This document shows, piece after piece, positions 1 through 64,000 of a stretch of DNA of 64,000 nt (positions are counted from its first letter, which is position 1; each line of letters starts with the position of its first letter). Source of the DNA: Candidatus Hadarchaeota archaeon (GTDB lineage Archaea > Hadarchaeota > Hadarchaeia > Hadarchaeales > JAGGTB01); the NCBI GenBank assembly GCA_964384105.1, contig CAYLJV010000001.1, forward strand, positions 288,001 through 352,000. Direction: 5' to 3'. The notes beneath the pieces are model-generated. The model was given only the letters and a program-made list of their open reading frames with translations. It searched no databases and was not told the origin of the DNA. The translations under genes were made by a program, and so were the position numbers.

Positions 1-5
1 TCTTT

Positions 6-425
6 TTAGTAATTTGTTAGCTTGACTTCAACGGGTTGTTCTTCCCATTTGAATGATTTTATCTCAGTTAATCTGCCTTTGTTATCTGTCCCTGCTATTA
101 TCCATAGTTTTTCTGGCCACAATTCCATGCATTTTCTGTCCAAACTACTTACGAAAGCAGTCAGGTTAGGGTGGGAGTGAAAAAAACCTACCAATTCTTT
201 GTTTTTTTCATCTCCTATTTCTTCTATGGTCTCTGCTACTAGAATTGGGTCCATTTTAAATGATATGGGTGAATCTAAAACATTCTCAGCTTCGATGGCT
301 CTTTTTATATCTATTACTTCATTTTGTTTCTTCCCGATCAGTAAAGCACATCCTTCATTCGGGAAATATTTTTTCGAGATTTTTTCTATTTCTTCTCTAA
401 CCTTTTTTCTCAATTTCGCTTTCAT
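6..425 (-). CDS. JAMM/MPN+ (Mov34) metalloprotease, desampylase-like
   Basis: N-terminal Glu (EGCALLIG) plus the JAMM motif HSHP-x6-S-x2-D (FFHSHPNLTAFVSSLD). Its start overlaps the stop of the upstream PadR gene (422-425). Confidence 0.85.
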   Translation of the reverse strand: MKAKLRKKVREEIEKISKKYFPNEGCALLIGKKQNEVIDIKRAIEAENVLDSPISFKMDPILVAETIEEIGDEKNKELVGFFHSHPNLTAFVSSLDRKCMELWPEKLWIIAGTDNKGRLTEIKSFKWEEQPVEVKLTNY

Positions 426-886
426 TTTTTTGATTTGTATGCCTTAGCACAGTGTTCGCAACAGAATGGGAGGACTTTTCCGTCTATTTTTTCCCTATAT
501 ACTCTAGTTTTAGAATTATCTTCCGAATGTCCTTCGAAAATTTTACAACTACAGTGGGCGCATTCGGAAAGCCAGGGATCTAAAATTTCATAAATCAAAT
601 TGTAAAAACTCTTTAAAACTTCAGAGAATTTCTCTTCTCCTTTTTCGCTGAGTTTATATATCTTTCTGGTTCGGCCCTTAACTTTCTTTTCGCTGGATTT
701 AACTAGCCCTTCTTTCTCAAGTTCTTCTAAAAGGGGGTATATTTGTCCAGTTGATGGCTCTTTACCTAATCTTTCTTTTACTTCTCTTATTATCTCATAA
801 CCATGCCTTGGCTTTTGTGATAGTAAAGCTATTGTGTAAAACTTAGTTAGATTTGTAAGAAATTCCCAGGTCTCAGTCATTTTCAT
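422..886 (-). CDS. PadR-family wHTH regulator with C-terminal TRASH-like metal-binding domain (probable copper regulator)
   Basis: PadR signature HGYEII...STGQIYPLL..LE..GLV...RKIY.L; C-terminal CAHC...FCCEHC; divergent from copA. Confidence 0.85.
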   Translation of the reverse strand: MKMTETWEFLTNLTKFYTIALLSQKPRHGYEIIREVKERLGKEPSTGQIYPLLEELEKEGLVKSSEKKVKGRTRKIYKLSEKGEEKFSEVLKSFYNLIYEILDPWLSECAHCSCKIFEGHSEDNSKTRVYREKIDGKVLPFCCEHCAKAYKSKK

Positions 887-912
887 CCTAATCGTAAAGT
901 TTATTGGCCTAT

Positions 913-946
913 ATATTTAAATATGATATATCTAAAAAAGACATAT
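913..946. promoter_or_regulatory. Divergent padR/copA promoter: palindromic TATA element and imperfect inverted repeat (candidate operator)
   Basis: Perfect 12-bp palindrome ATATTTAAATAT at 913-924, followed by ATATCT-AAAAA-AGACAT, within a 68-bp intergenic gap. Confidence 0.4.
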
Positions 947-954
947 GTGGGACC

Positions 955-3453
955 ATGGTAGGTGAGAGTAAAAAGAAATTAACTATTAAAATCGGGGGAA
1001 TGACTTGTGTTTCCTGTGCACAAACTGTAGAAAACTCCCTCGAGAGATTGAATGGTATATACAAGGCTAACGTCAACTTTGCTACTGAAAAGTTAATCGT
1101 TGAATATGATCCGGATAAAGTTGAAAAAGAAAAAATATTCAAGACTATAGAAAATTCTGGTTATCAACCGATCGAGGAAGAAAAAACAGGAAAAGGAAAA
1201 GAAGAAATAACTTTCGAAATCACCGACATGACCTGTGCTTCTTGCGCAGACACGGTCCAAAAAGCCCTTTCAAATCTTGAAGGAGTATACACTGCAAATG
1301 TTAACCTAGCGACCGAGAAGGCAAGGGTGGAATACTCCCCCGATCTGGTTTCGATCGAGGAAATGAGAAGAGTAATCGAGGAAGTAGGTTACGGGGTGGA
1401 ATCCGAAGAAAGAGGAGAGCAAGAAGTAGAAGAGGTCGAAAAGGCAAAGAATCGCACTCTTGTCGCTTGGGGAGCCTCAATCCCGATTATCGCTTGGATG
1501 ATCCCGGAGATGATCTTCGGTATTGCCTGGCCTAATCAGATGATCTATAATCTAGGTATGACGTTACTAGCTATTCCCGTTTTATTCTGGGTCGGTCGCC
1601 ACACCTACAAGAGCGCCCTGAAGACCATAAGTCACGGGTCGGCTAACATGGACGTCTTGATTTTCCTCGGATCTTTCGCAGCATTCGTGACTGGTCCTTC
1701 AAGGCTACTATTTTTTCCAGAAATTCTGAATTACGCAGGGGTTGGGGCGATGATAATGGCATTCCACCTCACAGGTAGGTACATCGAAGCAAGGGCAAGA
1801 GGTCGAGCTTCTCAGGCTATCAAAAGGCTGATGGAGTTAGAGGCGGACACGGCGAGGATAATCGAGGACGGCGAAGAAAGGGAGGTTCCCTTGGACCGGG
1901 TCGAGGAAGGAAACCTATTGAAAGTCAGACCTGGTGAAAAGATACCCACCGACGGGGTTGTAGTAGAAGGGGAGAGTTCCGTAGATGAATCCATGGCGAC
2001 TGGAGAGTCCACCCCCGTTCGCAAGGAAAAGGGTGATGAGGTGATAGGGTCTACGGTAAACCAGGATGGGGTGCTCACCGTCGAAGCGACCAAGGTGGGG
2101 AAGGATACCTTCCTATCCAAAGTCATAGAGATGGTCGAAGAAGCCCAGGGGACAAAAGTTCCCATCCAAAGATTCGCTGACAGGATTACAAGCTATTTCG
2201 TTCCTGCTATCATTATAATAACGATCATCACAGTCATACTCTGGTTAATTATACCACAGAAAGTGGATTTTCTTGCTTCCGCTTTTGAAGGAACGCTACC
2301 TTGGATAAACTTATCATTACGTCCGGTCATGCTGGCCATATTCGCGGGCATAGCCACTCTCGTTATAGCTTGCCCCTGCGCTTTAGGTCTTGCTACCCCT
2401 ACGGCTCTTATGGTTGGGAGTGGTAAGGGTGCAGAGAACGGGATACTCATTCGTAAAGGGGAAGCGATCCAGGTCCTCAAGAACATCGATACAATAATTT
2501 TCGATAAAACGGGAACGATGACAGAAGGAAAAATGACCTTAACTGACATTATTGTCGCACCGGGAATTAATGGTAACCCTGAAGACCAAATACTTCAGCT
2601 TGCGGCGACTGCGGAATACAACTCCGAACACCCGATAGGTAGGGCTATCGTAGAAGAAGCCAGGGAAAGAGAAACGGAACTTCGAGAACCTGACGAGTTT
2701 AAAGCGATAGGAGGGAAAGGCGTGAAAATCTCACTAGATAGTAGCGAAGTAATAGTCGGAAATCGGAATTTTTTAGAGGAAGAGGGCATTGACTCATCCC
2801 CAATGGAGGAAGAATTGGAAAAACTGGAGAACGAAGGCAAGACAGCCATACTCATCGGAAAGGACAGAAGACTCTTAGGAGCTGTGGCGGTGGCAGACAC
2901 TCTCAAAGAGGATACCATTCCGACAATAAGCAAACTGAAGGAGATGGGTCTCGAAACAGCGATGATAACCGGCGACAATCCTAGAACCGCGAAGGCCATA
3001 GCTGAAAAGGCGGGAATATCAAGAGTCCTGTCGGAAGTACTCCCTGACGAAAAAGCCGACGAGATTAGAAAACTTCAAGAAAAGGGAAAAAAAGTTGCCA
3101 TGGTTGGGGACGGGATAAACGATGCACCTGCTCTAACTCAATCGAACGTAGGAATAGCAATCGGCACAGGGACCGATATCGCAATCGAATCGGGAGAGAT
3201 AGTTCTGGTTCGTGGGGAACTCTCTGGAGTAGTTAGTGCGGTCGAACTTTCACAGAAGACTTTCGACAAGATTAGACAAAACCTCTGGTGGGCCTTCGGC
3301 TACAACGTCGTAATGATCCCTCTAGCAGTTTTAGGGATAATGCACCCTCTTTTTGCTGAGGCTGCTATGGCTGTAAGTTCTGTTAGTGTAGTAACAAATG
3401 CGAATAGACTCAAAAATGTGGATATTGGCTATGATACATTGAAACGTGAATAG
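955..3453 (+). CDS. copA: Cu(I)-exporting P1B-type ATPase with two N-terminal HMA domains
   Basis: GMTCVSC and DMTCASC HMA motifs, [27 protein letters not shown] and MAVSS. ATG at 955 preferred over TTG 904. Confidence 0.95.
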
Positions 3454-3572
3454 TTTATGACTGCTTTAGTATTTTGAGAAACTGAATTTGAATTTTTCTA
3501 GTTAGAGCTTATTATATCTGCTATTTGAATACCATAAATACTAAATCTATTGAGGGGTTAGAATCAACTACA

Positions 3573-3974
3573 ATGAGACCGCCTTGTGAATCAATTGTGA
3601 AGAGGGTTCTGCCGACGGTTAGATCGATCCTGGTTAAAGAACTTAGTGATGAATATGGCCTTAGCCAAAGTGAGATAGCTAATAAGCTTGCTATAACTCA
3701 ACCTGCTGTGAGCCAATATTTAAGCTCTGCTCGGGGGAAGGGAAAGCTTAAAAAGAGCTTAAAAAAGACGGGCTTGTATCCTAAGCTCAAGAAACTTGCT
3801 AAAGAAATCGCCGAAGGCAGTATCAAACGTGAACAAATAGTTAAAAAATACTGTGAAGTCTGTACTTCTATGAGGTCCGAGGAGGTTCTTTGTGCTATTC
3901 ATGCCGAGAATGCACCCTTATTGTCAGAGGAAGAGTGTAAAATTTGTCTTGAAACTAAGGATGAACAGTCCTAG
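3573..3974 (+). CDS. Archaeal XRE-type HTH regulator (COG2522-like) with Cys-rich C-terminus
   Basis: MRPPCE...LPTVRSILVKEL...SQSEIANKLAITQPAVSQY; C-terminal CEVC, CAIH and CKIC. Confidence 0.8.
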   Translation: MRPPCESIVKRVLPTVRSILVKELSDEYGLSQSEIANKLAITQPAVSQYLSSARGKGKLKKSLKKTGLYPKLKKLAKEIAEGSIKREQIVKKYCEVCTSMRSEEVLCAIHAENAPLLSEEECKICLETKDEQS

Positions 3975-4380
3975 ACAGAACGGATAGCGGATGTCCTTTA
4001 CTTTTAAATTCAAATTCTTTGTACCATCCGAATGGAGCTCTCGAAGAATTAAAATTGGATTTTTTTAATTCAGATTCTAACTTTTCCAGAATTTCGATTG
4101 CGAATTGTGGAGAGGAAAGATTTTCTGAGAGGTGTGCAAAAGGAAAGAGAAAAATATTTTTACTCTTGATTTTTGAAGCCACTTTTTTTATTTCTCTAAG
4201 GGCCTTTTCTACCATTTCGTCTCCAGTGGAGTTTTCATCACTTTTTTCAACCGAAAAAAATACTATAAGAGGATCTTCCATGTCTCTTTCTTTACTGTTT
4301 TCACCTATCTCTTCTGCAATGGGGGTCTTTTGCTTAACTTTGTAGTTTACATAGTCTGCATGAATGAACAACATTCTCAT
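3955..4380 (-). CDS. Stand-alone archaeal threonyl-tRNA synthetase editing domain (DTD-like fold)
   Basis: MRMLFIHAD, PFAHLS..LSSP, RAPFGWYKEF and KGHPLSVLSR motifs of the archaeal ThrRS N-terminal editing domain; ORF ends at 141 aa. Confidence 0.88.
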   Translation of the reverse strand: MRMLFIHADYVNYKVKQKTPIAEEIGENSKERDMEDPLIVFFSVEKSDENSTGDEMVEKALREIKKVASKIKSKNIFLFPFAHLSENLSSPQFAIEILEKLESELKKSNFNSSRAPFGWYKEFEFKSKGHPLSVLSRTVHP

Positions 4381-4409
4381 TGTTTCCGATTATTGTTATT
4401 ACACTTGGA

Positions 4410-4431
4410 GATAAAAATATAACGGCGTTAT
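4410..4431 (-). promoter_or_regulatory. Palindromic operator ATAACGCCGTTAT plus TATA-like TTTATC upstream of the ThrRS editing gene
   Basis: On the minus strand it reads ATAACGCCGTTAT-ATT-TTTATC, a 19/20 match to 55458-55477. Confidence 0.7.
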
Positions 4432-4437
4432 TAAAGT

Positions 4438-5739
4438 TTAGGCTGCTTTTAGTGCTTGATCGAGATCCTCTTTTATGTCTTCTATATGTTCGATTCCTAC
4501 AGAAAGTCTTATAAAGTCCTCAGTAACACCGCCTTGTTTTCGTTGTTTTGCAGATAATTGGGAGTGTGTTGTTGACCAAGGGTGGATTGCAAGTGATTTT
4601 GCGTCGCCTACATTTGCTAGATGTGAGAACAGTCGAAGATTTTCAATGAATTTTTTTCCTGCTTTAGCTCCTCCTTCAATTCCGAAACCTACTATCCCTC
4701 CGTAACCATTCTTCAGATATTTTTCTGCTAGGTCTTTTGTAGGGTGGTCCTCTAGTCCAGGGTAGATAACCCAGTTAACCTTTGGATGGTCCTTTAGGAA
4801 TTCCACTGTTTTCATTGCGTTCTCTGAATGTCTCTCCATCCTTAGATGTAGTGTTTCCAATCCTTGGAGGAGTAAAAATGCGTTGAAAGGGCTCATACAA
4901 GATCCTATGTCTCGAGTATATCGAGATTTCAATTTGACTATATAAGATAGTTCTTGGAATTCGTTCCAGTAGTTAAGCCCGCCTCTGTATCCTGGATCGG
5001 TTTCAGTTATCTCGGGAAAATTCCCTTTCGACCAGTCGAATTTTCCAGAATCTACAACTAGACCACCGAGGACTGTGCCATGACCTCCGATCCATTTTGT
5101 TGCTGAGTGAGTTATTATGTCGGTGCCCCATTTGAATGGGTTGCATAGATATGGTGTAGCAAAGGTGTTGTCAACGAACAAAGGAATTTGATTTTCGTGA
5201 GCTACTTTGGCCGCCTCTTCTATATCCAGCACGTTTAATTTAGGATTTCCAATAGTTTCACCAAAGATCGCTTTTGTATTCTCATCGATAGATTCGGCGA
5301 ACCCTTCAGGCGTTGGATCAACAAATTCTACGTTTATTCCAAATTTCTTTGGAAATGTCAGATCAAAAAGGGTGATTGTTCCACCGTACAGTGTTTTCGA
5401 GGCCACAATTTTGTCTCCAGAACTGGCTATTGTGATGAGCGCTAGTGTTGTGGCTGCTTGTCCTGATGCGGTTGCTGCTGCGGCTATCCCGCTTTCTAGT
5501 TTTGCTATTCTTTTCTCTAGTGTTTCATAGGTGGGGTTTGTGAACCGACTGTAGATTTGTCCGGGGAATTCGGGAGGTTTTAATGCGAATAAATCTGCGG
5601 CTTGCTTTGTGTCTTTAAAATTATAAGCTACGGTGGGATATATTGGGGGTGCCCTTGCTCTAGTGTGTGGATCTGGTTCTTGTCCCGCATGCAATGTTTC
5701 AGTATCAAACTTAAATTTCTCATTACTCAATTTTTTCAC
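4438..5739 (-). CDS. metY: O-acetylhomoserine/O-acetylserine sulfhydrylase (MetY/Met17 family)
   Basis: [23 protein letters not shown]-Lys motif [25 protein letters not shown]. Likely real start is TTG 5730 after RBS GGAGGTGA. Confidence 0.92.
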
Positions 5740-5792
5740 CTCCCAAGAGGATTTTAGGAAAGCCTTCCTGTTTAATGTGATTAGTTTAAAGC

Positions 5793-5814
5793 TTTAAAGG
5801 CATAACGGTGTTAT
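5793..5814. promoter_or_regulatory. Palindromic operator ATAACGGTGTTAT with adjacent TTTAAA TATA box in the divergent metY/iscS promoter
   Basis: 5802-5814 is the exact reverse complement of 55458-55470; TTTAAA at 5793-5798. Confidence 0.7.
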
Positions 5815-5829
5815 AAAAGATTGGTATTT

Positions 5830-6987
5830 ATGGAAGTCTATTTGGATAATGGGAATACCACTCCTGTTGATAGACGAGTGGTAGAAGCTATGGAGCCTTA
5901 TTTTACCGAAAAATTTGGACACCCCCTTTTCATCTATTCTCAGGGAAAAGAAGCTAATGAAGCTTTAGAGGATGCTAGTGAGGTTATTGCTGATACAGTC
6001 GGTGCTGGCGGAGATGAAGTTATTTTTACTTCTGGGGCAACGGAAGCTAACGATATTGCATTACGTGGAGTTGCTGGCGCTAGAAAAGACCAAGGAAATC
6101 ATATAATTACTTCCGAAATAGAACACCCTTCCGTTTTGAGAGTATGTGAGGAACTCGAGAGGGTCGGATACGAAGTGGATTATTTGGGAGTTGATGAAGA
6201 AGGATTTGTTGATCTTGATCAGTTAAGGGAACTAATAAAGGATGAGACTATCCTAGTTAGTGTAACCCAAGTTAGTGATGAGATTGGCACTATTGAACCG
6301 CTAAAAAAGATTGGGGAGATCATATCAGAAAGAAATCCTGAAACATATTTTCATACAAATGCCGCTGCTTCTTACGGTCTTGTTCCAATTGATATTAGGG
6401 AAAGTAATATCGATTTAGTCAGTCTAAGTGCTCATAAAATACATGGACCAAAGGGAATTGGTGCATTGATAGCTAGAGATCGGGTAGAATTGGAGCCTAT
6501 TAACTATGGGTATCTTTCCCTCTCGAGGATAAGACCGGGTACTGAAAATGTACCGGGTATTGTAGGATTTCGGAAGGCAGTTGAGCTAGCTTTTGAGGAT
6601 TTTAATTCTAAAGTTGGATTTATCGGAGACTTGAGAGACACTTTGATGAGGGGGATCGAGGATAGTATTCCGGAGGTAGTTATGCATGGCCCAAGTGGTG
6701 AAGAAAGGAGTCCTGCTAACGTGAATTATTCTTTTAAGCATATAGAGGGCGAATCCATTTTACTACATCTCGATGCTAGAGGTATTTCTGTGTCTACCGG
6801 TTCCGCATGTGCTACCCGGAAACTTGAGCCAAGCCATGTACTCCGGGCAATAGAGGTAGATCCAGTAGTTTCCCACGGAGCTATTAGATTTACATTGAGT
6901 AGAATGAATACTGAAGAAGAAATCGATTATACCTTGGAGGTACTTCCAGAAGTTGTTGAGGGATTGAGATCGATGAGCCCTATATAA
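5830..6987 (+). CDS. iscS: Cysteine desulfurase (IscS/NifS group I)
   Basis: YLDN..TTP, FTSGATEA, IEHPS, SAHKIHGPKG, RPGTENV, catalytic STGSAC. Confidence 0.92.
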   Translation: MEVYLDNGNTTPVDRRVVEAMEPYFTEKFGHPLFIYSQGKEANEALEDASEVIADTVGAGGDEVIFTSGATEANDIALRGVAGARKDQGNHIITSEIEHPSVLRVCEELERVGYEVDYLGVDEEGFVDLDQLRELIKDETILVSVTQVSDEIGTIEPLKKIGEIISERNPETYFHTNAAASYGLVPIDIRESNIDLVSLSAHKIHGPKGIGALIARDRVELEPINYGYLSLSRIRPGTENVPGIVGFRKAVELAFEDFNSKVGFIGDLRDTLMRGIEDSIPEVVMHGPSGEERSPANVNYSFKHIEGESILLHLDARGISVSTGSACATRKLEPSHVLRAIEVDPVVSHGAIRFTLSRMNTEEEIDYTLEVLPEVVEGLRSMSPI

Positions 6988-6999
6988 GTAGGTGGTTGA

Positions 7000-7413
7000 A
7001 TGGGAAAAAACAAAGAAAGCAGATACACTGAGAGAGGCTTTTTGGATTATAGTGATAAAGTTATAGAATTATTCCAAAATCCTAAGAATGTAGGTAGAAT
7101 GGAAAACCCAGATGTAGTTGTCCAGGAGGGAGATCCTACTTGTGGAGATACAATTCAACTCTCTTTAAAATTTAAAGAGGATATTATTGAGGATGCGAAG
7201 TTTCTATCTTTTGGATGTGCTGCAAATATAGCTACGGGTTCCGTGCTTACAGAGGCGATAAAGGGAAAAACGATAGAAGAGGCTAGAGAGATTACTATGA
7301 AAGATTTAGAAGATGAATTAGGGGGTTTACCCCCAGTCAAAATACACTGCGCTAAATTGGCAACTCGGGTTTTAGAGCGTGCTTTGAAGGAAGCATTGAA
7401 TGAATATATTTGA
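7000..7413 (+). CDS. iscU: Fe-S cluster scaffold IscU/NifU
   Basis: NPKNVG, PTCGD, FGCAA, LPPVKIHC; directly downstream of iscS. Confidence 0.93.
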   Translation: MGKNKESRYTERGFLDYSDKVIELFQNPKNVGRMENPDVVVQEGDPTCGDTIQLSLKFKEDIIEDAKFLSFGCAANIATGSVLTEAIKGKTIEEAREITMKDLEDELGGLPPVKIHCAKLATRVLERALKEALNEYI

Positions 7414-7450
7414 CAGAGTGTTGTCAGATAATATTCTTTAGGGAGTATTC

Positions 7451-8500
7451 ATGTCAGGTCAAGAATTGGATCGTTTAATTGTACCGAGAATCAGAGATGG
7501 CTGTATACTGGCTAGAGGATTAGAGATTGAAAGTTTGGAAGAGGATGGGGAAAAAGCAGTAGTGGAAGTGAGTCCTTGTACGTCTGAAAGAGGGAAGATA
7601 GTTACTGAGATAGATATTTCTGAAGGGTACGAAAATACACCTTTTTTGGATTCAAAGATCTTGTGTTTACTGTTGGATTCTTATGAGAGTCATTTTGCTG
7701 AGCTTAAATGTAGTACCAAATTAGGTTTGGCCAGATTGATGTGGAAGGCCCATAGGATCTATATCTATGAAAAAGGAAAGCTAAAGATAAGGTATGCTCA
7801 CAGTCGTGAGGATGCGATTAAGTTTGCTAATTCGATTTTGCGTCTCGTTTTACCTAGTTTGATTTGTGATAAGTGTAGTCTACCTATTGCTGATTGTATT
7901 CTTGCTGAATGTGTGGAATGCACCTTTGATGAATCGCCCCGAATTCTAAGTGTTCAGGATTTTTTTAATGGACCCCTCCTCAGAAGAAGCTATGAATGCT
8001 TGCTTGAAGCTTTTGAGAAGACTGAGGAATTAAGAAAGAGGTTGTTTGATCAGAGAGAGATTCCATCTTATTTAAAAAAGAGTGTAAAACGAGAGTTCAT
8101 TAAATCTATCGAATACGCGATGGATTTTTCCTTAGGATTGAAAGAGCATAATTTTCTTGTTGCAGGAGTAGAAATGATTTCTTTGGCTAAGCAGAGCCTT
8201 TTGTTGATAGATCAGGAAGATATTATTTTGAAAATTTCAGATTCAAAGTCAACAGGGGAATTTTGGGATCTTATTCGTGATTTAGATCGTTTTTTATGGC
8301 AAATAAATGAAGGACTTGTTTTATCCGTAAATGAAGTCTATCGAGATAACTTTGAAGATATTGAATCCAAGATAGTAAAAGCAACAAATATTCTAGAGAA
8401 AATAAAAACTTCTGAATTCAGTAACAAAAAAGAGCATTTTAAAATATCCGAGAAACTTCTCAAAACTAATAAAAAGTTTTTACAAAAGATTTCGGCTTAG
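7451..8500 (+). CDS. Hypothetical Cys-rich protein, possible Fe-S/metal-binding protein
   Basis: Long ORF co-oriented 37 bp after iscU. CDKC-x5-C-x4-CVEC cluster; SPC...IYIYEKGKL.I...SREDA segment. Confidence 0.6.
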   Translation: MSGQELDRLIVPRIRDGCILARGLEIESLEEDGEKAVVEVSPCTSERGKIVTEIDISEGYENTPFLDSKILCLLLDSYESHFAELKCSTKLGLARLMWKAHRIYIYEKGKLKIRYAHSREDAIKFANSILRLVLPSLICDKCSLPIADCILAECVECTFDESPRILSVQDFFNGPLLRRSYECLLEAFEKTEELRKRLFDQREIPSYLKKSVKREFIKSIEYAMDFSLGLKEHNFLVAGVEMISLAKQSLLLIDQEDIILKISDSKSTGEFWDLIRDLDRFLWQINEGLVLSVNEVYRDNFEDIESKIVKATNILEKIKTSEFSNKKEHFKISEKLLKTNKKFLQKISA

Positions 8501-9006
8501 TACTGTATTCCTTTTTTGGTCAATGTTCTTTTTGGATGTTTTACATCTACTATCTCGTTAACGGAATCCGCTTTATCGATAAGTTCTTTTGGTGCATTTC
8601 TTCCGGTCAAAAACACATCTGTTTTCTTTGGAATCTCGTTTAATAATTCTACTACTTTTTCGACATCTAATAACCCACAATCAACTGCTAAATTTATCTC
8701 GTCTAATATGATTAAATGAGGTTTTTTCTCAGTAACTATTTTTTTAGCAAATTTCAAACCTTTTTGAGCTAATTTCTTGTCTTCTTTGTTGAGATTGTCT
8801 AAGCCTTTCCATCCTTCCCTGCCAAATTGGTGTATCTCGTATTCCGGTTTCAATCTTTTTCTTATTTTATATTCACCGGTTTTCTTCCACCATTTCAAGA
8901 ATTGAATAATCACCACTTTGTGTCCATGTCCGACTGATCTTAATGCAACTCCTAAAGCATTTGCTGTTTTACCCGCCCCCGATCCAGTATATAAATATAT
9001 TGTCAT
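8497..9006 (-). CDS. cobO: Cob(I)alamin adenosyltransferase (CobO/BtuR)
   Basis: YTGSGAGKT.A.G..LRS.GHG, IQFLK, ILDEIN.A, LTGR.AP, KHP...GIQY. Confidence 0.92.
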   Translation of the reverse strand: MTIYLYTGSGAGKTANALGVALRSVGHGHKVVIIQFLKWWKKTGEYKIRKRLKPEYEIHQFGREGWKGLDNLNKEDKKLAQKGLKFAKKIVTEKKPHLIILDEINLAVDCGLLDVEKVVELLNEIPKKTDVFLTGRNAPKELIDKADSVNEIVDVKHPKRTLTKKGIQY

Positions 9007-9018
9007 TTTTTAGCCATT

Positions 9019-11138
9019 TTAGCCACATAAGGGGCAGATTCCGGTTATCCCACCCCCCGAATATTCGGCTTCTGCTGTTGTAAAATTAGGCGTTTTTTGT
9101 TTTCTGTCTTTTTCCTCTCTTCCTTTGTATAGAACCTGCTCCGATTTACTTCCGTATCTATAGACTGTGATACCTTTGCAATTCAGCTTCCAGGCTAACT
9201 TGTAGATTTTTTCAACATCATGTTTTGTTGCATCTTCGGGTAAATTGATTGTTTTAGATACAGCATTGTCTACATACTTTTGAAAGGCTGCTTGCATCTT
9301 TACATGCCATTTTGGATCTATCTCCAAAGCGGTAACAAAAATTTTCTTTATATCTTCAGGTATTCCCTCAATGTTTTCGAGAGATCCGGTTTTTGCTATT
9401 TCTTCCATTAATTCTCCACTATAGAACCCCCGCTCTTTTGATATTCTTTCAAATAAAGGATTAATTTCAAAGAGCTTATTTCCCTCTAAAACATTTCTCA
9501 TAAAAGCGATAGAGAAAAGAGGCTCTATGCTTGATGAGCAGCCTGCTATAATTGAGATACTTCCTGTGGGTGCTATTGAAGTTACTGTCGCATTTCTCAT
9601 AGATTCATAATTTTCATACCATATGCTCTTTTCGAAATTGGGAAAGGGTCCACGTTTTTTTCCGAGTTCTATGGATTTTTCTCTTGCTTTTTCCGAAATA
9701 AATTTCATGATTTTCTCACCTAGATCGATTGCTTCTTCTGAATCGTAGGGTATTCCAAGTTGTATAAGTAATTCAGCAAATCCCATTACTCCAAGTCCGA
9801 TCTTCCTATTTGCCTTCGCCATTTTTTCTATTTCTGGGTTGGGATATTCGTTTGCGTCGATAACATTATCTAGAAAATGTACGGCAGTTTTTACTATATT
9901 TTCTAGCTTATCCCATCTATCATTTTTTTATTTTTTTCTTCTTTTGCTATTTTGCTTAGATTAATACTCCCGAGGTTACAAGGTTCGTTTGCCAGTAGCG
10001 GAACTTCTCCACAAGGATTTGTAGCTTCTATCCTCCCGATTTGAGGTGTTGGGTTGTGTCTGTTTATTTCGTCTATGAATAGAACGCCGGGATCACCAGA
10101 TTCCCAGGCGTTTTTAGTAATTTGGTTCCAGATCCTTCTGGCTTTCAGTTTTTTTGTAACAGAGTTAGTTCTCGGGTTTATTAGTGGATACTCATCATCG
10201 TTTTCTACAGCTTCCATAAAATCGTCAGATACTGAAACGGAGATATTAAAATTGCTTAGCGGACCCTCCTCAGTTTTTGAATTTATAAATTCATTTATAT
10301 CTGGATGGTTGGCTTGAAGAACGCCCATCATAGCACCTCTTCTTTTCCCTCCCGCTTTTATGACGTCGGTCACGATATCAAAAACTCTCATAAACGAGAC
10401 GGGTCCAGATGCGACTCCTTTTGTGGATCGAACTACGTCACCTCTAGGTCTTAGTTTCGAAAAATTGAAACCTACTCCTCCACCAGTTTGTTCTATTAGA
10501 GCAGTTTTTTTAACAGTAGAAAAGATGCTTTCAAGAGAATCTTCGACTGGAAGAACAAAACAGGCACTTAATTGTCCGAGTGGAGCATTGGCATTGAATA
10601 GAGTAGGGGAATTAGGCAGAAACTCCAGCTTGCTCATTATCTTGAAAAATTTTAGAAAACTTTTTTCCGGTTTTTGTCCATAATTTTTATCGATATTGGA
10701 GATGCTCTCAGCAACTCGATGAAACATTTCTGAAGGTGTCTCGATAATTTCTCCCTTTTCGTTCTTTAACAAGTATCTTTTTTTGAGGACCTCTAGAGCA
10801 TTCACTGTTAGTTTTGGTTCTTCTTCTATCTCGAATTTTTTCTTTAATTCTCTAATTTCCCTCTTCTTCTTTCTGTAATTCTCATATTCTTCAGCAACTT
10901 TTTCATAGTTTTTTTCTTTAAGTGTTTCTACCACAATATCTTGGATTTTTTCTACTGAAGGTATTTCCACTTTGTAATCTTCTTCTAATTTCTTTACTAC
11001 GTAATCCGATATTTTCTTAGATTTTTCTCCGTCTTCTATATTCGCGGCTATTAGTGCCCGATGAATTGCACTTTTTATTCTCTTCTGCTCGAAATCTACT
11101 GTCTTGCCATCTCTTTTTTTAACTTTTGAGATTCTCAT
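9019..11138 (-). pseudogene. nrdJ: Class II (AdoCbl) ribonucleotide reductase with N-terminal ATP cone, split by a 1-nt frameshift near 9915 (error or pseudogene)
   Basis: 5' part: VKKRDG ATP cone, PNSPTL, QLSACFV, NPCGE, CNLGS. The -1 frame continues WDKLENIVKTAVHFLDNVID...RKIGLGVMG, APTGSIS, SKTIN, KGITVYR, CPLCG. Adjacent to cobO. Confidence 0.9.
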
Positions 11139-11508
11139 GACCTTAGGATTTTTTATTCTTTTTGATTAATAGATTATTCTTCACGTAATGAAAGTCCTGT
11201 TTGTTTGGGATAAACATCGGTTAGCGAGAATATGTTGAAAAATCTAGCTTATTGGATTAAAGAAAGAGGCGGGGATAGAAAGAAGATTCAACTACTTTGA
11301 TAATTGAACTAGTTCGAGTGAGTATGATACAATTGATTATTTGAGCAAAATGATTCAAATAAGAGTCAAATTGTTAGATTATTAGTAGAGATTCTTGTTT
11401 TTTTGTGAGAAAGCTAGATAAATGAATAGCTTTTATGTGTAAGGGTAAAAGAATAAATGACTATTTATTTAAAAGAAAAATAAGAGTTTATATTTCGGAG
11501 AGTATTGA

Positions 11509-13194
11509 ATGAGCAAGCTTACTGGAGCTGAAACACTTATAAAGTCCCTAAAAGAAGAGGGTGTTAAGCATATTTTTGGCATTCCCGGCGGTGCTGTAAT
11601 CGAGGTTTATGACGCACTTTATGACGAAGGGGATATTGAGCATATCTTGATGCGTCATGAGCAGGCTGCTGCTCATGCTGCAGATGGATACGCTCGAGTT
11701 ACAGGAGGTCCTGGAGTTTGTATGGCTACATCTGGCCCTGGGGCCCTTAATCTTACTACTGGGATGGCAAATGCTTTAATGGATAGTTCACCGGTGATTG
11801 CAATAACAGGTCAGGTTGCGAAACCCCTTCTTGGCACTGATGCTTTCCAAGAGGCAGATATGCTTAGTACAATGATACCTAATGCTAAACATAATTTCAT
11901 GCTCAGAAATGTAGAGGAGATCCCTGAGAGAGTAAACTATGCATTTAAGATTGCAACTACTGAAAGGCCTGGGCCAGTTCAAATAGATTTTCCTAAAGAT
12001 ATTCAGAAAGATACAGCGGAAGTCGATATCCCTGTTAGAAAAGATTTTGAGAATCTTAAGAAACCGAAAAAAGAGCCGACTGATAGCGAGATAAAGGGAG
12101 CTTTAGAACTTTTGGCAGAAGCTGATAAGCCGCTTATTTTTGCGGGTGGGGGTGTGGTTCTCTCTAAAGCTTGGTCTGGGCTTCGTGATTTGGCAGAAAA
12201 ACTTCACATTCCGGTAGTTACCTCTACGATGGCTAAAGGGGTAATCCCAGAGGACCACCCTCTCTCTCTAGGCATTTTGGGGATGCATGGTCGTATTACG
12301 GCAAATATTGCAGTTACCGAATGTGATGTACTTTTGGCTATCGGTGCGAGGTTCGATGACAGACAGACAGGTGATTTGAAGCATTTTGCACCAAAGGCCG
12401 ATATAATTCATATAGATATAGATCCCGTTGAGATCGGAAAGAATGTCCGAGTTGAGCTTCCAATAGTCGCTGATGCTAAAACCGCATTGGGAAAAATGGC
12501 AGAATATCTTGAATCCAGTTCTATTAGTAGAAGCGAGGATCAGTGGAACGAGCGAATAAATAATCTAAAAAATAAGTTCAAACCGAAAATGGATTATGAC
12601 GATGTGCCAATAAAACCGCAGAGGATTATGAAAGAAATTATGAATGTTTTGAATGATGATGCTATTGTTGCTACTGAGGTAGGTCAATGTCAAATGTGGG
12701 CAGCACACTTCCTAGATATTAAGAAACCACTTAAGTTCATTAATTCAGGGGGATTGGGTACTATGGGATTCGGTTTCCCCGCGGCTATTGGTGCAAAGGT
12801 TGGTCGTCCCGAATGTCAAGTTATAGATATTGCAGGTGATGGAAGCTTCTTAATGAACTCTCAGGAATTGGCTACAGCGGTTGAGGGTGATATTCCAGTG
12901 GTTGTAGCTGTTTTGAACAATAGTTATTTGGGTATGGTTAAGCAATGGCAGGACCTTTTTTATGACGAGAGGAGGTCGGCCACCCATCTTGGCAGCTCGC
13001 CAGACTTCGCTAAATTGGCGGAGGCATATGGTGCACGTGGGTTTAGAGTTACTAAACCTAGCGAAATTGGACCAAATCTTAAGGAAGCTTTTGAGTGTGG
13101 TAAACCAGCTGTTTTGGATATAGTGGTTGATCCAGATGAACATGTTCTCCCCATGGTCCCAGCGGGTGGAAAATTAGATAAGATGTTAACTTGA
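11509..13194 (+). CDS. ilvB: Acetolactate synthase large subunit
   Basis: FGIPGGA, RHEQAA, TSGPG, DAFQE, GMHG, RFDDR, SGGLGTMGFG, GDGSF..N ThDP motif. Confidence 0.96.
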   Translation: MSKLTGAETLIKSLKEEGVKHIFGIPGGAVIEVYDALYDEGDIEHILMRHEQAAAHAADGYARVTGGPGVCMATSGPGALNLTTGMANALMDSSPVIAITGQVAKPLLGTDAFQEADMLSTMIPNAKHNFMLRNVEEIPERVNYAFKIATTERPGPVQIDFPKDIQKDTAEVDIPVRKDFENLKKPKKEPTDSEIKGALELLAEADKPLIFAGGGVVLSKAWSGLRDLAEKLHIPVVTSTMAKGVIPEDHPLSLGILGMHGRITANIAVTECDVLLAIGARFDDRQTGDLKHFAPKADIIHIDIDPVEIGKNVRVELPIVADAKTALGKMAEYLESSSISRSEDQWNERINNLKNKFKPKMDYDDVPIKPQRIMKEIMNVLNDDAIVATEVGQCQMWAAHFLDIKKPLKFINSGGLGTMGFGFPAAIGAKVGRPECQVIDIAGDGSFLMNSQELATAVEGDIPVVVAVLNNSYLGMVKQWQDLFYDERRSATHLGSSPDFAKLAEAYGARGFRVTKPSEIGPNLKEAFECGKPAVLDIVVDPDEHVLPMVPAGGKLDKMLT

Positions 13195-13205
13195 GGAGAA
13201 GATTA

Positions 13206-13688
13206 ATGGCTACTCATATATTTTCAGTATTGTGTAAGAATGAACCGGGTGTGATGATGAGGATAACCCAGGCATTTACCCGAAGACAGGTAAACATGGA
13301 TTCTATTACGGTAGGTATAGAGCCGACAGGAAATGCTAGAATAATAACATTGTTTGAAGCGGATGAGAGAATGGCAGATTTCTTACAGAAAGTTCTAGAG
13401 AGGTTAACTCAGGTCATCGAGGTTGAGGCATTGAGGGAGCAAACTAGTATAGTTCGAGAAATTGCACTTTTAAAGACGAAGCCACTTGAGGGAGAAGAAA
13501 AAGAGAAAACTCTTTATCGTATCGAGGAGATTGGCGGAAGAATTTTAGAGGTAAAGGGGGATGCGATAATAGCAGAGATTTATGGAGATCACGAAAGAAT
13601 TGAGAACGTGATTCAGGATTTGGGTCCAGATGTTCTTAAAGAAGTAGCCCGTTCGGGTCAAGTTTATGTTTCGAAGAAGTTTGATTAG
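13206..13688 (+). CDS. ilvN: Acetolactate synthase small regulatory (ACT) subunit
   Basis: N.PGV..RI...F.RR..N.DSI, REIAL.K, EVARSG; follows ilvB. Confidence 0.88.
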   Translation: MATHIFSVLCKNEPGVMMRITQAFTRRQVNMDSITVGIEPTGNARIITLFEADERMADFLQKVLERLTQVIEVEALREQTSIVREIALLKTKPLEGEEKEKTLYRIEEIGGRILEVKGDAIIAEIYGDHERIENVIQDLGPDVLKEVARSGQVYVSKKFD

Positions 13689-13750
13689 TTAAATATTTCA
13701 GCCATAGAGTTTAAGTAAATGAGTAACTAGATATGTGCGGAGGAAATCAT

Positions 13751-14749
13751 ATGGCTAAAATATACGATGACGAGGATGCAAGTCTTTCTAATTTGGAAGG
13801 TAAGACAATCGCTGTAATAGGTTACGGTAATCAGGGCCATGCCCAGGCATTGAACATGAGAGATTCCGGGTGCGAAGTTATTATCGGAGTTCGAAGAGGC
13901 GGAGATTCTTGGGAAAGAGCAAAGAAGGATGGTTTTGACGTATACGAAATATCGGAAGCTGCTAAGAAGGGCGACATTATTCATATTTTGATACCTGATG
14001 AAGTACAGGCTAAGGTTTACAACGAACAGATCGCCCCGGTAATGGGAGATGGTAAGACAATAGGAGTGAGCCATGCTTTTAACATTCACTTCAAGCAAAT
14101 TGTCCCATCCCACGAAGCCGATGTTGTAATGATTGCACCAAAGGCTCCAGGTCTTTCTGTTAGAAAAACCTACAAGAAGGGTTCCGGTGTTCCTGGATTA
14201 GTCGCGGTAGCTCAGGATTATAGTGGAAACGCTATGGATACTGCTTTGGCCATGGCAAAAGCTGTTGGCCTTACAAGGATCGGAGTTATAGAAACTAGCT
14301 TTAAAGAGGAAGTTGAAACCGATTGGTTTGGAGAGCAGACCGTTCTTGTTGGTGGAGTTTCGGAACTCATCAAAGCTGGATTTGACACTCTAGTGGAAGA
14401 GGGTTATCAACCCGAGATAGCTTACTTCGAATGTCTCAATGAAATGAAGCTTATCGTTGATTTGATATATGAACAGGGGATCGAAGGTATGATGACTAGG
14501 GTAAGCAATACTGCAGAGTATGGCGGTAGAACTAGAGGACCTCGGGTCATAGATGCGAATGTACGAAAAGAGATGAAGAAAATACTCAAGGAAATTAAGG
14601 ATGGAACATTTGCTAAAGAATGGAATACGGAAAACGATAGGGGTATACCCAACCTTAAAAAGATGAGAGAAGAAGCAAAGGATCAACTACTCACAAAAAT
14701 TGGCGAAGAAATCCGCGAATGGGCCAACGTTACTGAACTTGGCGATTAG
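13751..14749 (+). CDS. ilvC: Ketol-acid reductoisomerase
   Basis: IGYGNQGHAQALN, PDE, APKAPG, ETDWFGEQ, AYFECLNE, SNTAEYG. Confidence 0.96.
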   Translation: MAKIYDDEDASLSNLEGKTIAVIGYGNQGHAQALNMRDSGCEVIIGVRRGGDSWERAKKDGFDVYEISEAAKKGDIIHILIPDEVQAKVYNEQIAPVMGDGKTIGVSHAFNIHFKQIVPSHEADVVMIAPKAPGLSVRKTYKKGSGVPGLVAVAQDYSGNAMDTALAMAKAVGLTRIGVIETSFKEEVETDWFGEQTVLVGGVSELIKAGFDTLVEEGYQPEIAYFECLNEMKLIVDLIYEQGIEGMMTRVSNTAEYGGRTRGPRVIDANVRKEMKKILKEIKDGTFAKEWNTENDRGIPNLKKMREEAKDQLLTKIGEEIREWANVTELGD

Positions 14750-14788
14750 ACTTGTATTTGTTTGTGTATAGGTTGTCGAGGCGATTTA

Positions 14789-16456
14789 TTGAAGCATAGA
14801 AGTAGGGAGATAACGGAAGGTCTAGAATCGGCTCCTACTAGAGCCCTTTTGAAGGCCGATGGTCTGAGAGATGAAGATATAGATAAGCCTTTGGTGGCTA
14901 TTGCCAATTCTTGGAATCAGATTGTTCCAGGTCATATTCATCTTAGAGAGTTAGGTGAAAAGGTTGCTGAAGGGATAAAATCAGCTGGTGCTACACCATT
15001 CCAGTTCCATACGATAGGAATGTGTGATGGAATTGGTATGGGTACTCATGGAATGAGATTTTCTTTGCCGTCGAGAGAGATTGTTGCAAATAGTTTAGAA
15101 ATAATGTTGGAGGGACAGAGATTCGATGCAGTTGTTGCGTTAGCCTCATGTGATAAGATCGTTCCGGGTATGTTGATGGGTCTTGCCCGAGTGGATATTC
15201 CTGCTATTATGGTTACCGGTGGTCCAATGCTTCCTGGAGAGTGGAAAGGAAAAAAGTTGGATGTAATAAGCGTTTTCGAGGCTATTGGTGAGGTTAAATC
15301 GGGAAGGATATCTGAAGAGGAAGCAAAAGAGATTGAGAATTTAGCTTGTCCGGGTGCTGGTTCTTGCGCTGGCCTGTTTACGGCTAATACAATGGCTTGT
15401 TTGACCGAGACTATGGGGTTATCCTTGCCAGGTACAGCTACAGCTCATGCCGTACATGAGAAAAAATCGAGAATAGCTTTGGAAGCTGGTGAGCAAATTG
15501 TGAACGTTCTTGAAAAGAATATAAAACCAAGTGATATCCTTACTCCAGAAGCCTTTGACAATGCTATTATAGTTGATATGGCATTGGGCGGATCTACAAA
15601 TACGGTTTTACATCTCCCGGCTATCGCCTCTGAACTCGATATCGAACTTGATCTTGATAGGTTTGATCGTATAGGCCGTAGGATTCCACAAATTGCAAGT
15701 CTTAGACCTGGAGGGGAGCACATGATGTTAGACTTGGAGAACGCGGGTGGTGTTCCGGCAGTTCTCAAAAGGTTAGAAGAAGATCTTAATCTCGATTGTA
15801 TGACTGTGACCGGTCAAACTCTCGCGGAAAACTTGAAAGGAGTGGAAGTAAAGGATGATAGTGTAATCAGGCCCAAGTCTAAACCATTTAGAGAAACCGG
15901 TGGAATTGCTATTTTGAGAGGTAATCTTGCTCCGGATGGGGCAGTTGTGAAATACGGAGCTGTTAGTCCTAAGTTATGGAAACATACCGGACCTGCCAGA
16001 GTTTTTGAATCAGAAGAAGTTGCTGAAAAAGCTATTCTGAATGGAGAGATAAAAAAAGGGGATATTGTGGTAATTAGGTACGAGGGACCCAAGGGCGGTC
16101 CGGGAATGCGGGAGATGCTAGGTCCGACTTCAGCGATTGCAGGTATGGGTATGGTCGAGTCAGTAGCTTTGATAACTGATGGAAGATTCTCAGGTGGAAC
16201 TAGAGGTTTAGCTGTGGGACACGTTTCTCCAGAAGCTGCAGTTGGTGGCCCTATAGCCGCGGTTAATGAGGGTGATGAAATAATGATTGATATAGAAGAT
16301 AGAAAGATAGAGCTTTTGATTGACTCATCTGAGATCAAAAGAAGATTGAAAGATTGGACTCCACCTGAATCAAAGTTTAGCGGGGGATATTTAGATGTCT
16401 ACTCTCGGATAGTGGGTTCAGCTGCAAAAGGTGCGATTCTAACTGGAGACGAGTAA
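14789..16456 (+). CDS. ilvD: Dihydroxy-acid dehydratase
   Basis: CDGI, SLPSRE, CDKIVPG, CAGLFTANTM, GGSTN, GPKGGPGMREM, TDGRFSG, GHVSPEA. Confidence 0.96.
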   Translation: MKHRSREITEGLESAPTRALLKADGLRDEDIDKPLVAIANSWNQIVPGHIHLRELGEKVAEGIKSAGATPFQFHTIGMCDGIGMGTHGMRFSLPSREIVANSLEIMLEGQRFDAVVALASCDKIVPGMLMGLARVDIPAIMVTGGPMLPGEWKGKKLDVISVFEAIGEVKSGRISEEEAKEIENLACPGAGSCAGLFTANTMACLTETMGLSLPGTATAHAVHEKKSRIALEAGEQIVNVLEKNIKPSDILTPEAFDNAIIVDMALGGSTNTVLHLPAIASELDIELDLDRFDRIGRRIPQIASLRPGGEHMMLDLENAGGVPAVLKRLEEDLNLDCMTVTGQTLAENLKGVEVKDDSVIRPKSKPFRETGGIAILRGNLAPDGAVVKYGAVSPKLWKHTGPARVFESEEVAEKAILNGEIKKGDIVVIRYEGPKGGPGMREMLGPTSAIAGMGMVESVALITDGRFSGGTRGLAVGHVSPEAAVGGPIAAVNEGDEIMIDIEDRKIELLIDSSEIKRRLKDWTPPESKFSGGYLDVYSRIVGSAAKGAILTGDE

Positions 16457-16485
16457 CGGGTAGTATAATTTCTAACCGTAACTGA

Positions 16486-16779
16486 TTATTCTCTTTTTTC
16501 TTCCGTTTTTCGAAGGTTCATTAATTCCTCTATTTCATATTCTTTGAATTTGTCAGTTAGCTTATAATATCCATTTGTGATGAGGTATATTCCTACCCCT
16601 CCACCTATTAGCCCGGATAACGTGAAAAATACTTTCAGATTTTCGTAACTCATCTCGTTGGAATGTAGAGAAATCATTAGTGCTATTGGGATTAAGATTA
16701 GGATTATCCCTATTATCACCTGCGAAAAGGCATAGTCTTTTCTAAACAAAATTTTCACCTTCCTATTATTCTCAATCAT
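16486..16779 (-). CDS. Small hypothetical membrane protein (2 TM)
   Basis: ATG-started 97-aa ORF with two hydrophobic segments, filling the ilvD-leuC gap. Confidence 0.55.
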   Translation of the reverse strand: MIENNRKVKILFRKDYAFSQVIIGIILILIPIALMISLHSNEMSYENLKVFFTLSGLIGGGVGIYLITNGYYKLTDKFKEYEIEELMNLRKTEEKRE

Positions 16780-16972
16780 GTCTAATAATTGTGGTAGGTG
16801 GAAAAATGGGAGATTTCTCCTTATTTTTCTAAATGCTTAAGCTTGACTATTTGATTAGATGCTAGCTTTTTTGTTCGATGAGGAATTTACCCGTGAAATT
16901 ATGGATTATAGGTAGATTGGCGAAGGCTTAAAATATTGAGACTGTTATTGTAGATTGACCAAGGGATTCTTT

Positions 16973-18229
16973 ATGAGTATGACGATAGCAGAAAAAATTT
17001 TGGCAGATAAGTCGGGTGAGGCGGAGGTAAAACCAGGAGATGTAGTCGAGGCTGAGATAGACCGAGCTATGGTAAACGATATCACGGCTCCTTTAACTGT
17101 TGACGCTTTGGAAGAATTAGGGCTAGAAAGTGTTTGGGATGCCGAGAAAATAACAATTGTGTTTGATCATCAGTTTCCACCTACAAAAATTGTTGCTGCT
17201 CAGGACCAGTATGATCTCAGAGAGTTTGCTAAGAGGATGAAGATAAATAATCTTTATGGAAGTGGAGAGGGAGTTTGCCATCAAATAATGATGGAGAGGG
17301 GTCATGTTTTGCCAAGTCAACTAGTGGTAGGAGCAGATTCACATACATGTACTTATGGGGCCTTAGGAGCCTTTGCTACAGGTATTGGTTCAACTGATAT
17401 GGCTGCGGTTTTCGCAGAAGGGAAACTTTGGTTCAAAGTTCCAGAAACTATCAAAATAGAAGTTAAAGATCGGTTAAACGGAATGGTGATGCCAAAAGAT
17501 TTGATTCTTAGAATGGTTGGGGATATAGGAGCCGATGGAGCTATTTATAAGGCAATCGAGATAACGGGGTCGGCTATTCATAATATTAGTGTTCCAGGCC
17601 GAATGTCGATGTGTAACATGGGTGTTGAGATGGGTGCTAAGACAGCTATCGTACCGCCAGATGGGAAAACAGAAAAATATTTGGGAAAAAGGACAAATGA
17701 AGATTATTCTCTGACCAAGTCAGATGAAGACGCAGATTATTCAGATGAGCTTTTCTATGATGCTAAAGAAATAGAACCGATGGTGGCTCGTCCTCATAGT
17801 GTTGATAATGTTGTTTCTGTAAGAGAACTTGATGAAACTGAGATTCAGCAGGCTTTTCTTGGTAGTTGTACTAATGGGCGACTCGAAGACTTAACTATTG
17901 CCGCAAGTATTCTTGAAGGAGAAAAGGTTGATTCTGATGTTAGAATGCTGGTCGCACCTGCTTCACAGGAGGTCTATAAACAGGCTCTTCAGGATGGAAT
18001 TATCGATAAACTAGTGAATGCTGGTGCTACTATAGAGAATCCAGGATGTACAACTTGCTGGGGTGGTCATTTGGGAATTCTTGCTCCAGGAGAAGCTTGT
18101 GTTTCTTCCTCTAATCGTAATTTTAAGGGGAGAATGGGTAGTCCGGAAGCAAAAATATATTTAGCGTCGCCAGCTACTGTGGCAGCATCTGCTTTGACAG
18201 GTAAAATAGTAGACCCGAGGGATATATAA
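16973..18229 (+). CDS. leuC: 3-isopropylmalate dehydratase large subunit (archaeal LeuC/HacA family)
   Basis: DH, GVCHQ, GADSHTCT.GA, GSCTNGR, PGCTTC.G, NRNFKGRMG; within the leu/ilv cluster. Confidence 0.9.
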   Translation: MSMTIAEKILADKSGEAEVKPGDVVEAEIDRAMVNDITAPLTVDALEELGLESVWDAEKITIVFDHQFPPTKIVAAQDQYDLREFAKRMKINNLYGSGEGVCHQIMMERGHVLPSQLVVGADSHTCTYGALGAFATGIGSTDMAAVFAEGKLWFKVPETIKIEVKDRLNGMVMPKDLILRMVGDIGADGAIYKAIEITGSAIHNISVPGRMSMCNMGVEMGAKTAIVPPDGKTEKYLGKRTNEDYSLTKSDEDADYSDELFYDAKEIEPMVARPHSVDNVVSVRELDETEIQQAFLGSCTNGRLEDLTIAASILEGEKVDSDVRMLVAPASQEVYKQALQDGIIDKLVNAGATIENPGCTTCWGGHLGILAPGEACVSSSNRNFKGRMGSPEAKIYLASPATVAASALTGKIVDPRDI

Positions 18230-18705
18230 TGACTAAAGTTTGGATTTTTGGTGATGATATTTCGACTGATTTGATAATACCTGGTAGATATTTGATTGAT
18301 AGGGACCCCGAAAAGCTAGCCAAGCATACCATGGAGGGTGCTGACCCAGATTTTGCTGATAACGTCGAAAAAGGCGATGTTATAGTAGCTGGTAAAAACT
18401 TTGGTTGCGGTTCTAGTAGGGAGCATGCTCCTATTTCTTTGAAGGCGGCTGGCGTCTCAGGAATAATTGCTGAATCTTTTGCTAGGATATTCTATAGAAA
18501 TGCGATTAATCAGGGGATTCCAGTTTTAGCATTGGAAAACACTTTGGACAAGTTCGATGAGGGAGATGAAGTAGAAGTGGATTGGAGCGAAGGTGTTATA
18601 AAAAATTTGACACGGGATAAAGAGTTCAAAACAGTTCCATTACCTGAATTATTGAGTGATATTGTGAATGCAGGCGGCCTTCTCGAACGCTTGAAAAAAG
18701 AGTAA
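18229..18705 (+). CDS. leuD: 3-isopropylmalate dehydratase small subunit
   Basis: GDDISTD.IIPGRYL, NFGCGSSREHA, FARIFYRNAIN.G; coupled to leuC. Confidence 0.9.
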   Translation: MTKVWIFGDDISTDLIIPGRYLIDRDPEKLAKHTMEGADPDFADNVEKGDVIVAGKNFGCGSSREHAPISLKAAGVSGIIAESFARIFYRNAINQGIPVLALENTLDKFDEGDEVEVDWSEGVIKNLTRDKEFKTVPLPELLSDIVNAGGLLERLKKE

Positions 18706-18807
18706 GGCTTCAAAGCATCTTAAAACAAAAAGCTTATTATTAAGGGGAAAAGAGAAGTTTCTTATTAGTAGACCTAGACTAGAAAAATGGTTTTCGAGGA
18801 GACTTAA

Positions 18808-19767
18808 ATGGTAAGGTCCAAACAAAAACTAGAAAGCGAGTCGAAATCTGGGTCAAATGAAAATATAAATAAATGTCCTTCTTGTGGCAGTACTACCGTT
18901 ATAAGGGATTATCAAAGAGGGTCTGCTGTTTGTGGGAAATGCGGTCGTGTAATCGAAGATGATATAAAGGATAGAGGGCCAGAATGGAGAGCCTTCAGCC
19001 AAGAACAGAGAGAAGAACGTAGTCGTGGTGGAGCTCCAATGACTTATACCATCCACGATAAGGGTCTTTCCACTAAGATCGATTGGAGAAATAGAGATGG
19101 TAGGGGTAAGAGCCTCTCACCGAAACGCAGATCTCAAATGTATAGGCTTAGAAAATGGCAAAGAAGGTCCAGAGTCTCGAATGCTGATGAGAGAAACTTG
19201 GCGTATGCACTTTCTGAGTTAGACCGGATGTCTTCACACCTTGGTCTTCCAAGGAATGTTCGAGAAACAGCTTCTATGATCTATCGTGAGGCAGTCGATA
19301 AACATCTGATAAGAGGTCGTTCTATCGAGGGTGTTTCCTCAGCGGCTTTGTATGCAGGATGCAGGAAATGCCAGGTTCCCAGAACTCTAGAGGAAATTGC
19401 GGAAGCATCTAGGGTAGATAAAAGAGAGATAAGTAGAAGTTATCGTTTTATTTCTCGGGAATTAGATATTCATTTGGAGCCAACAAACCCCGTTTCTTAC
19501 GTTTCTCGGTTCGGAAGCGAGTTAGGAATTTCTGGAGAGGCTCGAACAAAAGCTATCGAGATCATAAAAAAGGCGAAGGAAAAGAAGTTAACTTCTGGTA
19601 GAGGACCCACAGGGATGGCAGCAGCAGCGATATATGTAGCCAGTGTGATGTGTGGTGAGAGAAGAACTCAGCGTGATGCGGCAGAAGTTGCTAATGTTAC
19701 GGAAGTTACGGTTAGAAACAGGTATAAGGAACTCGTAGAGGAACTCGATCTAGATTTTGATATCTAA
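18808..19767 (+). CDS. tfb: Transcription initiation factor IIB
   Basis: Zn ribbon CPSC...CGKC, GPEWRAF B-reader, two cyclin repeats, [12 protein letters not shown]. Confidence 0.97.
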
Positions 19768-19787
19768 ATTAACTGAATTCTTAAACT

Positions 19788-19802
19788 TCTTTTTATTTTT
19801 TT
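19788..19802 (+). terminator. Oligo-T archaeal terminator after tfb
   Basis: T-rich tract about 20 nt after the stop codon. Confidence 0.45.
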
Positions 19803-19904
19803 GAAAGTTCCTTGAGTCGTGCATATTTTTAAGTTTGTATTTAAAAACTGAGTAGGAATTATAAAGTTTGAGCTTAATTATTGTGTGATTAGATATCGCG
19901 AAGG

Positions 19905-21041
19905 GTGTTATTATTGGTAAAGAAAATAGCTGTTATACCGGGTGACGGAACGGGACCAGAGGTTATTAAAGAGGGTAAAAAGGTTCTAAAGGCCATCGAA
20001 GATTCTGTTAAAGGGCTTAGCATAGATTTTGAGGAATTTTCTTACGGTTCCGATAGATATCTTGAAACAGGTGAGTTGATACCCAAAGATGATTTCAAGA
20101 AATTGGAAAAAATGGATGCTATTTATCTTGGGGCCTTGGGAGACCCGAGGGTTCCACCTGGAGTGTTGGAACAGGGTATTTTACTTAATTTAAGGTTTTA
20201 TTTTGATCAATATATCAATTTAAGGCCCATAAAACTCTATCCGAATGTTCCGTGTCCCCTAGTGGGCAAGGGCCCGAAAGATGTCGATTTTTACGTTGTC
20301 AGAGAAAATACTGAGGACTTTTACGTGGCAATGGGTGGAAGAGCAGAGGGGAAGACAAAAGAGCATTTAGAAGTCTCTCGGTCTGTTTTTGAGGCTAAAT
20401 TTGATTTGGATATAGAAACAGAGAGGGATGAAATCGCTTATCAGATCGGAGTTATCAGTAGAAAGGGTGCCGAAAGAGCTATTAGATTTGCGTTCGATTT
20501 GGCGAAAGAAAAAGATAGAAATAGATTAACTTCTGTGGATAAAGCAAATGTACTGTCCCATTCTTATGGCCTCTGGAGGGAAGTCTTTGAGGAGGTTTCC
20601 AAGGATTATCCTAATATAGAAACGGAATTCTCTTTTGTGGATGCTATTACCATGTGGTTTATCAAAAAACCCGAATGGTACGATGTAGTTGTTTCCCCGA
20701 ATATGTTTGGTGATATTATTACAGACCAGGGTGCAATGATTCAGGGGGGTCTTGGGTTGGCCCCAGGTGGTAATATAAACCCTAATGGCTTGAGTATGTT
20801 CGAACCGATACATGGTTCCGCACCTAAGCACGCAGGAAAAGGTAAAGCGAATCCATTAGCTACTATTTTAGCAGGGCAGATGATGTTGGAGCATCTGGGA
20901 GAAAGTGAAGCTGCTAAGAGGGTAGAAGAAGCAGTTATAGAAGTTTTACAGGAAGGTAAAATTAGAACCTATGATCTTGGTGGGGATTCTACTACTTCTG
21001 AAGTGGGGGATGCTGTAGCGGAGAAGATCAGAGAAGGCTAG
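19905..21041 (+). CDS. leuB: 3-isopropylmalate dehydrogenase
   Basis: [39 protein letters not shown]; within the leu cluster. Confidence 0.88.
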
Positions 21042-21115
21042 ATTGCTCCCTTTTGTCTCTTCTGATTTTTTGTAACTTTTAATTTGCAAGGTAGAGAGTT
21101 TACCAAGAGGATAAA

Positions 21116-22345
21116 ATGTGGGATTTGCTTGGGTTGTTAGTATCCTTTTCTTTGATAATAGTTTTGATCAGAAGAGGTAGACGCTTTGGTGTCGCTATGC
21201 TTGTTGCCTCAGGCGTATTGATGATTTTTTCTCAGAATAATCTGACTGTTTTGCAAACATTCTACGTTTTCAAAGACGCTGTAATTTCGGTTGACACTAT
21301 TTCTTTGACTGTGGGTGTGGCTTTGATCGGTATTTTGGCAAATTCTATGAAACATAGAGGCCAAATAGAGTCAATAATATCTAATTTAAGACATAGAACC
21401 AGGGAGGAAGGGGTTTTAGCTGCCATACCTGCCGTTTTTGGATTATTGCCCGTCCCTGGTGGGGCTTTAATGTCTGCCCCGATGATAGATGGTGAGGGTA
21501 AGAGACTTGGTGTTTCTAAATCTGGACGAGTATTTCTAAATCTCTGGTTTAGACATATTGGTTTTTTGATATTTCCTCTCGCACCACCACTTCTATTAAT
21601 CGCTCATAAATCGTCGGTAGCACTTCATAGTCTAATATTGTTTCAGGTGCCAATTTTCTTAGGGGCTCTTATTGTAGGGGTCATAATTCTCTTTAGAGAG
21701 ACTAAAGTCGAAACCGACTCTGAAGTGGCGGATTTTTTAGAAAAAGGAAAGTTTTCTTTATTTAATAGCTTGGCTCCGATATCTACTTCGATACTTCTCT
21801 TTTTCTTGTTTTCTTATTTTACTCCTCTTTCTTTTTATTCTTCCCTCGTTGTTTCAATTCCTGTTGGAATTTTAGTTTCCCTTTTGATAGGGGTATCTGA
21901 GGGAATTAGTGCCTCAAATATTATTAAAGAAGGATTTTCTTTTGATCTTTCTCTGGCAGTTTTTGGAATTTTGATCTTTTACAAGATAGTTCAGTCTTCT
22001 GGGCTTTCTATTACTTTATCTGATCTATTTTTAGGATCATTTCTTCCGGTTCCGGCTTTAATAGTTATTATATCCTTCTTGCTTGGTTTTAGTATGGGAC
22101 ATAATCTTGGGGCTGTAGGGGTTTCTTATTCTATTTTAGCATCTTCTGTAAGCGGAAGTCTACCTTTTGTTTCTTTGATTTACGTATCCTCTTTTTTAGG
22201 ATACTTAATCTCCCCGATACATCTTTGTGTAGCGGTGAACTACGAATATTTCAATCCAGATATGGCCAAACTCTATAAGCTATATTTACCCTCCGCCATG
22301 ACAGTACTGGCTTTGGCGGTAATTTGGATACTAATTTTCTCTTAG
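21116..22345 (+). CDS. DUF401-family multi-pass membrane protein (putative transporter)
   Basis: About 11 TM segments; GLLP.PGGAL.SAPM, N.WFRH, SP.HLC motifs. Confidence 0.75.
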   Translation: MWDLLGLLVSFSLIIVLIRRGRRFGVAMLVASGVLMIFSQNNLTVLQTFYVFKDAVISVDTISLTVGVALIGILANSMKHRGQIESIISNLRHRTREEGVLAAIPAVFGLLPVPGGALMSAPMIDGEGKRLGVSKSGRVFLNLWFRHIGFLIFPLAPPLLLIAHKSSVALHSLILFQVPIFLGALIVGVIILFRETKVETDSEVADFLEKGKFSLFNSLAPISTSILLFFLFSYFTPLSFYSSLVVSIPVGILVSLLIGVSEGISASNIIKEGFSFDLSLAVFGILIFYKIVQSSGLSITLSDLFLGSFLPVPALIVIISFLLGFSMGHNLGAVGVSYSILASSVSGSLPFVSLIYVSSFLGYLISPIHLCVAVNYEYFNPDMAKLYKLYLPSAMTVLALAVIWILIFS

Positions 22346-22380
22346 TTGGACGTTTAAATGTTCGAAAATTGAAGAAACTG

Positions 22381-23949
22381 CTATTTATTCTTCTCTTTAA
22401 TTTTACGAGTAATAAAGTACCTATTGATTCCATTTATCATTGCTTCGACGCTTGCTAATACGACATCGTCGCGTACACCTTTTGCTATGTAGAGGTTATT
22501 ATTCTCATCTTCTAATTTTACTGTTACATCTGCTAGGGCATCGCTACCTCCCGTTATCGCATCGAGATGGTACTCTTTTAGCCTCAGCTCGGCTATTTCG
22601 TTCATTACGTTTCTCAGAGCTTTTATCGCTGCGTCTACTGGTCCTGCTCCTGTTGCGGATCCTATACGTTCGTCACCTTCTAAAGAGAGTTTTATTGAGG
22701 AAGTCGGGGTTATGGTGTTTCCAGTTAGCACTGTGGCTTCCTTTAGCAATACGGCTTTTTCTTCTTCTGGGAGTGTTCCGATAATACTCTCTGCGATTGC
22801 TCTGAGGTCTGCATCAGTTACTATTTTTCCCTTATCACCGAGTTCCTTAAGTCGGGTAGTTATCTTGTCTATTTGTTCTTCTGTTGCTTCAATTTCCATC
22901 TGATCTAATTGTTTTTCTACTGATTTCTTACCCGTGTGTTTTCCAAGTGTTAATCTACGATGGTGACCTACGAGCTCTGGAGAGAGAGCTTCATAAGTTC
23001 CAGGTGATTTTAAAACTCCATCCACATGAATTCCCGCTTCGTGAGCAAACGCATTATCTCCGACTATTGCTTTATTTGGTGGTACATGTATTCCGGTTAT
23101 TCTTTCTATAAGATTGGATGATTTCACCAGTGACTGAGTTTTGATTTTGGGTTTAATGTTGTAAAGAGAACGAAGTGTCATGACTATTTCTTCTAGAGAC
23201 GCATTTCCCGCTCTCTCCCCAAGACCGTTTATAGTAGCGTGAATTTGCTCGGCCCCCCCTTCTACTGCAGCGATTGAGTTAGAAACTGCAAGACCAAAGT
23301 CGTTATGGCAGTGAACACTGATTGGGATATTTACTACCTTTTTTATTTCTTCTATCAGATTTCGCATTGCGGCAGGAGTTGCAACTCCAACGGTGTCTGG
23401 TACGTTTATTCTGTCTGCTCCAGCCTCTTCTACGGCTTTATATATTTTTTTCAAAAATCTGAGTTCTGTTCTGGTGGCGTCTTCCGCTGAAAACTCGGCT
23501 ATTAGGCCGTTATCTTTAATTTTCCCAACGTATCTCACAGCTTTTTCTAAGGCTTCTTCTTTCGTTAATCCTAATTTTTTCTCGAGGTGAATATCAGAAG
23601 TGGCGATAAAGCAATGTATTGAGTCCACATTGCAATCAATTGCAGTTTCTATATCGTCATTCGAGGATCTAGCTAAAGCGCATATTTCTGCATTTAGTCC
23701 ACTATTTGCGATTTCCTTTACAGATATCTTTTCCCCTTCCGAAACTATGGGAAATCCGGCTTCTATAACGTCTACCCTGAGTTCATCGAGTTGCTTGGCA
23801 ATTCTCATTTTCTGATCTGGAGTGAATGATACTCCGGGAGTTTGCTCGCCATCTCTTAAGGTAGTGTCGAATATAGTAATTCTCTTCGGCAATTTGAGAC
23901 TTTTTTTATAAGTCTTTGTAAATTCGCTGATGTAGTCTTTTTTATTCAT
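22381..23949 (-). CDS. leuA: 2-isopropylmalate synthase
   Basis: [16 protein letters not shown] (LeuA-type), HCHND, GERAGN, HEAGIH, C-terminal regulatory domain. Confidence 0.82.
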   Translation of the reverse strand: MNKKDYISEFTKTYKKSLKLPKRITIFDTTLRDGEQTPGVSFTPDQKMRIAKQLDELRVDVIEAGFPIVSEGEKISVKEIANSGLNAEICALARSSNDDIETAIDCNVDSIHCFIATSDIHLEKKLGLTKEEALEKAVRYVGKIKDNGLIAEFSAEDATRTELRFLKKIYKAVEEAGADRINVPDTVGVATPAAMRNLIEEIKKVVNIPISVHCHNDFGLAVSNSIAAVEGGAEQIHATINGLGERAGNASLEEIVMTLRSLYNIKPKIKTQSLVKSSNLIERITGIHVPPNKAIVGDNAFAHEAGIHVDGVLKSPGTYEALSPELVGHHRRLTLGKHTGKKSVEKQLDQMEIEATEEQIDKITTRLKELGDKGKIVTDADLRAIAESIIGTLPEEEKAVLLKEATVLTGNTITPTSSIKLSLEGDERIGSATGAGPVDAAIKALRNVMNEIAELRLKEYHLDAITGGSDALADVTVKLEDENNNLYIAKGVRDDVVLASVEAMINGINRYFITRKIKEKNK

Positions 23950-24020
23950 TTTAAATACCAAAACTAATTACTTGTAGGGATAATAAATATCTAGGCAATT
24001 GCGATAATGTAGAGGGTCCT

Positions 24021-25526
24021 ATGTCAAAGAAAGTAATTAAAGTTATGGATACTACGCTCCGAGACGGTGAACAGACTCCAGGCGTAGCTCTTTCACCAGA
24101 TGAGAAATTGAACATCGCCAAGAATCTGGATGAATTAGGAGTTGATATAATTGAAGCTGGTTCAGCAATAACTTCTACTGGAGAGCGAGAAGGGATAAAG
24201 AAGATAGTGAAAGAAGATTTAGATGCGGAGATTCTCAGTTTCTCGAGGGGGGTAAAATCGGATATAGATTACGCTCTTGGTTGTGAAGTCGATGGAGTCC
24301 ACCTTGTAATCCCTTCCTCAGATTTACATATAGAGAAGAAGCTTAGGAAAACTCGGGAGGAGGTTAAAGAAATGGCGGTAGAGACATCGAGGTATGCTTT
24401 AGATCATGGATTGATTGTTGAATTATCTGCAGAGGATGCGACTAGGGCAGATCGGGAATTCCTTAAGGAACTTTTTCAAGCGGGACTAGATGAAGGTGCT
24501 CATAGGATCTGCGCTTGTGATACGGTGAGTATGATGATGCCGGAGCAGATATATGATCTCTTTTCGTTCTTATCAGAAACTTTTAAGGTCCCAATTGCTA
24601 CTCATTGCCATGATGATTTTGGTGTGGCTGTTGCAAATACGATAGCCGCTGTTAGAGCTGGTGCTACTGAAGTACATACTACTGTGAATGGTCTTGGGGA
24701 GAGAGCGGGAAATGCAGCGCTTGAGGAGGTTGTTTTAGGCTTAAATCGTTTTTACGATTATGAAACAAGAGTCAAAATGGGGGGGTTATATGATATTTCC
24801 CGTCTTGTGGAGAGATATACAGGTGTGCCTATTTCGCCTACAAAAGCAGTGATTGGTGACAATGCTTTTGCTCACGAAGCTGGGATTCACACACATGGTG
24901 TTTTGTCGGAATCATCTACTTATGAACCTGTTTCTCCTGAGATGGTAGGGCAACGACGGCGACTGATTTTTGGGAAGCATACAGGAAAACATGCTATTGA
25001 GAGTGAATTGAAAAGTAAAGGTTTGAATGCTACGGACGAACAGGTAGAGGAAATTTTTCAGAGGATTAAGAGCCTTGGAGATAGAGGCAAGTTGGTCACT
25101 CATGTGGAGTGGAGTGCTATAGTTGATGAGGTAATGGGGAGGAGTTTAGAGGACTTGGTTCAACTTCAGGGTTTGACGGTAACAAGCGGTGATAATGTTA
25201 CCCCAATGGCTTCCGTCAAAGTTAAATTTAAGGATAAAGAGTTTATAGAAGCAGGCGTCGGTGTAGGACCAGTCGATGCTACTATAAATGCAGTTCGGAA
25301 AGTTGTGGAAGGAGTTTCAAATATAAAATTACAGGAATATCAGGTTGAAGCCATCTCTGGTGGTACCGATGCGTTAGTAGATGTGGTTGTTAAACTAACG
25401 GATGGAAAGAAGATAATAGATTCTCGAGGTACGGATGAGGATATAATTAAGGCAAGTGTAAAGGCAATGCTTAATGGTGTTAACCGCTTATTATGGGATA
25501 AGAAGCTTGGAGAGAAAGGTGATTAA
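24021..25526 (+). CDS. cimA: (R)-citramalate synthase
   Basis: [16 protein letters not shown] (methanogen CimA-type), HCHDD, GERAGN; divergent from leuA. Confidence 0.75.
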
Positions 25527-25838
25527 TTGGCTAAAGATGAAGAACCATCATTAGAGGAGCGAATAGGGAGTCTACGTCGCCCAAGAAAAAACGAAGTTTT
25601 TGGTGTTGTAGAAGAGGCGATGGGTTCAGGCCATATGAAAGTCAGGTGTAAGGATGGACACACTCGAGTTTGTCGAATACCTGGGAGACTTCGGAAGAGA
25701 GTTTGGATTAGAGAAGGCGATGTTGTGATAGTTGAGCCATGGCAAGTCCAGAGTGATGAGAAAGGAGACATCGTTTATAGATATACCCAGACCCAATTGG
25801 GTTGGCTGAAGAAGGCTGGCATTTGGAAAGGCGATTAG
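25527..25838 (+). CDS. eif1a: Translation initiation factor aIF-1A
   Basis: [26 protein letters not shown]...KGDIVYRY. Confidence 0.95.
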
Positions 25839-25939
25839 CTCTTTTTACTTTTATATATGAAATAAGATAGATTTCCAACCGGAAATTACATTGGGCAATG
25901 TCATTGTATACATCTAAAAAGGAATATTTTGGGATAATC

Positions 25940-26485
25940 ATGAGAGTAGAGAGAATTCGTATACCTAAGGAGAGGATTGCTGTCGCGATTGGTTCTGAAG
26001 GGGAGGTTAGAGAGAGGATAGAAAAAGAGACTAAGGTAAAGATAGACTACGACAGCGAGGGTGGAGTAGTTACTATTAAGGGAAGTGACGAAAATCCATT
26101 AAGTGCATTAACTGCTCGTGATGTTATAAAGGCAATAGGGCGTGGATTTAGTCCAAAAAAAGCATTTAGGCTTTTTGATGAGCGAATGTATCTGGATGTA
26201 ATTGATATAACTGATTATACCGGTGATTCCGACAAAGCAAAAGAGAGAATGAAAGGGAGGCTTATTGGAAGAAATGGTAAGACCAGAAAAATAATTGAGG
26301 AGTACACAGGTGCTTCGGTTTCTATTTACGGTAAAACTGTTGCTTTCATAGATTCCCCTGAGAGGATACAGATTGTCAGGGAAGCAGTGCTTATGCTTTT
26401 GGACGGAGCCCCGCATTCAGCAGTTTATAATTTCCTTGCTGAGAAAAAGAGAGAATCCGAAAAGCCCTTGGATCTTTGGAAGTAG
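25940..26485 (+). CDS. KH-domain ribosome biogenesis protein (Dim2/Pno1)
   Basis: IP.ERI...IG..G, AIGRGFSP, GRLIG.NGKTR..IE, G.PH..VY. Confidence 0.9.
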   Translation: MRVERIRIPKERIAVAIGSEGEVRERIEKETKVKIDYDSEGGVVTIKGSDENPLSALTARDVIKAIGRGFSPKKAFRLFDERMYLDVIDITDYTGDSDKAKERMKGRLIGRNGKTRKIIEEYTGASVSIYGKTVAFIDSPERIQIVREAVLMLLDGAPHSAVYNFLAEKKRESEKPLDLWK

Positions 26486-26603
26486 AATACTTTCACTTCA
26501 CACCCCTCAATTCTATTAATAAGGAATGAGGGAAAAATGAAGGTGGACTATAGATTGCCGGAGTGAAGAGCATAAAAGTTAGATAATTTCAATTAGATGA
26601 GGT

Positions 26604-28166
26604 GTGGTAATGGTATTAGCTAAAGACATTTTCAAAGAATTTAGGGAGCACAGTGTTAGTGAATTCTTTAGAAAGAATGCTGCTATGCTGGGTTATACTG
26701 GAAAAATCCGTTCGTTAACTACTGTTGTTCATGAAGGAGTTACTAATGCTATAGATGCTGCAGAAGATGCTGGTACTTTACCTTCTGTTTTCGTTGCGAT
26801 AAAATCGATGAATGAAGATTCTGAGCACTACAAGGTAGTTATAGAAGACAATGCTTCGGGTATTCCGGATGAATATATCCCTCGAGTCTTTGGAAGGATG
26901 TTAGCTGGTACCAAGTTGCATAGGAACGTACAGAACAGGGGACAACAGGGAATTGGTATTTCGGGTGGTGTTATGTTCGCGCAGGCTACTAGTGGTCAAC
27001 CTGCCAAAGTGATTACTTCGACTGGGAATGGAGATAGCATTTCTTACAACGAAGTCATGATCGATGTCAACAAGAACGAAGGAAAGATCATGGATCATAA
27101 GAAATTGGACGGAGATTGGAGAGGAACTAGAATAGAGTTCGAAGTTAAGGATGTGATTTATCAGAGGTCTCGTTATGGACCTTATAATTATCTTAGGATG
27201 ACTGCTATAGCTAATCCACATGTTCAGATTACTTTTGAAGAACCAGATGGAGCACTCACGGTATTTGAAAGGGCTATAGAGGATATACCAGAAGAGCCTA
27301 AGCCTATACCTCCCCATCCGGCGGGAATGCGGGCAGACGGTCTCTTGGACCTGGCCAAAAGTACTAATAGTCAGAGTGTCGGGACGTTTCTTGTAAATGA
27401 CTTGTCTCGGTTTTCCCGAAATAAACTCGAGGAACTTGAGGAGCTGATTGATGTCGACTTAGACATGAGTCCCTCTAGCCTTAGCTGGAGTGAAGCTGAA
27501 AAGATTGTGTCCGCTTTCAGAAAGCTGAAGTTTATATCCCCGCCTACAAAGGGCCTTAGGCCTATCGGTGAGGAAAATATAGAAAGGGGACTTCTTCAGA
27601 TTCTAGATCCTGATTTTGCCTGTGCTGTTACGCGATCGCCAGAGGTCTATCGTGGTGGTATTCCGTTTATTGTGGAAACTGGACTTGCCTATGGAGGTAA
27701 TGCGGGAGACAGCTCGGGGTCCGGCGATAAGGGTCTTGAAGTTATTAGGTTTGCTAATCGAGCTCCTCTTATATTTAACCAAGGTGGTTGTGCTTTAACT
27801 TCCGCAGCTAAGGATATAGACTGGAGAAGGTATGAAGTGGATACAGAAAGTACTCCCGTGACTCTCTTCATCAACATTGTTTCTACTCACGTTCCATATA
27901 CTTCGGCCGGTAAGCAGTCTGTGGCTGAAGAAACGGAGGTTTATGAAGAGGTTAGACAAGCGATAATGCAGGCGGCTAGAAAACTCAAGAGCTTCCTTAG
28001 ACAGAGGAAGAAGAAAAGAGAACGTTTGAAAAGAGCAAACTTATTTGAAAAGTATCTTCCAATTATATCTCAAAAGGCGGCCGATTTGATTGGGGAAGAA
28101 AATCCCCCTGAGATCGGATCTCTTGTTAAAGAAATAACAGGTGTACAAAATGCCGAACAAGAATGA
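26604..28166 (+). CDS. top6B: DNA topoisomerase VI subunit B
   Basis: [36 protein letters not shown] motifs, RFANR.PL. Confidence 0.95.
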
Positions 28167-29217
28167 GAATCCAAGAAAAGAGGCTTTGGAGGAACTCCAG
28201 AGATTTGGTTCGGATATACTGGAAAACATTAGGAATATGGAGCCTCCTAGAATGAAGATTCCTTCTAGGAGCACCTCTAATATTGTTTTTGATGAAGAAG
28301 AGAGGTATTACACACTTGCAGGAAAGAAAAGTACGAGGACCGCGGCTAACATGAGGCAAGTCAAAAAGTTCGCTCAAACTATGTGTGCCGCAGATTTCTG
28401 CAAGGATCTTATCAATGCCGATAAAACCGCCACCCTCAGGGAGATGTATTATACTTCGGAGGGTTGGCCTACTGGAGGTTTTAGTTCACAGGATAGATCG
28501 GATAGGGTGGTCGAGGATATCGAGTCCGCTTTTGGACTTAAAAGGGAGGATTTAGGGCTACTTCCAGAAGAAGATGGAGCTTCTATTTTTGGTGAGTTGT
28601 TGGTTAAGGAAGGTAACATCCAAGTTAAGGCAACTGAAGCTGGTAGAGCTGGCTACACCATTCCACCGACTATGAGTGACGTTGAGTTCCTGGAATGTGG
28701 TGCAGAGCGTGTACTTGCGGTGGAAACTATGGGAATGTATCATCGTTTGGTTCAGGAGAAGGCTTGGGAAACTTATAACTCTCTAATTGTGGCTCTCAAG
28801 GGTCAACCGGCCCGGGCAACTAGAAGATTTTTGAGGAGAGCCAACGAAGAACTTGGTTTACCTGTTTACCTGTTTACTGACGGTGATCCATTTGGTTTTC
28901 ATATAGCAATGGTAGTTATATCGGGAAGTGCAAAGCTCGCTTACATAAATCATGACTTAGCAGTTCCAGATGCACAATTTTTAGGTGTAACAGCTTCGGA
29001 TATAGAAGATTACGATCTTCCCACCGATAAATTGCGAGAAACCGATGTCAAGAGACTTAAACAGCTTCTTGACGATCCCCGATACAAAAGTGACTTTTGG
29101 CAGAAGGAAATAAATAAAATGCTTAAGTTGGGCAAGAAGGCCGAACAACAGGCTTTTTCAAAGTATGGTCTTGAGTATGTCGTGGAAGAATATTTGCCTA
29201 AGAAAATCGGGTTGTGA
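28150..29217 (+). CDS. top6A: DNA topoisomerase VI subunit A
   Basis: TLREMYY (catalytic Tyr), TOPRIM E...D.DP.G, KAEQQA. Confidence 0.95.
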
Positions 29218-29400
29218 TTAGATTTTTTCTGCTCGTTTTTCCGCTTTAGAGTGTGATACTAAATTTTTCCATTATTTAAGGTCTTGTTGATAGTTAAACG
29301 CTAGAAGTTCAATATCTATTATTGTGGAGTGGATTTAATTTTTATAAATCGGAACTATTCGGGAACTTAAATGTTCTATAGATTGAAGAAGGGAAATATT

Positions 29401-30894
29401 ATGCATCTAGAATTTCTGGGAGGAACTCAAGAAGTTGGTAGGTCCTGCACAAAAATACGGTCTGATGATTTCACAATTCTTCTTGACTGTGGATTTAAGC
29501 ATGGAGAAAAAGTTTCTTATCCAGAATTTGACGAGGCCGATCTTATTGATGGTGTGGTATTAACTCATGCTCATCTTGATCATAGCGGAGCTCTTCCTAT
29601 TTTGGCTAGTAAGGAACTGTTGACGAAAAACGCAAAAATTTTTTGTGCACCTCCGACCGCCGCCCTTTTACACATTCTCTTATGGGATTCCTATAAGCTA
29701 CAGCGAACTGCATGGGAATCTAGAAATGAGAGACACCTCTATGAACATAGCGATGTAAATGAGATACTCAATCGTCTGTATACTGTTCCTTTTCAAAGCT
29801 TTACACCCGTTGAGGGTATAGAAGCGGAGTTTGGGTACTCTGGTCATATCCTGGGAAGTGCATGGGTAAGGATAAAAGCGGGTGGTAGATCTTTTCTTTT
29901 CACAGGGGATTTGGCTGAGGGCAGATCACTTCATTTAAGGAGAGCCTCTTTTCCTAGACCCTCCGATATCTTAGTAACTGAGTCTACTTACGGTTCTACA
30001 AAACAGCATCCGAGTTTCTCTAATGTTTGCAAGAATGTGGCCGAACTCTTGAAATATGATGGACCTATACTTATTCCAGTTTTTTCGATTGGGAGAAGTA
30101 TTGAAATTTTACAGCTTTTACGCCGTTATGATATTGATGGGGATCAGGTATGGTATGATGGTATGATTTCAGACGTTCTTCCTATTTACAGAGGATATGC
30201 TTCTGATTCATATATGAAATCGTCTTTAACTAATCAAATTAAACATTCAGGTCTACCCAAACCCTTTCTTCCAGATGGAGCTAGAACCCCTCGTAGTATG
30301 TTTGAGAGAAGTAGGATAATCAGAGATGAGGAGAATCCTATAGTTGTGACCCCATCTGGAATGTTGACAGGAGGATGGTCGCCGTTTTATTTAGAGCAGA
30401 TGGTAGAGTATAGGAGTCAGGCAAGAGTAATTCTTGTAGGTTTTCAAGCTGAGGGAACTTTGGGCAGAAAATTGATTGATGCCAAGGAGAGGGGAGAGAG
30501 TTCTGTTGCTGTAGACATTAAGACTTTCTCTTATCCTGTTGAAAATTCATCTTCCGATTTAGAAGAATTTGGTTTTATTAATAAGAGGGTTGAGATTCCT
30601 TTAGAATGGATAGAATATAAAAGAGGTTTTAGTGCTCATTCATCGGCTTCTCACTTGTTGGAGTTTTCTAGGAGAGTATCCCCAAGGAGAATATTTGTGG
30701 TTCATGGAGATTCAAGTAATTCGAAAGCTCTTGTGAATTTTTTCGCTGATGATAGTTCATTAAAATATGCTAAATCGGAGATTCCAAAGATTGGTGATCA
30801 ATTTGAGGTGAATGAGAGTATACCTGCCTCTTTTAGAGAAAGATTGGAAAAACTTGAGAAGAAAGTATCGAATTTAGAAAAAAGACTTGATTAA
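29401..30894 (+). CDS. MBL-fold beta-CASP ribonuclease (aCPSF2-like)
   Basis: GG..EVGRSC, THAHLDH, GHILG, FTGD, ESTYG, FSAH, VHG; no KH domains. Confidence 0.85.
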   Translation: MHLEFLGGTQEVGRSCTKIRSDDFTILLDCGFKHGEKVSYPEFDEADLIDGVVLTHAHLDHSGALPILASKELLTKNAKIFCAPPTAALLHILLWDSYKLQRTAWESRNERHLYEHSDVNEILNRLYTVPFQSFTPVEGIEAEFGYSGHILGSAWVRIKAGGRSFLFTGDLAEGRSLHLRRASFPRPSDILVTESTYGSTKQHPSFSNVCKNVAELLKYDGPILIPVFSIGRSIEILQLLRRYDIDGDQVWYDGMISDVLPIYRGYASDSYMKSSLTNQIKHSGLPKPFLPDGARTPRSMFERSRIIRDEENPIVVTPSGMLTGGWSPFYLEQMVEYRSQARVILVGFQAEGTLGRKLIDAKERGESSVAVDIKTFSYPVENSSSDLEEFGFINKRVEIPLEWIEYKRGFSAHSSASHLLEFSRRVSPRRIFVVHGDSSNSKALVNFFADDSSLKYAKSEIPKIGDQFEVNESIPASFRERLEKLEKKVSNLEKRLD

Positions 30895-31018
30895 ATCTCT
30901 TATTTAGCCCGTTCCGCTAATTCGAAACTCGAATAAAACGTATTGGAATTTATTTTTCGTATAATTTGGAATATCCTAATCTTCATATTTCATTAGAAAC
31001 AAATAATCTTCGAGCACA

Positions 31019-32467
31019 ATGAGATTTGAAGATAGCGATTTGATTATAATCTCTAATGCTGAACCATACGTTCATAATCGGGAGGGAGACGAAATAGTCT
31101 GTGAGAACTTAGCGGGAGGACTTACTTCGGCATTAGATTCTTTGATTCAGAAAACGGGTGGGGTTTGGATTGCATGGGGCAGAGGCGATGCAGATTTTGA
31201 GGTTGTTGATTCCAATGGAAAAATTAGAATGCCAGAAGGTGAGGAAAGTTTTGAGCTTAAGAGAATTGACCTTTCTGAGAAAGAGATAGAAAATTTTTAC
31301 CTAGGATTTTCAAACGAAGTTCTTTGGCCAATTTGCCACTCCTTCCCCGAGAAGGCGGCTTTAGAAGATTACTATTCTTCAGAGGAGATGTGGGAGACTT
31401 ATAAGAAGGTTAATCAGAGATATGCGGACGCTGCGATAGAAGAGATTGAAGGAGGAGAATTCATTTGGGTTCACGACTATCACCTCACTCTTGTTCCCGG
31501 AATGATTAAGAAGGAATGCCCCAACTCAAATATTGCCTTTTTCTGGCATATTCCTTGGCCCCCATGGGAAATGTTTGGTAATATTCCATGGAGAACCGAC
31601 ATTATGGATGGAATGCTTAATAGCGATTTTATTGGATTTCATACAGTTAGTCTAAAAGAGAATTTTTTGTATTGCGCCAAACGTATTGGTAGAGATGTAA
31701 ATGAGGAAAATTCTACGGTTAGTGATGGGGATAATACAGCTAAAGTGGATTTCATTCCTCTCGGTGTCGATTTCGATAAGTTCGATTCGTTAGCTTCGAG
31801 TGAAAGTAATAAGAAGAAAGCTAGGGAATTAAGGGAGAACATTTCCTCTAGGAATATAATTTTGGGGGTCGACAGACTTGATTATACTAAAGGTATACCT
31901 CAGCGCTTGAGAGCTTTTGAACTTTTTTTGGAACAAAATCCGGAGTTTCTAGGGGAAGTAACGCTGGTTCAGAGGATACCTCCTAGTAGGATTAGTGCGG
32001 ACGAGTATCAGTCTATACTTCGGAGAATAAATAGGGTAATTGGGGAGATAAATGGGAAATTTGAGGAGGCTAAATGGACGCCCATAAAGTCCTTTCATCG
32101 TTTCCTTCCTGATCAAGAGGACCTGATCCCGTATTACTTGGCAGCAGATGTTGCACTGGTGACACCGTTAGTGGATGGTATGAACTTGGTTTCTAAGGAG
32201 TGGATTGCTACTGCAGATGATGGTGTTTTGATATTATCTGAATTCGCTGGTGCTGCAGAGGAGTTGACCGAGGCGCTTAGTGTGAACCCCCATAATACAC
32301 GACAGGTAGCTCAAAGCATCAAGGAGGCCTTGACTATGCCAAAAGAAGAAAGAAAAGAAAGATTAAAGAGATTGAAGGAGCGAGTGAAGGAGAGAGATTT
32401 AGAGTGGTGGCGCGAAGAATTCGTTAAAAGATGGTTAAAGGTTTATGAGAATGATTCTGAGGTTTAA
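31019..32467 (+). CDS. otsA: Trehalose-6-phosphate synthase (GT20)
   Basis: [47 protein letters not shown]. Confidence 0.9.
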
Positions 32468-32566
32468 TTTTTATGGGGATCTTTAACCAGATTGCAAAAA
32501 ATCTTGTTTCTAACTAATTTTTCAAATCAGCTTTAATTAACTAGTAGCGAGATATTGGTAGTTTGA

Positions 32567-33157
32567 ATGATGTCAAATGCTTTTATATCTAGCAGTTTGG
32601 GATTTTCTCATCCCATAGTCCTAAACGGCTTGTCATTGAATTTTCAGGGAATAATAGAGGTTTTCCCTTTCATTTTTCTGGCGTTAGGAATTCTTTATAG
32701 TTTCTTTGGAAAAGAAATCTTCGATATCCTTAATTTTACTATTGGTGGTGCTATCTCTGCTGGATTCGTGTATTTTAATGGCCTTGCTATTGGCCCGGGT
32801 ATGTATTTTCTTCTGATTCTAACTTTCCTAATTTCTGGAGCAGTAGCCTATTTTGCCCCCTACTTACTTGTGTCAGTCATTGGGTTTGTTTTTGGTGCTG
32901 GGCTTTTGTTTTCTTATTCTGGGTTCTTAGCAGTTATCTTTGGTATAATAATCGCTGCCGCTGCTATTTTTCTTCTAAGGTTTTTGCTACCTGTGGTAAC
33001 GGCGCTAGTTGGAGGTCTTTTGGGTGGAATTGCAGCTTTTGTTCTGTTTGGTTTCCCAGAAGCGTTCTTTATAACTACTTTCTGCTTATCCATTGGTGGA
33101 ACGATATTTCAGTTACTAAGAGCTGATTCTACCTTCAAACCGAGTTCGGAAAAGTAA
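32567..33157 (+). CDS. Gly-rich membrane protein (DUF4203/TM7S3-like)
   Basis: About 6 TM segments, FFG...F..., TALVGG, C-terminal G...Q. Confidence 0.6.
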   Translation: MMSNAFISSSLGFSHPIVLNGLSLNFQGIIEVFPFIFLALGILYSFFGKEIFDILNFTIGGAISAGFVYFNGLAIGPGMYFLLILTFLISGAVAYFAPYLLVSVIGFVFGAGLLFSYSGFLAVIFGIIIAAAAIFLLRFLLPVVTALVGGLLGGIAAFVLFGFPEAFFITTFCLSIGGTIFQLLRADSTFKPSSEK

Positions 33158-33200
33158 TTTTTAATGCAATATTAGTAGAAATAAAAAACCATATTTAACA

Positions 33201-34019
33201 TCATTTAGTGTTCTTGAAGTTCGTTTTCTTGCTATCTGCAACATAGTGTTCCAGAGTTCCTACGCCTTCGATTTCAATTTCGACTGTGTCACCATCTTTT
33301 AGAGGTCCTACTCCCGAAGGGGTACCCATGGCAATTACGTCGTCAGGTTCTAGTGTCATAAACTTAGTTATTTCTTCTATAACTTCTTCTACTGAGAATA
33401 TTAGTTCATCACCAGAGGAATTTTGTTTCAATTTTCCGTTAAGTCTAAGCTTTACGGTTGGATTTTTGGGAACAAGGTCTGGTGTGGCAACAACTGGTCC
33501 CATGGGGGCTGCGTTATCAAATGACTTTCCTCTTACCCAGTTCCTTTCAGCACTTTGATCGTCACGATTTGAGATATCGTTTATACAGGTAAAACCTTTT
33601 ATTACTTCCATTGCTTTTTCTTTTTTGACATTTTTGCATTGTTTACCTATTACAACACCAATTTCGGCTTCATAGTCGATTCTCCCAATACCCGTTTCGA
33701 TTTCTCCCATGTTTTCGAGGTCTTTTTTTCCTATTCCGGGAGTGGGCAGAAATATCGTGTCCTTATGTCCTGCTATGGTATTAGGTGTCTTGAGGAAAAG
33801 CTGGGGTCTGGTAGGCAAGTCATCTGGAAAATTATGGCCACTTTCTTTGAAATGCTCTAGATAGTTTATTCCAACACAAATTATCTTTGTGGGTTTTGCT
33901 GGTGGTAGAATATCAACCTCGGTGGGAGAGTACTTATTTTCAAAAAATTTGATATAATTATTCTCCCATATTCCCGTCCTTTCATAACCCGTAGGATCCT
34001 TGAATTTTACGTATCTCAT
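33201..34019 (-). CDS. Fumarylacetoacetate hydrolase family protein
   Basis: KIICVGINY..H, DYEAE, ND.S.RD, GKSFD, GTP.GVG. Confidence 0.9.
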   Translation of the reverse strand: MRYVKFKDPTGYERTGIWENNYIKFFENKYSPTEVDILPPAKPTKIICVGINYLEHFKESGHNFPDDLPTRPQLFLKTPNTIAGHKDTIFLPTPGIGKKDLENMGEIETGIGRIDYEAEIGVVIGKQCKNVKKEKAMEVIKGFTCINDISNRDDQSAERNWVRGKSFDNAAPMGPVVATPDLVPKNPTVKLRLNGKLKQNSSGDELIFSVEEVIEEITKFMTLEPDDVIAMGTPSGVGPLKDGDTVEIEIEGVGTLEHYVADSKKTNFKNTK

Positions 34020-34091
34020 GCTGGTATCTTTTAAGTGTTCTCGATTTTATTTCTTTTGAAGAGGGTTTAGCTCACTTTTGAGAAATTATTT

Positions 34092-34379
34092 TTGGTAGAA
34101 AAGCTTACTGAGTACTGGAATCTGTTGGAAACAGGAATGAATTATATGGATTGGCAGATAGTGGGATTGATAATACAAATAGTTGCTCTTGCTGCAGCTC
34201 TTTTGTGGATTACCCGTGATGCTAGGAAGAAAAATATTAGTGGGAAAATATATTTTTTCTGGGTTTTGATTCCAGTCCCCGCTCTATTTTTGTTGGGGAT
34301 AATCGGAATTTTGATTACGGTAGTGGCTTACTATTTTTGGACCGAATATTTTTGGAAAGAAGGTTCTAACAAAGATTAA
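34092..34379 (+). CDS. Small hypothetical membrane protein
   Basis: Hydrophobic ORF with a W...DA.K motif; start uncertain. Confidence 0.5.
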   Translation: MVEKLTEYWNLLETGMNYMDWQIVGLIIQIVALAAALLWITRDARKKNISGKIYFFWVLIPVPALFLLGIIGILITVVAYYFWTEYFWKEGSNKD

Positions 34380-34443
34380 ATTGAACCAGATCTTTTGTTA
34401 ATGAGTTATAAAGGCTGATAAATATATTGAATTAAGTGCCAAT

Positions 34444-34836
34444 ATGAAAGTTCTTTTTATAGATGATGAACCAGCTCTTTTGGAACAAGCAAAGATTTTT
34501 TTGGAAAGATGCGATAGCAGATTAGACGTTAAGACTGTTTCTTCTGCGGAACAAGGTCTAGAGTTGTTGGAAAAAGAGAAATACGATGCCATAGTTTCTG
34601 ATTATCTATTGAATGAGATGGATGGGGTGGAGCTTTTGAAAAAATTGAGGGGAGAAGGTAATGATATCGTGTTCATAATTTATACTGGTAAGGGTCGTCA
34701 GGAAGTTGAGAAGGAGTCCCTTAGTTTAGGAGCTGATCTCTATCTACAAAAAGGAGGGAATCCGAGAGAGCATTACGAGAATCTTGCTCAGACTATCATA
34801 AGTCAAGTTGAAAATAAGAGGGCCGCTGGAAGTTGA
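34444..34836 (+). CDS. Stand-alone response regulator receiver domain
   Basis: VLFIDDE, VSDY (phospho-Asp), MDG.ELL, YTG.G, GAD.Y..K. Confidence 0.88.
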   Translation: MKVLFIDDEPALLEQAKIFLERCDSRLDVKTVSSAEQGLELLEKEKYDAIVSDYLLNEMDGVELLKKLRGEGNDIVFIIYTGKGRQEVEKESLSLGADLYLQKGGNPREHYENLAQTIISQVENKRAAGS

Positions 34837-34970
34837 AGACGGTAAATTATATGATTTTGTAGTTTTGAAAATCATACAGAAATTTTTTAATGTGATAACC
34901 GGAACGAATTCAAATAAAATTAGGTCGTATTGTTTCTATAAGGATCAGCTATAGTGGATGGTGGATTTAC

Positions 34971-35468
34971 TTGGATAGAAAAAGAGTTCTTGAAATACTG
35001 AAAAGCTTTTACAGAGATTTGCCTCATTTTCCAGATGGGAGAATAGACTATTCTAATTCAAATGAAGCCCCTACGGTCGTAGCTTTTCTGAAATACAAAA
35101 GCGAAGTCCTCTTGCTAAAAAGAAGCAATAAAGTTAGAACTCATGAAGGTAGATGGAGTGTAGTAGCTGGATATTTAGATGAGCTAAAACCTGTTTCGGA
35201 GAAGGTCATAGAGGAGATAAAGGAGGAAACAGGTATTGGTAAAGATAAGATTTTATCTGTGAAGCAAGGAGAAGTCAGGAAATTTTATGATGATGAGAAA
35301 ACGTGGATTTCTCATCCTTTTTTAATCGAGTTGAAAGAGAAGCCGAAAGTAGAATTGGATTGGGAGCACACTGATTTTGAATGGGTAGAGTTAGATGATG
35401 CTAAAAGGCATCTTTCGAAACCATTTTCTGACGGTTTAGAGAGAATTTTATCTATAGTAAGTGATTAG
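34971..35468 (+). CDS. NUDIX hydrolase
   Basis: LLKRS, W..VAGYLDE...EEIKEETG Nudix box, DWEH...W. Confidence 0.85.
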   Translation: MDRKRVLEILKSFYRDLPHFPDGRIDYSNSNEAPTVVAFLKYKSEVLLLKRSNKVRTHEGRWSVVAGYLDELKPVSEKVIEEIKEETGIGKDKILSVKQGEVRKFYDDEKTWISHPFLIELKEKPKVELDWEHTDFEWVELDDAKRHLSKPFSDGLERILSIVSD

Positions 35469-35544
35469 ATCTGATAGTTTTAGTTAAGGAACTATTAAGT
35501 AAACTGAGAATATAATCAGCGTAGTAATTATGGATGGTGGATAG

Positions 35545-37443
35545 ATGGAATTAGATCTCACAGATTCGGTCGAAGAAAAAATCGATAAATTATCTAAAAG
35601 ATGGGATATTGATAAGGACGTTCTTACGAGAGAATTTACTCGAATATATAATAGGAAATCTGTTCAGGAGAGTGAATTTCTAAAAGATGACGAAGAGAAA
35701 CAGAATTATGCAGTGGAACGTCTTTTTGTCGAGTTCGGTCCCAATAGTTCTAGTTCTACCTCTAAAAGGAAGGTAAGAAAGGGTAGCTTTGACCTCAACC
35801 TCTATAGAAGTGATGGAACCAATCTTGAACCTTTGAATTATTCTACAGGAAAAAATCAAGTTGAAGTTATAGATGAAATACTAGAAGCCTTCGAAAGCTC
35901 CGATGAAGTTTTCCTTAAAGGAGTTGTTGGGTCTGGCAAATCTGTTTTGGGCATAAGGACCGCGATGGAATTTGGAGGCGGGATAGTTTCAGTGCCAACG
36001 AATGTTCTTTCACATCAGTATCACGATGATTATGAAGGGAGTAAGTACTTCCTCAAAGATGACGGAGAAAAACTCGACATAAGCGTTTTGAAAGGAAGAG
36101 ATAACTTTCTCTGTCCCTTTCTTGAAGATAAGTACCCCGGTGGCGATTACAACACTTGCCAAAATCAGTCCTTGCCTTGTACAAGACCACTCGCAGAAGA
36201 TGAGTCACGAATGGAAGCTTTGTCGGATTGTCCTTACTGGGGATTCATCTTCCCGTCTTCCAGACCTTTAAAGAAAAGGAGAGAACATGTTGGTGCTTAC
36301 AAGAGTCTTTTGGGGCGACACTCATTTCTGTTTAAGGGTGGATGCCCCTACTGGGAACAGTACAGAAGCTATCTTTCCTCTGATGTGATTGTATTGAATT
36401 CGTCAAAGTGGGAAATAGAGGCTTGGATTGGTAGACTACCTTCTATGGATATAACTATTATTGATGAGGCCGATGCTTGGCTTGATGGACTTTGCTCGAA
36501 AGTCAACGTCAGTGACAAGAAGATAAAATATCTATTAAATAAGCTCAGAGATGAGGGTTTACCAAGCAAAGCTAAGAGAATACGAGAGATTTGGAGTGAC
36601 TATAAATCTGGTTTCGCAGAGCCACTTCCTCTCGCTGAGGAACTACATGATGTTCTGAGCGGTTTAGATTTGGGTATTAATCTATATTGGCAGTTGGATC
36701 GAGTTCTGAAGTTCAAAGACGAAATTGTTTCTAAGGAAGAAGAGAAAAAAATTGTTTTCTATATTCCGGATCCAAAACCAGTGCTGTCTGAACTCCAGGA
36801 TAGAGTGGGTGGAAAGTGGTTAATGATGAGTGCTACGGTTCAGGACCCTGTAGTTTTAGAAAATGTCTATGGGATTGATCCGATATTTGTGGAAGGCGAG
36901 GTAAATTTCCCAGGGAGGTTAATTCGAAGGAAGATAGGTTCTGAAATGAAGGTAAATAATAGAAGATGGAAAATCCCTCGGTTTAGAAGAAAATACTCTG
37001 AAATAAGAGATGAAATTTTGAAGAGGGCTAAGAGGCCTGGGTTCGTACCTGTGCATGCTACTAAATATCTTCCAGATAACGTCGAGAATCTTACAGAAAA
37101 AGACCAAAGAGATGTAGATGGTCTTACCTTTTCTACTAAAATGGATAGGGGAGCAGATTTGGAGGAGATGGAAAGCGTTATAATCTTGAAATATCCGTTC
37201 CCAGGTTTGGGTGATCCACTCTTGAAAGCTACTAAGAAAAAGTTAGGAGATGCAAAATTTTGGATGTACTATCGAGATATGTCTAGGAGAGAATTCATAC
37301 AACAGGTAGGAAGAACTCTTAGATCTCCGGATGATATGGTGGAGTTTTGGAGTCCGGATGCTAAGTGCCATGAGAAGTTGAAACAGGATTGGGAGGGTAC
37401 AATAGTTGAAGGTTACGATAATAAGACAAATAGAAATTCTTGA
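35545..37443 (+). CDS. SF2 helicase, Rad3/XPD/DinG-like, with putative Fe-S domain
   Basis: Q motif, GVVGSGKS, KGRDNFLC...C...C...CPY, IIDEAD, MSAT, KYPFP, QQVGRTLR. Confidence 0.75.
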   Translation: MELDLTDSVEEKIDKLSKRWDIDKDVLTREFTRIYNRKSVQESEFLKDDEEKQNYAVERLFVEFGPNSSSSTSKRKVRKGSFDLNLYRSDGTNLEPLNYSTGKNQVEVIDEILEAFESSDEVFLKGVVGSGKSVLGIRTAMEFGGGIVSVPTNVLSHQYHDDYEGSKYFLKDDGEKLDISVLKGRDNFLCPFLEDKYPGGDYNTCQNQSLPCTRPLAEDESRMEALSDCPYWGFIFPSSRPLKKRREHVGAYKSLLGRHSFLFKGGCPYWEQYRSYLSSDVIVLNSSKWEIEAWIGRLPSMDITIIDEADAWLDGLCSKVNVSDKKIKYLLNKLRDEGLPSKAKRIREIWSDYKSGFAEPLPLAEELHDVLSGLDLGINLYWQLDRVLKFKDEIVSKEEEKKIVFYIPDPKPVLSELQDRVGGKWLMMSATVQDPVVLENVYGIDPIFVEGEVNFPGRLIRRKIGSEMKVNNRRWKIPRFRRKYSEIRDEILKRAKRPGFVPVHATKYLPDNVENLTEKDQRDVDGLTFSTKMDRGADLEEMESVIILKYPFPGLGDPLLKATKKKLGDAKFWMYYRDMSRREFIQQVGRTLRSPDDMVEFWSPDAKCHEKLKQDWEGTIVEGYDNKTNRNS

Positions 37444-37531
37444 AAATCAAAATATTTGATATCTCTAGGATCTCTTTACATTGAAAATTGAGAAATATAG
37501 GACATATTTTCGAATCTTGTAGTTTAAGAAT

Positions 37532-38347
37532 TTAAATTTCTGATAGTATTTTCCTCAGTTCTTTTATTCCTCTTTTCGCTGTTGACTCCGGTTTTTTTGG
37601 ATCCCAAAGCTCTAGGATTATGGGGCCATCATAATATTTTTTCAATGTTTCTAGAATTGGGTGAAATTTTATTTTTCCGGAACCCGGAGGAAGGTGGAGG
37701 TCCGAGTGGCCGTCGTTATCATGTAAGTGTACATTTTTTATTTGATTTTTTAGGGTTTCAATCAAATTCACTATATATTTCTCCCCATTTTCTGTAGACA
37801 AGAATACGTGGCCTACATCTAGGGTTACTCCAAGATTTTTCTTTTCCTTAGTCAGATCGATAAGGTTTTTGGCTTTAGTTGGGTAGTCTGCTTGATGAGA
37901 ACCAGTTTCTATCGCCAAGTTGATTTCTAGTTCTTCAGTATAGCTTGTCAGTCCTTCAATATAATCTTCAAACCATTCTGTACATATGCTTGATTCGGGG
38001 CTCTTTTCAAGGATCCAGCATCGTCCCGGATGTATAGTAACAGTGTCCCCATCGAGTAGAGAACAAATCCTAATACTTTGTTTGCTCTTTTCTTTTGACA
38101 ATTTACGGATTTCGGAGTACTGACTAGTTGGGTTCAAGTCCCAAAGTCTAGCGTGTACCCTCGACTTTAATCCAGCCAATTTGATTTTTTCGTTAATAGT
38201 TTCTATTCTTTTTTCATCAATATCGGCAGAAAATTGCGGTAGATCAAAAAATATTTCTATGTAATCTAGATTAGTCTCCTCGGCGATTTTGATACAATCT
38301 TCTGGTTGACTTTCGGGGGAGAGTAAAGTTGAGAGACCTATTTTCAT
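37532..38347 (-). CDS. Sugar phosphate isomerase/epimerase / AP endonuclease 2 TIM barrel
   Basis: H, IHPG, IET, LDVGH, HLHDN.G..D.HL.PG.G, LE. Confidence 0.85.
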   Translation of the reverse strand: MKIGLSTLLSPESQPEDCIKIAEETNLDYIEIFFDLPQFSADIDEKRIETINEKIKLAGLKSRVHARLWDLNPTSQYSEIRKLSKEKSKQSIRICSLLDGDTVTIHPGRCWILEKSPESSICTEWFEDYIEGLTSYTEELEINLAIETGSHQADYPTKAKNLIDLTKEKKNLGVTLDVGHVFLSTENGEKYIVNLIETLKNQIKNVHLHDNDGHSDLHLPPGSGKIKFHPILETLKKYYDGPIILELWDPKKPESTAKRGIKELRKILSEI

Positions 38348-38411
38348 TGTATTTTAGTTATTAGAAGTAGTTATTAAGTAAAATTTTCTAATCTGAAAGA
38401 AAGCGAATTTC

Positions 38412-39656
38412 TTAGAACTCGAAATTTTTGTATATCTGGTTTATTTCTTCTATCAGCTGGAATGGGTGTTTCTCTTTTTTCATTTTATCTTTCTGATGGG
38501 ATATTATCTTTGGAATTTTGCGTAAATTGTATGGGAGATTATGGCTTATGAAGTACGCTCCCAGATTTTTGAAAATTATAAGATCACCAATCTTCATATT
38601 CGGCATTTCTTTTGGTGTTTTTACCAGCCAATCTTCGGAGTGACACAAATTCCCGGCAATCTTCGATTTTACTAAGTTTTCGCTTTTAGAAATTACTTCA
38701 GGATAAGTTTCAGTTTCGTGTCTGTTTATCTTAACCATATCCTCGCTTCCGTCTACGATTATAGTCTTTTCACCATACATCTCTTTGATATTTACAGCGC
38801 TTACAACCAGCATTGTTGTCTTAGAGGCTAAAGACCTGCCAGGTTCTATAGCGAGTTCGAAATCACCTAGTTTGTTTCTCCACTTCTTCACTTCTTTGTC
38901 TATTTCTTTTCCAAATCTTTTCACTGGTTTTTCTTTATCGTGGGGATCAACCGGATATCCGCCACCAATATCCAAAATTTTCATGTTTATATTATTGGTA
39001 TTTGCAAAGTTCAGGACTTTATTTATTGCTTCGATGTAAAAGTGAGGACTCTCTATTTTCGATCCGAGGTGGAAATGAAAACCTGCAAAATCTAAATCTA
39101 ACTCCTTTATCTTTTTTAGAGCATTGTCAACTGAATCTTTGTCTTTACTAAAAAGGACTCCGAATTTGGATTCTTTCCCGGATGTACTCACTGCTGCTTT
39201 GACTTGCTCGATTGGTTGTGTTCTGAGTAGGACCTCCATATTTTTACTTTTCTCTGCTTTATCCAAAGCCTTAGAAAAATTCGATATACCATTTATTGAT
39301 CCTAAGACGAATCTTTTAACTCCTTTATTCAAGGCGTAAACGAACTCTTTTTCAGTTTCAGCTACGCTTGTATAGGTTACTCTATCTGATTTGCATTTAC
39401 TTATTTCTAGAAGCTTTAGTTCACCGGGAGAAAAAACGTCAAAGTAAGCCCCTAGATCTTGGAGTTTTTTCAAAATGGTTTGTGTGTAATTGGCTTTCAT
39501 TGCATAAGCTATTTTGGTGTTTTTCGGAAAAGAAGATTTTATCAAGTTAAATTGCTCTACTAGTCGGTCTATGTCCACTAAGTAGAGTGGTGTCCCATAT
39601 GTTTTTGACGCTCTTTTTATTATCTCGAGTTTTTCTTCAGACATTTTTTCTCCCAT
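38412..39656 (-). CDS. lysA: Fold-type III PLP decarboxylase, diaminopimelate decarboxylase-like
   Basis: YAMKAN (PLP Lys), SKFG, HFHLGS, DIGGG, EPGR, GNLC..ED, GAY. Substrate not certain. Confidence 0.65.
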   Translation of the reverse strand: MGEKMSEEKLEIIKRASKTYGTPLYLVDIDRLVEQFNLIKSSFPKNTKIAYAMKANYTQTILKKLQDLGAYFDVFSPGELKLLEISKCKSDRVTYTSVAETEKEFVYALNKGVKRFVLGSINGISNFSKALDKAEKSKNMEVLLRTQPIEQVKAAVSTSGKESKFGVLFSKDKDSVDNALKKIKELDLDFAGFHFHLGSKIESPHFYIEAINKVLNFANTNNINMKILDIGGGYPVDPHDKEKPVKRFGKEIDKEVKKWRNKLGDFELAIEPGRSLASKTTMLVVSAVNIKEMYGEKTIIVDGSEDMVKINRHETETYPEVISKSENLVKSKIAGNLCHSEDWLVKTPKEMPNMKIGDLIIFKNLGAYFISHNLPYNLRKIPKIISHQKDKMKKEKHPFQLIEEINQIYKNFEF

Positions 39657-39839
39657 TTTGTTAGAATCTCTTTTTGTATTTTGTTTTTTGATTTTATATC
39701 ATTAAGACTATAGTGTTTCACTATCGTTCTTTTTATCGTTTGATTTGGATAGTCGTCTATTGATTTCATGGATCTAGGTTTGAAAAATTTAGCAGGATAA
39801 TTAAGTTTTTGTTAAATCATTGAATAAAGGAAACTAGTT

Positions 39840-40799
39840 ATGTTTGACAAGATATTTGGCTCAAATAATAACAAAGAAAAAGTCAGAGATTTAGAAAAGA
39901 GATTAAAAGAGAAAAATGATCGTCTAAAGGATTTAGAGAAGCAAGTAGAGAAGTTAAGGCGAGATTTGAAAAAGGAGCGGGACCGAGCTAAGGAGGCTAT
40001 TACAGAGAAACAAAGAGTGGATAAGGAACTAAAGGATACCAAACAGAAAATTGAAACATTGGAAGATAGAATTTCTAGGGTAAAGGAAAAAGAGGAGAGG
40101 GAGAGGAATTTTAAGCGAGTTGTTATTTTTTCACGAGAAGATGCGCTGATATTTTTAGATGAATTGAAGAGTTTTAGAACTGAGAAAAATTTCTTGTTAA
40201 CACAGTATTTTTCCGATCCAAAAAAAGCTAAATCAGATGATATGGCTAAAGCTGTCAAGAGTATAGATTCAAAAACTGGTTATGTTGGTTTTCAAGATGA
40301 ATTAGAAATATTTAGTTTTGTTTTGGTACCACCTTTTCCGGTTGAAAACGATTTTTTTAGAAATAATTTATTTCACACTGAGAAAGTAAACCAGCTTCTT
40401 AACTCTGATTTGAAAATCCTGTTTCTTTCCTTGCATTCAGGGAAGTCTTGTGTAGGTTTCATGGTGGGACCAGAAATTAAGGATTTTAAGATCATCAGAA
40501 GTTCAGTTAAAAGTAAACATTCTAAGGGCGGGTTTAGTCAAGGGAGGTTTGAACGAGGTAGAAAAAAACAGATTCGTGAACATATAAAAAGTGTATTGGA
40601 GTATTTAGAAGATTTGAAATACGACGACTTGGATTACGTGGTTTTGGATGGTAATGAGAGAATTATTGGTGAGATAGTGGGTAATCTACCTTTTGACTGC
40701 TCTGTAATAAACAGGAATCTAGATATTAGTGAAATTAGCAAGAAAAATTCCGATGAGTTTTCTAAAGAGATTTGGAGTACCAGGGTCTATATTATGTGA
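39840..40799 (+). CDS. Vms1/ANKZF1-like (acVLRF1) release-factor-family protein with N-terminal coiled coil
   Basis: VKSKHSKGGFSQGRFER motif; PPFPV. Confidence 0.8.
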   Translation: MFDKIFGSNNNKEKVRDLEKRLKEKNDRLKDLEKQVEKLRRDLKKERDRAKEAITEKQRVDKELKDTKQKIETLEDRISRVKEKEERERNFKRVVIFSREDALIFLDELKSFRTEKNFLLTQYFSDPKKAKSDDMAKAVKSIDSKTGYVGFQDELEIFSFVLVPPFPVENDFFRNNLFHTEKVNQLLNSDLKILFLSLHSGKSCVGFMVGPEIKDFKIIRSSVKSKHSKGGFSQGRFERGRKKQIREHIKSVLEYLEDLKYDDLDYVVLDGNERIIGEIVGNLPFDCSVINRNLDISEISKKNSDEFSKEIWSTRVYIM

Positions 40800-40828
40800 A
40801 ATTTTTCTGTGAAAGAATTGAGTTACGA

Positions 40829-42340
40829 TTACTTGTTTGTGATTTTGTATATTCTTCCATATTTCGTTTTTATATACTCAAGGAAGTCATTTGATGTGAG
40901 ATTTTTCCCTGTAGCCTTCTGTATCAGTTGGTCAGTAGTGTAGCGTTGCCCGTGTTTGTGTACTTTTCCCCTTAGCCATTTTTTAAGGGGTTGAAATTCT
41001 CCGCTCCTGATTTTTCCCTGTAGGTCATCTATCTCACTCTTGGCTTTTTTGTATATTTGAGCGGACAGAACACTTCCTAAAGTGTAAGTAGGAAAGTAGC
41101 CAAATCCCCCATGTGCCCAATGTATATCTTGTAAGCAACCCTTTGAGTCACTTTCAGGGATGATGTTCAGATATTTTTCCATTTTCTTGTTCCAGTTTTT
41201 TGGAATTTCGTCTGTTTCTAAATTCTCCTCAATGAGCTCGCGTTCTATCTCGAATCTCAGTATGATATGCATGTGATATGTGAGTTCATCGGCTTCTACA
41301 CGGATTGGATTATCTTTGTAAACTTGGTTTATGGCTTCGTAAGTTTCTTGTATAGAAACATCGAGGGAAGGTACTTTTTCGTTGATTTTTGGGAGAAGCA
41401 GATGCCAAAAATCCTTAGATCTTCCTATGTGGTTTTCCCATAGACGGGATTGAGACTCATGAATGCTAAGGCCCCGTGATTCCCCCAGGGGTGTACCATA
41501 TTCTTCTTGAGGAAGTCCCAATATATAGGTCGCATGTCCAAATTCATGTATCGCACTCATTATTGCATCTAGTGGATTTTTTTGAAAACGGGTGGTAATA
41601 CGGGCATCAAACTGGTTCCCTTCGGTAAAAGGGTGCGCTGAAATGTCAAGGCGGCCTTTTTCCCATTCGAATCCTAGAAGGTTGAGGGTTTCTCTAACTA
41701 ACTCTTCTTGAATATTTTTATCCAATTCCTCTCTAAATACCGTTTTATTTATATTGGCATTTGAGCTGTAAATCTTGTCTATAAAAGGAACCAATTCTCT
41801 ACGGATATTTTTCAAAATATTTTCGGCTTTATCAAGCTCTATATATGGCTCAAAATCTTCAAAAAGTACTTCATAAGGTTTTTTGTCGGGATCTATTTTT
41901 TCAGCGTACTCTTTTTTCATTTCTATGAGTTTTTCTAGGAATGGGGAGAAAGTAGAGAAATCATTTTTTTCTTTCGCTTTTTCCCATGCGGGGATAGATT
42001 CAGAAGCTGTTTCAGAAATTTTTTCTACAAGTTCATTTGGGACTCTTTTCGCTCTTTTATACTCTCTGTTTATCTCTCTAATTACCGACTGCTTTTCTTC
42101 GGATAACTCGTCCTTTTCTATGCCTTTTAGAAGTCTTCCAGTCTCTTCCGCTGTGAAAAGTTCGTGATGTAGTGAAGATAAAGTTGATATTTGCATTGCG
42201 CGGGCGGGAGTGCCTTTTTCAGGCATCATTACTTCTTGGTCCCACCTGAGAACACCTATGGAATGACCAATATTCGAAATCTTTTTTATTCTTTTCAAAA
42301 GGTTCCGATAGTTTCCCTCTGAGTTACAGGAATTTGTCAT
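40829..42340 (-). CDS. M32 carboxypeptidase
   Basis: WDQE, HPF, D.RITT, HEFGH, HESQS, IRVEADE, QDIHW, GYFPTY. Confidence 0.94.
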   Translation of the reverse strand: MTNSCNSEGNYRNLLKRIKKISNIGHSIGVLRWDQEVMMPEKGTPARAMQISTLSSLHHELFTAEETGRLLKGIEKDELSEEKQSVIREINREYKRAKRVPNELVEKISETASESIPAWEKAKEKNDFSTFSPFLEKLIEMKKEYAEKIDPDKKPYEVLFEDFEPYIELDKAENILKNIRRELVPFIDKIYSSNANINKTVFREELDKNIQEELVRETLNLLGFEWEKGRLDISAHPFTEGNQFDARITTRFQKNPLDAIMSAIHEFGHATYILGLPQEEYGTPLGESRGLSIHESQSRLWENHIGRSKDFWHLLLPKINEKVPSLDVSIQETYEAINQVYKDNPIRVEADELTYHMHIILRFEIERELIEENLETDEIPKNWNKKMEKYLNIIPESDSKGCLQDIHWAHGGFGYFPTYTLGSVLSAQIYKKAKSEIDDLQGKIRSGEFQPLKKWLRGKVHKHGQRYTTDQLIQKATGKNLTSNDFLEYIKTKYGRIYKITNK

Positions 42341-42547
42341 ATAGGTGTATCTCTTCGTTTATGATATTAGAATATTTTTTTGAGAAAACTTTATTTAGTG
42401 ATAATATCACTCATACCATTCTAAGGATTGCTAGACGTGGAGAATGAGTTTATAACTGTGTTTGAGATTAATAAATCTCGGAGAGTTACGTGACTAGAAG
42501 AATAGGAGCTTATAAAAAGACCAATTCTAGCTTTATGGTGAATTGTA

Positions 42548-43570
42548 ATGTCTGCTTCATTTAATAGTACTCAAGATGAGTTTGGACAGACTCCACCCGA
42601 AGTTCAACCAAGTATTTTAACTATCGGGTGTGGAGGTGCGGGAGGAAATACAATTTCTAGAATCTTTAAATCAGGACTTAAGGGTGTTAGAACAATTGCC
42701 GTAAACACTGATGCACAGGATCTTCTACAAGTTAACGCCGATAAAAAAATCTTGATCGGTAGGTCGATTACTGGAGGATTAGGTGCGGGAGCAGACCCTA
42801 AAGTGGGTAAAGAAGCTGCTGTGGAAGAAGAGGACGCTCTGAGAAAAGCAATTTCGGATTACGAACTAGTTTTCGTGACTTATGGACTTGGTGGTGGTAC
42901 GGGAACGGGATCGGGGCCTGTGATAAGTGAGATAGCTAAAGCTACAGGAGCTTTAGTCGTTGGGATTGTAACTCTTCCTTTTGGGGCAGAGGGTGAAAAG
43001 AGAAATAAAAATGCGAATAAGGGTCTTTCAGAACTCCGTAGATTTGCGGATACTGTTATAGTAATACATGATGATAAGCTCCTAGAAGTTGCACCAGATC
43101 TTTCGCTTGAGCAAGCTTTTGAAATGGCCGATAAGACATTAATGAATACGATAAACGGAATAATTGAGCTTATGACCGAACCGGGTCTCATAAATCTCGG
43201 GCTTAATGATGTTAAAACTATTTTTAGGGATGGCGGTATTGGCGTGGTTGGTTTCGGAGAAGCTAGTGGGGAGGACAGGGCTTTTGAATCGGCCAAAGAG
43301 GCCTTAAATAATCCCCTTTTGGATATAGAAGTAAAAAATGCTAGAAAGGCTTTGGTTAGCGTTATAGGGTGTCCCGATATGACTTTGGGTGAAGCTGAAA
43401 AGGTGGCAGAAACCGTGGAGGGGGAGATGAGTCCGGATTGCTACATCTCATTTGGTGCCAGAGTTTCCGATAATCTAGAGGAAATCATAAGAAGTATGGT
43501 TATAATCACAGGTGCGACTTCTAAACCTGAGAAACCCTCGGAGATAGAACTGGATTTAGAAATGATATAA
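42548..43570 (+). CDS. ftsZ: Cell division GTPase FtsZ (divergent paralogue)
   Basis: GCGGAGGN, NTDAQDL, GLGAGA.P, GLGGGTGTG, PF..EG..R; T7 loop is atypical. Confidence 0.9.
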   Translation: MSASFNSTQDEFGQTPPEVQPSILTIGCGGAGGNTISRIFKSGLKGVRTIAVNTDAQDLLQVNADKKILIGRSITGGLGAGADPKVGKEAAVEEEDALRKAISDYELVFVTYGLGGGTGTGSGPVISEIAKATGALVVGIVTLPFGAEGEKRNKNANKGLSELRRFADTVIVIHDDKLLEVAPDLSLEQAFEMADKTLMNTINGIIELMTEPGLINLGLNDVKTIFRDGGIGVVGFGEASGEDRAFESAKEALNNPLLDIEVKNARKALVSVIGCPDMTLGEAEKVAETVEGEMSPDCYISFGARVSDNLEEIIRSMVIITGATSKPEKPSEIELDLEMI

Positions 43571-43587
43571 GTTGGGAGATTTTTTTT

Positions 43588-44178
43588 GTGCCTGAGGAGA
43601 ATTTTCGACTGGATTTAATACTTTTTGGAAGCAAAGGGCCCGAAAATACTGATAAATGCTTTGACTTAGTCTCTAAGAGAATAAGGGACTTGGACTTAGA
43701 CTATCTTGTTGTTGCATCTACTAGTGGGGAAACAGGAGCCAAGGCCGTTAATTTTTTCCGTGATTTAGGGGTCACGGTCATAGTGGTTTCTCATCAGTAC
43801 GGTTTTAGAACGGACGGCGAAATCGAATTACAGGATAAATATCGAGAGATAATAGAAAAATCGAAGAATTCTAAATTAGTAGTTACACCGGATGTTCTGA
43901 CGAGAGTTCCTAAGATGGTTAGGGGGAAGTATAAAGGTTTCAGCTATCTGGATGTGATTGCTGATACTTTGAGGATTTTTAGTGAAGGGGTAAAAGTTTG
44001 TGTTGAGTGTGTTGTACAGACTGCCGATTCGGGAAATATACCTGTCGGCGAAGAAATAGCCGCAATAGCGGGGACAGGTAGCGGAGCTGATACGGGGATT
44101 ATTCTGGAGAGTCAGCATTCTCATAAGCTTCTTGATATTGATATTCGGGAAATTGTTTGTATGCCCAGAAGAGGTTAA
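43588..44178 (+). CDS. COG1751 pyruvate-kinase alpha/beta-domain protein
   Basis: GPENT, VVASTSG.T, IADTLR.F..G.KVC.E, GTG.GADT, EI.C.PR. Confidence 0.8.
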   Translation: MPEENFRLDLILFGSKGPENTDKCFDLVSKRIRDLDLDYLVVASTSGETGAKAVNFFRDLGVTVIVVSHQYGFRTDGEIELQDKYREIIEKSKNSKLVVTPDVLTRVPKMVRGKYKGFSYLDVIADTLRIFSEGVKVCVECVVQTADSGNIPVGEEIAAIAGTGSGADTGIILESQHSHKLLDIDIREIVCMPRRG

Positions 44179-44218
44179 ACGGGATTTTCTGAAACGAAAT
44201 TTATACAAAATTGAAAAA

Positions 44219-45475
44219 TTAGTTTGTAAAGGAATCCATGTTTTCAATAACTAGTTCTGCGAATTCACTACATTTGACCTTTTTACCACCATCTATATGG
44301 CGGTAAATGTCGTAGGTTACGGTCTTGTCTTTGATTGTTTTTTCCAAGGCATCTTTTACTAACTTTTGTGTTTTGTCCCAACCAATGTACTGTAACATAA
44401 TTCGCCCCGATAATATCTCCCCGGTAGGATTTACTTTGTCCTTTCCAGCGTATTTTGGAGATGATCCATGGGTAGGTTCGAATACACCTATTCCGTCTCC
44501 GATATTTGAACCAGGAGCTATACCTAATCCCCCGACTTGAGCCGCGGCAGCATCGCTTAAGTAATCTCCATTTAAATTTGGCATTGCGAGGATGTCATAG
44601 TCCGATGTTCTAGTTAGTAGTTGTTGTAGCATGTTGTCGGCTAATCTATCGTTGACTACTATCGTGTTCTCTGGGACATCTTCAGTCTTTTCTTCCCAGA
44701 GAGTGTTTTCAGTTACTACTTCGTCTCCATATTCGTCCACAACTTCGTAACCCCAGTCTCTGAATGCACCTTCAGTGAATTTCATTATATTTCCCTTGTG
44801 GACCAGAGTGACATACTTATATTGGTCTCTGTTCTCGAGAGCGTAATCTATAGCTTTCCTGACCAATCTTTTGGTTGCCCTCTCACTAATTGGTTTGAGA
44901 CCTATTCCAGAATCCGAAGTTACATTAACATCTAACTCATTTTTCAGAAACTCTCTAACTTTTTTAACTTCTTTCGAACCTCTCTCCCATTCTATCCCTG
45001 CGTATAGGTCTTCGGTATTTTCTCTGAATATTACCATGTCCATTTCTTCTGGATTTTTCATGGGTGAGGGGATACCCTCAAGATAATAGACGGGCCTTAC
45101 ACAGGCGTAGAGGTCTAGCTTTTGTCTTATTGCTACGTTCAGTGAGCGAAATCCTCCACCAACCGGAGTAGTCAGTGGTCCTTTCAGTGCTACCCTAAAT
45201 TCTTTTATAGCTTTCAGGGTTTCCTGCGGTAGGTATTCTCCGTAGATTTTCTTTGCTGCTTCTCCTGCATGTATATCCATCCAATGGATATCCTGTCCTG
45301 TTTTTTGTGCAGCTGCTTTTAGAACGTTTCTCGCTGCAGGACTGACATCTTTTCCAATTCCGTCGCCTTTTATCTGTGGAATTATGGGTTCTCTTGGAAC
45401 TACGAAGTTCTTACCGTCCCATTCTATTTTTTTACCCTCTTCGGGTGCCGAAATTTTTTGATAATTTCGAGTCAT
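44219..45475 (-). CDS. icd: NADP-dependent isocitrate dehydrogenase (E. coli-type)
   Basis: GDGIG, KGPLTTPVGGGFRSLNV, HKGNIMKFTEG, NLNGDY.SD, HGSSPKYAG and VTYD (NADP-type K/Y/Y). Confidence 0.93.
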   Translation of the reverse strand: MTRNYQKISAPEEGKKIEWDGKNFVVPREPIIPQIKGDGIGKDVSPAARNVLKAAAQKTGQDIHWMDIHAGEAAKKIYGEYLPQETLKAIKEFRVALKGPLTTPVGGGFRSLNVAIRQKLDLYACVRPVYYLEGIPSPMKNPEEMDMVIFRENTEDLYAGIEWERGSKEVKKVREFLKNELDVNVTSDSGIGLKPISERATKRLVRKAIDYALENRDQYKYVTLVHKGNIMKFTEGAFRDWGYEVVDEYGDEVVTENTLWEEKTEDVPENTIVVNDRLADNMLQQLLTRTSDYDILAMPNLNGDYLSDAAAAQVGGLGIAPGSNIGDGIGVFEPTHGSSPKYAGKDKVNPTGEILSGRIMLQYIGWDKTQKLVKDALEKTIKDKTVTYDIYRHIDGGKKVKCSEFAELVIENMDSFTN

Positions 45476-45535
45476 CGAACTCTACTGACTTTTAGAATTT
45501 TATGAGTTTAAAATCAATTGGAAGTTCAGAGGTGT

Positions 45536-46048
45536 TTATTCTTCCCACTGGAACTTTCCTTTCTTCTTGTACTGTTCTACTAATCCACCATCTTCGAGGA
45601 TCTGTATCAGAAAATCGGGCAGTGGATCTATGTCGTATGTTTTCCCTTTGTCTATATTCTTTAGTTTTCCAGCCCCCAAGTCAATTTCCAGTCTATCTCC
45701 CTCGTCCGTTTCGTCGGGAATTTCTTTACTTTCGATAACCGGGATGCCTACATTTATTGCATTTCGGAAAAATATCCTAGCGAAGAACTTTGCGATGATT
45801 GCCCCAACTCCCAATTCTTTTAGGACTTGCGGGGCCTGTTCTCTGCTTGATCCACATCCGAAATTTTCTCCTGCTACGATCACGTCTCCTTTTTCAACTT
45901 TGTCCGCGAAATCTGGGTCGGCGTCCTCCATTGCATGCTCCGATAATTTTTTCATGTCACGGATTTTGAACTTGTACTTCCCTGAGATTATCAGATCTGT
46001 GCTTATGTCATCTCCAAATTTCCAGGCTTTTCCCTCTATCTTTTCCAT
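45536..46048 (-). CDS. LeuD/HacB-family small subunit (putative aconitase or homoaconitase small subunit)
   Basis: GDDISTD.IISGKYKFK, NFGCGSSREQA, FARIFFRNAIN.G. Confidence 0.85.
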   Translation of the reverse strand: MEKIEGKAWKFGDDISTDLIISGKYKFKIRDMKKLSEHAMEDADPDFADKVEKGDVIVAGENFGCGSSREQAPQVLKELGVGAIIAKFFARIFFRNAINVGIPVIESKEIPDETDEGDRLEIDLGAGKLKNIDKGKTYDIDPLPDFLIQILEDGGLVEQYKKKGKFQWEE

Positions 46049-46049
46049 T

Positions 46050-47303
46050 TTAATCTACCTCTCTTGGATCGGTTATTTCCCCTTTGATTGCTGATGCGGC
46101 TACGGTTAGAGGTGAGCCTAAGTATATTTCGGCATCTTTGGAACCCATTCTTCCTTTGAAGTTCCTATTTGCAGAAGAGATGCATTTTTCCCCCGATGCT
46201 AATATGCCTTGGTGCGATCCGGCACATGGTCCACAACCGGGATTACCGACTATACAACCGGCTTCCATGAATATTTCCAATAAACCTGAATCGAGTGCTC
46301 TCATGTAAATCTCGTTTGATGCCGGAATGACGAGCATTCTGACGTCGGGGTGAACTTTTTTACCTTTTATAATCTCAGCAGCGACTTCTAGATCCTCGTA
46401 TCTTCCGTTGGTACATGTTCCAAGAAATGCCTGATCTATTTTTATGCCTTCCACTTCTGATATCGGTGATACATTGTCAACTTGATGAGGGCACGCAATT
46501 TGAGGTTCCATATCCCCGACTTCGAACTCAATTATTTCCTCGTATTCGGCGTCTTCGTCGTTTTTGGTTAGTTCGATTTTTCCCTTAACCCGTTCCTTTA
46601 GGAACTTTCTTATTTTTTCATCAGGCTCTACTATACCGGTCTTAGCGCCCATCTCGACTGCTAGGTTCGATAAAGTCATTCTTTCTCCTACACTCATATT
46701 TTCTATAGCCTGACCTGCATACTCGACAGCTTTGTAAGTAGCCCCTTCTGATCCTATTTCTCCAACTATTCTGAGTGCTAGGTCTTTCGACATGACCCTC
46801 TCCGGAAGTTCACCTAGGATCTGAAATTTCATAGTTTCTGGAACTTTGAACCATAACTTTCCGCTGAGGAAAACTCCGGCCATTTCAGTGGAACCTATTC
46901 CGGTACCAAAGGCTCCTAAGGCCCCGTAGGTACAGGTGTGGGAATCTGCCCCGGTAACTACAGTACTCGGTTTTACATGACCTTTTTCAGCCATTATCTG
47001 GTGGCATATCCCCTTCCCATAGTAGATGTTTTTTATATTATTTTCAGCAGCAAATTCTCTAATCGATTTGTGCATTTCGGAAGTTCCAACAGATGCACTC
47101 GGAACTGTGTGATCCATAACCAATACTATCTTTTCTGGATCCCAGACCTTACCCCCACCCATCTTTTCGATCGCTTCTATTGTAAGTGGCGCTGTCCCGT
47201 CTTGGGCCATCGCGGTTTCTATTTTTGCAGTTGTGTAATCTCCTGCATAAACATCGGAATCAGATGCTTTGCTTAGAATCTTTTCTGATATTGTTTTTCC
47301 CAA
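46050..47303 (-). CDS. LeuC/HacA-family large subunit (putative aconitase or homoaconitase large subunit)
   Basis: QDGT.PL, DH, GICHQ, GADSHTCT, GTCTNGR, PGCGPC.G, NRNFKGRMG. Confidence 0.85.
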   Translation of the reverse strand: MGKTISEKILSKASDSDVYAGDYTTAKIETAMAQDGTAPLTIEAIEKMGGGKVWDPEKIVLVMDHTVPSASVGTSEMHKSIREFAAENNIKNIYYGKGICHQIMAEKGHVKPSTVVTGADSHTCTYGALGAFGTGIGSTEMAGVFLSGKLWFKVPETMKFQILGELPERVMSKDLALRIVGEIGSEGATYKAVEYAGQAIENMSVGERMTLSNLAVEMGAKTGIVEPDEKIRKFLKERVKGKIELTKNDEDAEYEEIIEFEVGDMEPQIACPHQVDNVSPISEVEGIKIDQAFLGTCTNGRYEDLEVAAEIIKGKKVHPDVRMLVIPASNEIYMRALDSGLLEIFMEAGCIVGNPGCGPCAGSHQGILASGEKCISSANRNFKGRMGSKDAEIYLGSPLTVAASAIKGEITDPREVD

Positions 47304-47317
47304 TATAGTTCACCTAA

Positions 47318-48616
47318 TTATATCTCATATCCTGCTTCTTGAGCCCATTCCTTTAGTTCTTCATCTTCTAAGGGATGTCTCCTTTCTCCTTCTAGGAACT
47401 CGTTTTTTATTTTTTCTGTTAACTTTTTGAATTTAGTGTCTTTCATATCCACTTCTATGCCGAAAAGTTCCTCTAGTTTTGCCTTAACGGTATGTTTTCC
47501 CGATCTTTTTCCTATTCTTATCTGTCTTTTTGAGCCTACGAGCTCGGGTGGGAAAACCTCGTATGTCAATGGCAGTTTTTGTACTCCATGGACGTGAATA
47601 CCTGATTCGTGAGTGAAGGCAGCTTCTCCTATTATTGCTTTATCTACTGGCACGTGGTAGTTTATAGACGATGCCAAGAAGTCACTTAGTTCTCTGAAAT
47701 TCTGGAGATTCCACTTCTTGATGTCGTGATGCATGTAACAGTTCATTATGATTTTCTCCGTTTCTGCGTTTCCACATCGGTCTCCTATTCCGGAGAACGT
47801 AGTGCTCACATATACTTCATCGTAAAGTCCTGAAGCGGCCTTTATAGTAGCCCGAGTATTAGCTACCGCGTTTCCGAGGTCGTCATGTCCATGGAATTCC
47901 ACAGCAGATATATTAGTTTCATCATGAATATGCTTGACTTTTGCGGGAACCCCGTGAGGTAATGGGGCTTCGGGATCAGGCTTTCCGCAACCTACGGTGT
48001 CACATATTCTATATACTTCCGCTCCAGCGTCGGCTACGGCATTTATGAAGTTCTTTTCGAATTTCCAGTCTGCTCTAGTGCTGTCCTCCCCGTGCACGAA
48101 TATCCTCAACCCGTGGTCCTTTGCGTATTCGACGGCTTCGACTACTCGTTCGACTAAAGTTTTTGGATCTTTATCTTCCCATTTTTTGAAATGTAAATGG
48201 GACACGGGGTGTGATATTCCGATTTGTTTGAATCCTAATTCTAGTGCTGAGTCTATGTCCAGTTTTTTAGCTCTACACCAAGCGGCTATTATGTCTCCCA
48301 GGCCTTCATCCTGCATCCTTTTGACCCCCTCTTTGTCAGATCGGGCGTACGTGAGAACTTCTATTCTTTCTACGCCGATTTCTCTGAGCAAGACGGCTAT
48401 TCTGGTTGCTTCGGCGGGTGAGGGTGAGATAATACCGGGCATTTGAAGCCCTTCTCTCAATGTGGTATCGTCTATAATTACGTCTACGTCGAGAGGTTGG
48501 GGATTATAGGTTAATTTTTTGAGTTCTTCCCACTTACTGGGGTCAAATTCGAGGGTGCTGAGATTCTCTACCTTTTTTATAAAGTCTTCTTGTTTTCTCT
48601 CTGGATTTTCAACCAT
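47318..48616 (-). CDS. DRE-TIM metallolyase, Re-citrate synthase-like
   Basis: DTTLREGLQ, H.ED.TRAD, RICDTVG.G....PLP.GVP, EFHGHDD, GIGDR.GN, HESGIH; no LeuA regulatory domain. ATG 48616 follows GGAGG. Confidence 0.72.
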   Translation of the reverse strand: MVENPERKQEDFIKKVENLSTLEFDPSKWEELKKLTYNPQPLDVDVIIDDTTLREGLQMPGIISPSPAEATRIAVLLREIGVERIEVLTYARSDKEGVKRMQDEGLGDIIAAWCRAKKLDIDSALELGFKQIGISHPVSHLHFKKWEDKDPKTLVERVVEAVEYAKDHGLRIFVHGEDSTRADWKFEKNFINAVADAGAEVYRICDTVGCGKPDPEAPLPHGVPAKVKHIHDETNISAVEFHGHDDLGNAVANTRATIKAASGLYDEVYVSTTFSGIGDRCGNAETEKIIMNCYMHHDIKKWNLQNFRELSDFLASSINYHVPVDKAIIGEAAFTHESGIHVHGVQKLPLTYEVFPPELVGSKRQIRIGKRSGKHTVKAKLEELFGIEVDMKDTKFKKLTEKIKNEFLEGERRHPLEDEELKEWAQEAGYEI

Positions 48617-48772
48617 GTTAGGTCCTCCAATAAATTGATATTCGGATATCTTTCCCTTGTTTTTAGTTTTTAATATATAATTAATTGTCTGTTTTCTCCG
48701 ACAAAGTTTTGAATAAAGATGAAACATAAATACCTCTTGATTAAACAGAAGTAGGGTAAAAGAAAACGTCGT

Positions 48773-48909
48773 GCTGGGGTGGCGCAGTAGGTAGCGCGCT
48801 CGGCTGTTAGGTTAAGGCATGGATGAAGAGCGAACCTCCATCTTGTAAACTTGACATGCCGGAAAATGCGGCAACCGAGCGGTCGGAGGTTCGAGTCCTC
48901 CCCCCAGCG
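48773..48909 (+). tRNA. tRNA-Asn(GTT) with a 64-nt intron at 37/38 (intron 48810-48873)
   Basis: Acceptor GCTGGGG/CCCCAGC, G73, anticodon stem CTCGG/CCGAG with CT-GTT-A, T arm GGAGG-TTCGAGT-CCTCC. BHB with TAG and CAA bulges around CTGT/GCGG. Confidence 0.93.
48816..48860 (+). ncRNA. Intron-encoded K-turn / box C/D-like RNA (putative)
   Basis: GGCATG/CATGCC stem, 3-nt GAT bulge, tandem GA/AG pairs from a C-like box ATGAAGA (48823-48829) and a D-like box TTGA (48851-48854). Confidence 0.55.
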
Positions 48910-49049
48910 CCTTTCTTTCTTTTTAATGTTTTTCTAGTATCTTGAAACAGCTATTATTAATGCTTTGATTAGCTCAATTACGAGATAATTTTATTTCTAG
49001 TCTTAGTTTGGATCTTTTTTCTCTGAAGTTTCTGTATCTATTTATTATT

Positions 49050-49826
49050 TTACTGCTCTTCTATTCGGTAAGTTCCATCGTAATCGATAAATTCGATTAT
49101 TTCCCGGTCTCTCAGAACTTGTAATTGCTGTCTTATTTTAGCTTTGATATGTTTATTTTCCGGATGTTGTTTTTTTAACTGCTCTTTGAACTTATAAATA
49201 TCTTGAAGGGTAAAAATCTCCTTATCTAGCTTTCTAACATATCTGAGTACATCGTTTAACCATCCTTTTGAGGACAACTCTTCTTCTTCCATGAATTCAA
49301 ATTTTTTCCAATATTTTCTAACTTTGGGTTTGGGTAGAATTTCTCCATCTCTAATTATATAAAGAAAAGCGTCTTCGGGAAATTTATTTAATAATATGTT
49401 TGAGCCTTTCCATCCTGATCTCCTGGCATCGTCAGATAATGGTTTTCTTTCTTCAACAGCTTCTAAAGTCATGAAGTGTTTTGGTAGGATCATTAATTCT
49501 TCTACAGTGTATTGCTTGATATCATATCTCAAGAATACCCAATTTGGGGAAAGGCCTTTTTTAATTCGTTTAATTTTGGTATTATACTCCGAATTGGCTA
49601 CTTTATTCCCAAAACTTCTGGATTTAGCTTTTAATTGAAATGTTTCTTCACAGCTAGGACAAATAAAATCCTTAACTTCGGTATTCTCAGGTAATTTTTT
49701 TACTTTGTCGGAATCACAAGCTGGACAATACATCTCTTCCTTGAACCAAGCTTCTGTCAAAACTCTAGCTATCTGTGATTTTGATTTATAATCTTCTGCT
49801 TTTGATTGGTCCATTGATAGTTTCAT
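49050..49826 (-). CDS. DpnI / Dam-replacing protein family methyl-directed endonuclease
   Basis: SQIARVLTE.W, CPAC...DF.CPSC...QLK, RKPLS..ARRSGW.G, C-terminal wH HP.N.HI.AKIRQQLQVLRD. ATG 49826. Confidence 0.88.
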   Translation of the reverse strand: MKLSMDQSKAEDYKSKSQIARVLTEAWFKEEMYCPACDSDKVKKLPENTEVKDFICPSCEETFQLKAKSRSFGNKVANSEYNTKIKRIKKGLSPNWVFLRYDIKQYTVEELMILPKHFMTLEAVEERKPLSDDARRSGWKGSNILLNKFPEDAFLYIIRDGEILPKPKVRKYWKKFEFMEEEELSSKGWLNDVLRYVRKLDKEIFTLQDIYKFKEQLKKQHPENKHIKAKIRQQLQVLRDREIIEFIDYDGTYRIEEQ

Positions 49827-49879
49827 TAAATTTTCGATGATATCTAAGAGTCTTTTCAATAAAAGGATTTTTAATTTGG

Positions 49880-52705
49880 TCAAAACTTGTTTTTTAGTAG
49901 ATTTTTTAAAGATTCCTTTGAAAGTGTTTTGAGTTTTCTGCAATTTCCTTGAGAAGTGTAGAGAATTTTCGCTGATATCTCTTTATTTTCAAATACTCCA
50001 TCAAGTGCATAATAATAAGCACTCAGCTGCTTTCGGTATTCCTCTTCATTAGTTCTTTCTTCATCCGTTTTGTAATCAACTATCTCTACTTTATCTCTCT
50101 CAACGTGAATCAGATCGATACATCCTTTCAGGACTATTCGCCTTCCATCAATTTCAAGCGGCAACAGACAAGTTTCCTCTACTATTAGATCTCCATTTAG
50201 TCCGTCCAAAAATTCTTTCACATTTTCCTCGTCAGAATTACTCGGTTTTACGTCTTCGCCCAAGCCGTAACGCTCGGCAAAGAGGTGAATTTTCTTGCCG
50301 TATTCTTCACCCTTTCCCGTCTTTGTTTCTACATTGAGCAAAGAACTTACAGGTACCTTGAGAGGAGATTTGTAAGGGGGTTTTTCGATTTTGAAATTCT
50401 CTATTTCTTTCTCTTCAGCCTTCACCCTTTTCGGTTCGATTTCTACCTCCGCCGATTCAATCTCGAGATTATCAAAGAACGGACTCGACCTGCCTATCTC
50501 GGAGCTCAAAAAGAGATATCTTTTGGCCCGGGTCATGGCCACGTACATTAGCCTCCTCTCCTCATCGTATTCTCCACTCAAGCATCGGTGCAGGATCTCC
50601 GTTCTCCAGTTATCGTAAATATAGGGCAACCCCTCGTCTCGGTAAATCTTCTTCTGTCTCAAACCTACTGGGTCCAGGTAATCTATTCTTCCACCCCCGC
50701 TACCACTGCTCGGAAATCTGGATTGATTAATATCGGAGACGAAAACTATCGGATGTTCGAGTCCTTTCTCCGCATGGATCGTACGGACTTTTACAACGTC
50801 TCCACTGCTACTGCTGTCTATCTCATATCTCGTATTATCTTCGATATTGTCCTCAATGAACTGCACAAGCCTTCCAGTGTTCATGTAAGTTCTCTTGAAA
50901 GTATTCTCGAGTATCTCGATAATCTTATCTGCGAAGGCGTTGGTGATACAGTATCGGTCGAAGACTCTTCTGGCAACGGCTGAAATGCTATCAATACCCC
51001 CAAGCTCCTTTCTGAAATCAATCATGTTTTTTGGATAATCTCTATTCTTCAAGATATACCTAGTTTCATCAAGGTTGTAACCGGCCTCTTCAAGAACTAC
51101 AGCCCAACCCCTTTTCGAATTTTCGTAGTTAAGGATTCTCAGCCATGCAAGAAGAATTATTGCCGGGTCGGTTTTGAAGAGTTCGGTACCACCCTCATAT
51201 ACGAGAGGGATACCATATGTTCTCCCTAATCTCTGAAGTTCTAGACCGAACTTAGAGGTCCGCGTTAGGATAACTATGTCACTGTAAGTTGGCTCTCTGA
51301 ACTTACCTTCTTCTCCGATAAGATAATTTGAATTTCCCACGATCTCTTGAATTTTTCCAAGAACCAACTTTTTTTCATCCTTACTCTTAAATGCCTCTAT
51401 CTTGGTTGGTCCTTTCATTTTCTCGCTCGACTCTAGTGAGGTGATTTCTTTCATTATCTCTTCTTTATCTAAACTCTCTTTCTTGGTAGCCTCGAGAATC
51501 AGGCTCTGTTCGGAAAATTTGAGTATCTCCTGAGAGGATCGATAATTTACCTTCAAGGGGATTTCTTTAACATTATCTACTTGATAACCGATTCGAGAGT
51601 AGTCCTCGTTAAGCTCCCGTCTGTATCTTTTCAATCTCTTCTCGAATTTTCTAATGTTGTCTACGTCCGCGTACTGGAAGGAGTAGATGCTTTGCTTCCA
51701 GTCTCCGACGGCGCAGATATTTGGACGGTTGGTGAGAAGTAGTGCGAGTTTGAGCTGGATCTCGCTCGTGTCCTGAAACTCATCAATCATGATATAGTCG
51801 TAACCGAGTTCCTTTCGTAGATCATGGTCTTCGCAGAGCAGAATGTAAGCGAACATAAGCAGAAAGTCAAAGTTGAGATAGTTTCTGTTCAGAGCGTACT
51901 TTATATATTCATAGTATACGTCGTGAACGAATCCTTTCAGATCTTCTCTATCTTCAAGAAATGCTTTCTCCGAAATTTCTTCGGGGACCTGCTTGCACCT
52001 AGAACCTCTGACCTCTACTGGTTCGGGTGCTCCTTCAGGGAAGCACTTATTTTTATATCCATTCAGCCGGGCCCGGAGTTCGGACTGTCTGTTTCCCTCG
52101 TTCTCCGGTTTGTTGACCTTTTTGAACAATTTTCCAAATTCCTCGAAATCGCCTTCGAGATAACTCTCCCCGTTCTGGTACCATCCGTCTTGAGTGGGAA
52201 ATATTCCCTTGGAGGCGAGTTTTTTGATCAAGTTTAACAGATTTTTAAAATCGTAGATTATTCTATAGTAATCTACATATTTTTGATTGTTATCTATAAA
52301 ACGGTTCATGAACCTTCTGAACTCCAGCCTTTCGAGAATCTCATTCTCGATAATGTTAGTTGAAGAAGTAATACTGTCTTGGATTCCTATAAGCTTCGGA
52401 GCTCCAAAACCGTGTGTTTTTATTATTCTGTTGCAGAGACTGTGAAAAGTGCAGATAGGTGCTTCTCTGAGTTCTCCTGGCCTGCGGTCTTTACAGAGAC
52501 TTATCACTTTCTTTTTCATTTCCTCGGCGGCGTTTTTTGTGAAGGTGACAAGGAGCAAGTCTTCTGGGTCTATATCTCGCTCTTGAAGGATATGGGCGTA
52601 TCTTCTTGTCACGGCAAAGGTCTTGCCAGTTCCCGCTCCTGCATCTACAAGATAGATACCATCTATATTTTCAATCAGCTCTTGTTGTTGCTCATTCGGT
52701 TTCAT
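49880..52705 (-). CDS. UvrD-type SF1 helicase with C-terminal PD-(D/E)XK nuclease (AddA-like)
   Basis: AGAGTGKT, TFT..AA, DEFQD, GD.KQSIY, NYRS, TIH..KGLE, EERRL.YVAMTRAK; nuclease G.IDL...DYKT...QL..Y. Confidence 0.9.
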   Translation of the reverse strand: MKPNEQQQELIENIDGIYLVDAGAGTGKTFAVTRRYAHILQERDIDPEDLLLVTFTKNAAEEMKKKVISLCKDRRPGELREAPICTFHSLCNRIIKTHGFGAPKLIGIQDSITSSTNIIENEILERLEFRRFMNRFIDNNQKYVDYYRIIYDFKNLLNLIKKLASKGIFPTQDGWYQNGESYLEGDFEEFGKLFKKVNKPENEGNRQSELRARLNGYKNKCFPEGAPEPVEVRGSRCKQVPEEISEKAFLEDREDLKGFVHDVYYEYIKYALNRNYLNFDFLLMFAYILLCEDHDLRKELGYDYIMIDEFQDTSEIQLKLALLLTNRPNICAVGDWKQSIYSFQYADVDNIRKFEKRLKRYRRELNEDYSRIGYQVDNVKEIPLKVNYRSSQEILKFSEQSLILEATKKESLDKEEIMKEITSLESSEKMKGPTKIEAFKSKDEKKLVLGKIQEIVGNSNYLIGEEGKFREPTYSDIVILTRTSKFGLELQRLGRTYGIPLVYEGGTELFKTDPAIILLAWLRILNYENSKRGWAVVLEEAGYNLDETRYILKNRDYPKNMIDFRKELGGIDSISAVARRVFDRYCITNAFADKIIEILENTFKRTYMNTGRLVQFIEDNIEDNTRYEIDSSSSGDVVKVRTIHAEKGLEHPIVFVSDINQSRFPSSGSGGGRIDYLDPVGLRQKKIYRDEGLPYIYDNWRTEILHRCLSGEYDEERRLMYVAMTRAKRYLFLSSEIGRSSPFFDNLEIESAEVEIEPKRVKAEEKEIENFKIEKPPYKSPLKVPVSSLLNVETKTGKGEEYGKKIHLFAERYGLGEDVKPSNSDEENVKEFLDGLNGDLIVEETCLLPLEIDGRRIVLKGCIDLIHVERDKVEIVDYKTDEERTNEEEYRKQLSAYYYALDGVFENKEISAKILYTSQGNCRKLKTLSKESLKNLLKNKF

Positions 52706-55283
52706 ATGTACCGCCTAAGATGAGATCTCTATTTTCCAAAATGTCGAGGTCAACATCCCCAATCGGGAAACCCTCTTTTTTGTATTCGTTCAAATTTTCG
52801 AGTTGTTTTGATAGGAATTCTTCGAATCTATCCAGGTCCTCTTTGAAGTAGTTTCTCAGCCGGAAACCGCAGAGTTTCTTCAATGTACTTCTGCACCCAT
52901 TTTTGACGTACTTATATTCTCCTACTATTCCCTGACTGTAACTGATGTATTCCTGGGATACTTCGGATCTCAGAAGCTCGTTCTTGTCGTACTCGTGGGG
53001 TAATTCTACATTCTTGAAAAAAGACCTGTAACTCGAATAACCTAATTTTTCCAGAGTCTTTCTTCTATTATTACTTTCACTTACACCCTCTATCAGGTAA
53101 TTGAAGGTTTTTCGCTCGGCTATTTGATCCGAAAAATTTCTTGGATAATAGGTGACAGTCTCAATGTTTTCTTGAATATTCGCATCACCTACAATAACAT
53201 TCTCTAAGTTATCCAGGAAGTGAAAGAAGCTGAACTTTAACTTTTCCCCAGGTCTAGCCATCCTGTGGTGCGCCAGATATAGAATCGCCTGAAAATCTGG
53301 GTCCTCCTCGAAAAGCTCTACGTTAGAGTTTCTAACGATAGACATGGAGCTATTTTTCTTCCCGCTCTTGTAGTCCACGAGATGATTCTTATCTAATATT
53401 AGGTCAACCTTTCCCTTAGCGCCTAACTCTGAATTTTCGAACCAGGCCTCTGTTATCTTGTCTTCGACACTTTTGTCGAAGTGATCTGCGAAAAAGTTAT
53501 CCCAAGACTTTTTCTTGTAATCTTCCAACTCTGAACTTTCGATGTCTCCTCTTTCCAGAAATTCAATGATATTTTCGATGCCTATTCTGATTTTGGTCTT
53601 AAGGATCTCTACCATGAAATTATCTATGAATGGATTCAGTTTTCCTGTCATAAGCTCCACGAATTTCTCATAACCTCTCTCCTCGACGAATTTTGGGTGA
53701 TTTACGTAGAATTCGGCGAAGTCGTGGAAGAGGGAACCCATCTTGAGATAGTGATTGTCCTCCATGGGTACCACCTGCGAAAAGAAGTATTCTTTTGGAC
53801 ACTTCACCAGTTTATTTAAGTCTGTCTGACTGATCACGTCAACCGGTTTGATTTTTATTTCATAATCCTCCTTTTCGAAGGCCGTTCTCTTTTCCTCGAC
53901 AGCTCCGGAATAATTCTTGTGGGGAAGGTCTGTGAAAGTATCAAACTCTTCCTCGAGGATCTCGTCGAAGTAGAGACATGGTGTGATATCGTTTCCCATT
54001 TCGCTATCTCTCACTAGAAAATGTTGTCGCTCGCCGTTCTGTAGCAGCAGTTCGAAATTTTTCAAGTTTTTTATTTCAAAATCCCTTTTGTCTGTCCACG
54101 GTTTTTCGGGACTATCGTGTTCCCATTCAGAGTCCATCCCTAGATAAAATACTATGGGGCGATCCACGAATGAGGATGACTTAGGTGAAGCCAATAGAAT
54201 ACCAATTTCTGAGTCACCTACTTGAATGTCGAAAGAATCGAAGTAGTATTCTAATCTATTCACATTTTCTTCCGTAATTCTCTCGTTCAGAATATCTACT
54301 TCTTCAAGTTTTTCTCGAACTCCCGAAATCTTTCTTCCTATCAATTCCTCGTATTTATTGACTATATCTTCGAATGTGAGTTCTTCAATATTGGAGATTA
54401 AGTTCTTGACTTTGTCTAACTCGCTGATTTCTAAATCTGCTAGGAATTCTCTGTTGTGTTTGATCGAAACATTTGTATTGAGACTTTTGAGGATAGGTTG
54501 AATATCTCTCAATCTGAGACGTCTTCCCGAAAGGCCGGATTTTAGGATAAACAAAATCGTCCTAAAGTCGTCGTTCTCGGAGAAGTCCTTACCCAGCATG
54601 AACGGAATGTTTTCGGAACGTAAGAGAGAACGGAGGAGTGGGGTGTATTCGCTATCTGGACTAACTACGATTGCTAAGTCTTCGGCATTTTCCCTGTTAA
54701 TATTCTTTCTTATGGCTTGGAGGATATCTGTTACGGTTCCAAATACTTTGAATTCTGGTAATTTTCTTTTTTTATTTTCAAAGACATTCACGACATCGTA
54801 CTTTTCCGGTATGACTTTCATATCCAGCTTGTTAAATTGGTAAGGGGCTATTACTGCTAATGAGTTCTCTTTCTCTTGTTCAAAATTTTCCATGGCACTG
54901 TAAATGTTAGGAGTTCTTTCTATGATCCTAATGATTTCACGAGTGGTTTTGCTATCAAATCGGTTGTATTCGAGGATTTTTTGTAATTCTCCAGTATTTT
55001 TCCAACAGTCTAATATATTTTCTAAAAGGTAGAATGCCTCTTTCCATGAAATATCAATTTCTCGAATAACTTTAATAAATAGCTGTCTCTCATCTGCGAT
55101 TTCTTTATTTCCGTTTTTACTGTAGGCTAATCTCTTTGGAGTGATTGCGAACTCTCCCAGGTGCGGACTCTGAATTCTATTGTTAAGGGCATCGGCTAAA
55201 GGAGCTTCAACCGTGAGAACCAAGTCGTAGTCCTTAACCTTTTCATATATATGGTCAATCCCGATAGCTTTTCTAATTTTCAA
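52692..55283 (-). CDS. AddB-like subunit: degenerate helicase body plus PD-(D/E)XK nuclease
   Basis: No Walker A. S...L.....CP..YFF, G..FH, GKVDL...DYKSG, FQA..Y; overlaps the AddA-like start. Confidence 0.78.
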   Translation of the reverse strand: MKIRKAIGIDHIYEKVKDYDLVLTVEAPLADALNNRIQSPHLGEFAITPKRLAYSKNGNKEIADERQLFIKVIREIDISWKEAFYLLENILDCWKNTGELQKILEYNRFDSKTTREIIRIIERTPNIYSAMENFEQEKENSLAVIAPYQFNKLDMKVIPEKYDVVNVFENKKRKLPEFKVFGTVTDILQAIRKNINRENAEDLAIVVSPDSEYTPLLRSLLRSENIPFMLGKDFSENDDFRTILFILKSGLSGRRLRLRDIQPILKSLNTNVSIKHNREFLADLEISELDKVKNLISNIEELTFEDIVNKYEELIGRKISGVREKLEEVDILNERITEENVNRLEYYFDSFDIQVGDSEIGILLASPKSSSFVDRPIVFYLGMDSEWEHDSPEKPWTDKRDFEIKNLKNFELLLQNGERQHFLVRDSEMGNDITPCLYFDEILEEEFDTFTDLPHKNYSGAVEEKRTAFEKEDYEIKIKPVDVISQTDLNKLVKCPKEYFFSQVVPMEDNHYLKMGSLFHDFAEFYVNHPKFVEERGYEKFVELMTGKLNPFIDNFMVEILKTKIRIGIENIIEFLERGDIESSELEDYKKKSWDNFFADHFDKSVEDKITEAWFENSELGAKGKVDLILDKNHLVDYKSGKKNSSMSIVRNSNVELFEEDPDFQAILYLAHHRMARPGEKLKFSFFHFLDNLENVIVGDANIQENIETVTYYPRNFSDQIAERKTFNYLIEGVSESNNRRKTLEKLGYSSYRSFFKNVELPHEYDKNELLRSEVSQEYISYSQGIVGEYKYVKNGCRSTLKKLCGFRLRNYFKEDLDRFEEFLSKQLENLNEYKKEGFPIGDVDLDILENRDLILGGTYETE

Positions 55284-55456
55284 AAATACACCTTTTCAAA
55301 AACTACAATTTTCTTTCAGTTTTGATGACAATTATAATTTCTCAAATTTTTTGCATTTGTTTTCGTAAGATAATGGATTACGAAACTTGAGAGTAGAGTA
55401 ATTGTTTGGGTAGTTGATATGATTAGTTTTTAGATCTTAAAGTTACATCTATATAT

Positions 55457-55479
55457 TATAACACCGTTATATTTTTAAG
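55457..55479 (+). promoter_or_regulatory. Palindromic operator TATAACACCGTTATA plus TATA box TTTAAG upstream of FTR1
   Basis: Third copy of ATAAC-N3-GTTAT, with the same 3-bp spacing to TATA. Confidence 0.7.
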
Positions 55480-55493
55480 TTAGGTATGCCTAA
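55480..55493 (+). promoter_or_regulatory. DtxR/MntR/SirR-type metal box TTAGG-TATG-CCTAA
   Basis: TTAGG-N4-CCTAA inverted repeat immediately downstream of the TATA box of an iron permease gene. Confidence 0.7.
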
Positions 55494-55504
55494 TTCTCAG
55501 CTAA

Positions 55505-56389
55505 GTGGTGACTATGGTAGTATATCCATATGTTGTGTCTCTTAGAGAAGGGCTAGAAGCGGCGTTAATCATAGCGATCCTTATAGGATACCTCACGAAA
55601 ATAAAGAGACCGGAATTAAGCAAGTATGTTTGGACGGGTGTTTTAGGAGCGATATCGGCCAGTCTTGGTTTAGGGGCTGGGATGTGGATTGTTTATGGAG
55701 AACTTGGTGGATTAGGAGAGAAACTTTTTGAGGCGGGGGCTGCTGGTACGGCTGTTGTGGTGCTTACATATATGATCTTTTGGATGGCAAAAAATGCTAA
55801 AAAGATTAAAGGTGAACTCGAAGAAAGAATAGACACCACAATTTCTAAAAGATGGTTGTATGGGATAACTTTCCTTGCTTTTATAACTGTTTTTAGAGAA
55901 GGGCTAGAAACAGTTCTATTTCTCACGGCCTCAACATTTTCGGATCCTACTGGAACAGTGATAGGTGCAGGTGCGGGGTTTGCTACAGTTATAGCGATTG
56001 GAGTACTTTTGCTTCGTGGATCTAGAAGCTTGCCTATTCGAAGATTTTTCACTTTTACTAGTGTCCTTCTTTTAATCTTTGCAGCAGGCATCTTAAGTTA
56101 CGGAATGCATGAGGGAATAGAAGCTTTGGAAATAGCAGGACACGAGTTAGAATGGTTGGGGAGTAAAGCCTATGATATTACACCTTCAGTTAGCTCGATA
56201 TTCCATCCTGAGGAAGGTGTTATAGGGGCAGTAATTCAGGGTTTGATAGGAAGGGTTTACCCGAGCCCTGAATGGCTCACATTGATTGTTTACAAACTCT
56301 ATTGGCTGATTGTTGGAATTTACATGTTGAAAGTTTATGTTCCGGAGAAGCTCAATGATCTCGGAGGCAGGTTGTTACGCATAAATTAA
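55505..56389 (+). CDS. FTR1/EfeU-family iron permease
   Basis: Two REGLE motifs, about 7 TM segments. Confidence 0.92.
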   Translation: MVTMVVYPYVVSLREGLEAALIIAILIGYLTKIKRPELSKYVWTGVLGAISASLGLGAGMWIVYGELGGLGEKLFEAGAAGTAVVVLTYMIFWMAKNAKKIKGELEERIDTTISKRWLYGITFLAFITVFREGLETVLFLTASTFSDPTGTVIGAGAGFATVIAIGVLLLRGSRSLPIRRFFTFTSVLLLIFAAGILSYGMHEGIEALEIAGHELEWLGSKAYDITPSVSSIFHPEEGVIGAVIQGLIGRVYPSPEWLTLIVYKLYWLIVGIYMLKVYVPEKLNDLGGRLLRIN

Positions 56390-56515
56390 AATTTGCGAAA
56401 TCTTTTTGAACTGATGATTTTTTCGTAAATGGAGACAATGATTAATAAGCCTTTAGAATGATTAACGGAATGGAAAGCAACTTTTAGCTAGCTAAAAAAT
56501 TGAGAGGTGTTGAAT

Positions 56516-56722
56516 ATGGGAAATAAGGAAGGTATTGAAGTAGGAGATACAGTTGAGCTATTGATCAGCCCGAATGGTAGAGGCAGAGGTGTATTCGCAG
56601 AGGTCAAAGAGGTTAAAGAAATTGAGTGTAAAGTTTGCATCCACACGGAGGAATACCCGTGGATGGATGGAGATGAAAAGTGTTTACCATACTCCCTTGT
56701 TAGAAAAGCCGATTCAGAATGA
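56516..56722 (+). CDS. Small hypothetical protein (SH3/KOW-like beta pattern)
   Basis: RBS GAGGTG; IEVGDTVEL...G..AEV.EV pattern. Confidence 0.5.
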   Translation: MGNKEGIEVGDTVELLISPNGRGRGVFAEVKEVKEIECKVCIHTEEYPWMDGDEKCLPYSLVRKADSE

Positions 56723-56908
56723 GTTCTAAATTAACGAAAAATAAACAAAATGTTATCTTTAATTCTATTTTAGTTTCCAATTTATTAATAAAAAGGGAAT
56801 TTACACCTTTATTTTGGTTATATAGGCCATTTAAGACACTCTCATCTCTAACAGTAAGTTTAATAAGTTAAGTATCAATTCTAGAATTGAATTCAAGAGG
56901 TCTTAGAA

Positions 56909-57448
56909 ATGAAAGAAATTAGAATTCATGGTAGAGGTGGTCAAGGTTCAGTGACGATGTCTCGATTGTTGGCACAGGCCGCTTTCGAGGATGGAATGTG
57001 GGCTCAAGGGTTCCCCTCTTTTGGTGTTGAGAGATTGGGAGCACCGGTAGTTGCTTTTACACGAATCGATGATAAGAAAATTACAGATAGAAGTCAGGTC
57101 GAAGAGCCTGATTACGTAATTATTCAGGACCCGACGCTTATTGGATTGGTCAATGTACTCGAAGGATTGAAGGACGACGGAATGATTCTCGTTAATACCG
57201 AGAAGTCACCAGAAAAACTAGGATTGGACACCAAGGCTAAGGTCGTCACCGTTGATGCTACTAACATAGCATTAGAGCATCTAGGAAGACCGATAATGAA
57301 TACTGCTTTAGCTGGAGCTTTTGCTGGAGCGAGTGGAATGATCGAAAAAGATAGTCTTAATAAAGTGGTTAAGAGAAATTTCCCCGGTAAGATCGGAGAA
57401 AAGAATGTTAATGCAATAAACGCTGCTTATGAAAAGGTGGTGAAGTAA
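56909..57448 (+). CDS. porG: Pyruvate:ferredoxin oxidoreductase gamma subunit
   Basis: [25 protein letters not shown]. Confidence 0.92.
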
Positions 57449-57733
57449 ATGGTTAAAGATCCATACAAAAAGTTGAAGTTAACCAAGGGCGCGATAGTTG
57501 CACCTTGTACGACTTTAGCGAATAAGACAGGTAGTTGGAGAACTTTCCGACCTATTGTGGATCATGAAAAGTGCATATCCTGCGGAACTTGTGAGAAGTT
57601 CTGTCCGGATATGGCGATAAAGGATGTCGGAGAAGGTAGATACGAAGTAGACCTAGATTATTGCAAAGGTTGCGGAATATGTGCCGAAGAATGTCCAGTT
57701 GATGCGATAGAAATGAAGAAGGAGGAGAAATAA
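57449..57733 (+). CDS. porD: Pyruvate:ferredoxin oxidoreductase delta subunit (2x[4Fe-4S])
   Basis: KTGSWR..RP, CISCGTC...CPD, YCKGCGICAEECP. Confidence 0.93.
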   Translation: MVKDPYKKLKLTKGAIVAPCTTLANKTGSWRTFRPIVDHEKCISCGTCEKFCPDMAIKDVGEGRYEVDLDYCKGCGICAEECPVDAIEMKKEEK

Positions 57734-58957
57734 ATGGCTGATGCTGTTTTAATAGGATTTGATGCGGTTGCGAAAGCAGTCAAGCCCTGCGATCCTGATG
57801 TCATCTCGGCGTATCCAATTACGCCGCAGACCGATATCGTTGAGCACTTGGCTGATATGGTAGCCGACGGTGAGCTCACTAGCGAGTTTATCAAGGTAGA
57901 TAGTGAATTTAACGCTGCATCCACCTGTATAGGTGCGAGCGCAGCAGGCGCACGAGTTTTCAGCGCAACGAGTTCTCAAGGCCTTAAGCTGATGAGCGAA
58001 GTGCTCTTCAGTGCTTCTGGAATGAGATTGCCATTGGTTCTTGCAGTTGCCAATAGAAGTCTTTCAGCACCCCTCAGTATATGGAACGACCATACAGATT
58101 CCTTTGCTGAGAGGGATGGAGGGATGATCCAGTTCTACGCTGAGGATGTACAGGAAGCGATGGACAATGTGGTAATGGCTTACAAAGTTGCCGAGGACAA
58201 AGATATCTCTCTTCCAGCTCTTGCTTGCTTGGATGGGTTCATATTGACTCATGTCCAGGAACCCGTTGAGACCTTCACTCGTGAAGAAGTCTTGGAGTTC
58301 CTTCCGGATAGAGAGCCCGAATTTACATTGGACCCTTCTAATCCGACGACTTTCGGTGCCTATGCACGACCAGAACACTGGGCAGAGTCCAGATATATGG
58401 TACATAAAGCACAGATGAAGGCAAAGGACAAGATAGCAGATGCGGTTAAGGATTTCGCAGATGTATTTGGCAGAGAATACGGTCTTGAAAACAGAGGTCT
58501 TGTAGAAACTTACAGAGCTGAAGATGCAGATGTTCTACTTCTGTCGCTAGGAAGTGTTTGTGGAACGATAAGGTCGGTAATTGACGAATACAGAGAGAAG
58601 GGTGAAAAAGTAGGCCTTGTCAAACTTAGAGTTTACAGGCCATTCCCTGTTGAGGAGCTCAGAGAGATTCTAGATGGTGCGAAAGCACTAGCGGTTTTGG
58701 AAAAGGATATTTCAGTAGGTTACCAAGGTGCTTTAGCAATTGACGTTAAGTCAGCTTTGTACCCAACTGGTGTAAGGTTGCCGATACTGAACTTCATAGT
58801 TGGTCTTGCGGGCCGAGATGTTTCCAAGAATAACATCAGAAACGTGATAGAGAAGACTAAGGACTTCGCAGAGAAAGGAACTCACGAAATGAACTTCGAC
58901 GAAGAAGAATATTGGGAGCCCCTCAAAAGAGAGCTACTACCCGAAGGAGTTGATTAA
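57734..58957 (+). CDS. porA: Pyruvate:ferredoxin oxidoreductase alpha subunit
   Basis: AYPITPQT, SE, TSSQGL, ANR.LSAP.SIW.DH.D, DGF.L.H. Confidence 0.93.
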   Translation: MADAVLIGFDAVAKAVKPCDPDVISAYPITPQTDIVEHLADMVADGELTSEFIKVDSEFNAASTCIGASAAGARVFSATSSQGLKLMSEVLFSASGMRLPLVLAVANRSLSAPLSIWNDHTDSFAERDGGMIQFYAEDVQEAMDNVVMAYKVAEDKDISLPALACLDGFILTHVQEPVETFTREEVLEFLPDREPEFTLDPSNPTTFGAYARPEHWAESRYMVHKAQMKAKDKIADAVKDFADVFGREYGLENRGLVETYRAEDADVLLLSLGSVCGTIRSVIDEYREKGEKVGLVKLRVYRPFPVEELREILDGAKALAVLEKDISVGYQGALAIDVKSALYPTGVRLPILNFIVGLAGRDVSKNNIRNVIEKTKDFAEKGTHEMNFDEEEYWEPLKRELLPEGVD

Positions 58958-58959
58958 AA

Positions 58960-59925
58960 ATGGCTACAGAAGCTAAAGAACTAGAGACTGATAAAAAGTT
59001 TAAGCACGAGGAAGATCTTTACTGTTCAGGGCATAGAGCTTGCCCGGGCTGTGGAGCAGCTCTAGCTTGTAAATACGTCACAGAGGCTACAGGTCCTAAT
59101 ACGATAATAGCCATGCCTACCGGATGTATGGAGGTAACTTCTACTCCATTCCCCGAGAGTGCATGGGGTGTAAGCTGGATACACAATCTCTTCGAAAATG
59201 CAGCATCGATTGCGTCTGGTGTTGAAACGGCTTACAAGTCGTTCAAGAAGAGAGGTGTAAAGAAGCGCGGCGATAAGACTTTCATGGACTACGACGATGT
59301 GAATTTCGTGGCATTAGCTGGAGACGGATCTACTTTCGATATAGGGATCAGAGCCCTAAGTGGTATGCTCGAGAGAAGGCATGATGTGCTCTACATCTGC
59401 TACGACAACGAAGCTTACATGAATACTGGTATACAGAGAAGTGGGTCTACCCCGCTCGGTGCGAGTACTACGACAAGTCCTGCCGGTGATGTTAGTTACG
59501 GTGAGGATATCCACAAAAAGGATATGCCGAAGATTGTGGCTGCGCATGGAGTGGAATACGTGGCAACTGCGAACATAGCTTATCCTGAGGACTTCAAAGC
59601 TAAGATAGAGAAAGCGCTTAAGATAGAGGGGCCTAAGTACATACAAGTTTTTGCACCGTGTCCAAGAGGTTGGAGACACGAGGCACAGAACGTAGTGAAA
59701 ATAGCTCGAATGGCTCACGAAACGGCAGTTTACCCGATATACGAGATGGAAAACGGCGAAATAACCAAAGTGAAGAAGATAAAAGATCGCAAGCCGGTTG
59801 AGGAGTACCTTAAGTTGCAAGGAAGATTCAAGCATCTCTTCAAGAAAGAAGGTGGAGAGAAAGTCATCAAAGAGATTCAGAGAGTTGCTGACCAGAACGC
59901 AAAGAACCTTGATCTAGAAAAATAG
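58960..59925 (+). CDS. porB: Pyruvate:ferredoxin oxidoreductase beta subunit
   Basis: GHRACPGCG, TGCMEV, GDG...DIG, DNEAYMNTG.QRS, PCPRGW. Confidence 0.93.
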   Translation: MATEAKELETDKKFKHEEDLYCSGHRACPGCGAALACKYVTEATGPNTIIAMPTGCMEVTSTPFPESAWGVSWIHNLFENAASIASGVETAYKSFKKRGVKKRGDKTFMDYDDVNFVALAGDGSTFDIGIRALSGMLERRHDVLYICYDNEAYMNTGIQRSGSTPLGASTTTSPAGDVSYGEDIHKKDMPKIVAAHGVEYVATANIAYPEDFKAKIEKALKIEGPKYIQVFAPCPRGWRHEAQNVVKIARMAHETAVYPIYEMENGEITKVKKIKDRKPVEEYLKLQGRFKHLFKKEGGEKVIKEIQRVADQNAKNLDLEK

Positions 59926-60049
59926 GAAGTTTAATTGATTTTCGAATTTCTCGAAAATCATTTCTTTTTCTTTTTTTATTTTTCAAATACACAGGGTAAT
60001 GGGGATAATTTTTAATTTTTCTATTAGAAAGAATAATCTGGTGATATTT

Positions 60050-60286
60050 ATGGAGCGAGATAAGCTTTTGGAAAAGATCGATAAGGGAATAAAAATTGAG
60101 GAGGGTGCCATACCGATATACGCTGATTACCTACAGAAAATCGAACTCTCGGATAAAATTAGTGAAAATAAAAAAGTAGAGTTAAGGGAGAATCTAGAAC
60201 TCTTAAAGAAGGATTCGGAGAGGCATGAGAAAATGCTTAGAAAAATAGAGGATAGTGTGTTGGAGAGTGATAAGAATGAATTCTGA
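60050..60286 (+). CDS. Small ferritin-like half-domain protein 1
   Basis: Helix-turn-helix pattern IEE....Y...L..DSERH; RBS GGTGA before ATG 60050. Confidence 0.6.
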   Translation: MERDKLLEKIDKGIKIEEGAIPIYADYLQKIELSDKISENKKVELRENLELLKKDSERHEKMLRKIEDSVLESDKNEF

Positions 60287-60476
60287 AAAGAGTTTTAGAG
60301 AATACGTTGCCGAAATTAGAGAATTAGAATCTGAGATGGTCGATTACTATTCCGGTCTTATGGAGTCTATTAAGGACAAGGAAATGAAGTCTACTATTGA
60401 AGAGATAAAAGAGGACGAGATCAAGCATCAAAAGATAGTTGATAATATCGATCGAATAATAAGAGAAAACGTTTAG
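60276..60476 (+). CDS. Small ferritin-like half-domain protein 2
   Basis: LE..M..YY......IKD......EEI..DEIKH (ExxH); overlaps the previous gene. Confidence 0.65.
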   Translation: MNSEKSFREYVAEIRELESEMVDYYSGLMESIKDKEMKSTIEEIKEDEIKHQKIVDNIDRIIRENV

Positions 60477-60550
60477 AGAAGATTCTTTTCTTTATTTTTT
60501 CGGCAAAATTTTTTATTTGATCTAGTAGAAATATAATCCAGCTGATTGTT

Positions 60551-62233
60551 GTGAGTGTGACTGCTTCTGTCTTAATCGCTGGTGAGGCCGGTGATGGAGT
60601 TCGAGCTGCAGGAAATATTGCAGGTAGTATTTTCAATAGGCATGGTTTGTACTCGTTCGTCCGAGATGATTACCAATCTCTTATTAGGGGTGGGCATAAC
60701 TTTTCTCAGGTTAGAGCTTCTTCGGATAAGGTCTGGAGTCAGTTCGAGGAAACAGATGTGGTAGTTGCGTTAGATGAAAGGTCAATTAACAATCATGAAG
60801 ATCGGTTGGTGGCCGATGGGAGGCTTATTTTTGATTCTGACGAGTTGGATGTGAGTCCCGAACACGCGTGTCCAATGCCGCTTACTTCGATGGTGGAGGA
60901 GGTTGAGGGTATCGAGATTATGAGAAATTCTGCAGCTATTGGTGGCGTGGCTTTCTTCTTTGGGTTGGATCTCGAGATAGTCGCCGATCTCATGAAACAG
61001 TTTTACGGTGGAAAATCGGAGAAGAACGTTACTCTTGCTGAAAAAGGTTATGAATATGCGAAAGAAAATTTTGAGGGAGTTAGAAAGTTAGAAAAACAGG
61101 ATAGAAAGGAACTTCCATTACTTACAGGAAACCAAGCAATCTCTCTTGGAGCCGCAAAGGCAGGCTTGGATGTTTACTTTGCCTATCCTATGACACCTTC
61201 AACTTCGATTCTACACTTTACTGCAGCATATCAGGATGAATTGGACTTAACGGTAGTTCAGCCTGAGAATGAAATTGGTGTCATTAATATGGCCTTAGGT
61301 TCCGCTTATGCAGGTGCTAGAACGATGGTCGCGAGTTCGGGCGGAGGCTATGCTCTGATGCAGGAGGCATTAAGTTTAGCTGGGATGAGTGAAAGTCCGA
61401 TATTAGTAGTGGAATGTCAGAGAGCTGGTCCTAGCACGGGAGTGCCTACTTACACGGGGCAGGCTGATCTCGATTTTGCTTTAAATTCAGGCCATGGAGA
61501 GTTTCCCAGGATAGTCTTGGCTCCGGGAGATCCAGCTGAGGCGTTCTATAGGGCGGGGGAAGCCTTGAATCTCGCGTGGAAATATCAGACTCTTGTTGTT
61601 CTTCTTTCTGATAAACATCTCTCGGAGAGTTATATGACATCGCCTTTAGATACCGGAAAAGTCAATATGGAGAAACAGAAACTCGCTCAGAATCCTGGCA
61701 AGGATTACGAGAGGTATAAATTTACAGAAGATGGTATTTCTCCTTTAGCTTTCCCAGGAACATCCGAGGCAGTGATTAAGACCACGAGTTATGAGCATAC
61801 AGAATTTGGATATACTACTGAGAAACCAGAGGAAATAGCAGCAATGCAGGAGAAGAGAAGGAAGAAATTAGATGCTATCGAAAAGGATGTTTTGAACAGA
61901 GATCCTGTAAATGTGTTTGGCGATGAGGACTCCGATAATATGATTTTGGCGTGGGGCTCTACGAAAGGTGCTGTTTTGGAGACCATGAAGATTTTAGATG
62001 AGCCACTAAAGTTCGTTCAACCTATTTATCTCAGACCTTTCCCCTCGGATGAAGTCTTGAAACATATGAAAAGTGCGAAGAAGGTAATCGATGTTGAGGT
62101 AAATTCTACTGGTCAATTGGCTGGGCTTATAAAAAAGGAGACTTTGATGACTGTCGATGAGAAAATCTTGAAGTATGATAGTCGTCCGTTCAATCCACCG
62201 GATCTTGCAAAGAGGATAAGTGAGGTGTTGTGA
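60551..62233 (+). CDS. korA: 2-oxoacid:ferredoxin oxidoreductase alpha subunit (gamma-alpha fusion)
   Basis: GEAGDG, S.IRGGHN, AYPMTPS, ENEI, QR.GPSTG.PT, GHGE. Confidence 0.9.
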
Positions 62234-62234
62234 T

Positions 62235-63083
62235 ATGGCACTGGATTTAGATACGCCCGTTGAAAATACATGGTGTCCCGGTTGTGGCAATTTCAGTCTG
62301 TTGCAATCGGTAAAAATGGCCTTTAATGATTTGGTTGATTCGGGAGATAGAAAGTTGGAGAATATAGTAATTTCTTCTGGTATAGGTTGTCATGCTAAAA
62401 TATTTGATTATATCAAGGTCAATGGATTTTATTCTATTCATGGAAGAGTTCCTGCAACGATTTCAGGTATAAAAATCGCGAATCCCGAGCTCGAAGTTAT
62501 AGGTTTTGCGGGAGACGGAGATGCTTACAACGAGGGGGTTAGTCACTTGATCCACGCTGCTAGGAGAAATGTTGATATCACTATGGTGATTCACAACAAC
62601 AGCGTCTATGGTCTTACAACCGGCCAGTTCACCCCTACTAGTCCGAAGGGGTTCAGAGGAAAATCGACTCCTAAGGGTAGCGTTGAGGAACCTATGAATC
62701 CTCTTCACCTAATACTCGCAAATAAAGCTTCTTTCGTGGCAAGAGGATTTGCCGGAGAAATCAATCATCTTAAAGAATTGATTAAAAGCGCTGTTCTTCA
62801 CAAGGGTTTTTCAATGATCGATGTTTTACAGCCTTGTGTCACTTTCTATAACACTTGGAAGCATTACAAACAGAACGTCTACAAGCTCGAAGAGACAGAT
62901 CACGACACTGGCGGTTTTGATGCGGCGTGGGATATGGCCAAGAAAAAGGACGAAAAGATTCCGATTGGTTTGTTTTACAAGGAAGGGAGAGATACTTTCG
63001 ACGATTTAATTTTGAATGGGAAAGTACCGGTGAAAAGAGAGATAGCTCCCGATATTGATTCTGTAATTAAAAACTACATCTGA
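62235..63083 (+). CDS. korB: 2-oxoacid:ferredoxin oxidoreductase beta subunit
   Basis: WCPGCGN, SGIGC, HGR, GDGD, N..YGLT.GQ..PT, QPCVT. Confidence 0.9.
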
Positions 63084-63150
63084 AATATTCGGGGAAATTA
63101 TACGAATAAAAGCAGAATTTATATTTGTTATTTTCAACATCTTGATGTTA

Positions 63151-63246
63151 GGGCCCGTAGCTTAGTCCGGTTAGAGCGCCCGACCAATAGAAATTGGGGC
63201 GAAGCTCATAACCGGGTGGTCGAGGGTTCGAATCCCTCCGGGCCCA
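63151..63246 (+). tRNA. tRNA-Ile2(CAT) with a 21-nt intron at non-canonical position 30/31 (63183-63203)
   Basis: Acceptor GGGCCCG/CGGGCCC-A typical of archaeal tRNA-Ile. After splicing, the anticodon arm is CCCGG-CTCATAA-CCGGG; T arm GAGGG-TTCGAAT-CCCTC; strict BHB. Confidence 0.88.
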
Positions 63247-63393
63247 CTAATTTTTCTGATTAGTTATATCTTCAGATATAAAATATTATTATCGAAGTAA
63301 GCTGTTGGTTTTTAAATTTTGAAGTATTTGTTACTATCAACAAAGCTGGGAAAGGTGTCATCTAGTCTTAAAGAGGTAAATGCGGGTGATACA

Positions 63394-64000
63394 TTGAAAA
63401 AAATTATTGGTATTGTGGTAATTGTTTTAATTGGATTCACTTTCGCTCTACAAACCCAATTCTGGAAAGATGACTCGACTTCGTCTGATATTCCTTCTGA
63501 AGAAACTTGGAACAATACTTATGGCACACGTGGTTGGGATGGATTAAATTCTATTATAGAAACTAGTGGTGGAGAATACGTTCTTGCGGGATATTCTAAC
63601 AGTAAAGCTTGGATACTAAAAACTGATAATCTTGGAAATGAAGTTTGGAGCAGATACTATTTCGGTGAGGGAATAAAGGATGATAAGGCAGTGTCTCTTA
63701 TTGAGACGGATGATGGAGGTTATGCTATAGCTGGGCAAACTTATGTTCCTGGTGATAGTAATACTGATTCTTGGTTAATGAAGGTAGATGTGACGGGTGA
63801 AAAGGTTTGGGAGAAAAGCTATTCGACTGAGGATAGGGATAAAGTCTGGTCACTTGTCCAAACTGGGGATGGTGGCTATGTATTTGCTGGACAAAAGGAG
63901 GTAAAGGGGAATGGTGGCATAGATGCATGGCTGGTAAGGACGGATAGTAAAGGGAATGAGTTGTGGAGTAATACATATGGTGGTCCAGATTATGACATTA
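63394..64000 (+). CDS. Secreted/membrane-anchored beta-propeller repeat protein (partial; runs off the window, absent from the ORF track)
   Basis: RBS GGTGA, TTG start, MKKIIGIVVIVLIG signal/anchor, then repeats of W..TYG...D...S...T.DGGY..AG...AW..KTD..G.E.W; frame open to the window end. Confidence 0.85.
   Translation, partial: MKKIIGIVVIVLIGFTFALQTQFWKDDSTSSDIPSEETWNNTYGTRGWDGLNSIIETSGGEYVLAGYSNSKAWILKTDNLGNEVWSRYYFGEGIKDDKAVSLIETDDGGYAIAGQTYVPGDSNTDSWLMKVDVTGEKVWEKSYSTEDRDKVWSLVQTGDGGYVFAGQKEVKGNGGIDAWLVRTDSKGNELWSNTYGGPDYDI

What the first reader, a model, noticed from the sequence alone, without database searches (positions are those of the whole stretch)
44219..48616. Re-citrate synthase + LeuCD-type two-subunit hydratase + NADP-Icd operon: alternative route to 2-oxoglutarate
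Seen: four co-oriented genes with gaps of 14, 1 and 60 bp. The synthase has a CDT.G.G...PLP.GVP...EFHGHDD pattern like clostridial Re-citrate synthase. The dehydrogenase is E. coli-type Icd with RSLN and NADP-type residues, not a homoisocitrate dehydrogenase. The small subunit loop is basic (GKYKFK) versus hydrophobic (GRYLID) in the leucine-cluster LeuD at 18229. A separate leuCD and a lysA-like gene exist in the window. Known: this loop sets substrate preference in the methanogen IPMI/HACN family, and methanogen HACN accepts tricarboxylates. Inference: a LeuCD-family heterodimer serves as the dedicated aconitase in an oxidative branch for glutamate synthesis, fed by the nearby POR.
Basis: partly seen in the sequence, partly recalled or inferred. 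Interest (0 to 1): 0.7.

Follow-up and report, generated by a model that had tools for sequence, protein, structure and literature searches.

The report
Archaeal citrate-to-2-oxoglutarate operon, split aconitase
Four adjacent genes of an uncultured Hadarchaeota (MSBL1-like) archaeon most likely make 2-oxoglutarate for glutamate from oxaloacetate and acetyl-CoA, using a leucine-pathway-like citrate synthase, a two-subunit leucine-pathway-like aconitase and an ordinary isocitrate dehydrogenase; sister species carry an ordinary citrate synthase at the first gene's place in the same operon.

Summary
Four co-oriented minus-strand genes with gaps of 14, 1 and 60 bp encode a short LeuA/NifV-family synthase, a LeuC/HacA-like large subunit, a LeuD/HacB-like small subunit with the loop GKYKFK, and an NADP isocitrate dehydrogenase that scores above its curated cut-off.

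The reading as an oxaloacetate-to-2-oxoglutarate branch is well supported, mainly by comparison with relatives:
- In 5 of 6 species of the same genus, the hydratase genes lie directly after a canonical Si-citrate synthase; in 3 of them the same Icd follows.
- No AcnA was found in any of 66 genomes of the phylum.
- Outside the genus, the synthase sits beside an isocitrate-type dehydrogenase in 18 of 20 loci examined.
- The own genome (90% complete) showed no lysW, mcrA or nifD, so nothing known would use homocitrate. It has dapB, glutamate dehydrogenase and archaeal PEP carboxylase.

The claimed likeness to clostridial Re-citrate synthase could not be tested. The synthase belongs to a distinct, so far all-archaeal clade.

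The scan has met this module before on other DNA (Thermoplasmata, ANME-1). It is a new variant of a known kind. No enzyme activity is shown.

The parts
47318..48616 (-). SYN: short LeuA/NifV-superfamily acyl-CoA:2-oxoacid condensing enzyme without a LeuA C-terminal regulatory domain; predicted (Re-type) citrate synthase
   Evidence: HMGL-like plus HCS_D2 domains, below all NCBIfam cut-offs. GGAGG lies 8 nt before the ATG at 48616, and relatives are 434-442 aa. It sits in a distinct clade of 10 tips (support 0.995) inside a NifV-like group. An isocitrate-type dehydrogenase is its neighbour in relatives. A Si-citrate synthase holds its operon position in congeners.
46050..47303 (-). LSU: LeuC/HacA-type large subunit with Fe-S cluster cysteines (GTCTNGR, GCGPCAG); predicted aconitase large subunit
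   Evidence: hacA_fam 626.4 bits; HacA_Meth 553.3 against 550; LEU2 507 against 610. Orthologues of 72-77% identity (tblastn) lie directly after a Si-citrate synthase in 5 of 6 congeners.
45536..46048 (-). SSU: LeuD/HacB-type small subunit with GSSRE motif and the substrate-recognition loop G-K-Y-K-F-K; predicted aconitase small subunit
   Evidence: LEUD_arch 211.8 bits, below the HacB and leuD equivalog cut-offs. The loop differs from MJ1277 IPMI (RYLVYT), MJ1271 HACN (PYLRTT) and P. horikoshii LeuD (RYNLTK). The YKF loop occurs in 7 of 7 synthase-linked small subunits and in 115 of 120 best homologues.
44219..45475 (-). Icd: NADP-dependent isocitrate dehydrogenase, E. coli type (418 aa)
   Evidence: TIGR00183 631.1 bits against a cut-off of 567.3. 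It has the R-S-L-N motif. It is 76-79% identical to the Icd that closes the Si-CS operon of congeners.
48617..48772 (-). Upstream region of the operon: AT-rich TATA-like stretch (TTATATAT) about 60 nt and GGAGG 8 nt before the start; bounded by a tRNA gene on the other strand
   Evidence: Read directly from the sequence, with the tRNA at 48773-48909. Promoter function is inferred, not tested.
44190..44218 (-). T-rich stretch right after the Icd stop codon (TTTTTCAATTTTGTATAAATTT); possible archaeal oligo-T terminator
   Evidence: Read directly from the sequence. Inferred only.

Best explanation
The operon encodes an anabolic oxidative branch: oxaloacetate + acetyl-CoA -> citrate -> isocitrate -> 2-oxoglutarate.

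Step 1. A short LeuA/NifV-family synthase condenses acetyl-CoA with oxaloacetate. Its function is inferred; Re-face stereochemistry is assumed by analogy with the known LeuA-family citrate synthases.

Step 2. A LeuCD/HacAB-type heterodimeric [4Fe-4S] hydro-lyase isomerises citrate through cis-aconitate to isocitrate. I propose that the basic Y-K-F-K loop of its small subunit binds the gamma-carboxylate. The function is inferred from gene context, and the loop's role is a hypothesis.

Step 3. A standard NADP-Icd makes 2-oxoglutarate. This is a family assignment above the curated cut-off.

Oxaloacetate would come from the archaeal-type PEP carboxylase, acetyl-CoA from the ferredoxin oxidoreductases, and 2-oxoglutarate would go to glutamate through glutamate dehydrogenase.

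The module synthase / YKF-loop hydratase / isocitrate-type dehydrogenase looks ancestral in the phylum. In this genus the 360-aa dehydrogenase was replaced by an E. coli-type Icd, and in most species the synthase was replaced in the operon by a Si-citrate synthase. This genome keeps the old synthase in the operon and carries the Si-citrate synthase elsewhere.
For: 1. Icd scores above the equivalog cut-off.

2. Aconitase need. The own genome (90.2% complete) has only two aconitase-family loci, leuC and this one, yet it has a Si-citrate synthase and Icd. AcnA was found in 0 of 66 phylum genomes.

3. Congeners. Si-CS was found in 7 of 7 genomes of the genus and in 0 of 59 elsewhere in the phylum. 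In 5 of 6 congeners it lies within about 20-30 bp of the orthologous large subunit. The order is Si-CS-LSU-SSU-Icd in G054, G050 and G053; Si-CS-LSU-SSU in G052; and Si-CS-LSU at a contig end in G051.

4. Synthase distribution and neighbours. Synthase orthologues occur in 45 of 65 other phylum genomes. I fetched 20 of these 45 loci, chosen for contig length and spread. 19 have a dehydrogenase next to the synthase (6 SYN-LSU-SSU-DH, 6 leuCD-SYN-DH-leuB, 6 SYN-DH, 1 leuCD-SYN-DH). 16 of the 16 aligned 357-445-aa partners carry F-R-S-V-N, the Ser-x-Asn isocitrate signature; their best PDB match is an NAD-IDH (371.7 bits) against Thermus HICDH (267.8 bits).

5. No known consumer of homocitrate in the own genome: lysW, mcrA and nifD were not found, and dapB is present. 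lysW is over its cut-off in 0 of 66 phylum genomes.

6. Two other full-length LeuA/CimA paralogues and a separate leuCD-leuB cover leucine and isoleucine synthesis.

7. The YKF loop is specific to the linked small subunits: 7 of 7, against 0 of 28 LeuD-type copies.

8. Glutamate dehydrogenase and PEP carboxylase are present, and sucC was not found over its cut-off.

9. The literature says that the small-subunit loop sets substrate preference (PMC7308503, passages) and that LeuA-family Re-citrate synthases exist in two divergent clades (PMC12016533, passages).
Against: - No activity, stereochemistry or expression data exist for any of these genes.
- The genome has a Si-citrate synthase, so the synthase is not needed to explain citrate formation and could do something else.
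- The large subunit passes NCBI's methanogen homoaconitase equivalog cut-off (553.3 against 550).
- The synthase's best family scores are IPMS and NifV models, and sources call its relatives homocitrate or isopropylmalate synthase.
- No verified Re-citrate synthase sequence could be compared. The closest bacterial family is only 37% identical.
- The synthase clade may not be uniform in function. In the Wolframiiraptor/Nitrososphaeria loci (5 of 80) and in G055 the partner dehydrogenase has S-V-A instead of S-V-N. In 60 of 80 loci of the wider clade, mostly Bathyarchaeia, there is no dehydrogenase or hydratase neighbour.
- The flanks of the congeners' operons differ from those of the window. 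'Same position' therefore means position in the operon, not in the chromosome.
Confidence: 0.72

Rival explanations
1. 2-oxoglutarate elongation module: the synthase is a homocitrate synthase, LSU/SSU a homoaconitase and the dehydrogenase acts on homoisocitrate, giving 2-oxoadipate for AAA lysine synthesis, coenzyme B or a cofactor.
For: The large subunit passes the HacA_Meth cut-off (553.3 against 550). nifV and LysS models match the synthase at 273 and 227 bits. JGI names some relatives 'homocitrate synthase NifV'. The synthase nests in a NifV-like group. Partner dehydrogenases with S-V-A occur in some other lineages.
Against: No lysW, mcrA or nifD was found in the own genome and dapB is present. 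lysW is over its cut-off in 0 of 66 phylum genomes. The dehydrogenase is an equivalog-level NADP-Icd. Congeners have a Si-citrate synthase at the synthase's operon position. The synthase is below every homocitrate synthase cut-off. It has W, F and H where LysS-type enzymes have H, R and S/T (the roles of those residues are recalled). The small-subunit loop is YKFK, not YLRT.
Confidence: 0.1
2. The hydratase and Icd work as aconitase and Icd, but citrate comes from the Si-citrate synthase alone. The LeuA-family synthase is then a relic on its way out, or it has another substrate.
For: A Si-citrate synthase is present. None of the 6 other species representatives of the genus has the synthase, so it is dispensable in this genus.
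Against: The gene is intact. It keeps all 78 columns that are invariant in a 9-sequence alignment of its clade. It has a Shine-Dalgarno-like GGAGG and heads the operon. Metagenomic relatives of 74-79% identity, one from an MSBL1 single-cell genome, show that the lineage keeps it. 59 of 59 genomes outside the genus have no Si-citrate synthase, yet most have the synthase next to an isocitrate-type dehydrogenase.
Confidence: 0.13
3. The module runs in the reductive direction: 2-oxoglutarate -> isocitrate -> citrate -> acetyl-CoA + oxaloacetate, as part of a reversed oxidative TCA cycle for carbon fixation.
For: Two ferredoxin-dependent 2-oxoacid oxidoreductase clusters lie in the window. That citrate synthase is reversible in some anaerobes is recalled, not tested here.
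Against: No succinyl-CoA synthetase beta subunit was found over the cut-off. An NADP-Icd, glutamate dehydrogenase and PEP carboxylase fit an anabolic branch. Nothing here speaks for a full cycle.
Confidence: 0.04

Closest known systems
Re-citrate synthase (EC 2.3.3.3) of strict anaerobes. Two divergent clades are described: the C. kluyveri / Syntrophus type and the Thermoanaerobacter X514 / Dehalococcoides / Heliomicrobium HM1_2993 / C. difficile type (PMC12016533, passages read).
   Same: A LeuA/NifV-family fold without a regulatory domain. It is routinely misnamed homocitrate or isopropylmalate synthase. It serves an oxidative branch to 2-oxoglutarate. It may coexist with a Si-type enzyme (PMC11964587, passage citing Li et al. 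2007).
   Different: This synthase lies in a separate, so far all-archaeal clade (the best 80 of at least 505 loci). It has a clade-specific His in the motif HGED and a roughly 9-residue insertion (..PDPEAPLPHGVP..) that occur only in its nearest archaeal clusters among the 150 listed representatives (147 aligned). Its closest bacterial family is 37% identical. No comparison with a verified enzyme was possible. In archaea the paper names only Ignicoccus.
Clostridial Re-citrate synthase - aconitase - Icd gene clusters (C. acetobutylicum CAC0970-0972, recalled; C. difficile aksA-acnB-icd, from an earlier scan note, not checked).
   Same: The same three steps in one operon in the same order, in an anaerobe that makes glutamate by an oxidative branch.
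   Different: In those clusters the aconitase is, to my recollection, one fused polypeptide of about 640 aa (PRK07229 type). Here it is two LeuCD-like subunits, which match that model at only 332 bits against a cut-off of 612.
Methanogen homoaconitase HacAB (MJ1003/MJ1271) and isopropylmalate isomerase (MJ0499/MJ1277); P. horikoshii LeuD.
   Same: The same heterodimeric fold, the GSSRE motif and the Fe-S cysteines. The closest solved small subunits are 3vba (168.8 bits), 1v7l and 2pkp. The large subunit reaches the HacA_Meth cut-off.
   Different: The substrate-recognition loop is Y-K-F-K rather than Y-L-R-T (HACN) or Y-L-V-Y (IPMI). The genes sit between a citrate synthase and an isocitrate dehydrogenase, in an organism where neither Mcr nor LysW was found.
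Earlier notes of this scan on the same module in Thermoplasmata, ANME-1, an actinobacterium and Omnitrophota (e1-1494965, e1-907808, e1-898872, e1-919725, e1-1236848).
   Same: The same inference from the same gene row: a LeuA-family synthase or a Si-citrate synthase, a LeuCD-like pair, and Icd.
   Different: A different phylum, and no look-alike sequence in the index. Here one genus shows both versions of the first gene, and the phylum shows the older 360-aa dehydrogenase.

Membership tests
Re-citrate synthase (LeuA/NifV-family citrate synthase) | HMGL-like TIM barrel plus HCS_D2 subdomain, no LeuA C-terminal regulatory domain | tested here: met
   PF00682 151.4 bits, PF22617 74.5 bits, 432 aa. 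The two LeuA/CimA paralogues are 501 and 526 aa.
Re-citrate synthase (LeuA/NifV-family citrate synthase) | Clusters with an experimentally verified Re-citrate synthase (CKL_0973, SYN_02536, cbdbA1708, HM1_2993) | not testable with these tools
The nearest 50%-identity clusters are archaeal. The nearest bacterial family, P0127 (Firmicutes and Dictyoglomus, named homocitrate synthase), is 37% identical.
Re-citrate synthase (LeuA/NifV-family citrate synthase) | Gene context with an aconitase and an isocitrate dehydrogenase | tested here: met
   In relatives 19 of 20 loci have a dehydrogenase neighbour, and 16 of 16 aligned partners carry the Ser-x-Asn motif.
Re-citrate synthase (LeuA/NifV-family citrate synthase) | Acts on oxaloacetate with Re-face attack; Mn2+/Co2+ dependence and oxygen sensitivity | not testable with these tools
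   This is a biochemical property.
Homocitrate synthase (LysS, NifV, AksA) | Score over the curated cut-off of TIGR02146 or TIGR02660 | tested here: not met
   227.1 against 413.55 and 273 against 462.9.
Homocitrate synthase (LysS, NifV, AksA) | Ligands of the distal carboxylate of 2-oxoglutarate (His103, Arg163, Ser165 of S. pombe Lys4; roles recalled) | tested here: inconclusive
   The synthase has Trp, Phe and His at the aligned places. NifV-like representatives also have Trp and lack the Arg, so this only excludes the LysS type.
Homocitrate synthase (LysS, NifV, AksA) | A pathway in the genome that uses homocitrate or 2-oxoadipate (LysW route, coenzyme B with Mcr, nitrogenase) | tested here: not met
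   lysW, mcrA and nifD were not found in the own genome, which is 90.2% complete. dapB is present.
Methanogen homoaconitase HacAB | Both subunits over the equivalog cut-offs | tested here: not met
   Large subunit 553.3 against 550 (met, barely). Small subunit 213.8 against 230 (HacB2) and 164.6 against 230 (HacB).
Methanogen homoaconitase HacAB | Small-subunit loop Y-L-R-T (Arg26, Thr27 of MJ1271) | tested here: not met
   The loop is Y-K-F-K, aligned to 2pkp. That this loop decides specificity is stated in PMC7308503 (passages); the residue numbers are recalled.
Isopropylmalate isomerase LeuCD | Equivalog cut-offs (TIGR02083, TIGR02084), hydrophobic loop, place in a leucine cluster | tested here: not met
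   507.2 against 610.65 and 192.1 against 245.85. The loop is basic. A separate leuCD lies in the ilv-leu cluster at 16955-18705. Only the broad subfamily models (TIGR02086, TIGR02087) are passed.
Aconitase (EC 4.2.1.3; AcnA, AcnB, mitochondrial) | Single polypeptide of four domains, over a curated cut-off | tested here: not met
   Two subunits. AcnA models score 94.7-109.5 bits against cut-offs of 686-945, and PRK07229 scores 332 against 612. The claim is that it works like an aconitase, not that it is a member of these families.
Aconitase (EC 4.2.1.3; AcnA, AcnB, mitochondrial) | Fe-S cluster cysteines and the GSSRE substrate motif of the superfamily | tested here: met
   GTCTNGR and GCGPCAG in the large subunit and GCGSSREQAP in the small subunit, read from the translations.
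NADP-dependent isocitrate dehydrogenase (prokaryotic homodimeric type) | Score over the TIGR00183 cut-off and the Ser-x-Asn substrate motif | tested here: met
   631.1 against 567.3; GGGFRSLNVAIR.

The most novel reading that the evidence does not exclude
This synthase represents a third, archaeal clade of LeuA-family (Re-type) citrate synthases. Together with a dedicated YKF-loop LeuCD-type heterodimeric aconitase, it is the ancestral and main route to 2-oxoglutarate in Hadarchaeota and probably in many Bathyarchaeia, Nitrososphaeria, Methanomethylicia and Asgard archaea. The 'missing' citrate synthase and aconitase in reconstructions of these uncultured lineages would then be annotation artefacts. 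The MSBL1-like genus shows the stepwise replacement of this route by Si-citrate synthase and E. coli-type Icd caught midway.
Probability: 0.5. Interest if true: 0.65.

Novelty: new variant of a known kind. Interest (0 to 1): 0.55.

Why it matters
If this reading is right, three genes that every source I saw names as leucine or homocitrate genes ('3-isopropylmalate dehydratase', 'isopropylmalate/homocitrate synthase', 'hypothetical protein') are the entry to glutamate synthesis in a cosmopolitan subsurface phylum. Metabolic reconstructions that report no citrate synthase or aconitase there would be wrong for a trivial reason.

The YKF loop gives a simple sequence mark for re-annotating this small-subunit family: 115 of the 120 best homologues carry it. 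The genus gives a natural swap experiment, with either a Si-type or a LeuA-type first gene before the same hydratase genes. That makes both functional claims directly testable with four recombinant proteins.

It also adds a data point on how the leucine, lysine and TCA hydro-lyase and synthase families exchanged roles.

Tried and rejected
- Original Re-citrate synthase and homoaconitase papers (PMC1913417, PMC3187404, PMC2662002): not held. What I say about them is recalled or taken from citing papers.
- Verified Re-citrate synthase sequence for a tree: not obtained. Names of 20 representative clusters and the relatives of the best bacterial hit gave only 'homocitrate synthase' labels from Firmicutes and Dictyoglomus, and none from the tested organisms.
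- ESM Atlas: it returned only the generic family.
- Earlier findings by sequence and by place in this genome: nothing.
- Literature on Hadesarchaea, Hadarchaeota or MSBL1 with TCA terms and on LeuCD as aconitase: no paper in the held library states that a LeuCD-type pair is an aconitase or that Hadarchaeota have a Re-citrate synthase. The library lacks most subscription journals, and supplements were closed.
- Sequencing runs: no RNA holder listed.
- Remnants of a Si-citrate synthase upstream of the synthase in the window, or of the synthase in the congeners' loci: none found at lenient E-values.
- A rule separating LeuD loops of one-copy and two-copy genomes: none seen.
- Trp at the LysS-type His position as a mark against 2-oxoglutarate: rejected, because NifV-like proteins share it.
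- First MAFFT run timed out and was repeated with faster settings.
- ARAGORN missed the tRNA that Rfam found.
- Not done: structure prediction and complex prediction. They would not discriminate between substrates.

Full report
**What is there**

On the minus strand of the window lie four ORFs: 47318-48616 (432 aa), 46050-47303 (417 aa), 45536-46048 (170 aa) and 44219-45475 (418 aa). The gaps are 14, 1 and 60 bp.

Shine-Dalgarno-like strings precede the first three starts: GGAGG, TAGGTGA and GAGAGGT. A T-rich stretch follows the last stop. The frame of the first gene stays open up to 48727.

Logan contigs from three runs of one study bridge the gene junctions without a difference. One of these runs may be the source sample.

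**Family assignments**

- The first protein is an HMGL-like plus HCS_D2 condensing enzyme. It falls below every curated NCBIfam cut-off (IPMS subfamily 283.5 against 517; nifV 273 against 462.9; LysS type 227 against 413.6).
- The second and third are a LeuC/HacA-like and a LeuD/HacB-like subunit. The large one just reaches NCBI's methanogen homoaconitase model (553.3 against 550). The small one reaches no equivalog.
- The fourth is an NADP isocitrate dehydrogenase above its equivalog cut-off (631.1 against 567.3), with the G-G-G-F-R-S-L-N motif.

**The organism**

It is an archaeon: TFB, topoisomerase VI and aCPSF1 are in the window. The best named relative of the synthase is from an MSBL1 single-cell genome (74% identity), followed by Hadesarchaea at 60-68%. 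MSBL1 is placed in Hadarchaeota (bioRxiv 10.1101/2024.09.30.615893, passage). The assembly is 1.62 Mb in 12 contigs and 90.2% complete.

- Aconitase-family loci: only two, leuC of the ilv-leu cluster and the gene of this operon. There is no AcnA, AcnB or fused form.
- HMGL-like synthases: three. Two are full-length LeuA/CimA paralogues at 22381-23961 and 24021-25526; the third is this one.
- Iso_dh family: two, leuB and Icd.
- lysW, mcrA and nifD were not found; dapB is present. Nothing known here would use homocitrate or 2-oxoadipate, and lysine goes by the diaminopimelate route.
- Glutamate dehydrogenase and an archaeal-type PEP carboxylase are present. No succinyl-CoA synthetase beta subunit passes its cut-off.
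It scores PF00285 411.5 bits and TIGR01800 490.9 against 421.3, and it stands alone among unrelated genes.

**Relatives: the main evidence**

I searched all 66 genomes held for the phylum.

*Si-citrate synthase.* It occurs in all 7 genomes of the window's genus and in none of the other 59.

*Congeners.* In 5 of the 6 congeners it lies directly upstream of the orthologue of the large subunit (72-77% identity):
- Si-CS-LSU-SSU-Icd in G054, G050 and G053. In G053 the citrate synthase appears in two pieces.
- Si-CS-LSU-SSU in G052, with no Icd hit in the stretch fetched.
- Si-CS-LSU at a contig end in G051.
- In G049 the citrate synthase stands alone and LSU-SSU lie on another short contig.

The Icd of these operons is 76-79% identical to the window's. 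In the sister species, then, the same hydratase pair sits between a textbook citrate synthase and a textbook Icd. That is the strongest argument available without an assay that the pair is an aconitase. Because the LeuA-family synthase holds the citrate synthase's place in the window's operon, it also argues that this synthase makes citrate. The flanks of the operons differ, so the replacement is within the operon, not at a conserved chromosomal site.

*AcnA.* It was found in none of the 66 genomes. lysW passes its cut-off in none of the 66; there are two weak hits.

*Synthase orthologues.* Orthologues of 57-68% identity occur in 45 of the 65 other genomes and in none of the 6 congeners; two congeners show only 39% paralogues. 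I fetched 20 of the 45 loci, chosen for contig length and spread over families. The gene orders are:
- SYN-LSU-SSU-DH: 6 loci
- leuC-leuD-SYN-DH-leuB: 6 loci
- SYN-DH: 6 loci
- leuC-leuD-SYN-DH (a 334-aa dehydrogenase): 1 locus
- SYN cut by the contig end: 1 locus

*Partner dehydrogenases.* They are mostly 357-373 aa (one frame extends to 445) and only 42-46% identical to the window's Icd. All 16 that I aligned carry G-F-R-S-V-N-V-A, the Ser-x-Asn signature of isocitrate binding. Two were dropped because my frame extension gave a false 768-aa frame. The 334-aa one has R-S-V-A. For the 7 scanned, the best NCBIfam hits are isocitrate dehydrogenase models, below cut-off, in 6; the 334-aa one scores best on a homoisocitrate dehydrogenase model. 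For the one partner searched against the PDB, the best entries are isocitrate dehydrogenases (371.7 bits) ahead of Thermus homoisocitrate dehydrogenase (267.8 bits).

*Likely history.* The phylum-wide module is therefore synthase, hydratase and an isocitrate-type dehydrogenase. In the window's genus an E. coli-type Icd has taken the dehydrogenase's place, and in most species a Si-citrate synthase has taken the synthase's place. The window's genome is the intermediate that has both synthases. This order of events is a parsimony argument over kin, not a rooted test.

**The hydratase**

The small subunit aligns best to the solved M. jannaschii IPMI small subunit (3vba, 168.8 bits), P. horikoshii LeuD (1v7l) and M. 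jannaschii homoaconitase small subunit (2pkp). The substrate-recognition loops compare as follows:

| Small subunit | Loop |
|---|---|
| This operon | G-K-Y-K-F-K |
| M. jannaschii IPMI (3vba) | A-R-Y-L-V-Y |
| P. horikoshii LeuD (1v7l) | G-R-Y-N-L-T |
| M. jannaschii homoaconitase (2pkp) | G-P-Y-L-R-T |

That this loop, and not the GSSRE motif, sets substrate preference is stated in PMC7308503, which cites Jeyakanthan et al. 2010 (passages). The residue numbers I give are recalled.

The loop G-K-Y-K-F-(K/R) is found in 7 of 7 synthase-linked small subunits and in none of the 8 LeuD-type copies aligned with them. It is also absent from the 20 further LeuD copies fetched. Among the 120 best database homologues of the small subunit, 115 have a Y-K-F loop. 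These come from Hadarchaeota/MSBL1, Methanomethylicia, Bathyarchaeia, Hecatellales and Nitrososphaerota at 57-100% identity. The names that sources give them are almost all '3-isopropylmalate dehydratase (small subunit)'. That the loop lysines bind the gamma-carboxylate of cis-aconitate is my hypothesis.

**The synthase**

Among 1.84 billion representatives the scores fall steeply: 642 bits (own cluster), then 445, 327, 269 and 227, then a plateau near 200. The four nearest clusters are archaeal where a name exists (Lokiarchaeota, Altiarchaeales; one is fused to an Lrp-type regulator by JGI's name).

A FastTree of 149 sequences over 372 columns was rooted on the window's two LeuA paralogues; representatives under 320 or over 560 aa were left out. 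It puts the synthase in a clade of 10 tips (support 0.995) inside a 72-tip group of NifV-like proteins (support 0.978).

The clade shares a His in the motif H-G-E-D, where NifV-like proteins have Gly or Ala and LeuA has Ser or Ala. The best bacterial family (37% identity; Firmicutes and Dictyoglomus proteins named homocitrate synthase) lacks it. The claimed likeness to clostridial Re-citrate synthase is therefore not supported by anything I could see. It could not be tested against a verified sequence.

Against LysS-type homocitrate synthases the enzyme has Trp, Phe and His where they have His, Arg and Ser/Thr (the roles in binding 2-oxoglutarate are recalled). NifV-like proteins also have the Trp, so this excludes only the LysS type.

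A scan of one genome per species found at least 505 loci encoding relatives. The best 80 are all archaeal: Hadarchaeota, Wolframiiraptor and other Nitrososphaeria, many Bathyarchaeia, Hecatellales, Freyarchaeota and Brockarchaeota. Eight or more of the 80 are the same contigs as.

Only 20 of the 80 have a dehydrogenase neighbour:

| Motif in the neighbouring dehydrogenase | Loci |
|---|---|
| R-S-V-N | 12 |
| R-S-V-S | 1 |
| R-S-L-N (Icd type) | 1 |
| (R/K)-S-V-A (Wolframiiraptor group) | 5 |
| P-S-V-A | 1 |

In Bathyarchaeia the gene mostly stands among unrelated genes. The function of the wider clade may therefore not be uniform. I claim citrate synthesis for the Hadarchaeota members, and for the window's gene in particular.

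**What is known**

LeuA-family Re-citrate synthases are established in Firmicutes, Chloroflexota and Thermodesulfobacteriota. They fall into two clades about 28% identical to each other. In archaea only Ignicoccus is cited for use of a Re-citrate synthase (PMC12016533, passages). Some clostridia may have both Si and Re enzymes (PMC11964587, passage citing Li et al. 2007).

I found no paper in the held library that assigns aconitase function to a LeuCD-type heterodimer, and none that describes this module in Hadarchaeota. The library is incomplete and supplements were closed.

This scan has reached the same reading several times on other DNA: Thermoplasmata, ANME-1, an actinobacterium, Omnitrophota, and one Si-CS-LeuCD-Icd block. 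Those notes are unchecked AI notes. One of them gave me the lead to the Heliomicrobium paper.

**Verdict**

The aconitase role of the LeuCD-type pair is, in my estimate, about 85% likely. The citrate synthase role of the LeuA-family enzyme is about 70% likely. The whole statement stands at about 0.72.

It is a new variant of a known kind. The pathway logic is known from anaerobic bacteria. The archaeal synthase clade, the split YKF-loop hydratase and the within-genus exchange of the first gene are the new parts. Nothing is shown biochemically.

Noticed in passing
window 48773-48909 (+): A tRNA gene of 137 nt, with room for an intron of about 60 nt, lies between the operon and the DpnI-like gene. 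Rfam RF00005 scores it at 56.3 bits (E 2e-11); ARAGORN did not call it.
   Followed up: partly
window 9019-9822 (-) and 9903-11138 (-): The B12-dependent ribonucleotide reductase is in two ORFs about 80 bp apart. They cover NrdJ model positions 2-311 and 346-606. This could be a split gene, a frameshift or the trace of an intein.
   Followed up: no
window 49050-55283 (-): Directly upstream of the operon lie a DpnI-like methyl-directed restriction endonuclease, a UvrD-type helicase with a PD-(D/E)XK nuclease domain (941 aa) and a second PD-(D/E)XK protein (863 aa). The last two form an AddAB-like pair.
   Followed up: no
window 56909-59925 (+) and 60551-63083 (+): Two 2-oxoacid:ferredoxin oxidoreductase clusters lie side by side. 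One is of the multi-subunit POR/VOR type and one of the two-subunit type with fused gamma-alpha. Their substrates were not assigned.
   Followed up: no
L159, L160, L162 (G025, G022, G024; LeuD next to the only LeuC found): Genomes with the synthase-IDH pair but only one LeuCD-type enzyme have a LeuD loop with a 4-residue insertion, G-R-Y-L-P-K-F-E-A-T-H. This single enzyme might serve both leucine synthesis and the citrate branch.
   Followed up: partly
G062-G065 (family f5), e.g. G062:C2:412942-414123: These genomes have the synthase-IDH pair without a linked hydratase. They carry an extra aconitase-family frame of 636-735 aa, 35-37% identical to the large subunit. It may be a fused aconitase of the clostridial type.
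   Followed up: no
L077, L078, L080, L081, L083 (Wolframiiraptor and other Nitrososphaeria): The synthase orthologue (61-63% identity) is followed by a 340-358-aa dehydrogenase with (R/K)-S-V-A-V instead of R-S-V-N-V. The one searched (L078) scores about equally against solved IDH and homoisocitrate dehydrogenase. The substrate of this pair is open.
   Followed up: partly
G051:C79:4658-5704 and G053:C42:6689-7893: The Si-citrate synthase of one congener holds an in-frame TGA. That of another is in two pieces. This may be sequencing error, decay or recoding.
   Followed up: no
P0121 (556 aa, JGI): A relative of the synthase (54% identity) is, by JGI's name, fused to an Lrp-family DNA-binding domain.
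   Followed up: no

What the first reader, a model, noticed from the sequence alone, without database searches (positions are those of the whole stretch)
48810..48873. tRNA-Asn intron looks like a K-turn/box C/D guide RNA antisense to another tRNA's anticodon arm
Seen: inside the BHB, GGCATG (48816-21) pairs with CATGCC (48855-60), followed by a 3-nt GAT bulge and tandem G.A/A.G pairs from ATGAAGA (C-like) and TTGA (D-like), which is K-turn geometry. The 21-nt loop GCGAACCTCCATCTTGTAAAC has reverse complement G-TTTACAA-GATGG-AGGT-TCGC. That reads as anticodon loop (UAC), 3' anticodon stem and AGGU variable loop of a tRNA-Val(UAC); with G.U pairs, tRNA-Ala(UGC) also fits. The N+5 rule would point at position 35, one off the wobble U34. 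Known: the euryarchaeal tRNA-Trp intron is a C/D guide for its own tRNA. Inference: an excised circular intron from tRNA-Asn may act in trans on a different tRNA, which I do not know to be described. Caveats: the target tRNA is not in this window, the boxes are degenerate, and there is no C'/D' pair.
Basis: partly seen in the sequence, partly recalled or inferred. Interest (0 to 1): 0.8.

Follow-up and report, generated by a model that had tools for sequence, protein, structure and literature searches.

The report
Conserved K-turn intron in tRNA-Asn
The intron of this archaeon's tRNA-Asn gene carries a conserved kink-turn like that of methylation-guide RNAs, but its conserved antisense stretch matches the T arm of tRNA-Asn itself, not another tRNA's anticodon arm.

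Summary
The K-turn is real. Window 48773-48909 (+) is tRNA-Asn(GUU) with a 64-nt intron (48810-48873) at position 37/38.

- **Conservation:** the element occurs once per genome in 60 of 66 genomes of the phylum. Relatives' record titles name Hadarchaeota.
- **Covariation:** 7 of 8 stem pairs show compensatory changes.

The proposed target is not supported.

- **D-side stretch:** the 12 nt next to the D-like box pair with tRNA-Val(UAC) or tRNA-Ala(UGC) over only 9 contiguous pairs, 2 of them G.U. 56% of 1000 shuffles do as well.
- **Not conserved:** that stretch varies even within the genus.

What is invariant is the block right after the C-like box, xCGA(A/G)CCUC. It is complementary to T-arm positions 50-57 of tRNA-Asn itself (9 Watson-Crick pairs here). 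Only 0.26% of 5000 shuffles reach this against the tRNA's own exons.

The layout mirrors one guide of the tRNA-Trp introns in the same genomes. There, spacer nucleotide 8 pairs with C34 in 22 of 24 sequences. By that register the Asn block would point at A51.

No D' box, no target covariation and no RNA data exist. The function is inferred.

The parts
48773..48809 (+). tRNA-Asn(GUU) 5' exon (positions 1-37; anticodon GUU at 48806-48808)
   Evidence: Rfam RF00005, 56.3 bits, with a 65-nt insertion after the anticodon. Sequence read. ARAGORN with introns mis-typed it as Ala(ggc) i(35,64).
48810..48873 (+). 64-nt intron at canonical position 37/38
   Evidence: Orthologous introns of 42-64 nt occur in 35 distinct sequences. 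The covariance model hits once per genome in 60 of 66 genomes.
48804..48807 (+). 5' strand of the 4-bp central helix of the BHB (C32-U35). It pairs with 48868-48871. The splice-site bulges are 48808-48810 and 48872-48874.
   Evidence: Helix 2: 94.3% of cells paired, and 3 of 4 pairs vary on one side only (G-C/G.U, U-A/U.G).
48816..48821 (+). 5' strand of the K-turn canonical (C) stem, GGCAUG
   Evidence: Pairs with 48855-48860. Helix 3: 7 of 8 pairs with compensatory changes, 92.2% paired. RNAalifold gives the same stem.
48822..48829 (+). 3-nt bulge GAU (48822-24), overlapping the C-like box AUGAAGA (48823-29). G48825 and A48826 form the tandem G.A pairs.
   Evidence: AUGA(A/U)GA is invariant in 35 of 35 sequences; one relative (L004) has AUGAUGA.
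48830..48840 (+). Conserved antisense block GCGAACCUCCA. 48831-48839 are complementary to T-arm positions 57-49. Spacer nucleotide 8 is U48837, opposite A51.
   Evidence: xCGA(A/G)CCUC is invariant in the 50 distinct sequences tallied. 9 Watson-Crick pairs with the tRNA's own exons; 0.26% of 5000 shuffles reach this. Duplex energy is -16.2 kcal/mol.
48841..48850 (+).
   Evidence: No conserved column in alignment columns 44-54. The distance from C box to D box is held at 19-22 nt in 46 of 46 K-turn forms.
48851..48854 (+). D-like box UUGA. G48853 and A48854 pair with A48826 and G48825.
   Evidence: GA followed by C is at least 90% conserved. Box variants among 46 sequences: ACGA 36, UCGA 4, UUGA 3, AUGA 2, CGGA 1.
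48855..48860 (+). 3' strand of the K-turn C stem, CAUGCC
48874..48909 (+). tRNA-Asn 3' exon (positions 38-73)
48885..48893 (+). Proposed target: T-stem 5' strand and T loop, GGAGGUUCG (positions 49-57; A51 = 48887)
   Evidence: GAGGUUCGA (50-58) is invariant in the 50 distinct orthologues tallied. It is the only tRNA in G000 with a 9-nt Watson-Crick match to the block.

Best explanation
**What it is.** The tRNA-Asn(GUU) intron is an order-wide, single-copy BHB intron. It carries the terminal half of a box C/D RNA:
- a C-like box (AUGAAGA) and a D-like box (xxGA) that form a K-turn on a covarying stem, which is presumably an L7Ae site;
- directly 3' of the C-like box, an invariant 8-9-nt antisense element to the T arm (positions 49/50-57) of tRNA-Asn itself.

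**How it most likely works.** It probably acts like the known tRNA-Trp intron. As part of the precursor, or after excision, the K-turn would recruit L7Ae (and possibly Nop5-fibrillarin). The block would then base-pair with the T arm of a (pre-)tRNA-Asn molecule.
- Pairing in trans is simplest. Pairing in cis would be a pseudoknot.
- The outcome would be either 2'-O-methylation of A51, the nucleotide opposite spacer nucleotide 8, or a non-catalytic hold on the T arm during maturation.

**Shown:** the K-turn anatomy, its conservation and covariation, the invariance of the block, and its complementarity.

**Inferred:** protein binding, the pairing itself, methylation, and the site.
For: - **Distribution:** one match per genome in 60 of 66 genomes of the phylum, in all 5 families of the order. 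BLAST found it in 38 of 41 relatives.
- **K-turn stem:** 7 of 8 pairs have compensatory changes, 95.1% of cells are paired against 26-44% in slid controls, and 0 of 500 shuffles reach the covariation score. RNAalifold agrees.
- **Selection on the block:** AUGA(A/U)GA + xCGA(A/G)CCUC + xA is invariant, while the neighbouring 8-11 nt are unalignable.
- **Pattern of change:** the only change inside the duplex is A to G opposite U54, which keeps a pair.
- **Complementarity to its own exons:** 9 Watson-Crick pairs. Reached by 0.26% of 5000 shuffles for the 10-mer, 0.14% for the whole loop and 0.5% of 2000 for the whole intron.
- **Specificity:** no other tRNA in G000 exceeds 7 Watson-Crick pairs.
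- **Machinery:** fibrillarin and Nop5 (adjacent genes) and L7Ae are encoded.
- **Internal control:** in 24 distinct tRNA-Trp introns of the same group, the 12 nt after the AUGAUGA box pair with the anticodon loop. Spacer nucleotide 8 lies opposite C34 in 22 of 24. The D' guide obeys N+5 for position 39 in 20 of 24. Most have no xxGA at spacer positions 13-16, the same layout as in Asn.
- **Known sites:** positions 34 and 39 are the experimentally known targets in Haloferax (passages read in PMC7994747, PMC4090602 and PMC11408192).
- **Precedent for the site:** the D guide of Pyrobaculum aerophilum sR64 is predicted to target G51 in the T stem. About 80% of tRNA-targeting sRNAs use one guide only (PMC6009581, passages).
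Against: - **No D' box:** there is none at a fixed distance. xxGA sits at spacer positions 13-16 in 6 of 46 sequences, against about 9% expected from composition. There is no C'/D' motif.
- **N+5 rule unmet:** counted from the D-like box, N+5 falls in the variable linker. The classical rule is therefore not met for the conserved block.
- **No covariation with the target:** T-arm positions 50-58 are invariant in all 50 distinct sequences, so pairing cannot be proven. At position 49, G goes with C in 14 of 18, but A goes with A in 32 of 32, never with U.
- **K-turn can be lost:** one family (f5; genomes G012, G015, G018) keeps the box and the block in a 42-nt intron. It lacks the D-side GA and the stem, so the block can persist without the K-turn.
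- **Weaker statistic against all tRNAs:** against all 46 tRNAs the 9-nt match is reached by 6.4% of shuffles.
- **Antisense matches can arise otherwise:** the non-conserved tRNA-Met intron of G000 also has a 9-nt antisense match to its own T loop (0.1% of shuffles). Such matches can therefore arise from how introns originate, without function.
- **Energetics:** nearest-neighbour energies, which do not model the K-turn or proteins, rank an alternative fold of this one sequence below the BHB/K-turn fold. Values are -61.2 versus -45.1 kcal/mol for the drawn structure and -51.6 after refolding with it enforced.
- **No data on the RNA or its binding:** no run on record as RNA was listed, and no binding data were found in the papers searched.
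Confidence: 0.5

Rival explanations
1. The excised, circular intron acts as a box C/D guide in trans. It would use the 12 nt upstream of the D-like box against the anticodon arm of tRNA-Val(UAC) or tRNA-Ala(UGC), with N+5 at position 35.
For: 9 contiguous pairs (2 G.U) with tRNA-Val(UAC) positions 32-40 and with tRNA-Ala(UGC). These are also among the better RNAduplex hits, at -8.3 and -8.8 kcal/mol. C/D guides against positions 32-39 of tRNAs are known (PMC6009581).
Against: 56% of 1000 shuffled 12-mers reach 9 pairs with some tRNA. For Watson-Crick pairs only, 45% reach the observed 7, and that hit lies in the tRNA-Trp intron. The stretch is unconserved even among 7 genomes of the genus. There the bases opposite A35 and C36 are changed. 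Position 35 is not a known ribose-methylation site (recalled).
Confidence: 0.04
2. The K-turn is an L7Ae-binding structural module that helps the long intron fold or present its BHB for splicing. The invariant block is kept for a reason other than pairing with the T arm, such as a protein contact. Its complementarity would then be a relic of the intron's origin from an inverted tRNA fragment.
For: The tRNA-Met intron of G000 also contains an antisense T-arm-like stretch. It is absent from at least 13 relatives whose exon halves abut. This shows that such antisense pieces come with young introns. There is no covariation with the target. Family f5 keeps the block without a K-turn. L7Ae binds K-turns in several non-guide RNAs, for example RNase P RNA (PMC5499556, listing and abstract only).
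Against: A relic would decay, as the adjacent linker has. Yet 16 nt stay invariant across 5 families. The only substitution inside the duplex preserves pairing (A to G opposite U54). The block sits in the same register relative to the C-type box as the bona fide tRNA-Trp guide.
Confidence: 0.25
3. The block guides modification of, or pairs with, another RNA that contains GAGG(U/C)UCG. Candidates are rRNA, RNase P RNA, an mRNA, or the T arms of several tRNAs in trans.
For: With G.U allowed, tRNA-Arg(UCU) gives 9 pairs and several Leu and Pro tRNAs give 8. T-loop sequences are shared by many tRNAs.
Against: No run of 7 or more Watson-Crick pairs in the 23S rRNA or the assembled 16S parts. Other tRNAs would put G.U or a mismatch at spacer nucleotide 8. 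aTrm56 is present, so an RNA guide for Cm56 is not needed. C56 is also only spacer nucleotide 3.
Confidence: 0.1

Closest known systems
Box C/D guide embedded in the euryarchaeal pre-tRNA-Trp intron (Cm34 and Um39; Haloferax volcanii and others)
   Same: It is an intron at 37/38 of a tRNA gene. It carries a C-type box followed directly by an antisense stretch to its own tRNA. It is excised through a BHB. The same genomes carry that Trp intron, with nucleotide 8 after the box opposite C34 in 22 of 24 sequences.
   Different: It is a different tRNA (Asn) and a different target region (T arm, not anticodon arm). It has a stem-closed terminal C/D K-turn, whereas the Trp intron here has an internal D'-loop-C' unit. 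It has only one conserved guide and no D' box. Reviews of 2014 and 2024 give tRNA-Trp as the only case (passages in PMC4090602 and PMC11408192).
Stand-alone archaeal box C/D sRNAs that target tRNAs (for example Pyrobaculum aerophilum sR64, predicted target G51 in the T stem)
   Same: A K-turn-forming C/D pair. One functional guide, with the other side untargeted. A T-stem position-51 target is predicted (PMC6009581).
   Different: Those RNAs have C'/D' motifs and 12-nt spacers, and the target is set by N+5 from a D or D' box. This element has one K-turn, a 19-22-nt loop, and its guide next to box C.
Non-methylating C/D snoRNAs of eukaryotes that act by base-pairing as folding or processing chaperones (U3, U8, U14; recalled, not read here)
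   Same: A C/D K-turn RNP with a conserved antisense element that is not placed by the N+5 rule.
   Different: Those are eukaryotic, act on pre-rRNA and are stand-alone or in mRNA introns. No archaeal or tRNA example is known to me.
Ordinary archaeal BHB tRNA introns in lineages with many disrupted tRNA genes
   Same: A canonical BHB at 37/38. Relatives carry extra introns in the same gene. [quoted passage not shown]
   Different: Ordinary introns are not conserved in sequence. This one has a 16-nt invariant core and a covarying K-turn stem.

Membership tests
Archaeal BHB tRNA intron (canonical) | Insertion between tRNA positions 37 and 38 | tested here: met
   The Rfam tRNA alignment places the insertion after position 37. 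Sequence read.
Archaeal BHB tRNA intron (canonical) | Two 3-nt bulges holding the splice sites, separated by a 4-bp helix | tested here: met
   Central helix 48804-07 with 48868-71, and bulges UA|G and CA|A (by inspection). That helix is 94.3% paired in 35 sequences. The inner helix h' is weak in G000 (3 bp).
Box C/D sRNA | Box C (RUGAUGA) and box D (CUGA) forming a K-turn: 3-nt bulge and tandem sheared G.A pairs on a terminal stem (consensus recalled) | tested here: met
   AUGAAGA matches 6 of 7 positions and UUGA 3 of 4. Both GA dinucleotides are invariant or at least 90% conserved. The stem covaries in 7 of 8 pairs. 46 of 51 distinct sequences have a stem of 4 bp or more next to the GA. The fold itself was not tested.
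Box C/D sRNA | Internal C'/D' motif (K-loop) with about 12-nt spacers | tested here: not met
   The loop is 19-22 nt with no second box pair. xxGA at spacer positions 13-16 occurs in 6 of 46 sequences, about the chance level.
Box C/D sRNA | Guide of about 10 nt complementary to a stable RNA, with the target opposite the 5th nucleotide upstream of D or D' | tested here: inconclusive
   D side: chance-level and unconserved, so not met. C side: a conserved 8-9-nt match to the tRNA's own T arm, in the register of the Trp guide (nucleotide 8), but without a D' box.
Box C/D sRNA | Assembly with L7Ae, Nop5 and fibrillarin, and methyl transfer | not testable with these tools
   The genes are present in G000. 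No binding or modification data exist.
Any curated Rfam family other than tRNA | Match at or near the gathering score | tested here: not met
   Over 48760-48920, only tRNA passes. The best other hits have E of 1.4 or more.
H/ACA guide RNA (considered because it also holds a K-turn) | Pseudouridylation pocket below the K-turn stem, and an ACA box | tested here: not met
   By inspection, the region below the stem is the BHB, which is short and unconserved. The conserved block lies in the apical loop.

The most novel reading that the evidence does not exclude
The excised (probably circularised) tRNA-Asn intron is a minimal, single-K-turn C/D RNP without C'/D'. It would methylate the ribose of A51 in the T stem of tRNA-Asn, with its register set from box C rather than from a D' box. 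That would make it the second intron-borne methylation guide in archaea, the first aimed at a T arm, and a natural 'half-mer' guide.
Probability: 0.22. Interest if true: 0.75.

Novelty: new variant of a known kind. Interest (0 to 1): 0.6.

Why it matters
Reviews still give the tRNA-Trp intron as the only tRNA intron that carries a functional guide unit (passages read). A second one would matter for several reasons:

- It sits in a different tRNA, is conserved through a whole order of uncultured archaea, and is aimed at the T arm.
- It would give a selective reason for keeping that intron.
- It would offer a natural test of how a single K-turn without C'/D' places its target.
- It would add a T-stem site to archaeal tRNA modification maps.

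If the pairing turns out to be non-catalytic, it would be an archaeal counterpart of chaperone-type C/D snoRNAs.

It also shows that the obvious side of such a loop (next to box D) can be the wrong one to read.

Tried and rejected
**Ideas tested and dropped**
- **Guide for Cm56, as in Pyrobaculum (recalled).** Rejected. aTrm56 (PF01994) is present at 170 bits, and C56 pairs with spacer nucleotide 3.
- **Small ORF starting at the AUG of the C-like box.** Rejected by inspection. Downstream sequence varies with indels that are not multiples of three.
- **H/ACA-type reading.** Rejected; see the membership test.

**Searches that gave little**
- **RNA evidence.** No RNA holder was listed. All 11 runs were DNA.
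- **Exact-pattern scan of genome contigs.**
  - Titles were shown for 11 of the 13: 10 named Hadarchaeota, Hadarchaeum, Hadarchaeales or Hadesarchaea, and 1 'uncultured archaeon'.
  - The rest are chance hits. Absence outside this group is therefore not shown.
- **Metagenome scan with a gapped pattern.** Only 1 of 118 loci was tRNA-like.
- **Genomes without a model hit.**
  - Four order genomes (G031, G033, G046, G049) showed no tRNA-Asn gene by BLAST, only chance fragments. G042 was not tested.
  - G041, from another order, has an intronless tRNA-Asn.
- **Methanopyrus kandleri.** Its tRNA-Asn also has a 37/38 intron (PMC5829648, passages). I had no way to fetch that genome, so it was not compared.
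- **Literature.**
  - The searches found no description of a tRNA-Asn intron guide.
  - PMC92551 and PMC275556, the original tRNA-Trp papers, are not held, so their content is cited only through reviews.
  - Supplements, including the tRNA target tables of PMC6009581, were not seen.

Full report
**What is there**

Window 48773-48909 (+) is a tRNA gene (Rfam tRNA, 56.3 bits) with a 65-nt insertion after the anticodon.
- Reading the sequence gives tRNA-Asn, with anticodon GUU at 48806-48808.
- The 5' exon is 48773-48809, the 64-nt intron is 48810-48873 at the canonical 37/38 site, and the 3' exon is 48874-48909.
- ARAGORN without introns missed the gene. With introns it mis-typed it as Ala.

- GGCAUG (48816-21) and CAUGCC (48855-60);
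- the GAU bulge (48822-24);
- AUGAAGA (48823-29) and UUGA (48851-54), with G48825/A48826 opposite A48854/G48853;
- a 21-nt loop (48830-50).

A bulge-helix-bulge can be drawn around the splice sites: helix 48804-07 with 48868-71, and bulges UA|G and CA|A.

The window lies in a 1.62-Mb, 40% G+C assembly of 12 contigs.

**Is the K-turn real?**

From this one sequence, no. A loose scan for stem + RUGAWGA + YYGA finds 46 such hairpins in the genome. The thermodynamic optimum of the precursor is also another fold. It scores -61.2 kcal/mol, against -45.1 for the BHB plus K-turn-stem structure as drawn and -51.6 after refolding with those pairs enforced. These energies do not model K-turns or proteins.

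Comparison settles it.
- BLAST with the gene found it in 38 of 41 related genomes, with many matches running through the intron.
- I aligned 35 distinct copies of anticodon arm plus intron.
- For the structure I drew (anticodon stem, central BHB helix, K-turn stem), 95.1% of cells form pairs, against 26-44% when the partners are slid by 1-3 columns.
- 10 of 17 pairs show changes on both sides, 7 of 8 in the K-turn stem. 0 of 500 column shuffles reach the covariation score.
- RNAalifold predicts the same stem unaided.
- Invariant or nearly so: the U of the bulge, both GA dinucleotides and the closing G-C pair. One relative has the textbook AUGAUGA.
- A covariance model built from the alignment hits exactly once per genome in 60 of 66 genomes of the phylum, in all five families of the order.
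- The one genome from another order has an intronless tRNA-Asn.
- Four of the five order genomes without a hit show no tRNA-Asn gene at all by BLAST.
- Record titles of matching public contigs name Hadarchaeota, Hadarchaeales or Hadesarchaea.
- No Rfam family other than tRNA matches.

The 12 nt upstream of the D-like box were tested against 46 tRNA genes and the rRNAs of the genome.
- The best hits are indeed tRNA-Val(UAC) and tRNA-Ala(UGC). They reach only 9 contiguous pairs, two of them G.U.
- 56% of 1000 shuffled 12-mers do as well.
- For the whole 21-nt loop with G.U allowed, the best run (11, in the acceptor stem of tRNA-Met) is reached by 24% of 500 shuffles.
- This stretch is the least conserved part of the loop. 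Among the seven genomes of the genus it already differs at the bases that would face anticodon positions 35 and 36, and an anticodon cannot covary.

**What is conserved instead**

Directly after the C-like box lies xCGA(A/G)CCUC(C/A)A. It is invariant, apart from the positions written as alternatives, in the 50 distinct sequences tallied. A later parse counted 51. The following 8-11 nt cannot even be aligned.
- The block is the Watson-Crick complement of T-arm positions 50-57 of tRNA-Asn itself. In this genus the match extends to 49-57: 48831-39 against 48885-93, GGAGGUUCG.
- Shuffles that reach the 9-pair match against the tRNA's own exons: 0.26% of 5000 for the 10-mer, 0.14% for the whole loop and 0.5% of 2000 for the whole intron.
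- No other tRNA of the genome has more than 7 Watson-Crick pairs with it. The 23S and assembled 16S rRNA have fewer than 7.
- The duplex is worth -16.2 kcal/mol, against about 8.7 for the T stem it would replace.
- The only substitution inside the duplex is A to G opposite U54, which keeps a pair.

The limits are equally clear.
- The target (positions 50-58) is invariant, so there is no covariation.
- At the duplex edge, G49 goes with C in 14 of 18 sequences, but A49 goes with A in 32 of 32.
- Against all tRNAs, 6.4% of shuffles reach 9 pairs.

**Comparison with the tRNA-Trp intron of the same genomes**

The genome has the classical tRNA-Trp intron. In 24 distinct Trp introns of the group the layout is guide - CUGA - short loop - AUGAUGA - conserved 12 nt - variable tail.
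- The guide upstream of CUGA obeys N+5 for position 39 in 20 of 24.
- The 12 nt after AUGAUGA pair with the anticodon loop, with nucleotide 8 opposite C34, in 22 of 24.
- These are the positions known from Haloferax (reviews, passages read).
- Most of these Trp introns have no xxGA at spacer positions 13-16.

So a C-type box followed by a conserved guide and a variable tail is how an accepted guide looks in this group. The Asn block has the same register, with the duplex running from spacer nucleotide 2 to 9 or 10. Nucleotide 8 is the invariant U48837, opposite A51.

A C/D guide predicted to target position 51 of the T stem exists in Pyrobaculum aerophilum (sR64). Most tRNA-targeting sRNAs there use one guide only (PMC6009581, passages).

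Fibrillarin, Nop5 and L7Ae are encoded. A likely stand-alone C/D sRNA in this genome also uses AUGAAGA as its C box.

**What speaks against a plain methylation guide**

- There is one K-turn only, no C'/D' and no D' box. xxGA at spacer positions 13-16 occurs in 6 of 46 sequences, about the chance level.
- N+5 from the D-like box falls in the variable linker.
- The C-to-D distance is nevertheless held at 19-22 nt, which points to a constraint on geometry.
- In family f5 (G012, G015, G018) the intron is 42 nt. The box and block sit in a plain hairpin loop with no D-side GA. The block can therefore persist without the K-turn.
- Pairing in cis would be a pseudoknot across the K-turn stem and the BHB, so action in trans, as reported for tRNA-Trp, is simpler.
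- The 57-nt tRNA-Met intron of this genome also holds a 9-nt antisense match to its own T loop (0.1% of shuffles). That intron is missing from at least 13 relatives whose exon halves abut. Antisense tRNA pieces can thus come with young introns. The argument for function in Asn rests on conservation, not on the match alone.

**Verdict**

- My best reading (0.5): an intron-borne, C/D-like RNP whose conserved arm pairs with the T arm of tRNA-Asn. About 0.2 of that is 2'-O-methylation of A51. The rest is a non-catalytic hold on the T arm.
- Main rival (0.25): a structural L7Ae module, with the block kept for another reason.
- Reviews of 2014 and 2024 give tRNA-Trp as the sole intron-embedded guide. 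My four literature searches found nothing on a tRNA-Asn intron guide. I therefore rate it a new variant of a known kind.
- No RNA or modification data could be had. Supplements and the two original Trp papers were not available.

Noticed in passing
window 63151-63246 (+): A second tRNA gene (anticodon CAU; Rfam 55.3 bits). It has an insertion of about 21 nt inside the 5' strand of the anticodon stem, which is a non-canonical intron position.
   Followed up: partly
L010, L018, L015, L017, L020, L023, L013, L026, L065, L090, L141 (relatives' tRNA-Asn genes): Many relatives have one to three further insertions in the same tRNA-Asn gene. They lie near position 8/9, in the D arm, and in the T loop after GGUUCGAG. 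This fits the tRNA gene disruption reported for Hadesarchaea (PMC5829648).
   Followed up: partly
G000 C8:35433-35567 (-), outside the window (L195, L391): tRNA-Met(CAU) has a 57-nt intron. It contains a direct repeat UUGAGAA and a 9-nt antisense match to its own T loop and stem (UUCAAAUCC). The intron is missing in at least 13 relatives, three of them in the same genus, so it looks like a recent gain, perhaps built from tRNA-derived pieces.
   Followed up: partly
G000 C1:484876-484947 (+), outside the window (L196): A candidate stand-alone box C/D sRNA in an intergenic gap. It has a 6-bp terminal stem, C box AUGAAGA, an internal CUGA, a C'-like box and D box CUGA. No rRNA or tRNA target was found within 2 mismatches.
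   Followed up: partly
G000 C1:105316-105457 (+) and L198-L227: tRNA-Trp introns of the group keep both guides (positions 39 and 34). Most lack a recognisable D box at 12 nt after the C' box. G000 itself has lost complementarity in the position-39 guide, with a run of only 3.
   Followed up: yes
G041 C69:5522-5660 (L266): In the genome from the other order, tRNA-Arg(UCU) has an intron of about 64 nt that contains GGAUGAAGA. I found no clear K-turn stem and no antisense match to its exons by eye.
   Followed up: no
G000 C9:16055-16757 and C6:69770-70532: The 16S rRNA gene is split over two contig ends. It matches the model in four pieces with short unmatched gaps. The 23S gene (C6:66468-69517) lies next to the 3' part.
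   Followed up: no
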